From NCBI GenBank assembly GCA_034521425.1, contig JAXHMP010000001.1:2569737-2633736 (forward strand): a stretch of 64,000 nt of DNA. Direction: 5' to 3'. This DNA comes from Bacteroidota bacterium. Lineage in GTDB: Bacteria; Bacteroidota; Bacteroidia; Bacteroidales; JAIOZK01. Shown one piece after another: positions 1 through 64,000 of the stretch (positions within the stretch are counted from its first letter, which is position 1; each line of letters starts with the position of its first letter). The notes under the pieces were generated by a model. It was not told where the DNA came from. It searched no databases and saw only the letters and a list, made by a program, of their open reading frames with translations. Made by a program: the position numbers and the translations under genes.

Positions 1-1565
1 AAATCAAGCACAGCTTTTACCCAGCAAAGTGTGGCAGCATATTTACGGGACTACAAATAAAGACGAAGGCTTTTCAGGATGACTAAAGAAAGTTATGACC
101 AGGGATGTGTTGTTAGCGGGAGTTATGAAATACAAAATGGAAACTGGATTATTAAAACGGATGTCAACGGTAATGTTTCTGTGGCAGAAAACATTATCCT
201 GGGACAATGCTACAGTGGTTGGGTCAAGTGTGCAGCAAGCTAGTAACGGTGATCTGGTATTAGCGAGTAGTGTTTACAGTGAAGTAATTGGCTTGTGGCC
301 CATGATTAGCAAACTGGATGCTTGTGGAGAAAAGCTATGGTGCAGGGTCATTCCCGAACCAAATGCCATTCTTGGCCAACATTATGATGTTTGTGCTACT
401 TGGAAATGATGATATTGTGGCATTAGGTCATATTGCGAGCTGAAAATGAACCGAACTGGATGTATCTTGATTATTTTAACAAGGATGGGGCTTGGAATGG
501 CGCAAGGCTTTTGCGAACGGTAGAAGGATTATCCATTGCGAAGGAGAAGCCATCGGTAGGAACGTTCAGAAGATTGGAAACTCCTATTATATTAATGGCC
601 TTTGTTACTGGGCGTATCCTCAGGATTCAACCCACTGATTACTTGAAGACCAACGTTTGTAAAGATTGATAGTGAATTCAATGAGGAATGGTTACTTACC
701 ATTTGGGGTAAAGTGACACGCTGTTCGGGGATGCAAAGGACATGATACAACTGAATGATTCCTTGTTTTTTGGGATAGGATTTGCCTATGATACCACAAG
801 GATTGTATCAAACTATATGTTCTTTAATGACAATGGAGAAGAATTGTATCATCAACAAAATCGCCTAACAGTAGTTTTGGTCCTGAGGCTGACGAAAATT
901 ACAAGTTTGAAGTTAGCAAGAATAAACGGATGATTTATTTTGGTAACGGCTGCATGGGGGTAATGAACAGAACTAGTACTTACGGAGAATACATAACGGA
1001 TACGGCAGGTAACATTATATAATCTTCAACCCCATGAAAATGCTGGAGGTGATGGAATCATTGTGAAAACCGCGGATAGCAATTTTGTGATAGGTTTTGG
1101 GTATTTGGATAATGGCGATTGGGACATCCTACTTTACAAAATAGACGAAAACCTGCAATCGGTTCCGGATGATCCGCATCAATATACTTACGACAGCCTT
1201 TGTCCTTACCACAAGTAACCTCAGGCACGGTTGACCTTTCGGATTGCATGATCGTTGATAGATACAGAAGAAGTCCCTTCTACTGAACAACTACTACGCA
1301 AAGCCTTAAAAACCATCCCTATAAAAGCTCTTTCCAAACCCGGCAAAAGATCAATATCACTTTTGCCCTGGAAAACACGGATAAACACCATAACATCAAA
1401 CTGGCATGCTACGATGTTTTCGGCAGGCAGGTAAATGAGCAAAAAATATACACCGGGCAACTGGAAGCTGAAGCGGATGTTTTGGAATGGGGAAAAGGAA
1501 TTTATGTTGCTGTGGTAAAAGCCGAGGGAAGGAATTGTGGCAAGGGGAAATTTGTGGTGGAGTAA
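1..1565 (+). pseudogene. Degraded gene for a T9SS-secreted repeat protein (type-A Por C-terminal sorting domain at the 3' end); 5' end off-window
   Basis: Coding signal hops between all three + frames (track ORFs 95-409, 433-669, 742-933 plus unlisted pieces). Fragments such as GSYEIQNGNWIIKTDVNGN and ISKLDACGEKLWC look like propeller-type repeats. The last ~70 codons up to TAA 1563-1565 read INITFALENTDKHHNIKLACYDVFGRQVNEQKIYTGQLEAEADVLEWGKGIYVAVVKAEGRNCGKGKFVVE, a typical type-A T9SS CTD. Confidence 0.6.
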
Positions 1566-1601
1566 GAGGATGGATGGATGATGGTTCCGTTTTTCAGCTT
1601 G

Positions 1602-1633
1602 AATCCTCGTCTCGTCTGAGGCGAGACGGGATT
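1602..1633 (+). other. Imperfect hairpin just downstream of the degraded T9SS gene
   Basis: AATCCTCGTCTCG (1602-1614) pairs with CGAGACGGGATT (1622-1633): 12 bp with one bulged T and a 7-nt loop. No T-run follows, so it is not a classical intrinsic terminator. Confidence 0.4.
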
Positions 1634-1646
1634 GAATGGCCAAAAG

Positions 1647-1707
1647 CCAATAGCCAATAGCCAATAGCCAATAGCCAATAGCCAATAGCCAATAGCCAAT
1701 AGCCAAG
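1647..1707. repeat. Heptanucleotide tandem repeat (CCAATAG)n, 8 perfect units plus a partial unit
   Basis: Direct reading: CCAATAG repeated head to tail from 1647 to 1702, then CCAAG. The track ORFs translated through it (MAIGYWLLAIGYWLL...) are artefacts of the repeat. Confidence 0.95.
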
Positions 1708-1834
1708 TTTAACGTAGCAAAGTTATGATATCAGGCAAACCCAGCAAGGCCGGTGGTATTGGTTTATCAAACAATTTTTCTGTTTTGTTGTAAATAACAA
1801 AATCCGTACTTTTACCAAAACATTTCCATCGATA

Positions 1835-3190
1835 ATGAAAAAGAATGCCAAAACCAAGAAGCTCCTGATCTGGAGCGTCGTTATAGTGCTGGCAGTATTG
1901 ATCGTGCTGGCCATTGTAAAGAAAAAGGATTCAGGAGCCATCAAAGTCAGCACCGAACTTGTTGAAAGAAGAAGCATTGTGGAAACAGTTTCTGCCAACG
2001 GCAAGATACAACCGGAGGTTGATGTCATGATCAGCCCGTATATTTCGGGTGAGGTAGTAGAGCTTTATGTTAAAGAAGGCGATAAGGTAAATAAAGGAGA
2101 TATCCTGGCCCGCATTGATCCGGAGATCTACAAGAAGAATTTTGCACGGATGAAAGCCACCCTCAACACGCAAAAGGCAAATCTGGCCAATGCCAGAGCC
2201 CGGCTGGCACAGGCAAAAGCAAAGAACACCAATGAGCAGGTCAGCTTCCAGCGCCAGAAATCCCTGTTCGAACAAGATGTGATCTCCGAGTCCGAATTTG
2301 ATGCGGCCAAGGCTTCTTACGATGTTGCCCAGGCAGAAGTGGAAGCGGCAGAGGAAAGCGTAAAAGCAGCCCAATATGCCGTAAAAAGCGCCGAAGCCAG
2401 TTTTGAGGAAGCGGAAGAGAATCTCCGCCGGACCAGCATTTACTCACCCACCGACGGAACAGTCTCAAAGCTTAGCATTGAAAAGGGGGAACGGGTCACC
2501 GGAGCCTCCCAGTTTTCTGCCGGTACCGAGATCATGCGCATCGCCAACCTGCTCAATATGGAGGTGCATGTGGAAGTGAATGAAAACGATATTGTAAGGG
2601 TTAATCTTAGGGATACCGCCATTATCGAAGTCGATGCCTATCCTGATCACAAATTCAAAGGCCTGGTCACGGAAATAGCCACTTCGGCCAATATTACGGG
2701 TGTAAGTGCAGACCAGGTTACCAATTTCGATGTAAAGATCAGGATACTGCACCAGTCATACCAGGACCTCATCAGCAAAGATACCGCCATGAAATCCCCC
2801 TTTATGCCCGGCATGTCGGCCACAGTCGACATACAGACCGAAGCAGCCGTAAATGTCATTTCGGTACCCATACAGGCGGTAACCACACGAGCCGACACCA
2901 GCGGCAAAGAAAAGAGCACCCGGGAGAAGATGGAGGAAGAAAAAGTAGAAAAAGAGGGGGTTGAAACCAAAGAAGAACAGCTTGAAGTGGTTTTCGTATA
3001 CACAGACGAAAAAGCACAACTCATTGTTGTTGAAACGGGCATACAGGACAATACTTACATCGAAATCTTAAATGGGCTGAAAGAAGGCCAGGAAGTTATT
3101 TCGGCACCTTACCGGGCAGTCAGCAAACAACTTAAAAACAATGAAGAGGTTAACAAAGTCCCGAAGGAGGATTTATTCAAGGAAGACTAA
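1835..3190 (+). CDS. Efflux transporter periplasmic adaptor subunit (HlyD/MacA-like membrane fusion protein)
   Basis: 451 aa with an N-terminal TM anchor, a biotinyl-lipoyl-like motif (ISPYISGEVVELYVKEGDKVNKGDILARID), a long coiled-coil hairpin, then beta-barrel segments. Confidence 0.85.
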   Translation: MKKNAKTKKLLIWSVVIVLAVLIVLAIVKKKDSGAIKVSTELVERRSIVETVSANGKIQPEVDVMISPYISGEVVELYVKEGDKVNKGDILARIDPEIYKKNFARMKATLNTQKANLANARARLAQAKAKNTNEQVSFQRQKSLFEQDVISESEFDAAKASYDVAQAEVEAAEESVKAAQYAVKSAEASFEEAEENLRRTSIYSPTDGTVSKLSIEKGERVTGASQFSAGTEIMRIANLLNMEVHVEVNENDIVRVNLRDTAIIEVDAYPDHKFKGLVTEIATSANITGVSADQVTNFDVKIRILHQSYQDLISKDTAMKSPFMPGMSATVDIQTEAAVNVISVPIQAVTTRADTSGKEKSTREKMEEEKVEKEGVETKEEQLEVVFVYTDEKAQLIVVETGIQDNTYIEILNGLKEGQEVISAPYRAVSKQLKNNEEVNKVPKEDLFKED

Positions 3191-3254
3191 TTCCGCTTTT
3201 GATCCGTTTGCACGTGGTAAAAGCTACTCAAATGATTGAGACATTTTTCAGATC

Positions 3255-3950
3255 ATGGATGCACTGCTTCTGCACATAGATACAGCTACCCAAATTTGTT
3301 CCGTGGCATTGACCCGGGGAAACAAACTGTTGTCATACCGGGAATCCCTGGAAAAGAATGCACATTCAAGGAACATTACCTTATTTGTCCGGGAAGTACT
3401 GGAGGAGTCGGGTTTTGATCGCAGGACGATTGACGGGGTGGCAGTAAGCAAAGGCCCCGGATCCTTTACCGGCCTCCGCATCGGGGTTTCCACCGCCAAA
3501 GGTCTCTGTTATGCGCTGGGAAAACCCCTGATCGCTGTTGACACCTTACAGGCCATGGCATGGGGAATGAAAGAAAAAGTAGCTGAGGATGTGCTGTATT
3601 GCCCCATGATCGATGCCCGGCGCATGGAAGTTTATTCGGCATTGTATGATGGTGATAACCGGCAGATTAGAGAGGTGCGCGCCGAGATCATTGATGAAAA
3701 TTCCTTTTCCACCTGGCTGGAAAAACATAAGATTTACTTTTTCGGGGATGGAGCCCCCAAATGCCGCGCAATGATCGATAAACATCCAAATGCCGGCTTT
3801 GATGAAACTTTCCAGCCTTCGGCAAGATATATAGCTCCCATTGCATCGCAGAAATACACCCAACAGGAATTTGAGGATGTCGCTTATTTCGAGCCTTTTT
3901 ATCTCAAGGATTTCATTGCCGGCAAACCCAGGGTAAAGGGTTTACGCTAA
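3255..3950 (+). CDS. tsaB: tRNA threonylcarbamoyladenosine (t6A) biosynthesis protein TsaB
   Basis: 231 aa. LLHIDTATQICSVAL ... IDGVAVSKGPGSFTGLRIGVSTAKGL is the YeaZ/TsaB signature. Confidence 0.85.
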   Translation: MDALLLHIDTATQICSVALTRGNKLLSYRESLEKNAHSRNITLFVREVLEESGFDRRTIDGVAVSKGPGSFTGLRIGVSTAKGLCYALGKPLIAVDTLQAMAWGMKEKVAEDVLYCPMIDARRMEVYSALYDGDNRQIREVRAEIIDENSFSTWLEKHKIYFFGDGAPKCRAMIDKHPNAGFDETFQPSARYIAPIASQKYTQQEFEDVAYFEPFYLKDFIAGKPRVKGLR

Positions 3951-3955
3951 GCAAA

Positions 3956-4528
3956 TCAATCCATGTCCTTTACCAGCCGGTTGATCACTTCCGGGAAATG
4001 TTTGTATTCAAGCTCGTGGATCCTGCCGGCAAGGCTTTCAGCAGTATCCTGCTCACTTAGCGGGCACCTGGCCTGAAAGATGATTTCCCCTTCATCATAT
4101 TTTTCATTCACATAATGTATGCTGATGCCAGATTCCTTTTCCCCGTTTTCAATAACAGCTTTGTGCACACTGTCGCCATACATGCCCTTGCCACCATACC
4201 CGGGCAAGAGGGCCGGATGGATATTTACGATGCGCTTGGGGAATGCTTTCAGGATGTTCCGGGGGATTAGCCAGAGAAAACCGGCCAGTACGATCAGGTC
4301 GATCCGGTGATCCTGCAGGATGTTCAGTACGCGATCGCTGCTGTAGAAATCCTCACGATTGAAGGTGATGTAAGGGATTTCGAGCTTTTCGGCCCTCCTC
4401 AGCACATAGGCATCCTTGTTGTTTGACAGGATCAGGGCAACAATGGCTGTTTTTTCCTTTCTGAAAAACCTGGCAATATTTTCTGCATTGGTTCCGCTGC
4501 CAGAAGCCAGGATGGCAATTTTCTTCAT
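3956..4528 (-). CDS. purN: Phosphoribosylglycinamide formyltransferase
   Basis: 190 aa. MKKIAILASGSGTNAENI, IDLIVLAGFLWLIP and NIHPALLP are motifs of PurN. Confidence 0.9.
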   Translation of the reverse strand: MKKIAILASGSGTNAENIARFFRKEKTAIVALILSNNKDAYVLRRAEKLEIPYITFNREDFYSSDRVLNILQDHRIDLIVLAGFLWLIPRNILKAFPKRIVNIHPALLPGYGGKGMYGDSVHKAVIENGEKESGISIHYVNEKYDEGEIIFQARCPLSEQDTAESLAGRIHELEYKHFPEVINRLVKDMD

Positions 4529-4741
4529 CTAAAGTCCCTGTTTATAAGCATAAATAAGCCTTTCAAAATTAAAAAATATATTAAACTGTTTTACAGCGTA
4601 TTCCACTAACTTATACAAATATCACAATATGTTGTTAATCTGCTCATTAGTAAATAATAAGATCAAATTTATACGATTTTCTTTGTTTTTTTTTGATTTA
4701 ATCTTTTTCTTTGCAAACTGTTTAACCAAAAACGAAAAGAT

Positions 4742-4978
4742 ATGTCTGACATTGCAACAAGAGTAAAAGCAATTATTGTTGATAAACTTGGCGTAGACGA
4801 AGGAGAAGTTACACCTGAAGCAAGTTTCACAAATGATTTAGGAGCTGATTCATTGGACACCGTTGAGTTGATCATGGAGTTCGAAAAAGAATTCAACATT
4901 GCCATTCCCGACGACCAGGCTGAAAAGATTGGCACTGTGGGTGAAGCGATAAAATACATCGAAGAGAACGCTAAATAG
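4742..4978 (+). CDS. acpP: Acyl carrier protein
   Basis: 78 aa. [19 protein letters not shown] contains the phosphopantetheine-attachment Ser motif. The gene lies immediately upstream of fabF. Confidence 0.95.
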
Positions 4979-4995
4979 TAAAAACAAATCCTTAC

Positions 4996-6249
4996 ATGGA
5001 ACTAAAGCGTGTAGTTGTTACTGGACTTGGTGCACTTACCCCACTGGGCAATACCATCGAAGAAACCTGGAATGGATTGATCAATGGGGTGAGTGGTGCC
5101 GGGGATATCACTCGTTTTGATCCCTCAAAATTCAAAACCCAGTTCGCATGTGAAGTAAAAGGTTATGATGCCAACGATTATTTCGATCGTAAGGAGGCCA
5201 GAAAATATGACCTTTATGCACAATATGCCATCGTAGCGGCCGATCAGGCCATTGCCGATGCCGGGCTGGATCTTGAAAAAATTGACCTTGACAGGGCAGG
5301 TGTTATCTGGGGATCAGGGATCGGTGGTTTGTCAACCTTTGAAAAAGAAATCATGTCTTTTTGCGAAGGAGACGGCACACCGCGTTTCAATCCTTTTTTT
5401 ATTCCCAAGATGATCGCCGATATCGCTGCCGGTCATATTTCCATCAAACATGGGTTCAGGGGTCCTAATTATGCTACCGTTTCGGCCTGTGCTTCTTCGG
5501 CCAATTCCCTTTCGGATGCACTCAACCTGATCCGGCTGGGGAAAGCCAATTTGTTTATTACCGGCGGATCAGAAGCAGCCATTACGGTTGGAGGTATAGG
5601 AGGATTCAATGCAATGCACGCAATCTCTACCCGCAACGACGATCCCAAAACAGCCTCCAGACCTTTTGACAAAGATCGAGATGGCTTCGTACTGGGTGAA
5701 GGGGGTTGCGGACTGATCTTCGAAGAATTCGAACATGCGAAAGCACGCGGTGCCAAAATCTATGCAGAAGTAGTGGGTAGCGGCCTGTCGGCCGATGCAC
5801 ATCACATGACTGCCCCGCATCCGGAAGGACTGGGAGCACAAAACTGCATGCGTTATGCCATCGAAGATGCTGGTATCAAGCCCGAAGACATTGATCATAT
5901 CAATACGCATGGAACTTCCACGCCTGTTGGTGATATTGCTGAACCCAGAGCCATCGTGAGCCTCTTTGGCGAACATGCCTACAAGATCAATATCAATTCA
6001 ACAAAATCAATGACAGGCCATTTGCTCGGAGCTGCCGGCGCCGTTGAAGCCATTGCTACCATACTGGCCGTTAAAAATGATATCGTACCACCTACGATCA
6101 ATCATTTTACCGATGACCCGGATATTGATAACGAACTGAACTTTACGTATCATAAAGCCGTTAAACGTGTTATCAATTATGGCCTTACAAATACCTTTGG
6201 CTTTGGCGGTCACAATGCTTCTATTATCTTTAAGAAATTTAGTGAGTAA
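4996..6249 (+). CDS. fabF: Beta-ketoacyl-ACP synthase II
   Basis: 417 aa with active-site context ATVSACASS, HGTSTPVGD and a C-terminal NTFGFGGHNASIIFKK. Confidence 0.95.
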   Translation: MELKRVVVTGLGALTPLGNTIEETWNGLINGVSGAGDITRFDPSKFKTQFACEVKGYDANDYFDRKEARKYDLYAQYAIVAADQAIADAGLDLEKIDLDRAGVIWGSGIGGLSTFEKEIMSFCEGDGTPRFNPFFIPKMIADIAAGHISIKHGFRGPNYATVSACASSANSLSDALNLIRLGKANLFITGGSEAAITVGGIGGFNAMHAISTRNDDPKTASRPFDKDRDGFVLGEGGCGLIFEEFEHAKARGAKIYAEVVGSGLSADAHHMTAPHPEGLGAQNCMRYAIEDAGIKPEDIDHINTHGTSTPVGDIAEPRAIVSLFGEHAYKININSTKSMTGHLLGAAGAVEAIATILAVKNDIVPPTINHFTDDPDIDNELNFTYHKAVKRVINYGLTNTFGFGGHNASIIFKKFSE

Positions 6250-6254
6250 TTGTT

Positions 6255-6981
6255 TTGAGAATAGCAGTTTCCGGTTCGTTTAAAGCGATTTTTTCTTCCG
6301 ATAGACAATTATTTCAAGCCATAAAGAATATTTTCGGGTACTATCCCGGAAATATCTTTTTATACAAACTTGCTTTTAGGCATAAATCGGCTGCCAAAGA
6401 AGTGATAAAGGGTGTAAGGCTTAGCAATGAGCGCCTCGAATATCTGGGAGATGCTGTGCTCAGTTCGGCCATTGCCGATTATCTCTTCAAAAAATTCCCT
6501 TATAAAGACGAAGGATTTCTTACAGAAATGAGATCCAAGATCGTGAACCGGGCCCAGCTGAACAAACTCTCTAAAAAACTCGGGCTCGACCGCTTTCTTG
6601 AAAGTGAAAATGACTCCAAAAATCTCTGTAAATCGATCAATGGCGATGCATTTGAAGCACTGATCGGAGCCATGTACCTCGACAGGGGATACAATTTCAC
6701 CAGGCGGATCATTATAAAGCGGATCATTAACCTGCACTTAGATATCGATGAAATTGAAAAACTCGAAAACAATTACAAGAGCAAACTCATCGAATGGAGC
6801 CAGAAAGAAAAAAGAGATCGAATTCAATGTGATCGATGAAGTAGGCGACGGTTACAACAAACAATATATTGTGCAGGTACTTATCAATAAAAAAGCCGTC
6901 AGCCAGGCCCGCGATTATTCCATCAAAGGGGCTGAACAAATCGCGTCCGAAAAGGCCTGCAACACCATCCTTAAAGATTAA
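6255..6981 (+). pseudogene. rnc: Ribonuclease III, interrupted by a +1 frameshift in an A-run
   Basis: The catalytic domain is in 6255-6839 (ERLEYLGDAVL, DAFEALIGAMYLD). The dsRNA-binding domain continues in another frame (6748-6981: KEIEFNVIDEVGDGYNKQYIVQV...GAEQIASEKA). The frames meet at the A6 run 6808-6813, which is one A too many. Confidence 0.85.
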
Positions 6982-7086
6982 ACGATTCAATCTAAAAAGA
7001 TCCTTTTAACAAAGAATTGAAAAGAACTTTCCGGATATATCCGGTAAAAAGTGTAATTTAGTTGAACGCCGCTTTTAAAATGTGAA

Positions 7087-7542
7087 ATGGCTAAAAAACT
7101 AAAGCTTCAAATAGATTCCGGATCTGCGTTCAGGATTATCGGCTTGTCATCTACAGCGAAAAGTTATAAAATGGCTTTCCTGATCAACCAGGCCCTGAAA
7201 CTGAACCTGGCCAGATCGGAGGATTTTCTCTTTTATAATGATTCCGTAAAACAGGAAATCCAGTATTCACTTTTTGTACAAATCATCCCCGACTCAAACG
7301 GCCACATTTGCCTGCTGCAAAACAGGCATCCGGAGGGTTTCCTGATCCCAATTCTCCGGCAAGCGGATTACTTTGTGTTGTTGCATGAAAACCCGCAAGA
7401 GCACATTATTCCTGAATACCTGCAAAAGATGAAAAAAACAAGGGAGATCCTTGCTGCCTTTCCGATCGATAAGCCAGCAGCCAAAAATACTGCACGCATT
7501 CTCGAAGAGCTCGAAATGCACCTCATGGAACACAGCAAATAA
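7087..7542 (+). CDS. IPExxxVDY family protein (Bacteroidota-specific, typically downstream of rnc)
   Basis: 151 aa. It contains LIPILRQADYF, matching the IPExxxVDY signature with two substitutions. The position after acpP-fabF-rnc is as in other Bacteroidota. Confidence 0.7.
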   Translation: MAKKLKLQIDSGSAFRIIGLSSTAKSYKMAFLINQALKLNLARSEDFLFYNDSVKQEIQYSLFVQIIPDSNGHICLLQNRHPEGFLIPILRQADYFVLLHENPQEHIIPEYLQKMKKTREILAAFPIDKPAAKNTARILEELEMHLMEHSK

Positions 7543-7654
7543 TGGACAATATCAAAAACAATCCACCCCCTCCGTTGTTAATAAGGCAAAGAATTGCTAT
7601 TTTTGTAAAACATTAAAAGAGTGAAGTTTAACTAATTGACAAAAAGGAACAATC

Positions 7655-8173
7655 ATGATCAAAGAAAAAATTGAAAAGTCATTGAATGAACAAATCATGA
7701 AAGAAGAATTTTCTTCCAGATTATACCTGGCCATGGCTTCATGGTGCGAGGTGAACGGTTTTGAAGGAGCTGCAAATTACCTTTACAACCACAGTGATGA
7801 AGAAAGAATGCATATGATGAAACTGGTTCATTTCCTGAACGACCGGGGGGGTACCACAAAGCTCATGAAAATGGATGCACCTGAGGTTACCTATAAATCA
7901 CTGAAAGATATCTTCGAAAAGATCCTGAAACATGAGGTGTTTATCAGCGAATCCATCAACGAGATCTACGGTCTCTGCATGGATGAAAAAGACTATACCA
8001 CAGGCAATTTCATGCAATGGTATATCAATGAACAGATCGAGGAAGAAAGTACCATGAACAGCATTTTGGACAAGATCAGCCTGGCCGGTGAACAAAAGGG
8101 CGGTTTGTTCCACATCGACAAGGAACTGGGTGGCATGAGCGCAGCAAGGCCGGCCCAGGAAATGGCCGAATAG
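7655..8173 (+). CDS. ftnA: Ferritin (non-haem)
   Basis: 172 aa. NEQIMKEEFSSRLYLAMASW...HSDEERMHMMKLVHFLNDRGG shows ferroxidase-centre residues typical of bacterial ferritin. Confidence 0.9.
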   Translation: MIKEKIEKSLNEQIMKEEFSSRLYLAMASWCEVNGFEGAANYLYNHSDEERMHMMKLVHFLNDRGGTTKLMKMDAPEVTYKSLKDIFEKILKHEVFISESINEIYGLCMDEKDYTTGNFMQWYINEQIEEESTMNSILDKISLAGEQKGGLFHIDKELGGMSAARPAQEMAE

Positions 8174-8180
8174 TGAGTAA

Positions 8181-8238
8181 TTGGTAGTTGGTGGTTGGTT
8201 TTACTACATGCTACCAACTAATACCTACCAACAACTAA
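8181..8238. repeat. Inverted pair of heptamer arrays forming an imperfect hairpin downstream of ferritin
   Basis: TTGGTAG TTGGTGG TTGGTTT (8181-8201), a 9-nt loop, then CTACCAA CTAATAC CTACCAA CAACTAA (8211-8238). TTGGTAG and CTACCAA are exact reverse complements. Confidence 0.7.
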
Positions 8239-8398
8239 GTTGCATTATTCATAAAATAGCTTAACATGCTCAAATAATGCAGGTTAGCCCCGGATTAGAA
8301 AGGCTTGCAATTTGAAACGAAGTGCATCAAATTGGTAGCTTTTCTTAGTCGTCAGGATAATTCAGCGTTTCACTTTTTAGGTTTAGGAATTATCCGGG

Positions 8399-8971
8399 CT
8401 AAATCCTCTCTTCGTTCAAATCTCTCAAAAACCGCTCATACCATTCTTTCCCGTATTTCCTGATCAGGGCGGTTTTGACAAATTTCGACAACCGATAATT
8501 CTCCGCTTTACCACGTTTTAGCGCCGGTTTGCAGATATGCCATTTGTGATAATTCAGGGCTTCTCCCCCATCGCCCAGCCTTGAGATGCGGATGGGGTAC
8601 AAATGGCAGGAAATGGGTTTCTGAAAATCGGTTTTGCCATCCAGATAGGCCTGCTCGATGGTGCAGAAGGCGATGCCTTCTTCATCGAAGTTGACAAAAG
8701 CGCATGCCCCGCCATCCACCAGGGGAGTTACAAAACGGCCATCGGCATCGTAATCAAAAACCCCGTTCTTTTCCACTTCCCGCACACCGGCTTCTGTCAT
8801 GAAATCTTTTATATAGTTTATGTCATCCTCCAGGATGGAAATCTCAGCCTCCTCCATAGGAGCGCCCGCATCCCCGTCAACGCAGCAGGCACCTTTGCAT
8901 TTGTGCAGGTCACAGGCAAAGCAGGTATCTTTGATCTCATCCGAGATGATCTTATTGTCCAGTATGATCAT
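8399..8971 (-). CDS. DUF3109 family Cys-rich protein
   Basis: 190 aa. The N-terminal CFACDLHKCKGACC cluster and later CAFV...FCTIE...CHLYP cysteines recall the DUF3109 family. Recognised from memory only. Confidence 0.65.
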   Translation of the reverse strand: MIILDNKIISDEIKDTCFACDLHKCKGACCVDGDAGAPMEEAEISILEDDINYIKDFMTEAGVREVEKNGVFDYDADGRFVTPLVDGGACAFVNFDEEGIAFCTIEQAYLDGKTDFQKPISCHLYPIRISRLGDGGEALNYHKWHICKPALKRGKAENYRLSKFVKTALIRKYGKEWYERFLRDLNEERI

Positions 8972-9071
8972 GGGTGCAAAAATAGGTAAAATTAGCCTGT
9001 AGCCGTGGCGCCATGGACAACAAAAACCCCTATCTTTGCAGTCCGGAAAAATAACCTAAATACATAAAAAC

Positions 9072-10073
9072 ATGGCATTTAATTTAAGGAACAGAAGTTT
9101 TTTGAAGCTCCTTGATTTCACTCCAAAGGAGATCAGGTTTTTGCTGGATCTTTCAGCAGACCTGAAAAAAGCAAAATATGCAGGAACAGAAGAACAAAAA
9201 CTCAAAGGCAAGAACATCGCACTGATTTTTGAAAAAGACTCAACCCGCACCCGTTGCGCATTTGAAGTGGCTGCCCTTGACCAGGGAGCACACATAACCT
9301 ATCTTGGCCCCACAGGTTCACAAATGGGGAAAAAGGAAACGGTAAAAGATACTGCCCGCGTGCTGGGCAGAATGTACGACGGCATCGAATACCGCGGTTT
9401 TGGACAGGAAGTAGTGGAAGAACTGGCCGAATATTCCGGGGTACCTGTATGGAACGGCCTGACCAATGAATTCCATCCCACCCAGATCCTGGCCGATTTC
9501 CTCACCATGATGGAGCATTGCGATAAGCCTCTGCACCAGGTTTCATTCTGCTACCTGGGCGATGCCCGCAACAACATGGGCAATTCCCTGCTGATCGGTG
9601 CTGCCAAAATGGGTATGGATTTCCGCGCTGCAGCCCCCAAAATGCTGCATCCTGATAAAAAATTGATTGAGCAGGCAAAAGAGATCGCCAAAGAAACCGG
9701 CGCAAAGATCATGATTACCGAAGATCCTGCAGAAGCAGTAAAAGGCTGCGATTTCCTCTATACCGATGTGTGGGTATCCATGGGAGAATCGGAAGAAGCC
9801 TGGAATGAAAGGCTGAAACTGATGAAACCCTACCAGGTAAACAAAGAACTGATGGAAAAAACCGGCAATCCAAAAGCCAAATTTATGCACTGCCTGCCGG
9901 CTTTCCACAATACCGAAACCAAGGTTGGCAAAGAGATAAACGAAAAATTCGGTTTCGAAAGCATGGAAGTCACCGAGGAAGTATTCGAATCGGAAGCCTC
10001 CATCGTGTTCGATGAAGCAGAGAACAGGCTGCATACCATCAAGGCGGTGATGGTGGCTACGCTGGGAAGCTGA
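9072..10073 (+). CDS. argF: Ornithine carbamoyltransferase
   Basis: 333 aa, nearly collinear with E. coli ArgI/ArgF: [47 protein letters not shown]. Confidence 0.95.
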
Positions 10074-10099
10074 AAAGTATAAACAGAATTTCAAAATAA

Positions 10100-10140
10100 G
10101 GGGCTGTTTCTTCAAGGATCGTAGAAACGCCCCTTTTTGT
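10100..10140 (+). terminator. Rho-independent terminator of argF
   Basis: GGGGCTGTTTCT (10100-10111) pairs with AGAAACGCCCC (10123-10133), 11 bp with one bulge, followed by TTTTT at 10134-10138. Confidence 0.7.
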
Positions 10141-10239
10141 TTTCAGTCGTGGAACAATATTTGCGATATATTTTAATGAAGCAAATTATCAACCGGAAAA
10201 ACTGGTTTTATTACCTTTATTTCCCCAAATATTGTAAAA

Positions 10240-11043
10240 ATGAAAAAGAACATTGCCATTTCATTATTCAGTCTGACCCTTATTTTGTTCTCAACACAGT
10301 CGTGCAAAGAAGGCGAAGGCCCCAACATCTTTTCTGTGCAGGACGACATGGAATTTGGTATGCAGGTGAACCAGGAAATTGAAAACAACGCGCAGGAATA
10401 CAACATCATTGATCCCGCTCAGTACCCTGAGGCTTATCAACACCTGAGAAGGATTCGCGACAGCATCCTCAATACCGGCCTGGTGGATTATGATGAAAAA
10501 TTTGTATGGGAAGTTAATTTGTTGAAAAACGACACAGTCCTGAATGCTTTTGCCACACCGGGAGGGTACCTGTATTTTTATACGGGTCTGGTCAAATTCC
10601 TCGACAATGAAGCAGAATTCGCCGGGGTGATGGGACATGAAATGGCCCATTCGGCCGAAAGACATTCCACTGAGCAATTGACCAGGGTTTATGGCCTGCA
10701 GGTGCTCTTGTCGGTTGTGCTGGGCGAAGATCCCGGAATGATCGCACAGATCGCTGCCGACCTGGCTGCCGGTTTAACCATGCTGGCCTTTAGCAGAAAT
10801 CATGAAAATGATGCCGATGAATTTGCCGTGAAGTATCTATATGCTACCTCTTACGATGCCCGTGGCGTAGCAGGCTTTTTTCAGAAACTGGAAGGCGCAC
10901 CGCGACCTCCGGAATTCCTGAGCACCCACCCCTCGCCCGAAAACCGGGTGGAAGACATCCTGGCAATGTGGGAAGCCCTGGGCGGCAAAGAAGGAAACTA
11001 TTATGTTGACTCTTATAATCAATTCAAAAATTCTTTGCCATAA
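10240..11043 (+). CDS. M48 family metallopeptidase, lipoprotein
   Basis: 267 aa with a lipobox-like signal (LILFSTQSC), a HEMAH zinc motif (GVMGHEMAHSAERH) and a downstream NDADEFA. Confidence 0.85.
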   Translation: MKKNIAISLFSLTLILFSTQSCKEGEGPNIFSVQDDMEFGMQVNQEIENNAQEYNIIDPAQYPEAYQHLRRIRDSILNTGLVDYDEKFVWEVNLLKNDTVLNAFATPGGYLYFYTGLVKFLDNEAEFAGVMGHEMAHSAERHSTEQLTRVYGLQVLLSVVLGEDPGMIAQIAADLAAGLTMLAFSRNHENDADEFAVKYLYATSYDARGVAGFFQKLEGAPRPPEFLSTHPSPENRVEDILAMWEALGGKEGNYYVDSYNQFKNSLP

Positions 11044-11052
11044 ATTACAATC

Positions 11053-11262
11053 ATGAACCAGATGTCTTATGAGTGCCCCAAGTGTGGTAACAGGCAAAAC
11101 GAAATAGACCGGATCAGGACCACAGGCAGCGCTTTCGCCAAGATCTTCGATGTGCAGAACAAAAAGTACAACGCCATCACCTGATCTCAATGCAAATAAA
11201 CAAAGCTCTTCAAAGGAACCACCAGCACTCTGGGGAATGTGTGTGACTTCTTTACGAGGTAG
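11053..11262 (+). pseudogene. Zn-ribbon (DUF2082-like) small protein gene with two in-frame stop codons
   Basis: ATG 11053: MNQMSYECPKCGNRQNEIDRIRTTGSAFAKIFDVQNKKYNAIT-TGA(11182)-SQCK-TAA(11197)-TKLFKGTTSTLGNVCDFFTR-TAG(11260). All of this is in one frame. As I recall the family, the stops sit where it has the first Cys of the second CxxC knuckle and the Tyr of C..CgYTEfY. Confidence 0.6.
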
Positions 11263-11323
11263 GATTGGTCCCAACTTTCAGTCGAGCACTTCCAACATCC
11301 AACTAATTCCCTATTTTTGCATC

Positions 11324-12847
11324 ATGGCAAACGAAGACATTTTCAAGAAGATCATTGCCCATGCCAAGGAGTATGGCTTTGTGTTTCAATCGAGTGAGAT
11401 TTACGACGGAATGGCGGCTGTTTATGATTACGGCCAATACGGGGTTGAACTGAAAAATAACATCAAGGATTACTGGTGGAAATCTATGGTGCAGTACCAC
11501 GAGAATATTGTGGGACTGGATGCGGCCATTTTTATGCATCCCAAAGTGTGGAAAGCTTCGGGCCATGTGGATGCTTTCAATGATCCCATGATCGACAATA
11601 AGGATTCCAAGAAAAGATACCGCGCCGATGAGCTGATCGAAGACCATTTGGCCAAAATTCAGGGCAAGATCGACAAGGAAGTGACCAAGGCAGCCAAGCG
11701 TTTCGGGGAGGCTTTCGATGAAAAGCAATTCCTGGAAACCAACCCCAGGGTGCTTAAATACACAGCCCAGATCGAAGACATCAAAAAGAGGATGGTGAGC
11801 TCCCTGGAAAAGGAGGACCTGACTGCACTCAAAGATCTGATCGTTGAACTGGAAATATTTTGTCCCATTTCCGGCTCTAAAAACTGGACGGATGTCCGGC
11901 AGTTCAACCTTATGTTTGCCACCCAGATGGGCTCGCTGGGCGATGAGAACAGCAAAGTATACCTGCGACCCGAAACCGCACAGGGAATTTTCGTGAATTA
12001 CCTCAACATACAGAAAACAGGCCGTATGAAACTTCCTTTTGGGATCGCGCAAATCGGGAAAGCTTTCCGGAATGAGATCGTGGCCCGGCAGTTCATTTTC
12101 CGCATGCGGGAGTTCGAACAAATGGAAATGCAGTTCTTTGTGCGCCCCGGAACCGAAAAAGAATGGTTCGAATACTGGAAAGACCAGCGCATGCAATGGC
12201 ACCTGGCCACAGGTATCCCTGAAGCTAATTACCGCTTCCACGAGCACGACAAGCTGGCCCATTATGCCAATGCGGCTTTCGATATAGAATTCAATTTCCC
12301 CATGGGTTTTAAGGAACTGGAAGGAATTCATTCCAGGACCGATTTTGACCTGGGGGCACACCAGGAGTTTACCGGCAAGAAGATACAATACTTCGACCCC
12401 GAGACCAATGAAAGTTATGTACCCTATGTGGTGGAAACTTCTATCGGTCTCGACCGCACTTTCCTGGCCGTGATGACGGCTGCCTATACCGAGGAAAAAC
12501 TGGAAGGCGGATCCGAAAGGACGGTGATGAAGATCCCGCCCTTCCTCGCTCCCATCAAGGCAGCTATCCTTCCCCTGACCAAAAAAGACGGCCTGCCGGA
12601 AAAAGCCCGTGAGATCATCGACAGCCTGAAGTATGATTATATGTGTTTTTACGAGGAGAAGGATACCATTGGGAAACGCTATCGCCGTCAGGATGCAATT
12701 GGTACCCCCTATTGTATCACGATCGATCACCAGACCCTGGAAGATGATACGGTGACCATACGCGAAAGGGACAGCATGAAACAGGACAGAATCCCGATCG
12801 AAAAAATCAGCGGGATCATTGCAGAAAAAATCCTGGTGAAGAGATAA
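11324..12847 (+). CDS. glyQS: Glycine--tRNA ligase (alpha2 type)
   Basis: The true start is ATG 11324 (MANEDIFKKIIAHAKEYGFVFQSSEIYDG). Class II motifs are present (FRNEI..R.FIFRMREFEQMEMQFF, ETSIGLDR). The track ORF start at 11150 is an upstream read-through across the Zn-ribbon remnant. Confidence 0.95.
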   Translation: MANEDIFKKIIAHAKEYGFVFQSSEIYDGMAAVYDYGQYGVELKNNIKDYWWKSMVQYHENIVGLDAAIFMHPKVWKASGHVDAFNDPMIDNKDSKKRYRADELIEDHLAKIQGKIDKEVTKAAKRFGEAFDEKQFLETNPRVLKYTAQIEDIKKRMVSSLEKEDLTALKDLIVELEIFCPISGSKNWTDVRQFNLMFATQMGSLGDENSKVYLRPETAQGIFVNYLNIQKTGRMKLPFGIAQIGKAFRNEIVARQFIFRMREFEQMEMQFFVRPGTEKEWFEYWKDQRMQWHLATGIPEANYRFHEHDKLAHYANAAFDIEFNFPMGFKELEGIHSRTDFDLGAHQEFTGKKIQYFDPETNESYVPYVVETSIGLDRTFLAVMTAAYTEEKLEGGSERTVMKIPPFLAPIKAAILPLTKKDGLPEKAREIIDSLKYDYMCFYEEKDTIGKRYRRQDAIGTPYCITIDHQTLEDDTVTIRERDSMKQDRIPIEKISGIIAEKILVKR

Positions 12848-13021
12848 AGGTAATAAGGTTAATTTTTTTGTTAAATCCTTTTTTTGCTACTAAGGTATAA
12901 TTTTAGATAAGGTTGTGGAATTACCATTTAGCCAGGGCTCAATTTGGCTTAAGAATTCTAACAAACAAATAGCACCAATGGAGCGATTCCATTCAAGCAA
13001 ACATATAAAATATCTATAAAG

Positions 13022-14041
13022 ATGACAATTGATCTCCGCAGTGACACAGTAACCAAGCCCACACCTAAAATGCTTCAGGCCATGTTCCGGGCCGAAGTAG
13101 GCGACGATGTTTTCGAAGATGATCCCACGGTGAAAGCCCTAGAAGAAAAGGCAGCCCAACTCTTCAACAAGGAAGCCGGCCTGTTCTGTCCTTCCGGTAC
13201 CATGACCAACCAGATCGCACTGAAAGTTCACACCCAGCCGGGCGATGAGATCATCTGCAACGAATTCTCTCACATTTACCGCTATGAAGGCGGTGGAGCA
13301 GCCTTCAATTCCGGGGCTTCCCTCAGGTTGCTACAGGGTGACCGGGGCAGGATCAAGGCACATCAGATCATTGAAAACATCAATCCTGATGATATACATT
13401 ACCCCAGGACCAGCCTTGTTGTGATCGAGAATACTTCCAACAAGGGAGGCGGAAGTTGTTATGAATTGAAAGACATGGAAGAGATCCATAAGACCTGCAA
13501 TGAAAAAGATTTGAAATTACACCTGGATGGCGCCAGGATCTTCAATGCCATCGTAGCCAAAAGATATACTTCAATGGAAATCGGTGATCTTTTCGATTCC
13601 ATATCCATTTGCCTGTCGAAAGGACTGGGTGCCCCGGTGGGCTCTGTCCTGATCGGGAACAAAGATTTCATCAAACAGGCCCGCAGGGTGAGAAAAGTTT
13701 TCGGTGGGGGTATGCGGCAGGCCGGATACCTGGCTGCTGCAGGGATTTATGCCCTGGATCATCACATCGAAAGGCTTGCAGAAGATCACCGGAAAACAAA
13801 AATATTAGGCGATACACTGAAAGAACTTGCTTTTGTGGAAGAATTGATGCCGGCAGAAACCAACATACTGGTCTTTAAATTAATTGATGATCATCAAGAT
13901 CAGGAATTCCTTAAATTGCTCGAATCAAAAGGCCTCAAAGCAGTTGGATTTGGGCCCCAACTGATCCGCATGGTCACCCACCTGGATTATACGGATGATA
14001 TGCTGAGTGAAACGATCAGAATACTTAAATCCATACCATGA
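13022..14041 (+). CDS. ltaE: Low-specificity L-threonine aldolase
   Basis: 339 aa. IDLRSDTVTKPTPKMLQAM...GDDVFEDDPTV...PSGTMTNQIAL and the PLP-lysine context CLSKGLGAPVGS. Confidence 0.85.
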   Translation: MTIDLRSDTVTKPTPKMLQAMFRAEVGDDVFEDDPTVKALEEKAAQLFNKEAGLFCPSGTMTNQIALKVHTQPGDEIICNEFSHIYRYEGGGAAFNSGASLRLLQGDRGRIKAHQIIENINPDDIHYPRTSLVVIENTSNKGGGSCYELKDMEEIHKTCNEKDLKLHLDGARIFNAIVAKRYTSMEIGDLFDSISICLSKGLGAPVGSVLIGNKDFIKQARRVRKVFGGGMRQAGYLAAAGIYALDHHIERLAEDHRKTKILGDTLKELAFVEELMPAETNILVFKLIDDHQDQEFLKLLESKGLKAVGFGPQLIRMVTHLDYTDDMLSETIRILKSIP

Positions 14042-14083
14042 AAATATCCTGCGAAAATCCTGTCCTCATGGGAAAGGATAAAA

Positions 14084-17045
14084 TCAATAATTAAAAATCT
14101 CTTCCAGGGTCAGTTCTTCAACTTTACCAAGCTTTTTCAGCTTTTTCATATCCACCAGGTCGCGGTTACCAATGATCAGGTAATTGTATTTCCTGCCTTT
14201 GATATATTCATTGAAGAAATTCTCAAAATCATCGATCGTGGCAGATTTCGCATAATCATAAACATCCTTACGTATATCATAATCGATGCCTCTTTCCTGG
14301 TTCGACAGCCAGGTCCAGAAAACGCTGGCCTTGGTGATCCTTTCTGTTTCTATTTTGGTTTGTATGGCCTCCTTGGCACTCTGGAACTGCACACTGGCTT
14401 CCGGCATTTCGTTCATCAGGTTCAGCATAGCACCCGATGCTTCACTCAGCTTATCAGCTTGCGTAGCAACAAAGGTGTAGACATAATTGGATTCATCCAT
14501 TTCCCCGGGAACAGAAAAAGCTGCGAATGCGCTGTAGGCAAGACCCCTGGCTTCCCGGATATCCTGGAAAACGATGGATGACAATCCCGATCCGTAATAT
14601 TCACTAAACAAGGTGGATGCAGGGATCAGATCCTTATTGTACATACCATCTTTTGAAAGCATAAGCATATTGATCTGCACCATATCATAATTCACAAAGT
14701 AAACTTTATTCTCATCCGTCGGTAGTTCGGTATATCTTACCTCTTCCGGGAAATCAAGCAATTCATCGGGTACAGGATGCATTTCGGAAAGTATGCTGTT
14801 CACATTTTGCATTTCTTTGGGACCGTAATAAAATACGCGATGATCGTATGCAAATATGTTCTTGATCATATCGGTAAGGTACCCGGGGTTCAGGTTTTCA
14901 AGCTCCTCCTCCGGCACGATATTCGTAAATGGGTTGAACTCCCCGTACTTGCCATAATTAAACAGTCCCGACCAGAGAATGGTCCCTTTGTTAAGTTTGG
15001 CATCCGAACGATTTTTCAGGATCCCTTTTACATATTCGTCATATACTTCCTGTTCAGCTTTGGCACTTGACAGCACATGTTCCAGTAACTCAATTCCCTT
15101 CTCGAAGGATTTGTCCAGTCCTGAGATATAAACATAGCTGCGGTCCTCACCTGTAGAAACACCCATGCTCAGACCCAGTTTAAAGAACTCCTGCTTGAGT
15201 TCTGCCGGTGAATACTTGTCTGTGCCCAGGTAAGGAAGGTAATTTACTGCGATGGGTAGTTGCAGGTCATGATCCTTGCCCATATCGATAATATAATAAA
15301 GAGAGAAAATCTCATTGGTCTTGTTGTGGATATAATTCAGTTCAACATCCGTTTCAAGTTTATCCTTTCCTATCTTTTCCTTGAAATCCACAAAGACGGG
15401 TTCAAGATTTTCAGGTTGTACTTCCATGAATTCTTTCAGGAAATCGGATTGTGCCTCGCGGTTCAGCTCCACAGGGCTGATCGGAGGTTTCTGCAACTTA
15501 ACCGAAGTGGTGTCTTTTCCGGTCTTTTTATAAACCACAACATAATTATCCTTGTAATGCTCATTGGCAAAAGCAATCAGTTCCTCCTTGCTGATCTTTT
15601 CGAGTTCATCAATGAATTCAACATTTTCTTTCCAGTCAATATTCTTGATAAATGCATCCACAAATGCCCAGGCTTTGTAATTGCTTTCTTGCTGGCGCAT
15701 TTGTTTCAGGCGCATATCATTGATAATAGCTTCCAGCATCCAGTCTTCGAATTCTCCATTCTTGATCTTTTCGATCTCGCCCAGCAGCAGGTCCTTCACT
15801 TCTTCCAGGCTCTGCCCCTGTCGTGGATTTCCATAGAACACATGCATGCCGTAATCGATCATGAAGTTGGCATAGGATCCGGCACGCAACACCTTTTGTT
15901 CCTGGTTAAGGTCCAGGTCGATCAGACCGGCCTGGCTGTTGCTCAGGATATTGTCGATCAGGGTTACATATTTTTCATCTTTTGAGTTGGCACCATCAAA
16001 ACGGTATCCAAGTCGCATGGTCTCGGCTTCAGGACCAACAACTTCCTTAACAATGGGTTCTGTGATGGGATCTTCCTTCGGCAGGTCCCTTACCGGAAGA
16101 TCCGGGTTGGGTTCCATACCCCCAGTATTCATCGATCAGCTTGATGGTCTCGTCAAAGTCGATGTCGCCGGAAAGCACGATGGCCATATTGTTGGGAACA
16201 TAATAGGTGTCGAAATAATTCATGATGTTCACCATGGAAGGGTTTTTCAGATGCTCGGGCTCCCCGATGGTGGTTTGGGTTCCATAGGGATGCTTCTTGA
16301 AAAGTCCCTGCATCAATGCCATATTCAGCTTCCTGCCGTCATTGTCCTGCGACATATTAAATTCTTCATACACGGTTTCCAGTTCGGTATGGAAGATCCT
16401 GAGTACAGGGTCGCTGAATCGTTCCTTCTCAAGGTTCAGCCATTTTTCGAGCTGGTTGGCCGGGATGTTATTCATATAAACAGTAAATTCGCTGGAGGTG
16501 CCGGCATTGGTGCCCTTGGCTCCCATTGCTCCAACCATCTTATCATATTCATTGGCAACTGCAAACTGGGCAGCAATGCCGCTGAGGCTGTCGATCTGAT
16601 GATAGATGCGGGCCTTTTTTTCCGGATCATCCGCCTTCTTGTGCTCTTCAAATAAATCGGAAATCTTTTCGATATAAACATTTTCTGCCTCCCAGTTCAT
16701 GGTGCCGAACTCATCGGTACCTTTAAACATCATGTGCTCAAAATAATGAGCCAGGCCGGTGGTTTCCGGGGGGTCGTAGGTGGAACCAGCCCTGACGGCG
16801 ATCAGGGTTTGAATGCGGGGTTCGTCCTGGTTCTTGGTCAGGTATACCTTCAAGCCGTTATCCAGCTCATAAATCCTGACTTTGAATGGGTCATCCTGAA
16901 CGGTAGTGTACTGATATCCATTCGGATCGGTGTGGGTTTGCGTTTTACTGCCACTCTGGGTACAGGCAGCGATCAGTGATACCAGCACGAGGCCGGCAAA
17001 TAATTTAATTAATCTCATCTTAAAAATTTTTGATTGATATTTCAC
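14084..17045 (-). pseudogene. M16 family (insulinase-like) zinc peptidase, ~980 aa, split by one frameshift
   Basis: The N-terminal ORF 16047-17045 has a signal peptide and the HxxEH motif ([14 protein letters not shown]). ORF 14084-16132 continues the M16 repeat domains. The frames meet at the C5 run 16119-16123 (+ strand): ...IDEYWG|MEPNPDLPV... Confidence 0.85.
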
Positions 17046-17129
17046 AAGCTAAGGTAAAGATAATTTTGGCACACAAATTGGATTTATTTAAGAGGATCCT
17101 GCAAATTGTTTAACTAAAAACTTACAGTC

Positions 17130-17714
17130 ATGAAATCACTGGTAACAAAAGAGGCTTTTGCCTCAGGTAGGAGAAGTATGTCCTGGAAAATCCCGGGAGT
17201 CCTTGCAATCTTCATGATCATCCTCCTCAGCGGCTGTTACAAAGAACCCTGGTATGGTTCGGATGGCAGGCCTGGTAAGGCCTATCTTTCAGCCACCTGG
17301 ATTGACGATGAGCCCGAATACATCGATGTGGGAACATCAGCCCTACCTTATCACTTCAATTGGGGGCAATTTTACCGGGCATACCCGGGATTCTTCCACC
17401 TGTATTTTGAGGGTGAGGTATGGATGGGAAACCGTTGGGCATTCTATGCCTGGGAGATTGATTATGAGATTTGGCGCGAACCCGGTGAACCCGGCGGGAA
17501 GTTCTATCATGGCAGGAATGGTGCCGATACATATTTCACCCTGGAATGCAGCCCATTCGGGCCAATGGTTTATGAGGATTTAAAAAGCGGCAAGACCCGT
17601 GAAGGAATTGAAATACTGTCTGAAACCGAAGAAGAAATCACCATACTGCAGGAAAAGAATGGGTTTGGTTTAAGAGCAACATACCGGAAAGCTGAACCAA
17701 AAAAAACTGAATAA
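17130..17714 (+). CDS. Hypothetical lipoprotein
   Basis: 194 aa with signal plus lipobox (ILLSGCYKE). It is rich in W/Y/E. I recognise no family. Confidence 0.5.
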   Translation: MKSLVTKEAFASGRRSMSWKIPGVLAIFMIILLSGCYKEPWYGSDGRPGKAYLSATWIDDEPEYIDVGTSALPYHFNWGQFYRAYPGFFHLYFEGEVWMGNRWAFYAWEIDYEIWREPGEPGGKFYHGRNGADTYFTLECSPFGPMVYEDLKSGKTREGIEILSETEEEITILQEKNGFGLRATYRKAEPKKTE

Positions 17715-17784
17715 TCATCTGTTCCATAGAAAAATATGTCGGGAGCAAATTCTATCTTTGCAAAAAACAAAATCAGGCATTAAA

Positions 17785-18876
17785 ATGGACAACAGGATCG
17801 TAATGACACTGGATGCAGGAGGAACCAAGTTTAATTTCTCAGCCATCCGTAACCAGGAAGAGATCATCAAAGCCGTAATTCTCCCCGCACAGGCAGCCGA
17901 TCTGGTGACAGTTTTGAAAACGATCATCGAGGGCTTTGAGAAAGTAAAATCCGTCCTGGATGAAGACCCGGTTGCCATTAGCTTTAGCTTTCCGGGCCCG
18001 GCCGATTATGAAAACGGGATTATCGGCGATCTGGAAAACCTCCCGCATTTCAGAAAGGGTGTTGCCCTGAAAGCTATGCTGGAGGATACGTTTGGCATCC
18101 CTGTCTTCATCAACAATGATGGCGATCTTTTTGCTTACGGGGAAGCCATTGCAGGTTTACTGCCCGAAATCAATCAGATGCTTAAGGAAAAGGGAAATCC
18201 GAGGCAATACAGGAATCTGCTGGGCGTAACCTTCGGGACAGGATTTGGCGGAGGAATCATATCCGACGGAAAACTTTTTACCGGAGATAATTCATCGGCC
18301 GGGGAGATCAACAGAAGCAGAAACAAACTCTACCCCGTAACAAGTGTGGAAGATAGTGTTAGCATCCGGGGATTGAAAAGAGTTTTTGCCAGGGAAGCAG
18401 GAATCGGGATCAATGATAGCCCGGAACCCAAAGAGATGTTCAACATTGCCAGTGGCCGGCTAAGTGGCAACAAAAATGCCGCCCTGGCAGCATTTGATGA
18501 ACTGTCGGTTGTGGCCGGCGACTGTATTGCGGGTGCGATCACCCTGATCGATGGCCTGGTGGTGATCGGTGGAGGCCTTTCGGGTGCCCATCCGGTTTTT
18601 CTCCAAAAACTGGTGAATGAAATGAACAGGAGCTTCCATACCCTTAAAAACAAAGAACTCGACCGGCTTGAGCTGAAAGCCTTTAGCCTGGAAAATCCGG
18701 AAGAGCTCGCAGCTTTTCTCAGCAACTCTTCACGAGAGATTGAGGTTCCCTTCACCAACAAAAAAGTAATGTATGATCCCGTTAAAAGGATTGGTGTTGG
18801 CATTTCCCGGCTCGGAACTTCCAGAGCAGCAGCCATTGGTGCATGGGCTTTTGCATTGGATCAACTGGATAAATAA
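17785..18876 (+). CDS. ROK family sugar kinase/regulator-like protein
   Basis: The likely start is ATG 17785 (MDNRIVMTLDAGGTKFNF). The LDAGGT phosphate-1 motif and NDGDLFAYGE fit the ROK/glucokinase fold. Confidence 0.75.
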   Translation: MDNRIVMTLDAGGTKFNFSAIRNQEEIIKAVILPAQAADLVTVLKTIIEGFEKVKSVLDEDPVAISFSFPGPADYENGIIGDLENLPHFRKGVALKAMLEDTFGIPVFINNDGDLFAYGEAIAGLLPEINQMLKEKGNPRQYRNLLGVTFGTGFGGGIISDGKLFTGDNSSAGEINRSRNKLYPVTSVEDSVSIRGLKRVFAREAGIGINDSPEPKEMFNIASGRLSGNKNAALAAFDELSVVAGDCIAGAITLIDGLVVIGGGLSGAHPVFLQKLVNEMNRSFHTLKNKELDRLELKAFSLENPEELAAFLSNSSREIEVPFTNKKVMYDPVKRIGVGISRLGTSRAAAIGAWAFALDQLDK

Positions 18877-18939
18877 ATCCGCGGGGCTTTTTAATACCCG
18901 GGAATTAATTACCTTTGTTATCTAAAATCAATCTAAATA

Positions 18940-19785
18940 ATGAAATTATATACAATACCTACCGGGAATTTAAAACTGGACGGTGGCGCCATGTTCGGTG
19001 TTGTGCCTAAAGTGCTGTGGCAAAAAGCTTATCCCTGTGATGAAAACAACCTGTGTAACTGGGCCATGCGATGCCTGCTGGTCGAGGAAAAAGACCGGCT
19101 GGTCCTGATCGACAATGGCATTGGCGATAAACAGGATGAAAAGTTCCTGAAGCATTATCACTTGAACGGGGATGATGAGCTGGAAAAATCCCTCGGGAAA
19201 AACGGGTTTAAACCTGAGGACATCACGGATGTGATCCTCACACACCTGCATTTTGATCATTGCGGCGGCAGCATCAGCTATTCCGAAGATGGAGAAAGCT
19301 ACCAGCTTGCATTCCCCAATGCCACCTACTGGACAAGCCGGAAGCAATATGAATGGGCCACACATCCCAACCACAGGGAAAAGGCCTCCTTCCTGAAAGA
19401 GAATATTATACCCATTGAGGAAAGCGGACAGCTCAGGCTGATCGAAGAGGAAGGCGAGATTTTGCCCGGCATCGAGATCAAATTATACCACGGGCATACC
19501 GAAGCCCAGGTTATCCCGCACATTCATTACAATGGAAAGACGATTGTTTTCATGGCCGATCTGATGCCTTCCACAGCCCATGTTCCCATGCCCTGGGTAA
19601 TGGCCTTTGATGTAAGACCCCTGCAAACCCTGAAAGACCGCGAACGCTTTTATAAAGAAGCCATTGAAAATGATTATGTACTTTTCTTCGAACACGATCT
19701 TTATCACGAATGTGCCACACTGCACGAAACAGAGAAAGGTGTGCGCGTGAAGGAAACTTTTGAGCTGAAGGATATTCTGGAATGA
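18940..19785 (+). CDS. MBL-fold metallo-hydrolase
   Basis: 281 aa with the HxHxDH motif (LTHLHFDHCGG). Confidence 0.8.
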   Translation: MKLYTIPTGNLKLDGGAMFGVVPKVLWQKAYPCDENNLCNWAMRCLLVEEKDRLVLIDNGIGDKQDEKFLKHYHLNGDDELEKSLGKNGFKPEDITDVILTHLHFDHCGGSISYSEDGESYQLAFPNATYWTSRKQYEWATHPNHREKASFLKENIIPIEESGQLRLIEEEGEILPGIEIKLYHGHTEAQVIPHIHYNGKTIVFMADLMPSTAHVPMPWVMAFDVRPLQTLKDRERFYKEAIENDYVLFFEHDLYHECATLHETEKGVRVKETFELKDILE

Positions 19786-19881
19786 AACAGGCTTTGAGAC
19801 AAACCATCAGCCGATTCCACCCGAACAGCTAAGCCGTCGTCACAATTTTAGTATTTTTGGGGCCTCAAATAAAACAGCTTT

Positions 19882-20262
19882 ATGAACTCATTATTACTAA
19901 CAGGATCTATTGTCGTAACTTTTGCTTTGATCGCATACAGCATTGGTATACTGACTGAGCAAAGAAAAAAGAAAATTACAAAAACGGTTCTTGCATTTGT
20001 GAGTATCGGCATCATCCTGGATATTGCGGCCACCATCTTCATGATCACAGGATCACCCAATTCCCCCTTTACATTTCATGGAATTCTTGGGTACAGCGCC
20101 CTGGCGGTGATGTTGATCGATGTGTTGCTGATCTGGAAGCTGAAGTCAGTATCCGGGTTGAATGCGGAAGTACCCCGGGCCTTGCATCTATACTCCAGAT
20201 ATGCATACAGCTGGTGGGTGCTTGCTTATATTACCGGGGGACTGCTGGTAGCGTTGAAATAA
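19882..20262 (+). CDS. Small integral membrane protein (TIGR03987/HsmA-like)
   Basis: 126 aa with four predicted TM helices. The family assignment is from memory only. Confidence 0.5.
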   Translation: MNSLLLTGSIVVTFALIAYSIGILTEQRKKKITKTVLAFVSIGIILDIAATIFMITGSPNSPFTFHGILGYSALAVMLIDVLLIWKLKSVSGLNAEVPRALHLYSRYAYSWWVLAYITGGLLVALK

Positions 20263-20269
20263 TGAAAGT

Positions 20270-20761
20270 TTACTTTCTCTTCTTCAAGAATTCAGCATAA
20301 GCATCAAATGTCTTCATTTGCAATTTTTCAGCAACAGTATTCAGAAATTTTCTGGCATTTTCGTATTCAACAAAATCCTTCAACAGTATATCAGGAACCT
20401 TGTTCCCCCTCAAACATACATCATAGGTTCGTATAGTATGGGTATTTGAAATACTGACCATGTTCATGGTCTGGGATTCATTGAAGAGTTTCAGGGTCAG
20501 TTGATCATAAGGAGCCAGTTCATGCCATTTCCCGTATTTGAATAACAACAGGTCCAGATAAGGTTTATAACGTTTTTCTTGTGTATCAATGATAAGTCCG
20601 TTGACTTTGAGAAAAAGGATTAAGCCGATTGATATGGACAAAAGGGAGAAAATGATCAGGTCAGTATATATGATTAGCAAAATACCACCGATCAAAATAA
20701 TCATGCCGGCCGTTGAAGAGTTCCCCTGAAAAGTGGCCCCCCTGGATATTTTGATCTTCAT
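20270..20761 (-). CDS. Hypothetical membrane protein
   Basis: The likely start is ATG 20761 (MKIKISRG...). It has two TM helices, then a soluble C-terminal domain. No family recognised. Confidence 0.45.
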   Translation of the reverse strand: MKIKISRGATFQGNSSTAGMIILIGGILLIIYTDLIIFSLLSISIGLILFLKVNGLIIDTQEKRYKPYLDLLLFKYGKWHELAPYDQLTLKLFNESQTMNMVSISNTHTIRTYDVCLRGNKVPDILLKDFVEYENARKFLNTVAEKLQMKTFDAYAEFLKKRK

Positions 20762-20832
20762 GCAATAAAGATAAAAAAAAGCCCGCATGTAAGAACACAC
20801 GGGCCCGGGATCATTTGAATTTTTTTGACTTT

Positions 20833-22944
20833 CTAATAGTACATAATCCTGTCATCTGTGATTTCAGCCTCTTCTTCCAGGGCTCTGTAAACACCATTGT
20901 TATTAACCCGCCTGCCAAAATTGTTCAGGATCTGCATAACATAGGGATCATAATTTTCTGTACCGGGAGCTTCCAGCAGCTCATCAACGATTACGCGATA
21001 AACGCCCGAACTGCCTACAATGGGAGCAGAAACCACACCCGGTTCAAGTGTAAAGATCTTGCCAACTACACCGGGTTCACGGCCAAAACCGGAGAGGTTT
21101 GCTGAACCGAATGCAATGGTGAGGGTATCAACCTCAACGCCATAATCATTGGCCATTTGGTAAATATTACCCTGCAGGGCGGCCATTTGTTCTTTCAGGT
21201 ATTCCCCTTTCTTTTCGCGGATAATAAAGGCTTCAATAATATCCCTTACATCTTCGAGGCTTTTGAGGCCTTTTTCCTTACGGTCTCTCAGAACGGCCAC
21301 AATATAACGGTCGTTCATATCAAATACCGGGGAAACATCGCCGACCTTAACTTTTTCATCGAAAGCCCATTTAATGATGGGCCTTGGGTATTCAATCCCC
21401 GGCACGTTGTTGGTCATCTTGGCAATGGCCGGTGCCGAGCGCAGGGTCATGCCTTCTTCTGCAACAGATTCCTCAAAGTCTGCAATATCCGTATTCTCTC
21501 CGGCAAAAGCACTGGCTTCGGTATAAACCTTTTGCACTGTTTTGTTGCTTGGTTCAATGGTTCTTTCAACGATGGCAACCCTGACCTTTTTCACAGCTTC
21601 TTGTTTGTCGATGATCTTGATCACATGGAAACCAAATGGTGTTTCAACCATTTCCACATTTCCAACATTACCGTTTACCACTGCTTCGTTGAAAGGATGC
21701 ACCATGGCCTGGTCGGCAAACATGCCAAGATCCCCGTCATTCTGTGCGGCTGAAGGATCATCTGAATAATCAGCGGCAAGTTGTTCCAGTTTTGCGGGGT
21801 TCTTTTTGATCACATTATACAGGCTGTCGGCCAGTCGCTGGGCTTCATCCCTGCTTCTGCTGATGTCCTGAGCAGCTCTGAATGCCCCCTGGTAACTTAT
21901 CAGGATGTGGCTGGCCTGCATGCTGTCGGGACGGTACTGAACAGCCATCAGGCGTCCCATCTGGTAAGCGCCATCCTGCATATAAGGAGCAACAGTGGTA
22001 CCCACTTCGGAATTCATCATGGTGCTGTCCATCATAACCGGCAATTCATCTTTCTTATACCAGGTCGAATCATACCTTCTGTCGGAAACTGCATTTACGA
22101 ACATTTCCACATTATCAATGGTCTTGAGTTCTTCATACAATTCCGCCACCTCTTCCTTTACCTTCTGGTGATCCTCTTCCGAGGGAAGTACGTCAAATAC
22201 CACATAATCAAAGTCTACCGATTCGTCCTGTTCATATTTGTACTTGTTTTTTTGGTAGTATTCTTTTACTTCCTGTTCGGTGAAAGAGATCAGGCTGTCG
22301 GGAACATCAAAGAACCTTTTGCCAATGAGCCTGACAATCGCTTCTGTTTCCTGTTCCTCGTAAATCTTTTCTTTAAAAGGCGTGGGCAAGTAATAACCCT
22401 TGGTGATCAGGGTACTGTATTTCTCCTGCAAGCGGTCTTGCTTGATGGCTTTTTCAAAATTGATCCACTGGTTCATTGCTTCCGGTCCCATCTGGTCAAG
22501 GTTCTGCAAATACTGCAGTACCTGTTGCCTGTTGTACTGGCCTGTATTGGGATCTGTGAAATACTGCAGGATGAACCTGTGGGGGTTCTGACCCTGCACC
22601 AGTTCAAAGAGTTCTTCCGGGGATACATCAAGCCCGATCTCATCAAACTCCTCATTCATGATGATATCATACACCATCTGTTCCCAGGTACGATGCCTGA
22701 TACCGTACTCCTCTTGAGCAGTAAGATTTTCCTTCTGCTTGTTCTGTTTTTCGATCTGAATATTCTGTTCTAGTTCGTTTGAAAACTCCTGGTAAGTGAT
22801 TTCTTCACCATTCACCTCGCCAACATTATTGGAACGGGAGGGACCGCTCTTTACGAAGTCGCCCAGAACAAATGCTGCCAGGGCGATACCCACTACGATC
22901 ACAATTAATCCCGAATGTTTTCTAATCTTTCCGATTACCGCCAT
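20833..22944 (-). CDS. ppiD: Periplasmic chaperone / peptidyl-prolyl isomerase PpiD-like
   Basis: 703 aa with an N-terminal anchor (MAVIGKIRKHSGLIVIVVGIALAAFVLGDF) typical of PpiD and a parvulin domain (ASHILISYQGA...DLGMFADQAMVHPFNEAV...TPFGFHVIKI). Confidence 0.85.
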   Translation of the reverse strand: MAVIGKIRKHSGLIVIVVGIALAAFVLGDFVKSGPSRSNNVGEVNGEEITYQEFSNELEQNIQIEKQNKQKENLTAQEEYGIRHRTWEQMVYDIIMNEEFDEIGLDVSPEELFELVQGQNPHRFILQYFTDPNTGQYNRQQVLQYLQNLDQMGPEAMNQWINFEKAIKQDRLQEKYSTLITKGYYLPTPFKEKIYEEQETEAIVRLIGKRFFDVPDSLISFTEQEVKEYYQKNKYKYEQDESVDFDYVVFDVLPSEEDHQKVKEEVAELYEELKTIDNVEMFVNAVSDRRYDSTWYKKDELPVMMDSTMMNSEVGTTVAPYMQDGAYQMGRLMAVQYRPDSMQASHILISYQGAFRAAQDISRSRDEAQRLADSLYNVIKKNPAKLEQLAADYSDDPSAAQNDGDLGMFADQAMVHPFNEAVVNGNVGNVEMVETPFGFHVIKIIDKQEAVKKVRVAIVERTIEPSNKTVQKVYTEASAFAGENTDIADFEESVAEEGMTLRSAPAIAKMTNNVPGIEYPRPIIKWAFDEKVKVGDVSPVFDMNDRYIVAVLRDRKEKGLKSLEDVRDIIEAFIIREKKGEYLKEQMAALQGNIYQMANDYGVEVDTLTIAFGSANLSGFGREPGVVGKIFTLEPGVVSAPIVGSSGVYRVIVDELLEAPGTENYDPYVMQILNNFGRRVNNNGVYRALEEEAEITDDRIMYY

Positions 22945-23108
22945 TTTATTAAAATTTTAAGGTTGCAAATGTACAACAGAAACTTAAAGTAAAAAAACAA
23001 TTCACTTATAAAATTTTATTGTACAAGGATTTGTAAGATTTTGTTAATAAAGATCAAGTTAACCTGGAAAATAAAAACGCAAAAGGCAGCCAAATATTTG
23101 ATAATTGA

Positions 23109-24372
23109 TCAGATCAGGATATTCAATTGTACTTGTTCAATCCGGTTTTCTGTAGCAGCCAGTATGGTGAACCTGAGGTGGTCTATCAGGATCTCATCAC
23201 CGGTATTGGGAATGCTTTCATCATAGTTGATGATGAGGCCGGCCAGAGTTTCAAATTCTTCATTTTTGGGAAGGTCGAGCTTATACTTTTCGTTCAGGTA
23301 GTCGATCTCGAGGCGGGCAGAAAAAATGAATTCTTTATGGTTGATCTGTTTTTCCGTTAGCTCCTCAAAATCGTATTCATCCTCAATTTCCCCGAAAATT
23401 TCTTCGATAATATCTTCCATGGTGACCATCCCGGAAGTCCCGCCAAACTCATCTACCACAACAGCAGCGCTTTTATGTTGCTGTATCATCATCTTAAGCA
23501 CTTCATTGGCCGGAATGGTCTCCGGTACGATGATGATGGATTTGAGGATGGACCGGATATTCTCAGGGTTCCTGAACATGTCGAAAGAGTGGGTATATCC
23601 GATCACATTGTCGATGCTTTCCTTGTATACCAATATTTTTGAGTGGCCGGTGCTGATTAAACGTTTCCGGATCTCGCTAAGCGGTTCATTTTCTTCCACA
23701 GCCTCGATCTCCGGCCTGGGCACCATACATTCACGCAGTTTCACATTTTTAAATTTGATGGCATTCTGGAAGATCTGTATTTCCTGGGCACCTTCTTCCT
23801 CGTGGTCGCCTGAAGATAAATTCCTTCACATATTCATCCAGGTCGATCGGGCTGAAAGTGTAACTCTCCCGGGAAAATTTCTGGCGGAATAGTTTTACCA
23901 GTATCCATTCGGCAAGGCCGATGAAAGTATAGATTAGGGGGTAAAAGATATAGTAGAAAATGGTAAGCGGCAAGGCAAAGAAGTTCAGGACCGCATTCGG
24001 TCTGATCCTGAACAGGGCTTTAGGAATGAATTCAGCCACCACCAGAATGATCAGTGTGGAGATGAGTGTTTGGATGAGCAATACCAGGAGCTCATGTTGC
24101 AAATTTGGAGGCAGCAGCTTATATGTAACGGGCTCAAGCATGATGGCCATGGCCGTACCATAAATGACCAGGGCTATATTATTGCCCAGCAGCAAAGCAC
24201 CGATAAAGCGGGAGGGTTTATTAATAAAGCCCGAAAGAATGCGTGCCGAGAAACTGCCTTTGCTTTTATCAACTTCCAGTTTCAGTTTGTTTGAACTGAT
24301 AAAGGCAATCTCCATTCCTGAAAAGAAAGCCGATAGAATGAGCATTATTATGACAATGAGCCAGGGATTCAT
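23109..24372 (-). pseudogene. CNNM/HlyC-CorC family transporter-associated protein (DUF21 + CBS pair + CorC_HlyC), split by one frameshift
   Basis: The DUF21 membrane part is in 23749-24372 (MNPWLIVIIMLILSAFFSGMEIAFIS). The CBS pair and C-terminal domain are in 23109-23744 (LRECMVPRPEIEAV...). The expected join ...EEEGAQEIQIFQNAIKFKNVKLRECMVP is restored by a 1-nt change near the A3 run 23818-23820. Confidence 0.85.
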
Positions 24373-24413
24373 TGCTTTATTTCCGAATTAGAATCATCAT
24401 GATAAAAGTAAGT

Positions 24414-24989
24414 TTATTTATCGTCTTCTTCAAACTCAAACTCCCCGCTCGGATCGAAAATCTCGTATTTATCAAAGGATTCGTCTGATTCAAGGCCAGT
24501 CCCGTAAAGCACATCTTCATTGGTCGTTATCCTGACCGTGGTGTCCGCATAAATGATCTTCTTGCGTTGATCCCAGATCAGCCGTTCGGTGTCGAGCTGC
24601 TCATTTTTGGCAAAATTAATGATCCGGACATTTTTCCTGGCCTCCATCAACTTTTTCTTCATGAAGTTGATTCCGTATTCTGCCGTAAGCCGGGACTGTA
24701 TCTGGCCCACCGAGTCGAAGAACTCCACTTTGAAACCGTCGGGGAAAATGATATGCTCATCATCCCCGCTATACTGGTACATCAGGGGGCTGGTAAGTAT
24801 GGCCTGTATCTCACCCGAATCGCTCCTGATATATTCGATGTTCCTGGCCGTTAACTCGGGCAGGGTATCGATCTCCCCGTAAGCCACAACAGTTTTGATA
24901 TCCCTTTTACATGCAAAAAGCATTGCCATGACCAGGATCACGACAATGCTTTTTATAAGATCAGATTTTATTTTGAACGCTGTATTCAA
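24414..24989 (-). CDS. lptC: LPS export periplasmic protein LptC-like
   Basis: 191 aa with a signal/anchor and a beta-jellyroll-like sequence. The position between the TPR gene and the CNNM gene is as in other Bacteroidota. Confidence 0.65.
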   Translation of the reverse strand: MNTAFKIKSDLIKSIVVILVMAMLFACKRDIKTVVAYGEIDTLPELTARNIEYIRSDSGEIQAILTSPLMYQYSGDDEHIIFPDGFKVEFFDSVGQIQSRLTAEYGINFMKKKLMEARKNVRIINFAKNEQLDTERLIWDQRKKIIYADTTVRITTNEDVLYGTGLESDESFDKYEIFDPSGEFEFEEDDK

Positions 24990-24998
24990 TGCTATGCT

Positions 24999-26390
24999 CT
25001 ATTTAGCAGCACGTACTGTAGTTGTTTCGTTGATCCAGCAAGTTACAGTGTAAGGATCCCCTTCGGCCAGGTCATGGAAGAACAGTTCCTCCTTGGTAGG
25101 GAAATACTTTGAATAGGAAGAGATCCTGTCGTTGGCCATTTCAGCAACGCTTGGATCCATTTTCTTGGCCTTGTAATAATAATCAACTGCAATCCAGTAC
25201 ACAGCCTTTCTCATGATATCATCGCTGGTACAATCGTTCGAGCTGGCTGCGTATAGGTCCCCGATCAGGATATAAGCACTTCCTTTCTCCGGGTTGGCCT
25301 CAATGGCCTTGCGGGCCATTTCACGTGCTTTGATTATATTCTTTTGCATCTGGAAGCAGAATGCCATATAATAATATGCATCCGCCCTGTCCTCTGCATC
25401 TTCAAGTGCGGTAGCTTCCTGGAGGTATCCAATGGCTTTGTCATAATCCTTTTTGTTGATCAGCATTTTACCGATCATAAAAGCAGCCACAGGTGAAGGT
25501 TCAAGATCATACAGCTTTATACTGGTTTCAAAGAAAAGCTCGGTATCATTGCATTTCTTTTTGTCGAGCATTTCGGTGATCTTCTTCAGCATTTCAATAT
25601 CATCGGGTGTTTGATTGAATTTCTTGCCGTATATAGCGACCAGGTCTTCACAGGTAGCAAAAGGTTCAAAGGTAACCTCAATATTGCCTTTTATATTTTC
25701 CCAGATCTGCTGGTTCCTACCGGTAGCATTTTCGAGGTTATGATCAATGATCTCCGAAACCTTGTCGTATGTTTCAATGATAACCGTTGAATCCATTTTA
25801 CAGGAAGTGGCCATTTTGATGGCCGTCCTGAAATAATACACCAGCACGGCACCGCTTGATTTCTTGCCTTCCAGTTCTACAGAGCGCTTGAAAATATCAT
25901 AGGCTTCTTCAAAATCACTGGTGCGGAAACGGTAAAGGTCCACCCCTTTGCGGCCCAGAATGTCGCCTTCATTGTTATAATAATGGATACGTTGATCATA
26001 AAGCATCATCAGGGTGTCGATGTATGCATCCTTTTCCTTTGGGGTTTTGGCATTTTCGATGAGATGTTTACCAAGGATATTCGCCCCGTCAATGTATGTA
26101 TTCTGTGTACCACAGGGGCAGTTGAGGAAAACCCAGCGCCAGGGCTTTATGGCATCTTTTACAATATTGTTCTTATAGTCTTCTTTTTTCCATTGTTTAT
26201 AAAACTCCCTATACAAAGAGATATTCATAACACATTTGACCGAATCTTCTGCTGTTGCCCCATATTTGTTTTCACATAAACCACTGGACTGGTCATCATC
26301 TTCTTCCACCTGGGCAAAAACCGCAGGACCAGCGAGTAAGCTCATGCTGAAAAGCAAAAGGCCAATGAAGATTTTTCGTTTCATAATCAT
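24999..26390 (-). CDS. Tetratricopeptide-repeat protein, secreted
   Basis: 463 aa with a signal peptide. TPR-like helices occur in the C-terminal half (ADAYYYMAFCFQMQKNIIKAREMARKAIEANP...). Confidence 0.65.
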   Translation of the reverse strand: MIMKRKIFIGLLLFSMSLLAGPAVFAQVEEDDDQSSGLCENKYGATAEDSVKCVMNISLYREFYKQWKKEDYKNNIVKDAIKPWRWVFLNCPCGTQNTYIDGANILGKHLIENAKTPKEKDAYIDTLMMLYDQRIHYYNNEGDILGRKGVDLYRFRTSDFEEAYDIFKRSVELEGKKSSGAVLVYYFRTAIKMATSCKMDSTVIIETYDKVSEIIDHNLENATGRNQQIWENIKGNIEVTFEPFATCEDLVAIYGKKFNQTPDDIEMLKKITEMLDKKKCNDTELFFETSIKLYDLEPSPVAAFMIGKMLINKKDYDKAIGYLQEATALEDAEDRADAYYYMAFCFQMQKNIIKAREMARKAIEANPEKGSAYILIGDLYAASSNDCTSDDIMRKAVYWIAVDYYYKAKKMDPSVAEMANDRISSYSKYFPTKEELFFHDLAEGDPYTVTCWINETTTVRAAK

Positions 26391-26409
26391 ATATTTTTGT
26401 TATACCTTC

Positions 26410-27705
26410 TTAATTGTATTTTGGTTTCACGAACCAGTGTTCGTAAATTGAGATTGCAAAGATAAATCTTATAAAGTTTTCCTGTATCAAATTGTCCTTT
26501 GTCGTCCCCCAACGGCCAATTTCCACTCCAAGGTTCATATTTGATCTGGATTTCCATACAGGGAAACCCACTCCAAAACTTATGCCATACTCTTGCATTT
26601 GATTTCCTTCCAGGTTGAGGCTGCTGTTGGTATATCTGAACCCAAAGCGATAGGTAAGTCTTTCCCAGTAAGAAAAAATGCTGTATTTATCGGGGGTGAA
26701 TTGTCCTCCAAGGCTGAAGCTAAGCCGGTTATCCAAAGAATCGGACTGCCCGAATTGTTCAAATTTCTTCCAGTTCTGCCAGGTAAAATCGGCTCCGAGC
26801 AACCACTTATCGGTTTTCTGCAGGACAATCCCTGCTCCGATGCTGCCTGGTAATAGAATGTCTCCTTTGATCCCGGTTGAATACTGGATGGTATCCCTGT
26901 AAAACCTGATATTGCTCTGTTCACCATAGAAGCTTCTGACCAGGTAATCCTTGTCGGCTCTCAACTTCGTCTGGTTGCTGAAAGTCAGTCCGAGCGTATA
27001 GCTAAGGTCATTCTTCATGGGCTTGGTGTATTGCAGGCCGTAAGAAAATATAAAGTCATTGGCCGCAACTGAATTATCCACCCGGGTACTCATGTAAAAT
27101 CCCGAATCGGGAAAAGTAACCGAAACACCCCGGTCGATGGTCCCGAAAACAAAGGAGGCATTGGCCCCGATCGACAGATTGTCGTTGATCCTGATCCCGC
27201 TTCCAAAATAAACCTGGTTCAATCCGCCTGAACCATCATTGAGGAACCTGGCCTTTCCTACATGATCAATCTCCTTTTCCTGTAAAACCTGATAGCCCAC
27301 ATTGCTGTAAGGCAAGAGGCCGAAACTTGCCCGCCACCATTTTGCAACAGGAAATCCAAAGGTCAGGTAATTGAGGGAGGCAGACCTGGATTCTTCACTC
27401 AACTCGGCCGACTTCAGGGTGCTGATGGTAGAATACAGGGCGCCTTCGAATAAAAAGGACAAAGAATCAAAAGCTGTATAACTGGCAGGATTGGCAGGAT
27501 TGATCAGCATGCTGTTTCGCCAGGCGTATTTAATACCGCCCATCGACATGCTGCGTACGTTATTGTTAGTATTGTTAAGATTTCCGACTCCGAAGAGGGT
27601 GTATGGTGAGTTGATCCTTGTTGTGGTTTGCGCCTGGCTGGAAATACCTGCCCATAAAAACAATGAAATCAAAAATAATGTTATACCTGCCTTAGCTCTT
27701 TTCAT
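26410..27705 (-). CDS. Putative outer-membrane beta-barrel (porin-like) protein
   Basis: 431 aa with a signal peptide (AGISSQAQ), alternating amphipathic beta-strand pattern and aromatic-rich strand ends. The family is uncertain. Confidence 0.55.
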   Translation of the reverse strand: MKRAKAGITLFLISLFLWAGISSQAQTTTRINSPYTLFGVGNLNNTNNNVRSMSMGGIKYAWRNSMLINPANPASYTAFDSLSFLFEGALYSTISTLKSAELSEESRSASLNYLTFGFPVAKWWRASFGLLPYSNVGYQVLQEKEIDHVGKARFLNDGSGGLNQVYFGSGIRINDNLSIGANASFVFGTIDRGVSVTFPDSGFYMSTRVDNSVAANDFIFSYGLQYTKPMKNDLSYTLGLTFSNQTKLRADKDYLVRSFYGEQSNIRFYRDTIQYSTGIKGDILLPGSIGAGIVLQKTDKWLLGADFTWQNWKKFEQFGQSDSLDNRLSFSLGGQFTPDKYSIFSYWERLTYRFGFRYTNSSLNLEGNQMQEYGISFGVGFPVWKSRSNMNLGVEIGRWGTTKDNLIQENFIRFIFAISIYEHWFVKPKYN

Positions 27706-28435
27706 TAAAATCCAGTATAATGTTCAATCCGGTCAAAACCAAATTTGGGATTGCAAAGATGTTATTTTTTAAGCTTTTATCAAAATAATTCAAGTCGCCA
27801 CCACTTAATAATACTGTTAAATTTTCATAAACCCCGGCATAGCGGTCGATCGTGGCGTCTACTTCCGCTCGTATTCCATTCATAACCCCCGATAAAATTG
27901 ACTCTTCGGTGGATGTGCCGATTAGATCAACGTTCTGCCTGCCTTCCAATAACGGCAATTGATCGGTAAAATTATGGAGCGCCCTGAATCTTATCTGCAT
28001 GCCGGGTGAAATGGCTCCCCCATGATAAACCGAATCGCGATCGACAAAATCGTAAGTAATGCAGGAACCGGCAACCACTGCCAGCACATTTTTTCCGCGG
28101 AACAGGGTGGAGGCCACTGCAGCCACGGCCATACGGTCCCTGCCCAGGGTTTCAGGACTTTTATAGCCCATTGTGTAAGGCAGGGGTGTAAGCTGGTTGA
28201 ACTTAAGCAAACTGAAGTTCGATGAAAGATAATGGTCAAAACTTTCAGGATAATTCACAACAGAGGAAAGGATGACAGAGTGGGGCTTGCTGATGCTGAA
28301 AGTCCTGAGAAAATATCTGGTAAATGCTTCCAGGTCTTCCTCTCCGGATGACAACTTTTCGAGCTTCACCAGCTTGTTCCCCTCGAAAAGGGCAAACTTT
28401 TTCAGGGTATTCCCAAAATCCAGTACCAGCTTCAT
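27692..28435 (-). CDS. coaX: Type III pantothenate kinase
   Basis: 247 aa. MKLVLDFGNTLKKFALF and later GRDRMVAAVAA-like (GRDRMAVAAVAS) and GGDL motifs. Confidence 0.9.
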   Translation of the reverse strand: MKLVLDFGNTLKKFALFEGNKLVKLEKLSSGEEDLEAFTRYFLRTFSISKPHSVILSSVVNYPESFDHYLSSNFSLLKFNQLTPLPYTMGYKSPETLGRDRMAVAAVASTLFRGKNVLAVVAGSCITYDFVDRDSVYHGGAISPGMQIRFRALHNFTDQLPLLEGRQNVDLIGTSTEESILSGVMNGIRAEVDATIDRYAGVYENLTVLLSGGDLNYFDKSLKNNIFAIPNLVLTGLNIILDFNEKS

Positions 28436-28519
28436 CCTTTTGTGTGTTTAATCAGTTGATACAAAATAACCAAAGATAATTCATAACATGTATAAATTAT
28501 TAATGAAATTAACGAAATT

Positions 28520-28550
28520 TTTGCCAAATAAAATTTTTGAATTAACTTTG
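28520..28550 (+). promoter_or_regulatory. Bacteroidota sigma-A-type promoter for tRNA-Phe
   Basis: TTTG at 28520-28523 and TAACTTTG (TAnnTTTG -7 box) at 28543-28550, with 19-nt spacing. The tRNA starts 15 nt downstream. Confidence 0.45.
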
Positions 28551-28564
28551 CAAGCTCAAATTCC

Positions 28565-28637
<73 letters not shown>

Positions 28638-28647
28638 CAAAAATTTA

Positions 28648-28677
28648 ACCCGGTATACTTCATATCGGGTTTTTTTT
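28648..28677 (+). terminator. Rho-independent terminator after tRNA-Phe
   Basis: ACCCGGTAT (28648-28656) pairs with ATATCGGGT (28662-28670), 9 bp including one G-U, with a 5-nt loop and a T8 run. Confidence 0.75.
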
Positions 28678-28958
28678 ACACCCGAACCCATGCATTATTG
28701 CTACATCATTTACAGTAAAACTATTCTGCAAGCAAGAAAACTTGAAAATCACATAAGGTCTATGAAAAAATCGCAAGCATTTTGACGTCTTAAAACAATA
28801 AGGGAATAAGGTTTGAGATCATTCATAACATAGTATTTATATTGGCAAAACCCGGAATTTTCCCATCAAATTTGTTACATGCTCCAAACGTTTATAGTAT
28901 TGACATCTATAATTTTTTGATTATTTTTATTTCTCAATTAATGCACCTTGTTTTTCAA

Positions 28959-30053
28959 ATGAGAAAGTTTATTTTAACAGCAATTCTTTTCATTATCTGC
29001 GTATCTGCTTGTCATGGTTCCAGAAAGGCTGATAGCTCAAGAGTTCCGGCAAGCATTGGTGTAAAAGCTCACTATGGATTTGTAATAATTCACTCCAGGC
29101 ACCTTAGACCGATAAGTGATTCTTACCCCTTTGGTATTGAGGCTAACATCATGTGGCACTACAACAGGGAAAGATCATACAACAAATGTTTATGCTTTCC
29201 CCGAATAGGCTTATCGCTGAGCTACTGGAATTTTGATAACCCCCGGGTATTGGGACATGGATTGAACATGCTTTTCTTGCTTGAGCCTTTCTTTGGGATA
29301 AACAGAAAGCTAAGTTTTTCATTCCGGGCTGGAATGGGTTTGTCTTACGGTTCGAAACCCTACCATAGTGAAAACAACCCGGATAACATGTCATATAGCA
29401 CATATATTAGTTTTCCTCTGGCCATCGCTGCAACTTTAAATTATAAAATTAATTCCAGGTGGCTTTTGAATCTCTCAGCCAACTACAACCATATTTCAAA
29501 TGGCGGTATTAAGGAACCCAATAAAGGCATTAATTATCCTACGGTTAGTGCGGGGGTTGATTATTATTTCAGGGATGGCAGTTTTACACCTTATAAAGCA
29601 ACCGATTGGAAACAAAAAACAAAAAAACGAAACCTTTATTATTTCGAACTTTTTCTTACAACCCAGCGTTACGACTCACCTGGAGTGGATAAGAAATACC
29701 CTATCCTGGGGCTGACCTTCAGGTACAGCCGGCAGGTATCAAGAATCAATGCAATTAGTTTTGGAACGGAAGCGCACAATGACTGGCGTTACAAAAAAAA
29801 GATGAAAATAGAAAAGAAAAACACCGATCACCGCCTTATAGGAGTCATGGCGGGCAATGAGTTTCTTCTTGGGCAGTTTGTGTTTTATCAGCTATTTGGG
29901 ATATATGTATATAATCCGTATAAAAAAGAAAATTTTTATCAGCGTTATGGTTTCTTGTTCCGGTTTAATGATTTTATAATTGGCGGTATCGGACTTAAGG
30001 CACATGGACATGTTGCTGATTTTCTGGATGTGAGGTTGGGAGTGGTTTTGTAG
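28959..30053 (+). CDS. Acyloxyacyl hydrolase (lipid A deacylase PagL-like outer-membrane protein)
   Basis: The likely start is ATG 28959 (MRKFILTAILFIICVSA). A beta-barrel pattern is present, with NHISNGGIKEPNKGINYPTVSAGVDYYF, the conserved HxSNG-type motif of this family. Confidence 0.7.
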   Translation: MRKFILTAILFIICVSACHGSRKADSSRVPASIGVKAHYGFVIIHSRHLRPISDSYPFGIEANIMWHYNRERSYNKCLCFPRIGLSLSYWNFDNPRVLGHGLNMLFLLEPFFGINRKLSFSFRAGMGLSYGSKPYHSENNPDNMSYSTYISFPLAIAATLNYKINSRWLLNLSANYNHISNGGIKEPNKGINYPTVSAGVDYYFRDGSFTPYKATDWKQKTKKRNLYYFELFLTTQRYDSPGVDKKYPILGLTFRYSRQVSRINAISFGTEAHNDWRYKKKMKIEKKNTDHRLIGVMAGNEFLLGQFVFYQLFGIYVYNPYKKENFYQRYGFLFRFNDFIIGGIGLKAHGHVADFLDVRLGVVL

Positions 30054-30313
30054 CGGCGGTGTCGTTGCTTGGCTACAGTGCTAAATTATCAATCAATTAT
30101 TTGAGATAGGGCTCAATCATACGAGAAAGACTACTCTTATGGGATAAGGCATATTATTTTGCCTTATCAATCACGGATTTATTAATTTTAGTACATCATG
30201 TTTTGATTTAATTAATATTAACGCAATCATTTCTGATGCGATGGCTGATTTTAAGTTAAATTTTTATAAACAAACCAGGAAGTTTTTCTCAAACTCAGCA
30301 TAAGAAATTAAAT

Positions 30314-30693
30314 ATGACAAAAATATCCGTTTACTTCATTTTCGGGATCGCTGTCATGATCTGTTTTGCCGGCTGCCAGAAGATCGAAAATGATCCGCCA
30401 GGAGAGATTTTTGAGAACGGCCTGATCAATCCCACGATGGCAGAACTCAGGAGTTCTTCGATAATGGCTACAAAATCATCTAAGGACGTGTGGAGTTGAA
30501 CAATATCAGCGGGCTGAGCAACCTGGAATCTGTTGGCACAGACCTTTCCATCAAGAACAACATCAGTCTGCGGGACCTCTGCGGCATCAAAACCCTGTTA
30601 AACCTGGGCGGTGTCGCCGGGAGTATTCTGATATCCAACAAGCTCTTTAACCCAGGCGAACAGGATATCATCAGCGGTAATTGCAGCATCTGA
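30314..30693 (+). pseudogene. Small LRR-type lipoprotein, disrupted (one frameshift plus one in-frame TAA)
   Basis: Signal/lipobox MICFAGCQK. The reading frame changes near 30446-30450, then ...QEFFDNGYKII-TAA(30481)-GRVELNNISGLSNLESVGTDLSIKNNISLRDLCGIKTLLNLGG (leucine-rich repeat pattern). Confidence 0.5.
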
Positions 30694-30760
30694 ACACACT
30701 GTTCCCTTGAAAAAGATTATCTTCGCTTTCCAAGTTATTTAATACCATGTATCAGTAAAA

Positions 30761-31909
30761 ATGAAAAAAATTGACCAGACCGAGTTGAACAAGTTCCTGC
30801 AGGAAGGCCGGATTCAGGATGCGGACCTTTCGGGAAGCAAGCTGAGTGATATGGATTTTTCTTCATGCACCCTCGATAATGTTATCTTCTCCACTCCTGA
30901 TAATAAAAGAATCCACCGCAACCTGAGTTTCAAAGGCAGTAAACTGATCAATGTGCGTTTTGACAATGCTACGCTGATCTCCTGTAATTTTGATGCCATA
31001 AAGAAGAGGGATGAGGATGAGGAAGATGAGATCACAGAAATAAAAAGGTGCAGTTTCAAAAATGCCAATTTACGTTCCTGCCGTTTTCGTGGTAGTTTGA
31101 TGGAATGGTCCGACTTCCGTTACGCAGAGATCCGGAATGGCACATTCGAAAGTTCCCGCATCAGTTTTTGTGATTTCTACCGGGCCTTTTTCCTGGGTGT
31201 AGTGATCTTCAGGAAATCACGCATCGACAAATGCAGCTTGCATTACACCCATTTCGATGATTCGGCCGGACTCAGAAGAGAAAACCTTGAAAAACTCAAA
31301 ATTCTCCAGGAATACAAGCAGGAGTACAGGAGTTTCCTTGAGGACTGGAAGACACTGGGCACAGGTACCCGCAGGAACGACCTGAACCAGGAATCAGCCT
31401 GGGAAATTGAAAAATCAGTGCGGAACCGCTTCGAAGATGCGGAAAATATCTATAAGTTCCTCAACGGTTTCTGGGCTTCCAGGGGCCTGCTCGGGAATGC
31501 CAACTGGGCCTATATCAAAGGAAAAAGAATGGAAAGAAGAAGCCTGTGGTCTCAGATCCGGTACAACAGCTTTTCGCTTCATTCCGTTAAATTTTTTATC
31601 CAGGCCGGATGGAATCTTTTCAAAGACCTCGCTTTTGGCTACGGGGAAAGTATCCGGCGAATGGTCATTTCCTATGTGCTGGTGGTGGTGGTTTTTGCCT
31701 GGATATTCTTCTCAACCCCCGGCACGGGCCTGATCGATTACTTGCAGGCCATTAAGGTGAGTCTCAAGAATATGGCAGCCATCAATTCGCATCAGTTGCA
31801 AGATGTTTCACCCTTTATCGATATGCTCAATGTTGTCCAAACCACCATGGGCATTTTGCTGACCGGTATCTTCGGCTTTATCCTCGGGAACAAAATAAGG
31901 AACCAGTAA
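30761..31909 (+). CDS. Pentapeptide-repeat protein fused to a C-terminal two-TM pore-like (ion-channel-type) domain
   Basis: 382 aa. The N-terminal half has runs of A(D/N)LxX-type pentapeptides (DADLSGSKLSDMDFSSCTLDNVIFS..., FKNANLRSCRFRGSLMEWSDFRYAEIRNGTFESSRISFCDF). The C-terminus has two hydrophobic helices flanking a short re-entrant-like segment (ISYVLVVVVFAWIFF...TTMGILLTGIFGFILG). Confidence 0.65.
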   Translation: MKKIDQTELNKFLQEGRIQDADLSGSKLSDMDFSSCTLDNVIFSTPDNKRIHRNLSFKGSKLINVRFDNATLISCNFDAIKKRDEDEEDEITEIKRCSFKNANLRSCRFRGSLMEWSDFRYAEIRNGTFESSRISFCDFYRAFFLGVVIFRKSRIDKCSLHYTHFDDSAGLRRENLEKLKILQEYKQEYRSFLEDWKTLGTGTRRNDLNQESAWEIEKSVRNRFEDAENIYKFLNGFWASRGLLGNANWAYIKGKRMERRSLWSQIRYNSFSLHSVKFFIQAGWNLFKDLAFGYGESIRRMVISYVLVVVVFAWIFFSTPGTGLIDYLQAIKVSLKNMAAINSHQLQDVSPFIDMLNVVQTTMGILLTGIFGFILGNKIRNQ

Positions 31910-32050
31910 TGCCGCTTAAACTATTTTATGAAAAATGCAGGTAAGGTTAAATATCTGTTAAATACCTTGCGCTAATCTTGTTTTGTTGTAATTTTCCACC
32001 CGGTTTTTGCCCCGGAGGCAACCCGCATTATTCATTTATATTTAAATCAT

Positions 32051-32653
32051 ATGAAAAAAATTCTCATCGCATTGATATCACTATTTTTCGTTTGTGCTTC
32101 ATTCAATTTACAAGCACAGGAACATAAGAATGAGTTGTCGGTCTCTTACGGGCTGGCCACCATAAACGACTTCGGGAACATATTTGCAAATCTGTTTTCG
32201 GATGTAATCATCAGTGCATTCGGGCCCGATGCCGTTAATACGGATACAAAAACAAGCGGGGCTTTCCTGCTTACATACCAGTATTATTTTACGAATGTAA
32301 TTTCGGCCGGCCCGGTGATCGGATATGAAAAACTGACCGACGAGATCAGCGTGGACAAGTCGCCGGCCGGGAAGATCGAACACAATGCTTTTACCTTCGC
32401 AGCCGAAGGCCGTATCAATTATGTAAACAAAGCTTCCTTTGGCATGTACCTGGGGATCGGAGCCGGCTTAACAAGCATCAACTCCAAAACCACTTCCAGC
32501 AAAGCAGGAAGCCAGGATCCTGATTCTTCATCAGGCTTCACTTTTCATGTGACCGGCTTAGGGATCCGTGTGGGAGACCAGCTTGCTGCCAGTGCTGAAC
32601 TGGGATTCGGATACCGGGGTCTTTTGAACCTGGGTGTTTCATACAGGTTTTAG
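32051..32653 (+). CDS. Small outer-membrane beta-barrel protein (OmpW/OmpA-barrel-like)
   Basis: 200 aa with signal peptide ...NLQAQ, alternating beta-strand pattern and a terminal ...LGVSYRF with C-terminal Phe. Confidence 0.6.
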   Translation: MKKILIALISLFFVCASFNLQAQEHKNELSVSYGLATINDFGNIFANLFSDVIISAFGPDAVNTDTKTSGAFLLTYQYYFTNVISAGPVIGYEKLTDEISVDKSPAGKIEHNAFTFAAEGRINYVNKASFGMYLGIGAGLTSINSKTTSSKAGSQDPDSSSGFTFHVTGLGIRVGDQLAASAELGFGYRGLLNLGVSYRF

Positions 32654-32675
32654 CAACGGAATGACCTGGCTATAT

Positions 32676-33155
32676 TTATGATTTGATCTCATGGTACAGG
32701 CCTTCACTTGCATCTTCCAGCAGGTCGAGCACGATCTCAAAACCTTCGGAACCTCCGAAATAAGGATCAGGAACATAATCATAATCATAGCCTTTTGAAA
32801 AATCGGTCATCCTCACGATCTTTTTCTCATCTTCAGGATCCCGGGCCATTTTATTCAGATCGTAAAAATTGTTGTCATCCATGGCCACAATGAGGTCAAA
32901 ATTGTCGAAATCGCTTTCCGGGTCAAACTGGCGTGAAATACTGCTCAGGTGATACCCCCTCTTTTTGGCGTGTTTTTGCATTCGCTGATCAGCGGGCTCC
33001 CCGGCATGATAGGCTGAGGTCCCGGCAGAATCAATAACAAAGTCGCCTGAACTGTTTTGCTTCTCAACATAAGCCCTGAAAACAGCTTCAGCACTTGGTG
33101 ACCTGCAAATATTTCCGAGACATACGAATAAAATTCTCATTTTTTTCATAAACAA
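32676..33155 (-). CDS. Low-molecular-weight protein-tyrosine phosphatase
   Basis: The CX5R(S/T) P-loop is present: ILFVCLGNICRSPSAEAVF. A downstream DPYFG-type Asp loop (VPDPYFGG) is also present. Confidence 0.9.
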   Translation of the reverse strand: MFMKKMRILFVCLGNICRSPSAEAVFRAYVEKQNSSGDFVIDSAGTSAYHAGEPADQRMQKHAKKRGYHLSSISRQFDPESDFDNFDLIVAMDDNNFYDLNKMARDPEDEKKIVRMTDFSKGYDYDYVPDPYFGGSEGFEIVLDLLEDASEGLYHEIKS

Positions 33156-33235
33156 ATTAATTTCTATTTGTGCAAAAATACAACAAGCAAATTATCCGTA
33201 TATTTACATTCTTCAATTTAAAGGAACGTTCAAAG

Positions 33236-33637
33236 ATGGAAGGAAACCAATTTAACAATCACGTTCAAAGGGATTGGACTGGCAAAAAAATACTTGTTGT
33301 AGAAGACATTGACACCAGCAACATGTATTTCAAAGCTGCCCTGGGAAAGACCAGTGCAGAAATCCTCTGGGCCTCCAACGGAAGAGAAGCTGTTGATATC
33401 ACAAGCAAGACAGAGGGCATCGACCTGGTGCTCATGGACATTCACATGCCGGAAATGAATGGGTTTGAAGCCACCCGGGAAATATTAAACCTGAAAAAGG
33501 GTATTAAAATAATCATTCAAACAGCTTACGTGCTTTCAGGCGAACGCGAAAAGAGCCTGAAAATGGGTTGCGTTGACTTCATCACCAAACCCATCAATTA
33601 TAAGAAGCTGATACAAACCATTGAAAAACATATTTAA
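33236..33637 (+). CDS. Single-domain response regulator (REC only)
   Basis: The likely start is ATG 33236. KKILVVEDIDTS...DLVLMDIHMPEMNGFE...ITKP is a canonical receiver domain. Confidence 0.85.
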   Translation: MEGNQFNNHVQRDWTGKKILVVEDIDTSNMYFKAALGKTSAEILWASNGREAVDITSKTEGIDLVLMDIHMPEMNGFEATREILNLKKGIKIIIQTAYVLSGEREKSLKMGCVDFITKPINYKKLIQTIEKHI

Positions 33638-33653
33638 GGAAAACCGGAACAAG

Positions 33654-36527
33654 ATGACAGGAAGAAAGTTCAAGCTCAGATTGCGGACCAGGCTACTGAT
33701 TTATATCCTGAGCGCCACAACCGTTGTTTATGTTGGCGCTTTGATTTATATCGTGTGGCAAACCGAAAAAGCACTTGTGGAGGAATCTACAAGCTTTGTC
33801 AGTGCTGCCACACAGAAAAATGCCAACCTGGTTAAAGATGAGCTCGATATCGATATTACCATTTGCCGGAGCATTGCATCGGTTTATCAAGGTTACAAAA
33901 AAATTTCCCGAAAACAGCGTGTGGAAATCTATAATGAGATCCTGAAAAATGTCCTGAACAATAACGATCATTATGTTTCCTTCTGGGTAAGCTGGGAACT
34001 CAATGCGATTGATCCGGAATATACCCGGGAACACGGGCGCGAAAGGTATACCTATTACCGGCAGGATGGCGAAATGATCTACCAGGAAGAGGTGCTCGAA
34101 ACCGATGTGGAAGAGGTAAGCGGAGTATACTATGATATCAAGGCAAATCCCCGGGAAACCATTACCGAACCCTATTTTTATTCTTACACCGGCAAACCCG
34201 GCGATCAGATCCTGGAAGCCAGCGTTGCAGTGCCCATTATGGATGATGGTGAATTCGTCGGACTGGTGGGAGCCGATATAGAACTGGAACGATTTCATGC
34301 ACTGATCAAGCAGATCAGGCCTTTTAAAAATGCTTATGCTGTGCTGGTTTCAAACCAGGGGAACATTGTGTCCCATCCCAATCCCGAATTGATCAACACC
34401 CCTGTTGCAGCATCCGAACTGGGCAGTGAATATAATGAGAAGATTGCAGCAAACATCAGCACCGGCAAAAGTTTCTTTTACGAAGCAACTTTTAAAAATG
34501 GCAAGACTTACTTTGTTTCCTTTGCCCCCTTTGAAGTCGGAAATACCGGTACTCCCTGGTTTGTGGGTATTCTCGTCCCCAAAGATGTTATCCTGGCCAA
34601 AGCCCAGCAGTTGACCTGGGTTTCTGTTATTGTTGGCCTGGTGGGATTGCTGCTGATCGCCCTGATCACCCGCTTCATTGCCAACCGCATTACCATGCCC
34701 CTGCAGGATACAACCAAAATTCTGAATTCACTCTCCAGGGGTGTGATTGATGAGGAAACCAGGATCCGTCTCTCAGGAAGGGACGAAATATCCGAAATGG
34801 CCCAGGCCCTGAACAAAGTAATGCTTGCCCTCAAAAATGCTGCAAGTTTCGCTAGCGAGATCGGGAAAGGAAACCTCCACATTGAATTTAATCCCCTGGG
34901 GGATAAAGACATGCTGGGGAATGCCCTGCTCAAAATGCGCAAAAACCTGGTGGAACTCCGCAGCATCAACGAAAAGAACAGCTGGATGCAGGAATCCATC
35001 CTGAAAGTTAGTGAAACACTCCAGGGGGAAAAGACCGCCTCCGAACTGGCGGACGAATCCCTGAGCGTGCTTTCCGGGATACTGAACTTCAACATCGCTT
35101 CCCTCTTTCTTGAAGAGGAAGGAATATACAAACTTATAGGATCCTATGCTTACAATGTCAGAAAATCCAATTCCAATGAATTCAGGGCAGGGAAGGGATT
35201 GATCGGCCAGGCCGTCCTGGAAAAGAAAAGACTTATTTTCACGGATGTCCCGGATGATTATATCAGCATCAAATCGGGGCTGGGAGAAACCACACCCTCC
35301 AATATCCTGGTGGTGCCCCTTATCTTTCAAAAACAAGTGGTAGCCGTACTGGAAATGGGCAGCGTAAAAGCTTTTACCAAAGAACAGCTTGAATTGCTGG
35401 CACAGGTTTCCGAAAATCTGGCTATTGCCTTTAACTCCATCAAAGTCAGGGATGAAATGAAAGTCCTGCTGATCAAAACACAGGAGCAGGCCGAAGAACT
35501 CAGGGTACAGCAGGAAGAGCTGAGAGAGGCCAATGAAGAACTGGAAACACAGACCAAGGCCCTGAAAACCTCTGAAGAGGAATTACAGGAGCAACAGGAA
35601 GAGTTGAGGGTTACCAACGAGGAACTGGAAGAAAAGACAAAATCCCTCGAACAGCAAAAATCGGAGATCAGCGAAAAGAACCTGCAGCTGGAAAATACCA
35701 GGAAAGACCTGGAAAGGAAAGCCGAGGAACTGGCTGTTGCCAGCAAATACAAATCGGAATTCCTGGCCAATATGTCGCACGAGCTGCGCACTCCCCTGAA
35801 CAGCCTGCTGATCCTGTCGCAAAGCCTGGCCGATAATAAAGAAGGTAATCTGAACGAAGACCAGGTCGAATCTGCAGAGATCATCCAGAAAAGCGGTACA
35901 GACCTGTTGAATATGATCAACGATATCCTTGACCTTTCAAAGATCGAATCGGGTAAAATGCTGATCAATTTCGAATCGGTTGAACTGGAGAATGTTTCGG
36001 GCAACATTTTCCAGTATTTCAAACATCTTACCGGCCAAAAGGGGATCGACTTCTCAATCGATATTGCAGACGATCTGCCCCGGAATATTACCACCGATCA
36101 GCAAAAACTGGAACAGATCATCAAGAATTTCGTTTCCAATGCCATCAAGTTTACCAGCGAGGGCAGCGTAAAGATACTTTTTGAAAACCCCGCCGCTGAT
36201 GTTGACCTGCAGAGAAGTAAGCTGGATCCCGGAAAGGCCATTGCCATTTCGGTAAAAGATACCGGCATTGGGATACCGAAAGATAAGCAACTGGAGATTT
36301 TTGAAGCTTTCCAGCAGGTGGATGGAAGCACCTCGCGCCTTTATGGTGGCACAGGCCTGGGACTCTCCATCTCCAGGGAGCTGGCCAGGATCCTGGGTGG
36401 AGAAATCCAACTGGAAAGTGAACTGGATAAAGGTTCCACCTTTACCCTCTATCTGCCTCTTGAAAACAAAGTTGAGAATGCCCCGGGAAGGAGAAACAGA
36501 AAACTATACCCAAAAATGAATCCGTAA
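33654..36527 (+). CDS. Sensor histidine kinase: TM - Cache-like periplasmic domain - TM - HAMP - GAF - coiled coil - HisKA - HATPase
   Basis: Start ATG 33654. There are two TM segments around a ~290-aa extracytoplasmic domain and a HAMP (RITMPLQDTTKILNSLSRG...). A GAF-like segment is followed by the QQEELREANEELE/QQEELRVTNEELE coiled coil. The H-box is FLANMSHELRTPLN, and N/G boxes are present (NAIKFT, DTGIGIP, GGTGLGLSI). Confidence 0.9.
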   Translation: MTGRKFKLRLRTRLLIYILSATTVVYVGALIYIVWQTEKALVEESTSFVSAATQKNANLVKDELDIDITICRSIASVYQGYKKISRKQRVEIYNEILKNVLNNNDHYVSFWVSWELNAIDPEYTREHGRERYTYYRQDGEMIYQEEVLETDVEEVSGVYYDIKANPRETITEPYFYSYTGKPGDQILEASVAVPIMDDGEFVGLVGADIELERFHALIKQIRPFKNAYAVLVSNQGNIVSHPNPELINTPVAASELGSEYNEKIAANISTGKSFFYEATFKNGKTYFVSFAPFEVGNTGTPWFVGILVPKDVILAKAQQLTWVSVIVGLVGLLLIALITRFIANRITMPLQDTTKILNSLSRGVIDEETRIRLSGRDEISEMAQALNKVMLALKNAASFASEIGKGNLHIEFNPLGDKDMLGNALLKMRKNLVELRSINEKNSWMQESILKVSETLQGEKTASELADESLSVLSGILNFNIASLFLEEEGIYKLIGSYAYNVRKSNSNEFRAGKGLIGQAVLEKKRLIFTDVPDDYISIKSGLGETTPSNILVVPLIFQKQVVAVLEMGSVKAFTKEQLELLAQVSENLAIAFNSIKVRDEMKVLLIKTQEQAEELRVQQEELREANEELETQTKALKTSEEELQEQQEELRVTNEELEEKTKSLEQQKSEISEKNLQLENTRKDLERKAEELAVASKYKSEFLANMSHELRTPLNSLLILSQSLADNKEGNLNEDQVESAEIIQKSGTDLLNMINDILDLSKIESGKMLINFESVELENVSGNIFQYFKHLTGQKGIDFSIDIADDLPRNITTDQQKLEQIIKNFVSNAIKFTSEGSVKILFENPAADVDLQRSKLDPGKAIAISVKDTGIGIPKDKQLEIFEAFQQVDGSTSRLYGGTGLGLSISRELARILGGEIQLESELDKGSTFTLYLPLENKVENAPGRRNRKLYPKMNP

Positions 36528-36556
36528 AAAATGTAACCAAAGCTGGTTTAAAGGTA

Positions 36557-37807
36557 ATGCCCGATAAGGATAGCGGGAATGAGGCAAAAAGCGAAAAACC
36601 CTTTATTAAAGACGACCGGGAGCAGATAAAGGGAACTGATGAAGTCATCCTGATCATTGAGGATGATCCTGCTTTTGCCAGGATCCTTGCTAAACAATGC
36701 CACGACAAAGGCTTTAAATGCCTGGCCACCCCGAGCGGGGAAGAAGGCTTCGAAATGGCCAAAAAGCATAAGCCACATGCTCTGATCCTTGATATCAAAC
36801 TGCCGGGTATCAGCGGCTGGCAGGTTCTCGACCTGCTGAAAAATGAACCGGCAACCAGGCACATCCCCGTGCACATCATGTCGGGAGAAGAAGAAAACCT
36901 GGATGCCTATAAAAAAGGCGCCATCGGTTATCTTACCAAACCTATCAAACAGGATGACCTCAACAATGCCTTCAGCAAACTTCAGGATTTCATCAAACGG
37001 AAAATGAGCAGCCTGCTAGTGGTGGAGGATGATGTAAACCTGCGGAAATCCATTAAAAAGCTGATCGGGCAGGATGATGTCAGGATCACAGATGCCAGCA
37101 ATGGTGAAGATGCCCTAAATTTGATCAAAGAAAATAAATTTGATTGCGTGGTTTTGGATCTCGGCCTGCCGGATATGTCGGGTTTTGAACTCATCAAAAA
37201 ACTGGATAAGGAAATCAGCGAAAAACCCCCGGTCATCATCTATACAGGAAAAGACCTCACCAGGGAAGAAAATGAGGAACTTCAGAAATATGCTGAAACG
37301 GTGATTATAAAAGGAGTTAAGTCGGATGAACGACTGGTGGATGAAACAGCCCTCTTCCTGCACCGTGTGGTGGAAAACATGCCCGAGAAACAACAGGAGA
37401 TGATCGAGAAGCTCCACAAATCGGAAGACATCTTCAAAGACAAAAAAGTGATGCTGGTGGATGATGATATGCGCAATGTTTTTGCCCTCACAAAAGTTTT
37501 GAATGAAAAAGGCATTCGTGTGATCAGGGCGGAAAACGGAAAAGCAGCCCTTGATTTGCTTGAGAAAGAAAAGGAAATCGACCTCATCCTGATGGATATC
37601 ATGATGCCTGTAATGGATGGTTATGAGGCCATAAAGAACATCCGCAAGATCAGGCAGCTCGATAAGGTGCCCATTATCGCACTCACAGCAAAGGCTATGA
37701 AAGAGGATCGGGAAAAATGCATCAATGCGGGTGCCAATGATTATATGACCAAGCCCATCAAGGTGGACAAACTGCTTTCGCTGATGCGTGTATGGTTATA
37801 CAAATAA
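36557..37807 (+). CDS. Protein made of three tandem receiver (REC) domains
   Basis: 416 aa. REC1 is VILIIEDD...LILDIKLPGISG...LTKP. REC2 is SLLVVEDD...VVLDLGLPDMSG...IIKG. REC3 is KVMLVDDD...ILMDIMMPVMDG...MTKP. No output domain is present. Confidence 0.85.
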   Translation: MPDKDSGNEAKSEKPFIKDDREQIKGTDEVILIIEDDPAFARILAKQCHDKGFKCLATPSGEEGFEMAKKHKPHALILDIKLPGISGWQVLDLLKNEPATRHIPVHIMSGEEENLDAYKKGAIGYLTKPIKQDDLNNAFSKLQDFIKRKMSSLLVVEDDVNLRKSIKKLIGQDDVRITDASNGEDALNLIKENKFDCVVLDLGLPDMSGFELIKKLDKEISEKPPVIIYTGKDLTREENEELQKYAETVIIKGVKSDERLVDETALFLHRVVENMPEKQQEMIEKLHKSEDIFKDKKVMLVDDDMRNVFALTKVLNEKGIRVIRAENGKAALDLLEKEKEIDLILMDIMMPVMDGYEAIKNIRKIRQLDKVPIIALTAKAMKEDREKCINAGANDYMTKPIKVDKLLSLMRVWLYK

Positions 37808-37810
37808 GAT

Positions 37811-39391
37811 ATGATGGACGATAAGCCAAAAATACTCATTGTTGATGATAAAAAGGAGAACCTGATTGCCCTCGAACTCCTCCTGAAGGATTTCGATGTG
37901 GGGTTTATCCGGGCACTTTCGGGCAATGAAGCACTGGCAATGACTCTGAAACATGAGTTTGCCCTGGGCATCATCGATATACAGATGCCGGGTATGGATG
38001 GCTATGAGACCGTTGAACTGATCCACAGTGACCCCGAGATCTCCTATTTCCCGGTGATCTTTGTTTCCGCAATCCACAAGGATGAATATAACATTATCAA
38101 AGGCATCGAGACAGGCGCCGTTGATTTTATCTCCAAGCCGATCGTCCCGCCCATCCTCAAAGGAAAAGTAAAAGTCTTTTTGGATCTTTATGAACAGCGA
38201 AAACTGCTGCAAAATTCCAACGAAGAACTCAAACATGCCAAGGAAGAAGCCGAGCGCAACAGTTTCCTGAAGTCCCTCTTCCTGGCCACCATGTCGCATG
38301 AGATCAGAACCCCCATGAACGGGATCATCGGTGTAATCGACCTGATCCGGCGTTCGGAGCTGACTGAGGACCAGCTCGAACTGATCAATATCATTGACAT
38401 ATCCGGAAACAATCTGTTATCCATTATCAACGACATTCTGGATTTTTCAAAGATCGAGGCCGGGCAGGTTCAGCTCGAAAAAGCCAAATTTAATATTTAC
38501 CGAATCATCGATGAGACCGTCAAATTACTCAAGATCAAAGCGGATGAACGTGAAAACAAGCTGATAACGGAAATTGATCCATCCGTTCCCAAATTCGTGA
38601 TGGGGGATGCCCTGCGCCTGAAACAGATCATCATCAACCTTACCAACAACGCCCTTAAATTTACCAAAAGAGGGGAAGTGAAGATCAAAGCATACCTGGT
38701 ATCGGAATTTGAGAACAAGCAAAAACTTAAATTCGAAGTCATTGATGATGGGATCGGAATTTCGGAGGAAGGCAAAAAGAAACTTTTCAAATCCTTTAGC
38801 CAGGTAGCCGAATCTACCCAGCGCCAGTACGGTGGTACCGGTCTCGGCTTGGTCATTTCCAAGAACCTCACCGAACTGATGGATGGAGAGATCGGTGTGG
38901 AAAGTGTTGAAGGCGACGGCTCTACCTTCTGGTTCACCTCCGTGTTTGAAAAATCGGACGATGAGGAAACAGCAAGCAGCGCAGAAACAACCGAAGCTGA
39001 AAAAGACAGGGACAAACAAGACCAGAAACTTTCCATCCTCCTGGTGGAAGATAATAAAATTAACCAGAAAGTCGCCCTGGCCTCCCTCAAACCATACAAA
39101 CACCAGGTGGATGTTGCCGATAACGGGAAAGTGGCTTTGGATAAGTTCAGGGAACATGTTTATGACCTCATAATCATGGATCTGCAAATGCCGGTGATGG
39201 ACGGATATACTGCCACTAAAGAGATCAGAAAGATCGAAGAGGAAATTGGCAGATCAAAAACCAGGATCGTTGCCCTAACTGCCAATGCCATGGCCGAGGA
39301 ACGGGAAAAATGCATGAATATCGGCATGGATGATTTCATCACAAAACCTTTCAAATCGCAGGACCTGGAACGCGTATTGATGGGGTTCTAA
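37811..39391 (+). CDS. Hybrid histidine kinase REC-HisKA-HATPase-REC (no sensor domain)
   Basis: 526 aa with an N-terminal REC (ILIVDDK...GIIDIQMPGMDG), H-box (FLATMSHEIRTPMN), ATPase boxes (NALKFT, DDGIGIS, GGTGLGLVI) and a C-terminal REC (ILLVEDN...IIMDLQMPVMDG...ITKP). Confidence 0.9.
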   Translation: MMDDKPKILIVDDKKENLIALELLLKDFDVGFIRALSGNEALAMTLKHEFALGIIDIQMPGMDGYETVELIHSDPEISYFPVIFVSAIHKDEYNIIKGIETGAVDFISKPIVPPILKGKVKVFLDLYEQRKLLQNSNEELKHAKEEAERNSFLKSLFLATMSHEIRTPMNGIIGVIDLIRRSELTEDQLELINIIDISGNNLLSIINDILDFSKIEAGQVQLEKAKFNIYRIIDETVKLLKIKADERENKLITEIDPSVPKFVMGDALRLKQIIINLTNNALKFTKRGEVKIKAYLVSEFENKQKLKFEVIDDGIGISEEGKKKLFKSFSQVAESTQRQYGGTGLGLVISKNLTELMDGEIGVESVEGDGSTFWFTSVFEKSDDEETASSAETTEAEKDRDKQDQKLSILLVEDNKINQKVALASLKPYKHQVDVADNGKVALDKFREHVYDLIIMDLQMPVMDGYTATKEIRKIEEEIGRSKTRIVALTANAMAEEREKCMNIGMDDFITKPFKSQDLERVLMGF

Positions 39392-39420
39392 ATAGCAATA
39401 GGATACGGCCATAGCCACAA

Positions 39421-39453
39421 CAACACCGGAGGTGTTGGTTTATGTTGTTTTTG
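39421..39453 (+). terminator. Possible terminator of the phosphorelay operon
   Basis: CAACACC (39421-27) pairs with GGTGTTG (39431-37) across a short loop, followed by a T-rich tail GTTTATGTTGTTTTTG. The loop is very tight, so confidence is modest. Confidence 0.35.
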
Positions 39454-39720
39454 TCAATCCATTTATATTATGCTGAAAAAACAGGATAATTATCAATCTG
39501 CTCCGCAGTTTCAGGAAAACCAAGTTCATTCTTGATTGCTGCATTATTTGAGTACATTAAACCATTTTAGGAATAATGCAGGCTAATTTATTTTCCCCGT
39601 TTCCGAAATTTTTATTATTTTTATCAAATCTAAATAAGAATTGTCCAACGGATAATTTCTTCTTAAAGGGAAAAACTCCCATGCTTCACCAATAAAATAA
39701 TACAAAAAATTTGATGTCTT

Positions 39721-41013
39721 ATGAAAATGATCACATACAACACCAAGAATTTTCGCCAGATCGAATATCTCAAATTCCTTCCTGAAGAAACCAGGAAAGA
39801 GATTGAACTTGTTTCGAGGGTGCTGCCTTTTAAAACCAATAATTATGTTACCGATTACCTGATCGACTGGGAAAATTACGCCACCGACCCGGTTTTCATT
39901 CTCAATTTTCCCAATCGCGATATGTTGCGCGAGGAGGATTTTCAGCGTGTGAAACATGCCTGGGAAAGCAGGGTGCCGGAAAAGGAATTCCAGCGAATCG
40001 TGAACAAGGTCAGGTTGTCGCTTAACCCCCACCCTGCCAACCAGCAAAGCAATGTACCCAAACTGGATGGAAAGCCCCTGAACGGCGTACAGCATAAATA
40101 CCGCGACATCGTATTGTTCTTCCCCAGCCAGGGACAAACCTGCCATGCCCATTGCACTTTCTGTTTCCGCTGGCCGCAATTTGTAAAAGACCTCGACCTT
40201 CAATTCTCCATGAGGGAGATTGATCAGGTGACCGAATACATCAGGCGGAACGAACATGTACACGAGATCCTGTTTACGGGAGGCGATCCCATGATCATGA
40301 GCCCGGCTACCATCAAAAAATACATCGATCATATCTTCGAAGCAAAGCTGGATAATCTGGATACCATCCGTTTCGGAACAAAATCATTGACTTACTGGCC
40401 ATTTGCCTTTTTACCTGATTTTTCGGACGAGGCAGAAGATATGCTCACACTTTTCAAAAGAATTGTGGACGGTGGCAAGCACCTTTCCTTCATGGCCCAT
40501 TTCAACCATCCCCAGGAAGTGGACAATGCTGCCGTACAAGAAGCCATTTACAATATCCGGCAGACCGGGGCGGAGATCCGCACACAGGCACCGGTGCTGA
40601 AAAATATCAACAATGACAGCAAGATTTGGCGCGACATGTGGACCCAACAGGTGCACCTGGGTATGATCCCCTATTATATGTTCATCGAAAGGGAAACCGG
40701 CCCATACTATTACTTCAGTGTACCACTGTCAGAGATTTATGCGATGTACCAGGAAGCCATTAAATATTCGGGCAGCCTTGGGAAAACGGTCACGGCCCCG
40801 GTTATGTCAGCCTCCCAGGGCAAAGTACAGATCATGGCGGTGGTGGACAATCCCGCCGACGGCAAGAAATATTTCATGATGCAGTACGTGCGCAACCGCG
40901 ATGTGGAAAACACATACAAGCCATTCTTTATGGAATATGATGAAAATGCCACCTGGTTCGACCAGTTGAAAAAAGCAGAGATGAATCCGGTGATGGCGAA
41001 TGTGGCCGGTTAA
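39721..41013 (+). CDS. KamA family (lysine 2,3-aminomutase-like) radical SAM protein
   Basis: 430 aa. The CxxxCxxC cluster CHAHCTFCFRW follows QHKYRDIVLFFPSQG. EILFTGGDPM and the overall layout are as in KamA/EpmB relatives. Confidence 0.8.
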   Translation: MKMITYNTKNFRQIEYLKFLPEETRKEIELVSRVLPFKTNNYVTDYLIDWENYATDPVFILNFPNRDMLREEDFQRVKHAWESRVPEKEFQRIVNKVRLSLNPHPANQQSNVPKLDGKPLNGVQHKYRDIVLFFPSQGQTCHAHCTFCFRWPQFVKDLDLQFSMREIDQVTEYIRRNEHVHEILFTGGDPMIMSPATIKKYIDHIFEAKLDNLDTIRFGTKSLTYWPFAFLPDFSDEAEDMLTLFKRIVDGGKHLSFMAHFNHPQEVDNAAVQEAIYNIRQTGAEIRTQAPVLKNINNDSKIWRDMWTQQVHLGMIPYYMFIERETGPYYYFSVPLSEIYAMYQEAIKYSGSLGKTVTAPVMSASQGKVQIMAVVDNPADGKKYFMMQYVRNRDVENTYKPFFMEYDENATWFDQLKKAEMNPVMANVAG

Positions 41014-41086
41014 ACTTATGTGTACTTAATTGGATGATTGTGCTATGAAGCAATGTATGGATTAAGAAGAAGTACAGGTGTCAAAT

Positions 41087-41149
41087 CCGGAACCCGGAAT
41101 CCGTAACACCAAACACGGAACACCAAACACGGAACCAGAAACCCGGAAT
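41087..41149. repeat. Nine tandem degenerate heptamers (CCGGAAC/ACCAAAC/ACGGAAC type)
   Basis: It parses exactly with period 7: CCGGAAC CCGGAAT CCGTAAC ACCAAAC ACGGAAC ACCAAAC ACGGAAC CAGAAAC CCGGAAT. It lies between convergent genes and abuts the stop of the CysJ-like gene. Confidence 0.8.
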
Positions 41150-42771
41150 CAGTATACATCCTCCTGGAACCGCTTTTCCGCTTTCATTTTTTTGAAATAC
41201 TGCTTCGTTTCTTCCTCGGTGTAAGCACCCTCCTCCCGGATGATCTTTTTCAGGGCTTTGCGGGCATCTTTGGCCATGGTACGCTTATTTCCACAAATAT
41301 AAACACAGGCACCCTCTTCAATCCATTTGAACAGTTCATGACTGTTTTCCAGCATATCGTGATGAATGTATTTCTTTTTTTCATGATCCCTTGAAAAAAC
41401 AGTATTCAGTTTGCCAAGCAAACCCTGATCTTTAAAGCCAATGATTTCATCCCGGTAAAGAAAATCGGTCTTTTCATTCCGGTCGCCGAAAAACAGCCAG
41501 TTCATCCCGCTGGCGCCGCTCTCTTTCCTCTCCTGCAGAAAGGCACGGAATGGGGCAATTCCTGTTCCAGTACTGATCATGATGATGGGGGTTTCCGGAT
41601 TTTCGGGCAGGCGGAACTTTTCATTGGGTTCCAGGTAAACGGGCACCTTCTCACCTTCCTCCACACGGCTCAGCAGGAAAGAGGAACTCACCCCTTCGTG
41701 CTCTCGCTCATCCTGTTCATATTCAATGATGCCCACCGTAAGGTCCACTTCATCCGGGGAGATCTTCCTTGAATTGGCCACCGAATATAATCTTGCTTCA
41801 AGTTTCCGGAGCATAGAAAGAAAATCATTCACTTCCAGTTCAGCGGGAAAGTCGGAAACAAGATCGAATACATTCCGGGTTTCGGCATATTCCTCCAGTT
41901 TCTTTTTGTCGGCAACAAGTTTGTTTAACTCATCATTCCCGGCCAGTGCAGCATATTTCTCCACCACCACGGGTGTCAGAACAGTCAGTTCATAGTCTGT
42001 TACCAGAGCCTCTTTGAGCATGGATTTTCTTCCTTTGTTCTCAATCTTAAAAGTGGGGTCAAATCCCAGCTTTTGGATGATCCGGTCTACCAACAGGCGC
42101 GAATTGGTCGAATAAATGCCAAATGAGTCGCCGGGTTCAAAAGTGAAATCCGCGTTTTTCAGCGACAGTCGCAGGTGCATGGTGCGCTTGCTGGAATCTT
42201 TTGCATTCAGCATCCGTTTTTCCAGCACCCTGGCATTGTATGCATTGTTGTACTGGGAATCGTCCAGCTTCAGCTCGAAAACAAAATTTTTCTTTTGCTT
42301 TTGTTCTTTTGCCGGCAGAAGGTTCGAAAACTCATCCACCGCACTTCTCACCCAGTTCCTGGCATTTTCTTCAAAATCTATATCACACTCCCCGGTTTCA
42401 AATACTTTCCGGCCTCCCAGTTCATGCAAGCGTGTGTCGAAGTCCTTACCGGTTTTGCAAAAGTGCTTGTAGCTGCTATCGCCAAGGGCGAGCACCGAAT
42501 AATTCATATTCTTGAGGTCAAATGTGTTGTTGTGTACATATTCATAGAAATCTTCGGCCTGCACAGGCGGATCGCCTTCGCCGTGTGTACTCACGGCGAT
42601 TAGCAGATTATTCACTTTGTTGAGTTTATCGAATTCAAACTCCTGCATACTCATGCATTCGGCCCGGAGACCCAGGTGTTCGGCATATTCTTTGGCCAGT
42701 ACGGCCGCCGATTTTGAATTGCCGGTGCGACTGCCATGAAGGATATATAATGTGTTGTTCGGGTTTTGCAT
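41149..42771 (-). CDS. Diflavin flavoprotein reductase (CysJ-like: flavodoxin + FAD/NADPH ferredoxin-reductase domains)
   Basis: 540 aa. The N-terminal flavodoxin is LYILHGSRTGNSKSAA...STHGEGDPP. The C-terminal FNR-like part has RLYSVANS, GTGIAPFRAF and ...YICGN...FQEDVY. No hemoprotein (cysI) partner occurs nearby. Confidence 0.8.
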   Translation of the reverse strand: MQNPNNTLYILHGSRTGNSKSAAVLAKEYAEHLGLRAECMSMQEFEFDKLNKVNNLLIAVSTHGEGDPPVQAEDFYEYVHNNTFDLKNMNYSVLALGDSSYKHFCKTGKDFDTRLHELGGRKVFETGECDIDFEENARNWVRSAVDEFSNLLPAKEQKQKKNFVFELKLDDSQYNNAYNARVLEKRMLNAKDSSKRTMHLRLSLKNADFTFEPGDSFGIYSTNSRLLVDRIIQKLGFDPTFKIENKGRKSMLKEALVTDYELTVLTPVVVEKYAALAGNDELNKLVADKKKLEEYAETRNVFDLVSDFPAELEVNDFLSMLRKLEARLYSVANSRKISPDEVDLTVGIIEYEQDEREHEGVSSSFLLSRVEEGEKVPVYLEPNEKFRLPENPETPIIMISTGTGIAPFRAFLQERKESGASGMNWLFFGDRNEKTDFLYRDEIIGFKDQGLLGKLNTVFSRDHEKKKYIHHDMLENSHELFKWIEEGACVYICGNKRTMAKDARKALKKIIREEGAYTEEETKQYFKKMKAEKRFQEDVY

Positions 42772-42943
42772 ATTTCGGGGAAAATTTAGATTAATTCTTA
42801 TTTAGATTAAACAAAAATAAGAAAATTTATTTAAACCTTGATGTTGGAAAGGACTTCCGGGCATTAAAGACAATGTTTTTTAAGGTATATTAAGTCCTTG
42901 TGAGAAAATTAATGTAAGTTTGGGCAAATTTAAAATCAATATT

Positions 42944-43380
42944 ATGAAATATAGAATCTATACACTTCTTAGCCTGTTATTCATAGGGGCAGCACTTGTT
43001 TTCAGTGCCTGCAACAAAGACGATGATGATGACAACAACAAGCCAACACCGCTTAACTGCGATCGGACCATTGAAGGCAGTGTAACGCTGGGACAAAGTG
43101 ATTATACCATCAGCATGAAGATCACCGGAAGCGGAACATATTCCGTTAGCAAGATCGAATACAAGGATGCAGATGGTATTCTGCAAACCCTCAGCAATCC
43201 GGATCTTCCCTGGGAGAAACCTTCACACTTTCAGGTAGCAGCGGAACGGTTTATAACTATCAGCTGACCATGTACACTTCGGTTACGAATGGTAAAATTA
43301 CAGCCAATTTGGTAGGTGAAGACGAACCCAGTATACCAACAGTTCAAGGGAGTGCTCTCAATACACTGAGTAAACCTTAG
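42944..43380 (+). pseudogene. Hypothetical lipoprotein, one frameshift
   Basis: ATG 42944 (MKYRIYTLLSLLFIGAALVFSACNKDDDDDNN). The frame changes at the C3 run 43208-43210, then ...GETFTLSGSSGTVYNYQLTMYTSVTNGKITANL... runs to TAG 43378-43380. Confidence 0.5.
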
Positions 43381-43384
43381 TTCG

Positions 43385-43816
43385 CTACTTTTTCAAAAAG
43401 TTCAATGCTGTATACCCCAGGGCGGTGAGAGCGATCGACCAGATCACTGTGCCTATGGATACCCAGAACACGAACTTCTTTTTATCCTTTACCAGGATCA
43501 TGCCCAGGATCATCACAAGAGGTTGACCAAAAAAGAGGGTTCCAAAAAGGCCCAGTCCCGGACATCCGTATTTTTCAAGGATCTTGCGTCCGCGGTTCTT
43601 CTTCCTTTGTTTGCGCTTTTCAGAATAAAAGCGCATGACGAACTTTTGCAGGTTCTTACCGAAGAAGTACATAAGAAATACATTGGTAAGAGCGCCCAGG
43701 CTAGTCATCAAGGCAATAAAGAAGGGGTGTGTTTTCAACAAAAAGCCTACCGGCAGGGCTTTCCACATGCCCGTAACACCAAAAAGATAGATTATGGCAA
43801 GATCGTATATCTTCAT
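43385..43816 (-). CDS. Small multidrug-export-like membrane protein (COG2426 type)
   Basis: 143 aa with 4 TM segments and a basic central loop (SEKRKQRKKNRGRKILEKYG). The family call is from memory. Confidence 0.5.
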   Translation of the reverse strand: MKIYDLAIIYLFGVTGMWKALPVGFLLKTHPFFIALMTSLGALTNVFLMYFFGKNLQKFVMRFYSEKRKQRKKNRGRKILEKYGCPGLGLFGTLFFGQPLVMILGMILVKDKKKFVFWVSIGTVIWSIALTALGYTALNFLKK

Positions 43817-43824
43817 ATGATCAA

Positions 43825-44709
43825 TTATCCTATGGCCATATTTTCATCCCACTGTATTTTGGGAGGTTTGGCTCCTTTGTTCACACCTTCGATAAAATGC
43901 CCGCTTAGTTTACGGATGTGCTCGTGGTAGCCTCCTTCCAGCACTGCAAAAACATGTCCGAAATTTCGTCTTATCTTAAAGCCAATATTAAAAAAAAGAT
44001 TTTCTGAATAATTCAGGTTCAGCATCCGGTCTTCGTGATAACCGTCGAATCCCACGGCAACGCCAACCACATCAGGTTCAAAGCCATTGCCCCGCACCAG
44101 TACCTTATTCAGGGCCTCCATGAACTCCTTATCCCCGCAGTTCAGCATCAGGGGATAATTCAGGGTGTAGCCGGCTCCGGCCCCTTCGCCGCTTTGTTCC
44201 GGAAAGCCCGACATGGGAAAGGTATACATCTGGTGGATGGAAGCATACATCACCCGGTCGGTTTTGTAAAAGATCTCCTGTATTCCGTTGCCGTGATGCG
44301 CATCAATATCAATGATCAATACTTTCTTGCCCTGCTCAACCAGCCGTTGTGCTGCAATGGCGATGTTATTGAAAAAGCAGAACCCCTCGGAACGGTCAGG
44401 GTAGGCATGATGCCCTGGCGGCCGCACCGCTGCAAAATCTCCCTGCTCGGATGCCAGCACGCTCAGTCCGACAGCTGTCAGGGCCGCATCCCACGAATCT
44501 TTGGAAAGCCGCACTTCGGCCAGGTAATCATTCTTATTGCAAAGGTATTTGAACTTGCGGATGTAATCTTCCGTATGAATCAGCTGCAAATACTCCTCTC
44601 CGTTGGCCTCGGTATCTTCTATGTCCTGGAAATCCTTGATGCGGTAACTGCCTTCAAAAAGGCTGTCGGGATTGTGTTTCAAAAATTTTTTATTAAACAG
44701 GATCTTCAT
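43825..44709 (-). CDS. Histone deacetylase family protein (acetoin utilisation/acetylpolyamine amidohydrolase-like)
   Basis: Start ATG 44709 (MKILFNKKFLKH). Catalytic motifs are AVRPPGHHA, DIDAHHGNG and GGY. Confidence 0.85.
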   Translation of the reverse strand: MKILFNKKFLKHNPDSLFEGSYRIKDFQDIEDTEANGEEYLQLIHTEDYIRKFKYLCNKNDYLAEVRLSKDSWDAALTAVGLSVLASEQGDFAAVRPPGHHAYPDRSEGFCFFNNIAIAAQRLVEQGKKVLIIDIDAHHGNGIQEIFYKTDRVMYASIHQMYTFPMSGFPEQSGEGAGAGYTLNYPLMLNCGDKEFMEALNKVLVRGNGFEPDVVGVAVGFDGYHEDRMLNLNYSENLFFNIGFKIRRNFGHVFAVLEGGYHEHIRKLSGHFIEGVNKGAKPPKIQWDENMAIG

Positions 44710-44754
44710 GTGCAACACAAGAATTTGTACGAAATTAGAACTTTTTTCCCAAAC

Positions 44755-45171
44755 TCAGCCCAAAAGGATCATCATCATGATCATTGTGAGCGCCGAAGAG
44801 ATCAAATTGGCAAAAACAAGCACACTTTTCAGTTCGGCATCATCTCCGTACTTTTTAGCAAACACCGCCGTCATGGCAGCCGCAGGCATTCTGGCTTCCA
44901 GTACCAGCACCTGCCGCCAGGTTTCCGGAAGGTTGAACAAAAAAGATTGGCAATAAACACACCCAGGGTGAAAAGCGGGATGGCCACGCCCAATTCACTT
45001 ACGATCACGGCATCAGCCAGTGCATCCGGATTATCTGCATAGATCTGTTTGATGATGGCATAACCCAGGAAAATGATCAACATCATGGTGGCAATAGAGG
45101 TAATGGCCCTTTGCTCGAAAATCTTGAAACAGGTTTGGGCAACTAAAATAAAACCTTTTCATAAGATGAGC
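44755..45171 (-). pseudogene. AEC (auxin efflux carrier) family transporter-like remnant, C-terminal-half size, two frameshifts
   Basis: Three minus-strand frames join to MK(G)FILVAQ...ITSIATMMLIIFLGYAIIKQIY...LGVAIPLFTLGVFIANLF|FNLPETWRQVLVLEARMPAAAMTAVFAKKYGDDAELKSVLVFANLISSALT. The breaks are at the T4 run 45165-45168 and the A6 run 44948-44953. It has only ~140 codons versus ~300 for full AEC proteins. Confidence 0.45.
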
Positions 45172-45234
45172 AAGCACAGGTAGCCGGGTCATAATTCTTT
45201 GTAATTTTGGCAATCAGCATCAATACATCAAATC

Positions 45235-45969
45235 ATGACAAGATTCAAGTGGATCATCATCTTTCTTTTCCTGGGCATCACAGCCAGCGCCCAGAACCTG
45301 GATCAAATACTGAATGATCATTTTGAAACAATCGGTCAGCGTGAATTGAACAAAATGCAAAGCATGAAAGTGACCGGATATTCAAAACAAATGAATATGG
45401 AAACCCCTTTTGAGATGATTGTAAAAAGACCCAACAAGATGAGGATCGACATTGAAATGCAGGGCAGGAAGATAGAGCAGGCATACAACGGAGACTCAGC
45501 CTGGATGACCCAGCCTTTTGGGGATAAAAAGCCGGTGATGATCACCGGAACCCAGCTTGACGGCCTCAGGGTAATGGCCGATATGGACGGCCCCCTGTAT
45601 GAAGCAGAGAAAAAAGGAATTCAACTGAAACTGCAGGGAAGCGATACGGTGAAAGGCCAGCCGGCATATATGATTGAAGCAGTTTTAAGTCCCGACATGA
45701 GCATTATATATTTTATCGGCCAGGAAAATCACCTCATCATCAAAGAAAGCATCGATGTGATCATGCAGGGTCAGGAGATCAGGCAGGAAAACTATTTCAG
45801 CGATTTCAGAGAAACAAAGGGGATCATAAATGCCTGCCAACAGGAAACTTACCTCAACGGGCAGTTATTCAGGGAATCGCTTACGGAAAGTATCGAATAC
45901 AATGTGGCAGTGGATGATACTATTTTTGAAGTACCCGGAGAAAATATCGAAGCAGAATCAAAATTTTAA
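45235..45969 (+). CDS. Secreted hypothetical protein, LolA-like/outer-membrane lipoprotein-sorting-type fold suspected
   Basis: 244 aa with signal peptide ...ITASAQ. The sequence pattern resembles LolA-fold DUF proteins. Low certainty. Confidence 0.4.
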   Translation: MTRFKWIIIFLFLGITASAQNLDQILNDHFETIGQRELNKMQSMKVTGYSKQMNMETPFEMIVKRPNKMRIDIEMQGRKIEQAYNGDSAWMTQPFGDKKPVMITGTQLDGLRVMADMDGPLYEAEKKGIQLKLQGSDTVKGQPAYMIEAVLSPDMSIIYFIGQENHLIIKESIDVIMQGQEIRQENYFSDFRETKGIINACQQETYLNGQLFRESLTESIEYNVAVDDTIFEVPGENIEAESKF

Positions 45970-46003
45970 TACGGTGTTATGTGGCATAAGTCTAAATTAT
46001 TGA

Positions 46004-46071
46004 CTGTCAGGGTCACACTGAGCGGAGTCGAAGTGTGATAGTCCAGTCTTCGACTCCGCTCAGACTGACAG
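46004..46071. repeat. Palindromic REP-like element (long hairpin)
   Basis: Perfect 16-bp arms CTGAGCGGAGTCGAAG (46018-46033) and CTTCGACTCCGCTCAG (46048-46063), plus an outer stem CTGTCAG (46004-10) / CTGACAG (46065-71). Confidence 0.8.
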
Positions 46072-46196
46072 CCACTGACTTGCAAAATCAAATCACACAA
46101 CTTGTTCGTTATAATGAAATTAAATCATCTCGCAAGGAGCAACCAAAAGGAAGATAAACCGGTCAATGAAATATAGTTACACATAAAGAATTGAAA

Positions 46197-48930
46197 ATGA
46201 AAAAAACACGCGCTATTATCCACTATAGTCTCTTACCAGTCATAAGTATTGTACTGCTTGGTCTTTACCAGTTCAGCATCGACAAAGCCGACCCAAGGGA
46301 AGCTTATGAACAATTCCTGCTTGCAGAATACAAAAATGTACCGCAACTGAGCGAAGAAGAATTGAAGGAAATGGACAAACCCACCCGTCCTGACCTTGCC
46401 GCAATACAGGATTACTTTATGACCCTGGATCCTGCCCTGGGCAGAGTGCCGAATGAAAGACTGAAGGATGCCTTTCTGCAGACGCGAAGCCTGCAGCAAC
46501 ATGCCTCCCTGAAATCAACAAATTCCATAAGCTGGGAAGGTACCGGCGCCAACATGGGCGGCCGTACCCGGGCCATGATGTTCGACCCCAACGACCAGGA
46601 TGGCCTGAAACTATGGGCAGGAGGCGTTACCGGAGGTTTGTGGTACAATGAAGACATTACAGATGGAAACGCTGAATGGCTTCCGGTGGATGATTTCTGG
46701 GCCAGCCTGTCGATCAGTTGCATCACATATGATCCCAACAATACGGATATTTTTTATGTGGGAACCGGGGAGTCCCAGACAGCCTATACCACTTATCGCG
46801 AATCATCCGGAGTGGGTGTGGGCATATACCGCACCACCGATGGTGGCGAAAGCTGGGAACTCATGGAATCAACCGAAGATTTTAAATATGTCAATGATAT
46901 TGTGGTGAGGGATGAAGACGGCAGCAGTGTGATCTATGCCGGGGTGACTTCCGGTTTTTATCATGGCGTGGTCCCACCAGAGCGAGCCCACCGATGGCCT
47001 TTACCGATCTGTTGACGGGGGCGGATCCTGGGAACAGGTATTGCCCGATATCCCGGGCGAAGATGTTCCTTTTTCCGTTTCGGATATCGCCCTGGGTGCA
47101 GACGACAAACTTTATGCGGGAAGCATACAAAATGTCAACTGGCTGGGCGGAGCCACCATTCTCAGTTCTGTTACCGGCGAGCCCGGCAGCTGGGATGTGT
47201 ATGATGATATCCGGATGGAGATCGAAAACAACTCCACCTATTATCTTCCCGGCCGGGTTATGCTGATGAGCGCCCCTTCGGATGAAAACATCGTTTATGC
47301 AATTATTGGGGCAGGTTATGATGAAGGTTTTATCAAACGTTTCCATGGCCGCTACATCCTGAAAACGGAAGACAAAGGAGCCACCTGGAATGAGATCAAC
47401 AAACCCAATTCGGGCGACTGGGCAACGCTCGCATGGCATGCACTTACCGGTTCCGTAAATCCGGCTGATCCCGAACTTTTGTATGTTGGAGGCCTGGATG
47501 TTTATAACACCCAGAACGGTGGGTTTTACTGGAACCATGTTTCCGACTGGGCCCTGATGTATTACGGCGGCGGGGATGAATATGTGCATGCCGACCAGCA
47601 TGCGCAATTATACCGCCCGGGAACCACAGACGAAATGGTCTTCAGTTCCGATGGAGGCGTATTTTACACAGAGGATGCAGTTACGAATACACCTGTTTTC
47701 GAGGAAAGGAACAAGGGTTACAATACCCTGCAATTCTATTCAGGGGCCATTTCCCCATTGCCAGATGATGATCGTTTCGTCGGCGGATTGCAGGACAATG
47801 GATCCCTTTATTATACGGGCGACCCGCTGGATATCGGCGACATGGTTTCCGGGGGCGACGGAGCCTATGCCTTCTTCGATGATGACCAGCCCCTGCTGAT
47901 GATCACTTCGGTTTATTACAACAGGTTTTATGTCTTCATGGGAAACAACCAGATCAACAGCATCAACGATTATCAATGCGGCATATTTGTCAATCCCTGT
48001 GATTATGATTCCAGGGATAACACCCTTTATTCGAATGCCGTGGGTTTCACCAACAGTTATCCCAACAGTTTGATGCGCATCAAAAATGTGGACTCCTGGG
48101 AATCAGGGCAGTTTGTATACCTCGGGACCGATACCGATACCTGGTTCTCCCATGTGAAGATCTCCCCCCATGCCCCCGAAGGGATTACCAATCTTTATGT
48201 AGGTTCCAATTCGGGCCGCCTTTTCTATGTTGAAAATGTCCAAAGCAATAATCCGGCAGCCACGGAGATCACCGGGGAGGATTTTCCTCTCGGAAGCATT
48301 TCCTGTTTGGATGTTGCAGGCTCTGACGACACCCTGCTGGTGAGTTTCTCCAATTATGGGGTTTCTTCCATCTGGCAGACTTATGATGGCGGACAAAGCT
48401 GGCAGGAAAAAGAAAGCAACCTACCGGATATGCCTGTGCGCTGGCTGATGTACCATCCGCAGAATTCGCAGCAGGCCATGCTGGCTACCGAAGCCGGGAT
48501 CTATACCACCAATGAATTGCACGAAACAACTACCAACTGGTATCCTGCAGTGGACGGCCTGGCCAATGTCAGGATCGACATGCTCGACCTGAGGGAAGCG
48601 GATAATACGGTACTGGCAGCTACGCATGGCCGGGGACTTTACACTGCCAACTGGCCGCTGGATCCTTTTACGGATATTGATGATGTGACAGCTTCCGAAA
48701 TCAATTTTAAAGTTTATCCAAACCCCAGCCAGGGCATGCTATCTGTCGAGTTACCGGGGCAAAACGGCACGCTGCAATTGTTCAATATGCAGGGAAAACT
48801 GCTCAAAGAATGGAAGACCATGGAAAAGGAAAGCATGGAGCTGAACCTTACGGATCAGGCCAGAGGTGAATACTTCCTGCGTCTGACTCATTCCGGGAAA
48901 ACGACTGCGGAAAAAGTTATTCTTAGATAA
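46197..48930 (+). pseudogene. T9SS-secreted BNR/sortilin-type beta-propeller protein (type-A CTD), one frameshift
   Basis: Signal-anchor start (ATG 46197). BNR-like S.DGG.SW motifs occur (TTDGGESWE, SVDGGGSWEQV, TEDKGATWNE, TYDGGQSWQE). The C-terminus FKVYPNPSQGMLSVELPG...GEYFLRLTHSGKTTAEKVILR is a type-A T9SS CTD. ORFs 46191-47015 and 46963-48930 join at the T5 run 46955-46959. Confidence 0.75.
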
Positions 48931-49002
48931 ATTGGGCAATCATTGAACACTCCTTCTTTCATTTTCCCAGACTCCTTGTCCCTCTTTCTCCCTTTCTCCA
49001 TG

Positions 49003-49124
49003 TCGCCTCCATCGCCCATTCGCCTTTGTCGCCCATTCGCCTTTGTCGCCTTTGTCGCCCATTCGCCTTTGTCGCCCTCGTCGCCCATTCGCCTTTGTCG
49101 CCTTTGTCGCCCATTCGCCCTCAT
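49003..49124. repeat. Tandem 8/9-nt TCGCC-type repeat tract (about 14 units; higher-order 17- and 26-nt periodicity)
   Basis: It reads as TCGCCTCCA TCGCCCAT TCGCCTTTG TCGCCCAT TCGCCTTTG TCGCCTTTG TCGCCCAT TCGCCTTTG TCGCCCTCG TCGCCCAT TCGCCTTTG TCGCCTTTG TCGCCCAT TCGCCCTCA. It lies between the BNR gene stop and the tadA start. Confidence 0.85.
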
Positions 49125-49162
49125 CTTCCCTCAATTCCCTATCTTTACAAAAAATTCAATCC

Positions 49163-49609
49163 ATGCAAAAACCCCTGACACATGAATTCTTCATGGAACA
49201 GGCCCTGAAAGAGGCACAGAAAGCCTTTGAGCAGGACGAGGTTCCCATCGGTGCGGTGATCACCATCAACGACATGGTGATAGCCCGGGCATATAATTAT
49301 ACCGAGCATCTGACTGATGTGACCGCCCATGCCGAGATGCAGGCCTTTACGGCTGCGGCCAACTATCTGGGTTCAAAATACCTACAGGAATGCACGCTTT
49401 ATGTGACCATCGAACCCTGTGTGATGTGCGCTGGCGCGTCCTGTTGGACACAGATCGGGCGCATTGTATACGGGGCCAAAGATGAGAAGAAAGGTTTTTC
49501 ATTGATAAATGATCCTGTCCTGCATCCGAAAACAAAAGTTATCAACGGTGTCATGGAAAAGGAATGCAAAGCTTTGATACAGGAGTTTTTCAGGCGGAAG
49601 AGAACCTAA
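49163..49609 (+). CDS. tadA: tRNA adenosine(34) deaminase
   Basis: The true start is ATG 49163 (MQKPLTHEFFMEQALKEAQKA...EVPIGAVI). Zinc motifs HAEM and PCVMCAGA are present. The upstream part of track ORF 49043 is translated repeat. Confidence 0.9.
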   Translation: MQKPLTHEFFMEQALKEAQKAFEQDEVPIGAVITINDMVIARAYNYTEHLTDVTAHAEMQAFTAAANYLGSKYLQECTLYVTIEPCVMCAGASCWTQIGRIVYGAKDEKKGFSLINDPVLHPKTKVINGVMEKECKALIQEFFRRKRT

Positions 49610-50009
49610 TTGATTTTCGATTGTCGATGGTCGATTTTCGATTTTCGATTTTTTCGGGCCGACATACTGTTTTTTGGAATATGGCAACCAGCTGATTGGA
49701 TTCATCCGGAAGATGTGCCATTAACTTTTTGTCAGCCTTTAATTTTGATTTCGAAATTATCGTATTATTTATATGCGTTTCTCTCAGTTCTTTGAGAACA
49801 AGGCTTACTTTATGGATAAAATCATTCCTGGATTCCGCTCCCTGTGCCTCACCATAATTCAGTGCCGCACTTGTGGATGACCTGATGATCTGGTTGGCCA
49901 TGTGTTTGTCAACAAACTCATTTCCCATTGACTTGCTTAGATTAATCACTTCAACCGAAAAGTCAATTAAGCGGTTTTCAATTTCTTTTCTCATTGGACG
50001 TTTATTCAC
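49590..50009 (-). CDS. Four-helix-bundle protein, copy 1 (TIGR02436 / 23S rRNA-intervening-sequence protein / Avd-like family)
   Basis: The core is MRKEIENRLIDFSVEVINLSKSM...QIIRSSTSAALNYGEAQGAESRNDFIHKVSLVLKELRETH..., which matches the family motif (...aNi.EG.g..s..DF......KE..ET). ATG 49994 is more likely than GTG 50009. The C-terminal tail (...EKIENRKSTIDNRKS...) is translated heptamer repeat and overlaps the tadA 3' end by 20 nt. Confidence 0.8.
   Translation of the reverse strand: MNKRPMRKEIENRLIDFSVEVINLSKSMGNEFVDKHMANQIIRSSTSAALNYGEAQGAESRNDFIHKVSLVLKELRETHINNTIISKSKLKADKKLMAHLPDESNQLVAIFQKTVCRPEKIENRKSTIDNRKSIRFSSA
49612..49653. repeat. Heptamer array, low-coordinate arm of 4HB cassette 1
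   Basis: GATTTTC GATTGTC GATGGTC GATTTTC GATTTTC GATTTTT. Confidence 0.85.
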
Positions 50010-50064
50010 TCAATACCTTTCAAGCGCAAAACGTCCCGTCTTGCATCCCATTTTTTACCAAATC

Positions 50065-50099
50065 GAAAATCGACCATCGAAAATCGGCAATCGAAAATC
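50065..50099. repeat. Heptamer array, high-coordinate arm of 4HB cassette 1 (reverse complement of the 49612-49653 type)
   Basis: GAAAATC GACCATC GAAAATC GGCAATC GAAAATC. It ends one base before the stop codon (50100-50102) of the large gene. Confidence 0.85.
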
Positions 50100-53000
50100 C
50101 TACCTCACCAACACAAAGCTCCCAGTCCTCAACTCCTCTGTCCTTTGCTCCCCGGTCCCGATGTATTCATAAACAATCCGGTAAACATAAGCACCCTGCG
50201 GGCTGTCTTTACCCTTCACTTTTCCGTTCCAGCCTTGGAGAGGATCTTTGCTCTGGTAGATGAGTTGTCCCCAGCGGTTGTAAATTTCCATGCTGAATTT
50301 TGGGATGTAGCTGGAATAAAGCACAACCCTGAATTCGTCATTCATGCCATCGCCATTGGGGGAGAATGCATTGGGGATGTAGAGTTTAAGATAGATGTTT
50401 AAAGCATAAACCGAGTCGATGGAAGTGCAGCCCTGCGGGCTTGTCAGTTCCACCTTGTACCAGCCTTCCTGGGTGATGTGGATGCTTTGGGTAGTGTCGC
50501 CGGTGCTCCATTGGTAATGCTGCTGGCCGGGGCCGGCATCCAGTTGGAGGTGTTCTGAAAAGGGAATGGTGTCCTGGCCGGCGAAGCCTGGCTGTGGCAG
50601 AGGATTCACGATCAGTTCGGTTTCTGCCGTGGCTGTGCAGCCGACAGCATCGGTGGCCGTTACCGTATATAGTCCGGCATCTTCTATGCTGGCTGTCTCC
50701 AGCAGTATCATGCCTCCTTCCTGGTGATCACCCGAGGGGCTTGTCCATTCATAATTGATGTTACCATTGCCCCCGCTTGCATTTGACAAAATGATCACAA
50801 ATTCATCTCCCTCACAGGCCGGTTGTGTAAAAGCAGTAAGCTCCAGATCATTATAAACCCTTACTTGTCCAACTTGAAAAGAATCAGGTAAAAGATTGCC
50901 TTCTGCATCTTTAAACCAACTTGTGCCTTCCTGCCCGTCCCATGATACCTGGCTCAGACCGGTGCTTTCGGCTGTAAAAACCAGGTCGGCCACCACCGAG
51001 GCATCAGGAAGATTTTTCGCTTCCCCGCTCCAATGCAATTGCACTTTGGCCCCGGCAGGGAACAATTGCACATCCAGGTTGGATTCCAACTGGGCATGGG
51101 CATTGGAAAAGCCAGTGCATTCCAGCAGGCTGTCGTTGAAATACAGGGTCATTTGAAATTCGGCTACATCTTCAAAATTATGGACTGTCAGGGGTACGAA
51201 GGCTGAATTGCCCGGGCAGGCTTCATCTTCCCCGGCCACGGCTTCCAGCTTGATGGTGAATATCTCCGGGACTTCTACCGTGATGCTTGTCTGGCAACCA
51301 TATTTGTCCTGTATGTTTAGTTTGTAAAATCCTGCTGCAAGATTGGTGAATGCGCTGTCGTTGAGCTGCCAGCCTGTGAGGCCTTCTATCTGATAGTACA
51401 AAGTATCATAAGTTCCTACTATATCTATGGTGATGCTCCCATTGGCCTGTCCGTCGGTTGCAGGACTGATGAGGGTGTCTTCCACCTGCGGGGCCTGTTC
51501 ATTGATTAGTTCTACCGGGTTGCCGCTCCAGGCCGATTCGCAGCCTGCCGTGTCCTGAACGCGGATGGCATAGCTGCCGGCTGAAAGGTTATTAAAAACT
51601 CCTTCATTGTCAAAGTAGTTGTTTCCATTGTCGATGGAATAGATAAACTGATCGGTATAAGCTGAATGGGCTGATATCTGTATGCTGCCATCCTGCTGAT
51701 CGCAATGCTCATTAATGGCTATAACCTGGGTAATATTGATATCTCCCCCGTCTTCTATGGTAAAAGGGCCGAAGGGCCACTGGCAGGTGTTGGTATCTGT
51801 AACAAAAAGTGTGTAATTGCCCACGGGCAGGTTGTACAGGTTGAGGGTGGTATCCAGGGGGTTGCCGGCATCATCGGTCCAGAGGTAAGAAAAGGGGCCG
51901 TTGCCCAAAAACTGAAGGCCTTCGATAGAGCCGGTGCTGCCCCCGCAGCCCGTGGGTGTGATCACAAGATTGCTGCTGTCGATGGCCGGGCTTTCGCTGT
52001 ATCCGATATAAATGGAATCTGTGCTGCTGCACTGGGCCGTGTTTTTGATCTTTACCCAGTACCATCCGGTATCCGATACGATGATGGAGGTATCATGGCT
52101 TCCGGTATTCCAGGTATGATAGCCGGGACCGCCATTGGCTGTCAGGGTGACTTCTTCCCCGTAGCAAATTTCAAGGTCAGGGCCCAGGTCAGGCCAGGGG
52201 GCGTAAGTTACCTGCACCATGCGGCTGGTATGCTCAAAGCGGCCTGAAGGGTACCATACATCTACCGAAACTTCGTACTCGCCTCCATCTGAAAAAACAT
52301 GGGTAGGGTTGAGTTCATTGGAAATGTTGTTGGCTCCTGAAAGCGTATCCCCGAAATTCCACTCAATGCTGTCGGGCACAGGAAGGAAGTTATGCTGGAA
52401 AGTAAAGGGGGTTCCCTCGCAGTCGCCTTCGAAGAAAAAGCGGAGGTTGTAGTCCATGACGAGGTTGGGTAAACCGTAATGCGACTGTCCAGGTGAAACG
52501 TTAATGGCATCTGCATCATAATTACAATCAATTCCTTTTTTCCATGGATGGTTAATAACCCCAATGTAGTCCCAATTAAATGACCCACTACCAAGCATTT
52601 GAGAACAATATATTTTTCCATCTCTTGCCAATTGCAATGTATGCCCTCTGGGTTGTCCTATTAGTATCTTAGATGAACGAAATGCCGGAGGATCTTCAAT
52701 ATATTTCATTTCATATTGATAAATTTTGCAAGTAGGTTCACCAGTTACAGGATCATGTTCAGTGCTGGTCATATATACAAACCGAGCATCAGGAGAGAAC
52801 TCAATACCGGCAACAGATTCGATCATCAAGTCATGCAAAAATGTTAATTTGCCGCTGACAGCATCAAATTGATATACTTCCGTATCATCAAAACTATATG
52901 AACTTAAAATATACTCTTTATCAGGAGAAATTTTCATATATCCAAGGCACTTATCATCAACAGGGTCCGAAGGACTATATATTGCATTGGTATCAACCCC

Positions 53001-53567
53001 TTGCGATGTCACAAGAAAAGAATTCCAACCATTATTTATAAATTTTCTGGTAATTATCCAATAATCTTTATTATTTTGATGCTTTACGGCAAGCACTCTT
53101 GTACTTGCATCCCAGGCATCATTTAGTAGGATATTCTTTTTAAGAACAATTCCGTGCCCTGCATTATAGTTCATATCGACAAGACAGTAATATAATCCTA
53201 ATCCATCATCGGGATGACGAGTTGTTAAAAAAATATAATACAGATTGTCTGTTTCAGTGATGGGAACAATCACATTTCCTTGGAATGATGAATTACTGAT
53301 TAGGTCATATCCGTTATCCACCAGCACATGGTACGAATTATAAAGTTTTTTTCCATCCGTATACATAATAATATTCCCCAATGAATCAGATATTAGAGAA
53401 GAACATTGACCAAAAGTCTGGCCATCATATAAAACTTGCGGCGGATCATAATTAAAATCCAAACCGGCATAATTACTAAAACACCAAATATTAGCATGGT
53501 TTTCAATTTGTGCATTAAGTTGAAAACCTATTAATATGATTCCTATTAGAAAAACTGTTTTCGTCAT
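50100..53567 (-). CDS. Giant multidomain T9SS surface protein, copy A (type-B gliding-motility C-terminal sorting domain)
   Basis: 1155 aa with signal peptide (...FQLNAQIENH) and a ~370-aa N-terminal propeller-like domain (NIWCFSNYAGLDFNYDPPQVLYDG...). A PKD domain is present (WNFGDTLSGANNISNELNPTHVFSDGGEYEVSV), along with SprB-type repeats (TGCGGSTGSIEGL...YLWTDDAGNPL; NEHCDQQDGSIQI...) and a cohesin-like module (FVPLTVHNFEDVAEFQMTLYFNDSLLE). The C-terminus is IPNAFSPNGDGMNDEF...IYNRWGQLIY...GSFVLVR. Confidence 0.85.
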   Translation of the reverse strand: MTKTVFLIGIILIGFQLNAQIENHANIWCFSNYAGLDFNYDPPQVLYDGQTFGQCSSLISDSLGNIIMYTDGKKLYNSYHVLVDNGYDLISNSSFQGNVIVPITETDNLYYIFLTTRHPDDGLGLYYCLVDMNYNAGHGIVLKKNILLNDAWDASTRVLAVKHQNNKDYWIITRKFINNGWNSFLVTSQGVDTNAIYSPSDPVDDKCLGYMKISPDKEYILSSYSFDDTEVYQFDAVSGKLTFLHDLMIESVAGIEFSPDARFVYMTSTEHDPVTGEPTCKIYQYEMKYIEDPPAFRSSKILIGQPRGHTLQLARDGKIYCSQMLGSGSFNWDYIGVINHPWKKGIDCNYDADAINVSPGQSHYGLPNLVMDYNLRFFFEGDCEGTPFTFQHNFLPVPDSIEWNFGDTLSGANNISNELNPTHVFSDGGEYEVSVDVWYPSGRFEHTSRMVQVTYAPWPDLGPDLEICYGEEVTLTANGGPGYHTWNTGSHDTSIIVSDTGWYWVKIKNTAQCSSTDSIYIGYSESPAIDSSNLVITPTGCGGSTGSIEGLQFLGNGPFSYLWTDDAGNPLDTTLNLYNLPVGNYTLFVTDTNTCQWPFGPFTIEDGGDINITQVIAINEHCDQQDGSIQISAHSAYTDQFIYSIDNGNNYFDNEGVFNNLSAGSYAIRVQDTAGCESAWSGNPVELINEQAPQVEDTLISPATDGQANGSITIDIVGTYDTLYYQIEGLTGWQLNDSAFTNLAAGFYKLNIQDKYGCQTSITVEVPEIFTIKLEAVAGEDEACPGNSAFVPLTVHNFEDVAEFQMTLYFNDSLLECTGFSNAHAQLESNLDVQLFPAGAKVQLHWSGEAKNLPDASVVADLVFTAESTGLSQVSWDGQEGTSWFKDAEGNLLPDSFQVGQVRVYNDLELTAFTQPACEGDEFVIILSNASGGNGNINYEWTSPSGDHQEGGMILLETASIEDAGLYTVTATDAVGCTATAETELIVNPLPQPGFAGQDTIPFSEHLQLDAGPGQQHYQWSTGDTTQSIHITQEGWYKVELTSPQGCTSIDSVYALNIYLKLYIPNAFSPNGDGMNDEFRVVLYSSYIPKFSMEIYNRWGQLIYQSKDPLQGWNGKVKGKDSPQGAYVYRIVYEYIGTGEQRTEELRTGSFVLVR

Positions 53568-53614
53568 AAAAAAAAGTGAAGCAGAAATATATTTTCCTGC
53601 ATCACACTATATTG

Positions 53615-54028
53615 TCAATTTAAAACGACTGTTTGACTGAATGGCCAACTACCGCCAACTAATTCCTGTCCAGTAACGGTTTCACTATCATTACCAGAGC
53701 AACATGTTCCACCATTATCCTTGTAGGTCATATAAACATATATCCTATAGCAATCTTCATCACAATTGGTTCTAATATTCGCGTTTCCTGCATAAGTATA
53801 TGGCTGGGTTGAACTGATGTTGTATACAGCATTGTTATCAACAATTTGCTGTGTAATAAGGTCATATACTACAATTGTGATATCAATCTGTACAGGATCT
53901 GTACAGGAACAATTTGCATCATTCCAGTAAATATTATTTACCCAATAATCAGTTTGGGAAAAAGTTTTGTTTATCCCGGTAAAAACAAAAAGCATCGTAA
54001 TGCTAAAAATAATTGTTAATTTTCTCAT
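53615..54028 (-). CDS. Small secreted 6-Cys protein, copy A (unknown family)
   Basis: The likely start is ATG 54028 (MRKLTIIFSITMLFVFTGINKTFSQTDYW...). It has a signal peptide and a ~110-aa mature part with CSC, CDEDC and CC. It lies 47 nt upstream of large gene A on the same strand, and paralogues sit upstream of copies B and C. Confidence 0.65.
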   Translation of the reverse strand: MRKLTIIFSITMLFVFTGINKTFSQTDYWVNNIYWNDANCSCTDPVQIDITIVVYDLITQQIVDNNAVYNISSTQPYTYAGNANIRTNCDEDCYRIYVYMTYKDNGGTCCSGNDSETVTGQELVGGSWPFSQTVVLN

Positions 54029-54376
54029 CTGTTTAAAAGTTTTTAAAGTTAATAATTTAACCACCTTTTTGCAAGCGGTTTTTTTGAATAAAAGGATTTC
54101 ATGGTGCAGCGCATATTGCAAAGCATAGAGCGGGCAGGGCGGTTTTGCGTTTGCTTATTAATTCACTTGCCGTACCTCCTTTTGCTTGATTGGATATATT
54201 TCGAGCAAAGAAATAAGCTGTTAATGGAAGAAAGGAAAAAATGAAAGAGAAGGAATAATGAAGTAAATATTGGTTTGGTGAGGTGTTTAGAGACTGGATA
54301 CTCTCTCTCTCTAAAAATCCGGTGATTTTGTGTTTCGGCATTGGGTTTGTTTTCTGATTGTTAATTCCTAAAATGT
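54029..54376 (-). other. Conserved non-coding inter-unit spacer (unit A); equivalents at 58812-59063 and 63498-63850
   Basis: It is nearly identical to 63498-63850. The 4HB-proximal ~90 nt is shared by all three units, including a (CT)6 tract (54301-54312) and a G-poor C/A-rich stretch on the minus strand. The ORFs called here change frame between copies. Confidence 0.55.
54059..54085 (-). other. Conserved hairpin in the spacer, unit A
   Basis: 54059-54064 pairs with 54075-54080. On the minus-strand RNA AACCGC pairs with GGUGGUU through a G-U. On the + strand the same position would be an A-C mismatch. A T-run lies on the + strand side. Confidence 0.35.
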
Positions 54377-54790
54377 TCAAAAGGTAACCCAGTTAATTGA
54401 TTTTCGATTGTCGATTTTCGATTGTCGATTTTTTCGGGCCGACATCACTGTTTTATGGAATATGGCAACCAGCTGATTGGATTCATCCAGAAGATGTGCC
54501 ATTAACTCCTTGTCAGCCTTTAACTTTGATTTCGAAATTATCGTATTATTTATATGCGTTTCTCTCAATTCTTTGAGAACAACGCTTGTTTTATGGATAA
54601 AATCATTCCTGGATTCCGCTCCCTGAACTTCACCATAATTAAGTGCCGCACTTGTGGATGACCTGATGATCTGGTTGGCCATGTGTTTGTCAACAAACTC
54701 ATTTCCCATTGACTTGCTTAGATTAATCACTTCAACCGAAAAGTCAATTATGCGGTTTTCAATTTCTTTTCTCATTGGACTTTTATCCAC
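54377..54790 (-). CDS. Four-helix-bundle protein, copy 2
   Basis: 137 aa, ~90% identical by eye to copy 1 (MDKSPMRKEIENRIIDFSVEVINLSKSMGNEFVDKHMANQIIRSSTSAALNYGEVQGAESRNDFIHK...). Confidence 0.8.
   Translation of the reverse strand: MDKSPMRKEIENRIIDFSVEVINLSKSMGNEFVDKHMANQIIRSSTSAALNYGEVQGAESRNDFIHKTSVVLKELRETHINNTIISKSKLKADKELMAHLLDESNQLVAIFHKTVMSARKNRQSKIDNRKSINWVTF
54399..54433. repeat. Heptamer array, low arm of 4HB cassette 2
   Basis: GATTTTC GATTGTC GATTTTC GATTGTC GATTTTT. Confidence 0.85.
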
Positions 54791-54844
54791 TTAATACCTT
54801 TCAAGCGATAAATGTCCCACCTTGCAGCCCATTTTTTTCAAATC

Positions 54845-54879
54845 GAAAATCGAAAATCGACCATCGAAGATCGACAATC
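54845..54879. repeat. Heptamer array, high arm of 4HB cassette 2
   Basis: GAAAATC GAAAATC GACCATC GAAGATC GACAATC. It abuts the stop codon 54880-54882 of large gene B. Confidence 0.85.
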
Positions 54880-57800
54880 TTACCTAATCAACACAATGCT
54901 CCCAGTCCTCACCTCCTCAATCCTTTGCTCCCCGGCACCGATGTATTCGTAAACGATCCGGTAAACATAAGCGCCCTGCGGACTATCTTTGCCTTTTGTT
55001 TTTCCGTTCCAGCCTTGGAGAGGATCTTTGCTTTGGTAGATAAGTTGTCCCCAGCGGTTGTAAATTTCCATACTGAAGCTTGGGATATAGCTGGAATAAA
55101 GTACCACTTTGAACTGCTCGTTCATGCCATCGCCGTTGGGGGAAAAAGCATTGGGGATGTATATTTTCAGATAAATATTCAAAACATAAACCGAGTCGAT
55201 GGAGGTGCAGCCCTGCGGGCTTGTCAGTTCCACTTTGTACCAGCCTTCTTCTGTGATGTGGATGCTTTGGGTGGAGTCGCCGGTGCTCCATTGGTAATGC
55301 TGCTGGCCGGGACCGGCATCCAGGTGGAGGTATTCTGAGAAGGGGATGGTGTCCTTTTCTTCAAAACCTGCCTGTGGCAGGGGGTTCACGATCAGTTCAG
55401 TTTCTGCCGTAGCTGTGCAGCCGACAGCATCCGTGGCCGTTACCGTATAAATTCCGGCATCACTCAGTGTAACTTCCATCAATACCACGTTCTCACCATA
55501 TTCATGATCTCCCGAAGGTTTTGTCCAATCGTAGTTAATCGCTCCGTTTCCTCCGGTGGCAATAGAAGCGATCACTACAAATTCCTGATTTTCACATACG
55601 GTTGGACTGATGGTCGTTAGCTCTATATCATTGTAAACCCTCACCTGTCCTATCTGAAAGGAATCTGGCAAATTATTACCTTCTGCATCTTTAAACCAGC
55701 TTGCGCCTTCCTGCCCGTCCCATTCCACCTGGCTCAGGCCGGTGTTTTCGGCTGTGAAGACCAGGTCGGCTACCGCGGCTGCATCAGGCAGGCTTTGCGC
55801 TCCCCCACTCCAATGCAATTGCACTTTGGCCTCGGCAGGGAACAATTGCACATCCAGGTTGGATTCCAATTGGGCATGGGCATTGGAAAAGCCAGTGCAT
55901 TCCAGCAGGCTGTCGTTGAAGTACAGCGTCATTTGAAATTCGGCCACATCTTCAAAATTGTGAACTGTCAGGGGCACAAAGGCCGAATTGCCCGGACAGG
56001 CTTCATCTTCTCCTGCCACGGCTTCCAGCCTGATGGTGAATATCTCCGGAACTTCTATCGTAAGGGTGGTCTGGCAGCCATATTTGTCCTGTATGTTTAG
56101 CGTGTAAAATCCTGCTGCAAGATTGGTGAATGTGCTGTCGTTGAGCTGCCAGCCTGTGAGGCCTTCTATCTGATAGTACAAAGTATCATAAGTTCCTACT
56201 ATATCCATGGTGATGCTCCCATTGGCCTGTCCGTCGGTTGCAGGACTGATGAGGGTGTCTTCCACCTGCGGGGCCTGTTCATTGACCAGCTCCACCGGGT
56301 TGCCGCTCCAGGCCGACTCGCAGCCTGATGTGTCCTGCACGCGGATGGCATAGCCTCCTGCTGACAAATGTGCAAAAAGTCCTGCATTGTCAAAGTAGTT
56401 GTTTCCATTGTCGATGGAATAGATAAACTGATCGGTATAGGCCGATTGGGCAGAAATTTCTATGCGGCCGTCCTGTTGACCGCAATGCTCGTTGATGGCG
56501 ATCACTTGTGAAATATTGATATCTCCCCCGTCTCCGATGTTAAAAGGGCCCATAAGGCCACTGGCAGGCATTGGTATCGGTAACAAAAAGGGTATAGTTG
56601 CCCACGGGCAGGTTGTACAGGTTGAGGGTGGTATCCAGGGGATTGCCGGCATCATCGGTCCAGAGGTAGGAAAAGGGGCCGTTGCCCGAAAACTGAAGGC
56701 CTTCGATGGAGCCGGTGCTGCCCCCGCAGCCAGTGGGTGTGATCACAAGATTGCTGCTGTCGATGGCCGGGCTTTCGCTGTAGCCGATATATATGGAATC
56801 GGTGCTTGTGCACTGGGCCGTGTTTTTGATCTTCACCCAGTACCAGCCGGTATCAGAAACGATGATGGAAGTATCATGGCTGCCGGTATTCCAGGTGTGG
56901 TAGCCGGGGCCGCCATTGGCCGTCAGGGTGACTTCTTCCCCGTAGCAAATTTCCAGGTCCGGGCCCAGGTCGGGCCAGGGAGCATAGGTAACCTGCAGCA
57001 TGCGGCTGGTGTGCTCGAAGCGCCCTGAGGGGTACCATACATCCACCGAAACCTCGTATTCGCCTCCATCTGAAAAAACATGGGTAGGGTTGAGTTGGTT
57101 GGAAATGTTGTTGGCTCCCGATAGCGTATCCCCAAAGTTCCATTCTATGCTGTCGGGCACCGGAAGGAAATTATGCTGAAAAGTGAAAGGTATTCCTTCG
57201 CAATCGCCTTCGAAGAAGAAGCGGAGGTTGTAGTCCATGACAACGTTGGGTAATCCGTAAAGTGACTGACCTGGTGAAACATCAATGGCATCTGCTATAT
57301 AGTTGCAAGCATTTCCCCTTAGCCAGGGATTACTTATTACACCAAGGTAATCCCAATCATAGTTTTCATAAGTATCTGAACAATAAATCTTGCCATCTCG
57401 TGCCAATTGCAGTACAAATCCCCTGGGTTGCCCAATGATCATTTTTGAGGATCTGAACAAGGAAGGATCTTCTATATATTTCATTTCATATTGGCTAATC
57501 TTGTACTGGTATTCCCCACTAATTGAATCCAGGGTTAATTTTGTCATATAAGCATATTTGGAATCTGGTGAGAACTCAATTCCTCCTATGGTTTCCATTA
57601 ATAGGGTATGCAAAAAAGTTGCCTTTCCTGTTGCAGCATCAAAGCGGTATACTTCGGTATCACCAAACTGATAAGAACTTATTATGTATTTCTTATCATA
57701 TGAAATTTTCATAAAACCAAAATAGTTGCATTGAGCTGGAAGAGTTTGTGCCTCGCTGAGAACTGCATTGGGTTCCAACCCAGCAGGTGTGACTAAAAAA

Positions 57801-58345
57801 GCAGCTATTTCATTGGTAATAAACTTTCGGGTAAGTACCCAATAGTCACGACCATTCTGATGCTTTACAGCTAATACGCGTGTGCTGGCATCCCAGGCAT
57901 CATTAAGAAGTATATTCTTTTCGATTATTTTTCCCTGCCCCGAATTATAGCTCATATCAACTAAGCTATAGTAAAATCCAAGTCCTTCATCAGGATGCCT
58001 TGTCGCCGAAAAAACATAATATAAATCATTATTATCAGGAAATGGTATGATCACGTTGCCCTGCCAAGATGGATTCCAAAGCAGATCACCATTTTCTATG
58101 ATATCATGCTCCGAATTGAAAGCATGCTTACCGTCAGTATACAATATGATATTCCCTTGATTATTTGAAATAAGTCCAGTTCCCTCTTCGAACGTTTTGC
58201 CATCGTACAATACAATGGGAGGATCAACATTAAAATCCAAACCAGCATGATGGCTAAAGTACCATATGTTGGCTCGGTTTTCAATTTGAGACCAAGTAAT
58301 ATTAAAACAGAAAAAAAATGTAAGTATGAAAAAAAATTTATTCAT
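54880..58345 (-). pseudogene. Giant type-B-CTD T9SS surface protein, copy B, split by a 1-nt indel
   Basis: ORFs 56540-58345 (N-terminal 601 aa) and 54880-56655 (C-terminal 591 aa) are collinear with copies A and C. Near 56546-56553 copy B reads GGGCCCATAAGG where copy C reads GGGCCGTAAGG, one extra base, which gives ...ACQWPYGPF-stop instead of ...GPFNIGDGGDIN... Confidence 0.8.
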
Positions 58346-58394
58346 TTATAAAAATAAAAAATGGAGTAACATTCAAAATGCTACTCCTTAATCT

Positions 58395-58811
58395 TTAGTT
58401 TAAAACTATCTCATTAGGAAATGCATACGAACCACCAACTAAGGTCTCACCGGATACATTATCACTACTGTACCCTGAACAACATGTTCCACTTGAATCT
58501 TTTATCCTAACATACACCACGACAGTGTAGCAAGGGTCTCCACAATCGAGCCCAATGTTATCAGTGGTGTTTGTATAGCTATATGGTTCGCTTACATCCA
58601 ACTGCCAACCTGAGTCACTTACCAGAGATTGATCAGAGATCTTAATTATGACAATACGAACATCATAACGAATTGGCTCAGCACAACTACAGTTTGATTC
58701 ATCCCACTCAATCCCTCCAACATAATAACCTGAAGGTGGTGGAGCTGTTTCACTAAATCCCACCAAAACAAAAAGCATCAAAATGCTTACAATAATTCCT
58801 AATTTTTTCAT
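58395..58811 (-). CDS. Small secreted 6-Cys protein, copy B
   Basis: ATG 58811 (MKKLGIIVSILMLFVLVGFSETAPPPSGYYVGGIEWDESNCSCAEP...CGDPCYTVVVYVRIKDSSGTCCSG...LVGGSYAFPNEIVLN). It is the most diverged of the three. Confidence 0.65.
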   Translation of the reverse strand: MKKLGIIVSILMLFVLVGFSETAPPPSGYYVGGIEWDESNCSCAEPIRYDVRIVIIKISDQSLVSDSGWQLDVSEPYSYTNTTDNIGLDCGDPCYTVVVYVRIKDSSGTCCSGYSSDNVSGETLVGGSYAFPNEIVLN

Positions 58812-59063
58812 AACTAATTGGTTTTTCAAAATTAATAAATTAACACATAAATTTCAAGTGTTTCCTTTTGCATGGCAAGTGGCAGGGAAAATTCAAATGC
58901 TGTTTTACTAAGGAGGCGAATACTCCCACTGTGAAAGTAACCAGGAAGAATACTCCAGATAATTTAGGATGCTAAAAGAGCGAATACTCTCTCTCTCTAC
59001 AAATCCGGTGATTTTGTGATTCGGCATTTGGTTTGTTTTCTGATTGTTAATTCCGGAAATGTT

Positions 59064-59484
59064 CAAAAGGTAACCCAGTTAATTGATTGTCGATTGTCGA
59101 TGGCCGATTTTCGATTTTCGATTTTTTCGGGCCGACATCACTGTTTTCTGGAATATGGCAACCAGCTGATTGGATTCATCCAGAAGATGCTCCATTAATT
59201 TTTTATCAGACTGTTAACTTTGATCGGGAAATAATAGTAAGGTTTACATGGGTTTCTTTCAATTCTTTGAGTACAACACTTATTTTATGGGTAAAATCAT
59301 TCCTGGATTCCGCTCCCTGTGCCTCACCATAATTAAGTGCCGCACTTGTGGATGACCTGATGATCTGGTTGGCCATGTGTTTGTCAACAAACTCATTTCC
59401 CATTGACTTGCTTAGATTAATTACTTCAACCGAAAAGCCAATTAAGCGGTTTTCAATTTCTTTTCTCATTGGACGTTTATCCAC
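59064..59484 (-). pseudogene. Four-helix-bundle protein, copy 3, frameshifted
   Basis: The track ORF 59206-59484 stops at ...SRSKLTV. The remainder (KKLMEHLLDESNQLVAIFQKTV...) continues in another frame. There is one extra base at the T6 run 59199-59204; copy 1 has T5. Confidence 0.7.
59086..59127. repeat. Heptamer array, low arm of 4HB cassette 3
   Basis: GATTGTC GATTGTC GATGGCC GATTTTC GATTTTC GATTTTT. Confidence 0.85.
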
Positions 59485-59539
59485 TTAATACCTTTCAAGC
59501 GATAAATGTCCCGTCCTGCATCCCATTTTTTACCAAATC

Positions 59540-59574
59540 GAAAATCGACCATCGAAAATCGACCATCGAAAATC
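59540..59574. repeat. Heptamer array, high arm of 4HB cassette 3
   Basis: GAAAATC GACCATC GAAAATC GACCATC GAAAATC. It abuts the stop codon 59575-59577 of large gene C. Confidence 0.85.
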
Positions 59575-62500
59575 CTACCTCACCAACACAAAGCTCCCAG
59601 TCCTCACCTCCTCAATCCTTTGCTCCCCGGCACCGATATATTCATAAACAACCCGGTAAACATAGGCGCCCATTGGGCTGTCTTTGCCATTTACTTTGCC
59701 GTTCCAGCCTTGCAGCGGATTATCACTCTGGTAGATGAGTTGTCCCCAGCGGTTGTAAATTTCCATACTGAAGCTTGGGATATAACTGGAATAAAGCACC
59801 ACTTTGAACTGCTCGTTCATGCCATCGCCGTTGGGGGAAAAAGCATTGGGGATGTATATTTTCAGATAAATATTCAAAACATAAACCGAGTCGATGGAGG
59901 TGCAGCCCTGCGGGCTTGTCAGTTCTACTTTGTACCAGCCTTCTTCTGTAATGTGGATGCTTTGGGTGGTGTCGCCGGTGCTCCATTGGTACTGCTGCTG
60001 GCCGGGACCGGCATCCAGATGGAGGGATTCTGAAAAGGAGATGGTGTCCTGGCCGGCAAAACCTGCCTGCGGCAGGGGATGCACGATCAGTTCGGTTTCT
60101 GCCGTGGCTGTGCAGCCAACAACATCAGTGGCTGTTACCGTATAAACTCCGGCATCTTCTGTGGTGACTGTCTCCAGCAGGATCATGCCTCCTTCTTCGT
60201 GATCACCCGAGGGAGTTGTCCATGCATAATTTATGTTGCCATTGCCCCCACTTGCATTTGACAAAATGATGACAAATTCATCCCCTTCACAAACCGGCTG
60301 GGCAAAAGCGCTAAGCTCAATATCATTGTAAATCCTCACCTGCCCGATCTGAAAAGAATCCGGCAAATTATTGCCTTCTTCATCTTTAAACCAGCTTGCC
60401 CCTTCCTGACCGTCCCATGATACCTGGCTCAGGCCGGTGTTTTGGGCGGTAAAGACAAGATCGGCTACCACGGCTGCATCAGGCAGGCTTAGCGGATCCC
60501 CACTCCAATACAATTGTACTTTGGCCCCGGCAGGGAACAATTGCACATCCAGGTTGGATTCCAACTGGGCATGGGCATTGGAAAAGCCAGTGCATTCCAG
60601 CAGGCTGTCGTTGAAATACAGGGTCATTTGAAATTCGGCTACATCTTCAAAATTATGGACTGTCAGGGGTACGAAGGCTGAATTGCCCGGGCAGGCTTCA
60701 TCTTCCCCGGCCACGGCTTCCAGCTTGATGGTGAATATCTCCGGGACTTCTACCGTGATGCTTGTCTGGCAACCATATTTGTCCTGTATGTTTAGTTTGT
60801 AAAATCCTGCTGCAAGATTGGTGAATGCGCTGTCGTTGAGCTGCCAGCCTGTGAGGCCTTCTATCTGATAGTACAAAGTATCATAAGTTCCTACTATATC
60901 TATGGTGATGCTCCCATTGGCCTGTCCGTCGGTTGCAGGACTGATGAGGGTGTCTTCCACCTGCGGGGCCTGTTCATTGATTAGTTCTACCGGGTTGCCG
61001 CTCCAGGCCGATTCGCAGCCTGCCGTGTCCTGAACGCGGATGGCATAGCTGCCGGCTGAAAGGTTATTAAAAACTCCTTCATTGTCAAAGTAGTTGTTTC
61101 CATTGTCGATGGAATAGATAAACTGATCGGTATAAGCTGAATGGGCTGATATCTGTATGCTGCCATCCTGCTGATCGCAATGCTCGTTAGTGGTAATTAC
61201 CTGCAAAATGTTGATATCCCCTCCGTCTTCAATGATAAAAGGGCCGTAAGGCCATTGGCAGGCATTAGTATCACTAACAAAAAGGGTATAATTGCCCACA
61301 GGCAGGTTGTAAAGGTTTATTGTTGTATCCAGGGGATTTCCGGCATCATCTGTCCAGAGGTAGGAAAAAGGGTTGTTGCCCGAAAACTGCAAACCTTCTA
61401 TGGAGCCGGTGCTGCCCCCGCAGCCCGTGGGTGTGATCACAAGATTGCTGCTGTCGATGACCGGGCTTTCGCTGTAGCCGATATAAATGGAATCTGTGCT
61501 GCTGCACTGGGCCGTGTTTTTGATCTTTACCCAGTACCATCCGGTATCCGATACGATGATGGATGTATCATGGCTGCCGGTATTCCAGGTGTGATAGCCG
61601 GGGCCGCCATTGGCAACAAGCGTAACTTCTTCCCCGTAGCAAATTTCCAGGTCCGGGCCCAGCTCGGGCCAGGGAGCGTAGGTTACCTGCACCATGCGGC
61701 TGGTATGCTCGAAGCGGCCTGAAGGGTACCAGACATCCACAGAAACCTCGTACTCACCTCCATCTGAAAAAACATGGGTTGGGTTGAGTTCATTGGAAAT
61801 GTTGTTGGCTCCTGAGAGCGTATCCCCGAAGTTCCACTCAATGCTGTCGGGCACGGGCAGGAAATTATGCTGAAAAGTAAAGGGCGTTCCCTCGCAATCG
61901 CCCTCGAAGAAGAAGCGGAGGTTGTAGTCCATGACGAAGTTTACTAGTCCATAATGTGCCTGTCCTGGTGATACATCTATAGCATCTCCTTCATAGTCAC
62001 ACCCAATACCTTTTATCCAGGGTTTGTTTATAACTCCAACATGGTCCCGGTTAAGTAAAGCACTGTCATGCGTTTCAGAGCAATATATTTTCCCATCCCT
62101 AGCCATTTGTAATGAATGTCCTCTTGGTTGTCCAATAAGTACTTTTGAGGAACGAAATGCCGGAGGATCTTCAATATACTTCATTTCATATTGATAAATC
62201 GAATATATTGGTTTGCCTGTTATTGGATCATGATCTGTACTGGTCATATATACGAAACGCGAATCTGGAGAATACTCTATACCTGAAATAGACTCTATTA
62301 ATAAAGTATGCATTAAAGTTGCCTGACCACTTTCAGAATCAAATTGATATACTTCTGTATCATCATAGTTGTATGAACAAAGTATATATTTTTTATTAGG
62401 AGAGATCTTGATGAATCCAAAGCACTGATCGTCAACCGGGTATGAAAAACTATAAATTGATTCTGTATCGAGACCATCTGAAGTAACTAAAAATGAGGCC

Positions 62501-63042
62501 AGACCATTTGTTATCATTTTCCTTGTTATTACCCAATAGTCTTTGTTATTTTCATGTTTTACGGCAAGGACTCTTGTACTTGCATCCCAAGCATCATCAA
62601 GAAGAATATTCTTCTCTATAACGATTCCATGTCCTGCATTGTAATTCATATCCACAAGACAGTAATACAATCCTAAACCATCATCAGGATGTTGTTTAGT
62701 TAAAAATATATAATAAAGATTATTAGATTCTGGAAAAGGAACAATGACACTGGTTTGAAAGCCTGCATTTCCAATAAGATCGTATCCATTTTCAACCAGC
62801 ATATGATCCGAATTAAATACCTTTCTCCCATCAGAATACATTACAATATTACCTGATGAGTCTGATATTATTGATGCACACTCTTCAGTAGTTTTACCAT
62901 CATATAATACTTGTGGCGGATCATAATTAAAATCCAATCCGGCAGAATCACAGAAATACCAAATATTGGCGTGGTTTTCAATCTGTGCAAATAATTGAAA
63001 ACATGTTAGTAAGAATACAGTATGTAATAATATTTTTTTCAT
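59575..63042 (-). CDS. Giant multidomain T9SS surface protein, copy C (type-B CTD)
   Basis: 1155 aa with the same architecture as copy A. The central part is identical to A over long stretches, the CTD is closer to copy B, and the N-terminal ~370 aa is diverged. Confidence 0.85.
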   Translation of the reverse strand: MKKILLHTVFLLTCFQLFAQIENHANIWYFCDSAGLDFNYDPPQVLYDGKTTEECASIISDSSGNIVMYSDGRKVFNSDHMLVENGYDLIGNAGFQTSVIVPFPESNNLYYIFLTKQHPDDGLGLYYCLVDMNYNAGHGIVIEKNILLDDAWDASTRVLAVKHENNKDYWVITRKMITNGLASFLVTSDGLDTESIYSFSYPVDDQCFGFIKISPNKKYILCSYNYDDTEVYQFDSESGQATLMHTLLIESISGIEYSPDSRFVYMTSTDHDPITGKPIYSIYQYEMKYIEDPPAFRSSKVLIGQPRGHSLQMARDGKIYCSETHDSALLNRDHVGVINKPWIKGIGCDYEGDAIDVSPGQAHYGLVNFVMDYNLRFFFEGDCEGTPFTFQHNFLPVPDSIEWNFGDTLSGANNISNELNPTHVFSDGGEYEVSVDVWYPSGRFEHTSRMVQVTYAPWPELGPDLEICYGEEVTLVANGGPGYHTWNTGSHDTSIIVSDTGWYWVKIKNTAQCSSTDSIYIGYSESPVIDSSNLVITPTGCGGSTGSIEGLQFSGNNPFSYLWTDDAGNPLDTTINLYNLPVGNYTLFVSDTNACQWPYGPFIIEDGGDINILQVITTNEHCDQQDGSIQISAHSAYTDQFIYSIDNGNNYFDNEGVFNNLSAGSYAIRVQDTAGCESAWSGNPVELINEQAPQVEDTLISPATDGQANGSITIDIVGTYDTLYYQIEGLTGWQLNDSAFTNLAAGFYKLNIQDKYGCQTSITVEVPEIFTIKLEAVAGEDEACPGNSAFVPLTVHNFEDVAEFQMTLYFNDSLLECTGFSNAHAQLESNLDVQLFPAGAKVQLYWSGDPLSLPDAAVVADLVFTAQNTGLSQVSWDGQEGASWFKDEEGNNLPDSFQIGQVRIYNDIELSAFAQPVCEGDEFVIILSNASGGNGNINYAWTTPSGDHEEGGMILLETVTTEDAGVYTVTATDVVGCTATAETELIVHPLPQAGFAGQDTISFSESLHLDAGPGQQQYQWSTGDTTQSIHITEEGWYKVELTSPQGCTSIDSVYVLNIYLKIYIPNAFSPNGDGMNEQFKVVLYSSYIPSFSMEIYNRWGQLIYQSDNPLQGWNGKVNGKDSPMGAYVYRVVYEYIGAGEQRIEEVRTGSFVLVR

Positions 63043-63089
63043 AAAAAAAGTGATGCAGAAAACTTACTTTTCTGCATCACATCTTATCG

Positions 63090-63497
63090 CTAATTTAAAA
63101 CTACAGTACCAAAACTCCAATTTCCTCCTACCAATTCCTGACCAGTTGCATTTTTACTATCATTTCCTGAGCAACATTCACCTCCACTATCTTTTAGCCT
63201 AACATATACTACGACAGTATAACAATCATCATCACAGTCCGTCTTTATATCGGCATTACCTTCGTAATCATATCCCTGGGAAACATCAATAATCCATTGA
63301 GAATCATCTTCTACAGTTTGAGTCAGTATGTCGATCACAACAATTCTTACATCGGCCTGAATGGGTTCCGAACAACTACAATTTGAGTCATCCCAATAAA
63401 TATTGTTCACATAATAATCTGTTTGGGAAAAAACTTTGTTTATCCCGGCAAAAACAAAAAGCATCGCAATGCTTACAATAATTCCTAATTTTTTCAT
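63090..63497 (-). CDS. Small secreted 6-Cys protein, copy C
   Basis: 135 aa: MKKLGIIVSIAMLFVFAGINKVFSQTDYYVNNIYWDDSNCSCSEP...CDDDCYTVVVYVRLKDSGGECCSGNDS...LVGGNWSFGTVVLN. Confidence 0.65.
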   Translation of the reverse strand: MKKLGIIVSIAMLFVFAGINKVFSQTDYYVNNIYWDDSNCSCSEPIQADVRIVVIDILTQTVEDDSQWIIDVSQGYDYEGNADIKTDCDDDCYTVVVYVRLKDSGGECCSGNDSKNATGQELVGGNWSFGTVVLN

Positions 63498-63525
63498 TTA
63501 TAAAAAGTTTTAAAGTTAATAATTT

Positions 63526-63552
63526 AACCGCCATTTGGCAAGCGGTTTTTTT
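63526..63552 (-). other. Conserved hairpin in the spacer, unit C
   Basis: AACCGC (63526-31) pairs with GCGGTT (63542-47), a perfect 6 bp with a 10-nt loop. A T-run follows on the + strand and an A-run precedes on the minus strand. Confidence 0.35.
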
Positions 63553-63850
63553 GAATAAAAGGATTTCATGGTGCAGCGCATATTGCAAAGCATAGAGCGG
63601 GCAGGGCTTTTTTGCGTTTGCTTATTAATTCACTTGCCGTACCTCCTTTCCTGAAATGCTTGATTGGATATATTTCGAGCAAAGAAATAAGCTGTTAATG
63701 GAAGAAAGGAAAAAATGAAAGAGAAGGAATAATGAAGTAAATATTGGTTTGGTGAGGTGTTTAGAGTCTGGATACTCTCTCTCTCTACAAATCCGGTGAT
63801 TTTGTGTTTCGGCATTGGGTTTGTTTTCTGATTGTTAATTCCGGAAATGT

Positions 63851-64000
63851 TCAAAAGGTAACCCAGTTAATTGATTTTCGATTGTCGATGGCCGATTTTC
63901 GATTTTCGAATTTTCCGGGCCGACATCACTGTTTTTTGGAATATGGCAACCAGCTGATTAGATTCATCCGGAAGATGTGCCATTAACTTTTTGTCAGCCT
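63851..64000 (-). CDS. Four-helix-bundle protein, copy 4 (3' part only; continues beyond the window)
   Basis: Stop codon at 63851-63853. The sequence 63868-64000 matches 49607-49740 almost base for base (…KADKKLMAHLPDESNQLVAIFQKTV... tail). Confidence 0.7.
63873..63914. repeat. Heptamer array, low arm of 4HB cassette 4
   Basis: GATTTTC GATTGTC GATGGCC GATTTTC GATTTTC GAATTTT. Confidence 0.8.

Follow-up and report, generated by a model that had tools for sequence, protein, structure and literature searches.

The closest described counterparts of the element reported here are the ORF-bearing intervening sequences (IVSs) of 23S rRNA, which are known from Coxiella burnetii and for which Leptospira, Brucella and Xanthomonas have also been named (PMC4990558). 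The Coxiella IVS sits in helix 45 of the 23S rRNA, and its 28-bp terminal stem contains 2–3 GACAGAT heptamers, a number that differs between strains; RNase III cuts at the first heptamer in vitro, with the ends mapped by RACE (PMC4990558). A second counterpart is formed by the heptanucleotide SSRs GGGAATC of Xanthomonas and GGGGAYT of Nostoc. These are intergenic tandem repeats of about four or more copies that lie near gene ends, vary in length and often occur as convergent (inverted) pairs (PMC4692102). The S23p/four-helix-bundle (4HB) gene is not mentioned in that study, which contains no occurrence of 'S23'. A third is Avd of the diversity-generating retroelements (DGRs), a basic pentameric barrel that works on a structured RNA with a long-range duplex (bioRxiv 10.1101/2023.10.23.563531).

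The window, a stretch of 64,000 nucleotides from a Bacteroidota bacterium, combines features of these systems. Almost certainly, each cassette described below is a stand-alone S23p/23S-IVS-protein/Avd-like gene in the loop of a heptamer-array hairpin, of a widespread type and located outside rRNA. Like a 23S rRNA IVS, the cassette consists of an S23p/PF05635 ORF inside terminal inverted repeats that form a long stem. The size of ~430–490 nt is similar as well, and the stem region in Coxiella also has variable tandem heptamers (PMC4990558). Hence, the comparison with 23S IVSs made in the initial annotation is sound, since the Coxiella IVS too is an ORF inside a heptamer-repeat terminal stem (PMC4990558). 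In contrast to an IVS, the cassette has a T9SS cargo gene on one side and tadA or the next unit on the other, and it has longer arms (5–6 heptamers). RNase III excision has been demonstrated for the IVS, whereas for the cassette it is a proposal.

Heptamer arrays and cassette map

Tandem Repeats Finder (TRF) detected period-7 arrays on the low-coordinate side of the cassettes at 49612–49652 (5.9 copies), 54399–54432, 59085–59123 and 63873–63915, with the consensus GATTTTC/GATTGTC on the + strand. Reverse-complement arrays were found at 50060–50099, 54840–54879 and 59535–59574. In the whole window, the pattern GATTKTCGATKKYCGAT with at most 2 mismatches gave 27 matches, confined to the seven array sites, whereas 0.30 matches were expected from shuffled sequences and 27 was reached in 0 of 100 shuffles. 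The seven sites of (GATTKTC)n arrays and their reverse complements flank three complete and one cut-off TIGR02436/PF05635 genes. Both searches thus bear out the earlier claim that inverted heptamer arms bracket each gene. The features are as follows, where 5′ and 3′ refer to the sense of the 4HB gene:

50060..50099, − strand: cassette A 5′ (upstream) arm, 5.5 heptamers GAUUUUC/GAUUGCC/GAUGGUC
50010..50038, − strand: cassette A bipartite leader motif GGGACGTTTT-N-GGTATTGA, between 5′ arm and ATG
49590..49994, − strand: cassette A four-helix-bundle gene, 134 aa from the ATG at 49994
49612..49652, − strand: cassette A 3′ (downstream) arm, in gene sense GAAAAUC/GACAAUC/GACCAUC
54840..54879, − strand: cassette B 5′ arm
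54377..54775, − strand: cassette B four-helix-bundle gene, 132 aa, identical to P0001
54399..54432, − strand: cassette B 3′ arm, ~5 heptamers, one fewer than in A, C and D
59535..59574, − strand: cassette C 5′ arm
59091..59469, − strand: cassette C four-helix-bundle pseudogene, two in-frame stops beyond codon 87
59085..59123, − strand: cassette C 3′ arm
63873..63915, − strand: cassette D 3′ arm; the gene (63879–64000) runs off the window end
50100..53567, − strand: unit A cargo gene, 1155 aa, PKD and CHU_C/T9SS type B sorting domain, directly upstream of cassette A
54880–58345 (frameshifted) and 59575–63042: cargo-gene paralogues
49043..49609, + strand: tadA, convergent with cassette A

The arrays of the window cassettes contain 4.6–6 copies. 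In cassette A, the 5′ arm begins 1 nt past the cargo-gene stop codon and the 3′ arm 2 nt past the tadA stop codon on the + strand. The final ~20 codons of the cassette A gene run through the 3′ arm, with a 20-nt overlap with the end of tadA. Domain matches agree with the earlier naming of tadA and a PKD/CHU_C T9SS cargo gene as the neighbours.

With 4.6–6 tandem units at 1–2 nt from stop codons, the window arms qualify as heptanucleotide intergenic SSRs. However, GGGAATC and GGGGAYT have been treated as G-quadruplex formers (PMC4692102), whereas the window heptamer is A+T-rich and no G-quadruplex is possible. The cassette also differs from these SSRs in being defined by the gene in its loop. 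Solo heptamer arrays are present in the window at 1635–1706 and 41087–41148.

Folding of the cassettes

The minus-strand RNA of the three complete cassettes was folded with RNAfold. In all three, the arms pair as a closing stem of ~27–33 bp in both the MFE and the centroid structure, so that terminal inverted repeats enclose the whole element as they do in an IVS. Cassette A folds at −140.6 kcal/mol (z −3.6), with a stem of 12+21 bp and one heptamer bulged; cassette B at −145.2 kcal/mol (z −5.9), with ~27 bp and single mismatches; and cassette C at −144.7 kcal/mol (z −4.2). The arm–arm duplexes of the window range from −39 to −50 kcal/mol, compared to about −20 kcal/mol for shuffled arms. Pairing in these stems is imperfect, since the two arms do not carry the heptamer variants in matching order. 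The long-range stem that the initial annotation expected is therefore predicted for cassettes A, B and C, although its count for cassette B was somewhat too high: the arms do pair, but over ~27 bp rather than at 32 of 35 positions.

The enclosed gene and its protein

The enclosed ORFs match TIGR02436 with 62.9 and 63.6 bits (cut-off 24; E 2e-17 and 3e-17) and PF05635 with 42.7 and 40.2 bits (cut-off 33.8). An AF2 monomer model of the cassette B protein has four helices at a pLDDT of 92.5. Its top Foldseek matches are 2RLD (BT_0352 of Bacteroides thetaiotaomicron) and 2GSC (Xcc0516), at TM 0.67–0.86, and a profile search of PDB sequences retrieved 2RLD at E 3e-16. The Avd structures 4DWL and 8UB7 are also matched (TM 0.67–0.79), with a sequence identity of 6–7%. 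HMM scores and predicted-structure matches thus agree with the earlier assignment to the S23p/IVS-protein family with an Avd-like fold. The structure 2RLD was solved with five chains, and Xcc0516 is a homopentamer (PMC4990558).

The C-terminal tail encoded by the 3′ arm has a low pLDDT in the model. Translation of the low arm as a tail, as proposed before, holds for units A and B, but the tail is not conserved, and many homologues end before the 3′ arm.

The leader motif GGGACGTTTT-N-GGTATTGA of cassette A is common to 17 other loci. Its conservation suggests that the cassette gene may have its own expression signals. RNAalifold found no consensus pairs in the 18 aligned leaders, and no sigma-70-type promoter was called with a tool whose scope does not extend to Bacteroidota promoters. 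The motif could serve as a promoter of the cassette gene itself, and the 5′ arm would then be absent from the main transcript.

The homologous fold (4DWL, 8UB7) is shared with Avd of DGRs. Yet, in contrast to DGRs, no reverse transcriptase or TR/VR pair lies beside any cassette, and the DGR duplex brackets TR rather than the avd gene, whereas the cassette stem brackets the 4HB gene. A scan of the 4.7-kb units described below revealed no RT or TR/VR, and a DGR reading was rejected.

Tandem units, orthologues and genomic context

The four cassettes sit in 4.7-kb tandem paralogous units that are 79–86% identical, each consisting of a small ORF (no Pfam/NCBIfam match), a T9SS cargo gene and a cassette. 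Because they are paralogous copies in tandem units, the window cassettes count as one observation, not four, and the earlier treatment of them as independent instances does not stand. The arms are present in all window paralogues despite a unit divergence of 14–21%.

The tadA-adjacent cassette has orthologues in two related genomes, which makes three genomes in all. Being common to these relatives, it is regarded as ancestral, and the further window cassettes arose with tandem amplification of the 4.7-kb unit. In the related genomes, the orthologous cassette comes after a YgaP-like gene and an intrinsic terminator, located 10–20 nt ahead of the 5′ arm. The link with a T9SS cargo operon, as initially described, is therefore incidental. 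The orthologous arms have 3.5 units in L081 and 5.5 in L080 (L numbers denote survey loci), against 5.5 in the window. Both L080 and L081 hold duplicated 3′ remnants with an arm.

A location of the window cassette in 23S rRNA was ruled out by its protein-coding flanks and by an Rfam search of 48500–60000, which gave no rRNA or other credible family at E ≤ 1 (one spurious lncRNA match).

No terminator was called between the cargo gene and the cassette A arm. A terminator scan of 49000–55200 returned 5 sites, where 6.0 were expected, and at the cassette boundaries only weak self-pairing inside arm B. An intrinsic terminator was rejected, as the boundaries have no short G+C-rich hairpin with a U-tract. 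Alternatively, the hairpin itself might act as a terminator or insulator between convergent or consecutive genes, without RNase III. The arms do occupy the space between the convergent stop codons of the cargo gene and tadA, and canonical terminators are rare around cassettes in general. However, a stem that closes a 430-nt loop is no intrinsic terminator, and the only terminator-like calls are the weak self-pairings inside arm B. We consider this explanation highly improbable.

Relatives in other species

An independent sample was obtained from 79 loci of relatives of the gene in other species. Strict tandem arrays at these loci are specific for period 7, with 112 arrays against 16 for period 8 and at most 3 for any other period, and they peak at −150 to −50 and +350 to +450 from the ATG. 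An adjacent period-7 array was found at 52 of 73 genes and arrays on both sides at 23 of 73, whereas the controls gave 5.4% and 0.24%; 4HB genes are hence enriched ~130-fold in two-sided arrays. When the nearest array of each flank was compared, the pair was inverted at 19 loci and direct at 4 (p=0.003). This test supersedes a comparison of whole flanks, which showed no difference between direct and inverted similarity because tandem cassettes repeat the entire upstream region. The median arm complementarity score is 16, compared to 8 in 1450 controls of the same geometry, and 63% of the loci exceed the 99th percentile of the controls. As duplexes, the arms of the survey loci are far more stable than shuffled arms (p=3e-13). 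The initial annotation asked whether other 4HB genes lack inverted period-7 flanks; most relatives, in several phyla, have them.

The heptamer sequence varies by lineage, while the period and the inverted arrangement are retained. The pattern extends to other 4HB subfamilies. In Xanthomonas, a 4HB pseudogene located between accB and accC has on its flanks the very GGGAATC arrays known as SSRs. Two metagenome loci have GTAGAGC and GTTGGCG arms, Algoriphagus carries a cassette of the classical S23p type, and plasmids of Nostoc and Anabaena carry cassettes as well, with the heptamer TCAAAAT in Nostoc. The STRR repeats of heterocystous cyanobacteria are presumably the same kind of element as the heptanucleotide SSRs.

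Arms usually have 4–8 heptamer units, with a median of ~6 and a weak correlation between 5′ and 3′ arm length (rho 0.37, p 0.09). Sharing of arm 7-mers follows protein identity (Spearman 0.34, Mantel p ~0.001), which indicates co-inheritance of arm and gene. These results bear on the possibility that the 4HB protein might recognise its own RNA or DNA through the heptamers, about one per subunit of a pentamer, or through the arm duplex, which would serve autoregulation or RNP assembly, much as Avd binds structured DGR RNA. Pentamers are found in 2RLD (five chains), Xcc0516 (PMC4990558) and Avd (bioRxiv 10.1101/2023.10.23.563531), and in the DGR RNP, Avd binds stem-loops and a long-range duplex surrounds TR (bioRxiv 10.1101/2023.10.23.563531). 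A median of ~6 units per arm and arm sequences that co-vary with the protein would fit as well, and the fixed period of 7 with a free sequence suggests a spacing constraint. Conversely, heptamers are wholly different between proteins that are 50–60% identical, even within one genome (L012/L061; L018/L031/L056), most arrays have no 4HB gene nearby, and the S23p protein of Coxiella is apparently not made (PMC4990558). Binding of the arms by the protein therefore seems very unlikely.

Arm complementarity is strand-symmetric. The duplex is more stable in the sense strand at 35 loci and in the antisense strand at 36 (p=0.64), a result that does not favour selection at the RNA level over selection at the DNA level. 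Mismatches of the G·U type slightly exceed those of the A·C type (133 vs 101, p=0.04), which a transcription-coupled mutation bias could account for.

Solo arrays and gene-less hairpins

In a census that started from the arrays, a 4HB gene was nearby at only 2 of 43 testable GATTKTC arrays in metagenomes, although the two home-made HMMs used cover two subfamilies and a few genes may have been missed. Because most metagenome arrays are without such a gene nearby, GATTKTC arrays do not need one, and their use as a diagnostic of the 4HB gene was rejected. The empty sites anticipated earlier, arm–arm hairpins without a gene, do exist and comprise 14 of 80 metagenome GATTKTC arrays. Solo arrays were also present in the survey loci (59 of 194). 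The orientation of solo arrays relative to the neighbouring gene end showed no bias (20 vs 18).

One explanation for such arrays might be that heptanucleotide repeats are commonly over-represented in bacterial intergenic regions, and that the arms are slippage products without a role whose complementarity stems from an inverted duplication. The solo arrays in the window and in the survey loci (59/194), the low count of the array-first census (2/43), the variable copy number of orthologues (3.5 vs 5.5 units) and the weak correlation of arm lengths would all be consistent with neutral repeats. However, neutral repeats do not predict the ~130-fold enrichment of two-sided arrays (23/73 vs 0.24%) or the preference for inverted over direct pairs (19 vs 4). 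Moreover, complementarity survives complete heptamer turnover between lineages, and arms persist in all window paralogues despite 14–21% unit divergence. We consider a neutral origin quite unlikely.

Possible mobility and exchange of cassettes

A further explanation might be found at the DNA level, where the arms would be terminal inverted repeats or recombination substrates of a mobile or exchangeable cassette, and the RNA stem a by-product. As a variant of this reading, the 4HB gene might enter, or be exchanged via, pre-existing intergenic heptamer-array hairpins. Several loci fit this pattern. At the lepA–folD site of Cyclobacteriaceae, presence and absence are polymorphic: L048, L039, L053 and L084 have a cassette, L082 has a different 4HB subfamily with different arms, and L083 and L085 have array remnants only. 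Algoriphagus limi and A. marincola are carriers with a 4HB gene between lepA and folD. The layout of L002, L212 and L214 (arm, gene, same-sense arm, loop, inverse arm) resembles insertion into an array. Tandem cassette arrays occur in L011 and L055, and the duplicated 3′ remnants with an arm in L080 and L081 point in the same direction, as do the common gene-less hairpins (14/80), the strand-symmetric complementarity and the co-inheritance of arms with the gene across taxa. In the window, the 4.7-kb unit has its boundary exactly at the low arm's outer end. A mobile IVS was proposed by Ralph and McClelland, as cited in PMC4990558.

In contrast, Pfam/NCBIfam domain searches detected no transposase, integrase or reverse transcriptase in or beside the cassettes, and inspection by eye revealed no obvious direct repeat outside the window arms that would indicate a target-site duplication. 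The cassette next to tadA has been stably retained as an orthologue in three genomes, and tandem heptamers resemble no known transposon end. Cassettes share with MITEs and REP/BIME elements their short intergenic nature and inverted-repeat ends, and gene-less hairpins outnumber gene-bearing copies in both. They differ in that the arms are lineage-specific tandem heptamers rather than a conserved TIR or palindrome, and in that no transposase or RAYT partner and no target-site duplication were seen at cassettes. Overall, we regard a primary role at the DNA level as rather unlikely, and the other alternatives as less likely still.

A broader idea is that 4HB proteins might be the trans-acting part of an unrecognised, widespread class of heptamer-hairpin elements, in which gene-bearing cassettes would be autonomous and gene-less hairpins and solo arrays would be derivatives or footprints. 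This is a long shot. If true, the derivatives would relate to autonomous cassettes as MITEs to IS or REPs to RAYTs, and an ORF-bearing 23S rRNA IVS would simply be a copy that had inserted into the loop of an rRNA hairpin. It would also explain both the intergenic heptanucleotide excess and the role of the IVS protein.

Possible processing of the host transcript

The hairpin stem may act as an RNase III site on a read-through transcript, from which the cassette RNA would be excised. By analogy with the Coxiella IVS we give this model an even chance. Transcription would read through from the upstream gene into the cassette, which we propose because there is no terminator between the cargo stop codon and the arm. 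Among the survey loci, 49 of 64 have an upstream neighbour that points in the direction of the 4HB gene, and a terminator-like hairpin precedes the 5′ arm in just 4 of 43, with canonical terminators being rare around cassettes. Both arms would then be on one transcript and would pair into ~30–35 bp of dsRNA, long enough for RNase III. Cleavage would separate the cassette RNA from the host transcript, as an IVS is separated from pre-23S rRNA. It would thereby define where the upstream mRNA ends, and the 4HB message would be either released or inactivated. As tandem heptamers, the arms would still pair when shifted in register, and their copy number would change by slippage, which would account for their rapid turnover. 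Points against the RNase III model are the terminators before the 5′ arm in two related genomes, a possible promoter inside the arms, the strand-symmetric complementarity, the imperfect stems of the window and the rarity of 4HB genes near metagenome arrays.

Significance

The S23p/23S-IVS family is very abundant in Bacteroidota and cyanobacteria. The cassette design joins two separate puzzles, the role of the S23p/23S-IVS protein and the intergenic excess of heptanucleotide repeats. On our best reading, what is new relative to the known ORF-bearing IVSs is a hairpin-enclosed cassette of the S23p/Avd family between protein-coding genes. We found no statement of a general association between 4HB genes and inverted heptamers in the searchable literature, which mostly excludes subscription journals, and an earlier description is possible. 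For annotation, a simple rule follows: where a 'four helix bundle protein' call ends in a low-complexity tail, translation has continued into the 3′ arm. Should RNase III indeed cut the stem, the cassette would offer a general way to embed a gene in a host transcript and cut it out again, and the IVSs of rRNA would be one special case.

Inverted heptamer arms and the hairpin they form

The initial annotation had proposed that the four-helix-bundle (4HB) genes lie between inverted heptamer arrays able to pair over a long range. Both elements were recovered in the minus-strand cassettes A, B, C (complete) and D (cut by the window end). The arms, as read in the sequence, are as follows.

Heptamer arms of the minus-strand cassettes (3' arms, runs of GATTTTC/GATTGTC/GATGGTC; 5' arms, their reverse complements)
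49612-49652, 3' (low-coordinate) arm, A
50060-50099, 5' (high-coordinate) arm, A
54399-54432, 3' arm, B
54840-54879, 5' arm, B
59085-59123, 3' arm, C
59535-59574, 5' arm, C
63873-63915, 3' arm, D

A degenerate array pattern of two and a half units, with up to two mismatches allowed, matched 27 times in the window, confined to these seven sites, against 0.30 matches expected from shuffles. In each of the three complete cassettes, RNAfold closed the structure with a stem formed by the two arms (fold z-scores -3.6, -5.9 and -4.2), and the arm-arm duplex energy was -39 to -50 kcal/mol, compared with about -20 when the arms were shuffled. Because the order of heptamer variants differs between the two arms, pairing in the stems is imperfect; cassette A requires a 7-nt bulge.

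The minus-strand ORF between each pair of arms matched TIGR02436 (63-64 bits, cut-off 24) and PF05635. From homologue starts, the start codon was assigned to the ATG of MRKEIENR (49994, 54775 and 59469). An AF2 model built with 25 homologues was a confident four-helix bundle (pLDDT 92.5), with low confidence for the last ~12 residues, which the arm encodes. Its closest structures were BT_0352 (2RLD) and Xcc0516 (2GSC), and Avd, a protein of diversity-generating retroelements, was also recovered, in line with the S23p/Avd-type fold claimed earlier. The unit C gene (59091-59469, minus strand) has two in-frame stops after codon 87.

Tandem units and their neighbours

Three tandem units of 4.7 kb (49612-63872) end, on the 3' side, in a cassette. 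Each consists of a small ORF with no family hits, a gene for a 1155-aa PKD and CHU_C (T9SS type B) cargo protein, and the cassette. The units share 79-86% identity and are old, mosaic paralogues; the four window copies thus count as one evolutionary observation. A 500-bp tract (51110-51609) that is 100% identical in units A and C indicates gene conversion between them. The cassette, 89-96% identical across units, is among their best conserved stretches, and the arms were retained despite 14-21% unit divergence. The cargo proteins are only 62-77% identical over their N-terminal halves, and the unit B cargo gene (54880-58345) carries a frameshift that leaves two overlapping ORFs of 591 and 601 aa.

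The low arm's outer end (TAATTGATTTTCG) is where homology between units starts. The 5' arm begins 1 nt past the cargo stop codon; in cassette A, 2 nt separate the 3' arm from the tadA stop codon. Between these stop codons, neither a terminator nor a sigma-70-type promoter was called. The spacer from the 3' arm to the small ORF of the next unit holds a 17-nt repeat (TAATGAAAGAAAGGAAA, 2.4 copies; 54222-54262 and 63696-63736), with a short (CT)n run after it. A period-9/26 repeat, TCGCCTTTG (~10 copies, score 186, 49020-49119), lies just upstream of the tadA ORF or inside its annotated 5' end.

In two related genomes (L080 and L081), whose 4HB proteins are 87% identical, the cassette likewise adjoins tadA; in L080, a TCGCC-rich stretch similar to the TCGCCTTTG repeat stands before tadA. 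A YgaP-like gene and a clear intrinsic terminator lie upstream of the cassette in both. The T9SS cargo gene, which the initial annotation had given as the setting of the cassette, is therefore not a conserved partner. The 5' arms of this pair contain 5.5 and 3.5 heptamers of the window-type family; arm copy number thus drifts between relatives, as among Coxiella strains. Each of the two genomes also carries a remnant (L080 6690-6790; L081 6680-6765) ~330 nt downstream of the intact cassette, comprising a 3' arm and the final ~20 codons of a 4HB gene, and abutting tadA.

The arrangement in other genomes

Searching one genome per species with an alignment of 25 proteins yielded 79 loci from Bacteroidales, Flavobacteriales, Cytophagales, Saprospiraceae, Ignavibacteria, Balneolaceae, Neomarinimicrobiota, Calditrichota, Pirellulales, Desulfobacterales and others. 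By eye, most showed an array that lay 40-110 nt ahead of the ATG, with its reverse complement at the stop codon or shortly past it. The heptamers varied widely by locus (TTCCATG, GCTATTT, TGTAAAC, CACATAA, GACGAGT, CTTCTAT, GATATCC, GATTAAC and more). The period was constant while the sequence was free: strict tandem arrays in 444 kb numbered 112 for period 7, 16 for period 8 and at most 3 for each other period from 4 to 12. Period-7 arrays clustered at -150 to -50 and +350 to +450 relative to the ATG, and arms had a median length of ~41 nt per side (~6 units).

Flank complementarity, scored as the best ungapped match of the upstream flank to the reverse-complemented downstream flank, had a median of 16 versus 8 in 1450 controls of the same geometry. 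The score exceeded the controls' 99th percentile at 63% of loci; inverted period-7 flanks are thus not peculiar to the window copies. By a strict SSR (simple-sequence repeat) criterion, 52 of 73 genes had at least one adjacent array and 23 had arrays on both sides (displaced controls, 5.4% and 0.24%). Direct and inverted similarity did not differ over whole flanks, because tandem cassettes duplicate the entire upstream region; we therefore compared the nearest flanking arrays, which were inverted in 19 cases and direct in 4 (p=0.003). Arm 7-mer sharing correlated with protein identity (Spearman 0.34, Mantel p ~0.001), and hence gene and arms travel together.

Other subfamilies have the same layout. 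A classical S23p-type pseudogene (ANYRAA...EEEADES) in an Algoriphagus relative has GATTTAC/GATTTTC arms, and a 4HB pseudogene between accB and accC of Xanthomonas arboricola has GGGAATC arrays and their complement on its flanks. Two metagenome loci have arms of GTAGAGC and GTTGGCG (x11), and in a copy on a Nostoc plasmid the (TCAAAAT)4/(ATTTTGA)4 arms are perfect. In each of two cyanobacterial plasmids, a cassette with GTAAAAA arrays separates cas2 from cas1 and runs on the opposite strand.

Cassettes between cas2 and cas1
L212 401-748, Anabaena cylindrica pANACY.01
L214 401-757, Nostoc sp. TCL26-01 plasmid

Arrays without the gene

The array-first set, 80 loci from metagenome contigs scanned for (GATTKTC)3GAT, gave the converse. 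With HMMs from two subfamilies, a 4HB gene was found within 250 nt at only 2 of the 43 loci with enough flank. An inverted partner within 800 nt accompanied 16 of 80 arrays and none of 156 controls. Fourteen of these 16 were gene-less hairpins with loops of 12-63 nt, the empty sites that had been anticipated. The T-rich arm came first in 15 of 16 gene-less hairpins among L092-L171, and of 42 cassettes (from 43 gene-first loci with alignable arms) 34 had a G+T-rich 5' arm (p=7e-5); as an inverted repeat is the same on both strands, this polarity belongs to the hairpin itself. The window also holds two solo arrays.

Solo arrays in the window
1635-1706, (AATAGCC)x10, just past a G+C hairpin
41087-41148, CCGGAAC/ACACGGA mix, filling the gap between two convergent genes

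CCGGAAC solo arrays occur in two other Bacteroidales genomes (L002 2601-2643; L055 1822-1862), and many further solo arrays lie within the collected loci. These arrays and the gene-less hairpins agree with published work on heptameric SSRs of intergenic DNA, which counts 70-75 inverted GGGAATC pairs in each Xanthomonas genome and makes no mention of the 4HB gene (PMC4692102). Neutral SSRs are a live rival explanation of the arms. The gene implies arms; the reverse does not hold.

RNA-level or DNA-level function

Several layouts point to DNA-level dynamics centred on the arrays, another live rival. L002, L212 and L214 show the order arm, gene, same-sense arm, loop, inverse arm. Tandem runs of 3-4 identical cassettes occur in L011 (3001-4457, period 553 nt) and L055 (3001-4415, 529 nt), where each junction of neighbouring cassettes brings a 3' arm and a 5' arm together in a short-loop hairpin. 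In Cyclobacteriaceae, the lepA-folD spacer exists in four states (L048, L039, L053, L084, L082, L083, L085): with the cassette (Algoriphagus limi, A. marincola, CP030041), with another 4HB subfamily and other arms at the identical spot (JBHRVW01), with a degenerate heptamer remnant only (SGXG01), or with just a solo array past the lepA stop codon (Belliella). It may be a hot spot for 4HB cassettes.

On the RNA side, arm mismatches were more often of the G·U type in the sense transcript than of the A·C type (133 vs 101, p=0.04), and duplex energy showed no strand bias (35 vs 36 loci, p=0.64). The upstream neighbour was co-directional in 49 of 64 loci and only 4 of 43 had a terminator-like hairpin ahead of the 5' arm, which makes read-through with both arms on one RNA plausible for most loci, including the window; L080 and L081, with a terminator before the arm, are the counter-case. 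Eighteen loci (3 in the window, 15 elsewhere) share a bipartite motif, GUG[U/G]GACAUUUUU-N8-GGUAUUAAUA, between the 5' arm and the ATG, without a consensus structure in RNAalifold.

Bipartite motif in the window
50010-50038, minus strand
54791-54819, minus strand
~59486-59513, minus strand

This leader motif could serve as a promoter or bind a protein; protein binding to the arms themselves is also a live rival.

The 23S rRNA intervening sequence (IVS) of Coxiella has a 28-bp terminal stem with 2-3 GACAGAT heptamers, variable in number between strains, the first of which is where RNase III cleaves (PMC4990558). By homology with it, the mechanism that we consider most likely, with about even confidence, is that a read-through transcript carrying both arms would form a ~30-bp dsRNA stem, which RNase III would cleave. 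The window cassette has the anatomy of an IVS but does not lie in rRNA, the defining location of an IVS. We found no statement of a general association of gene and arms in the literature searched, the coverage of which was incomplete. Since arms occur in other subfamilies and phyla, the arrangement is a property of the protein family and not of this genome. The hairpin cassette is real, and it exemplifies within the window a general 'gene in a heptamer hairpin' type of S23p/Avd-family cassette that resembles an IVS.
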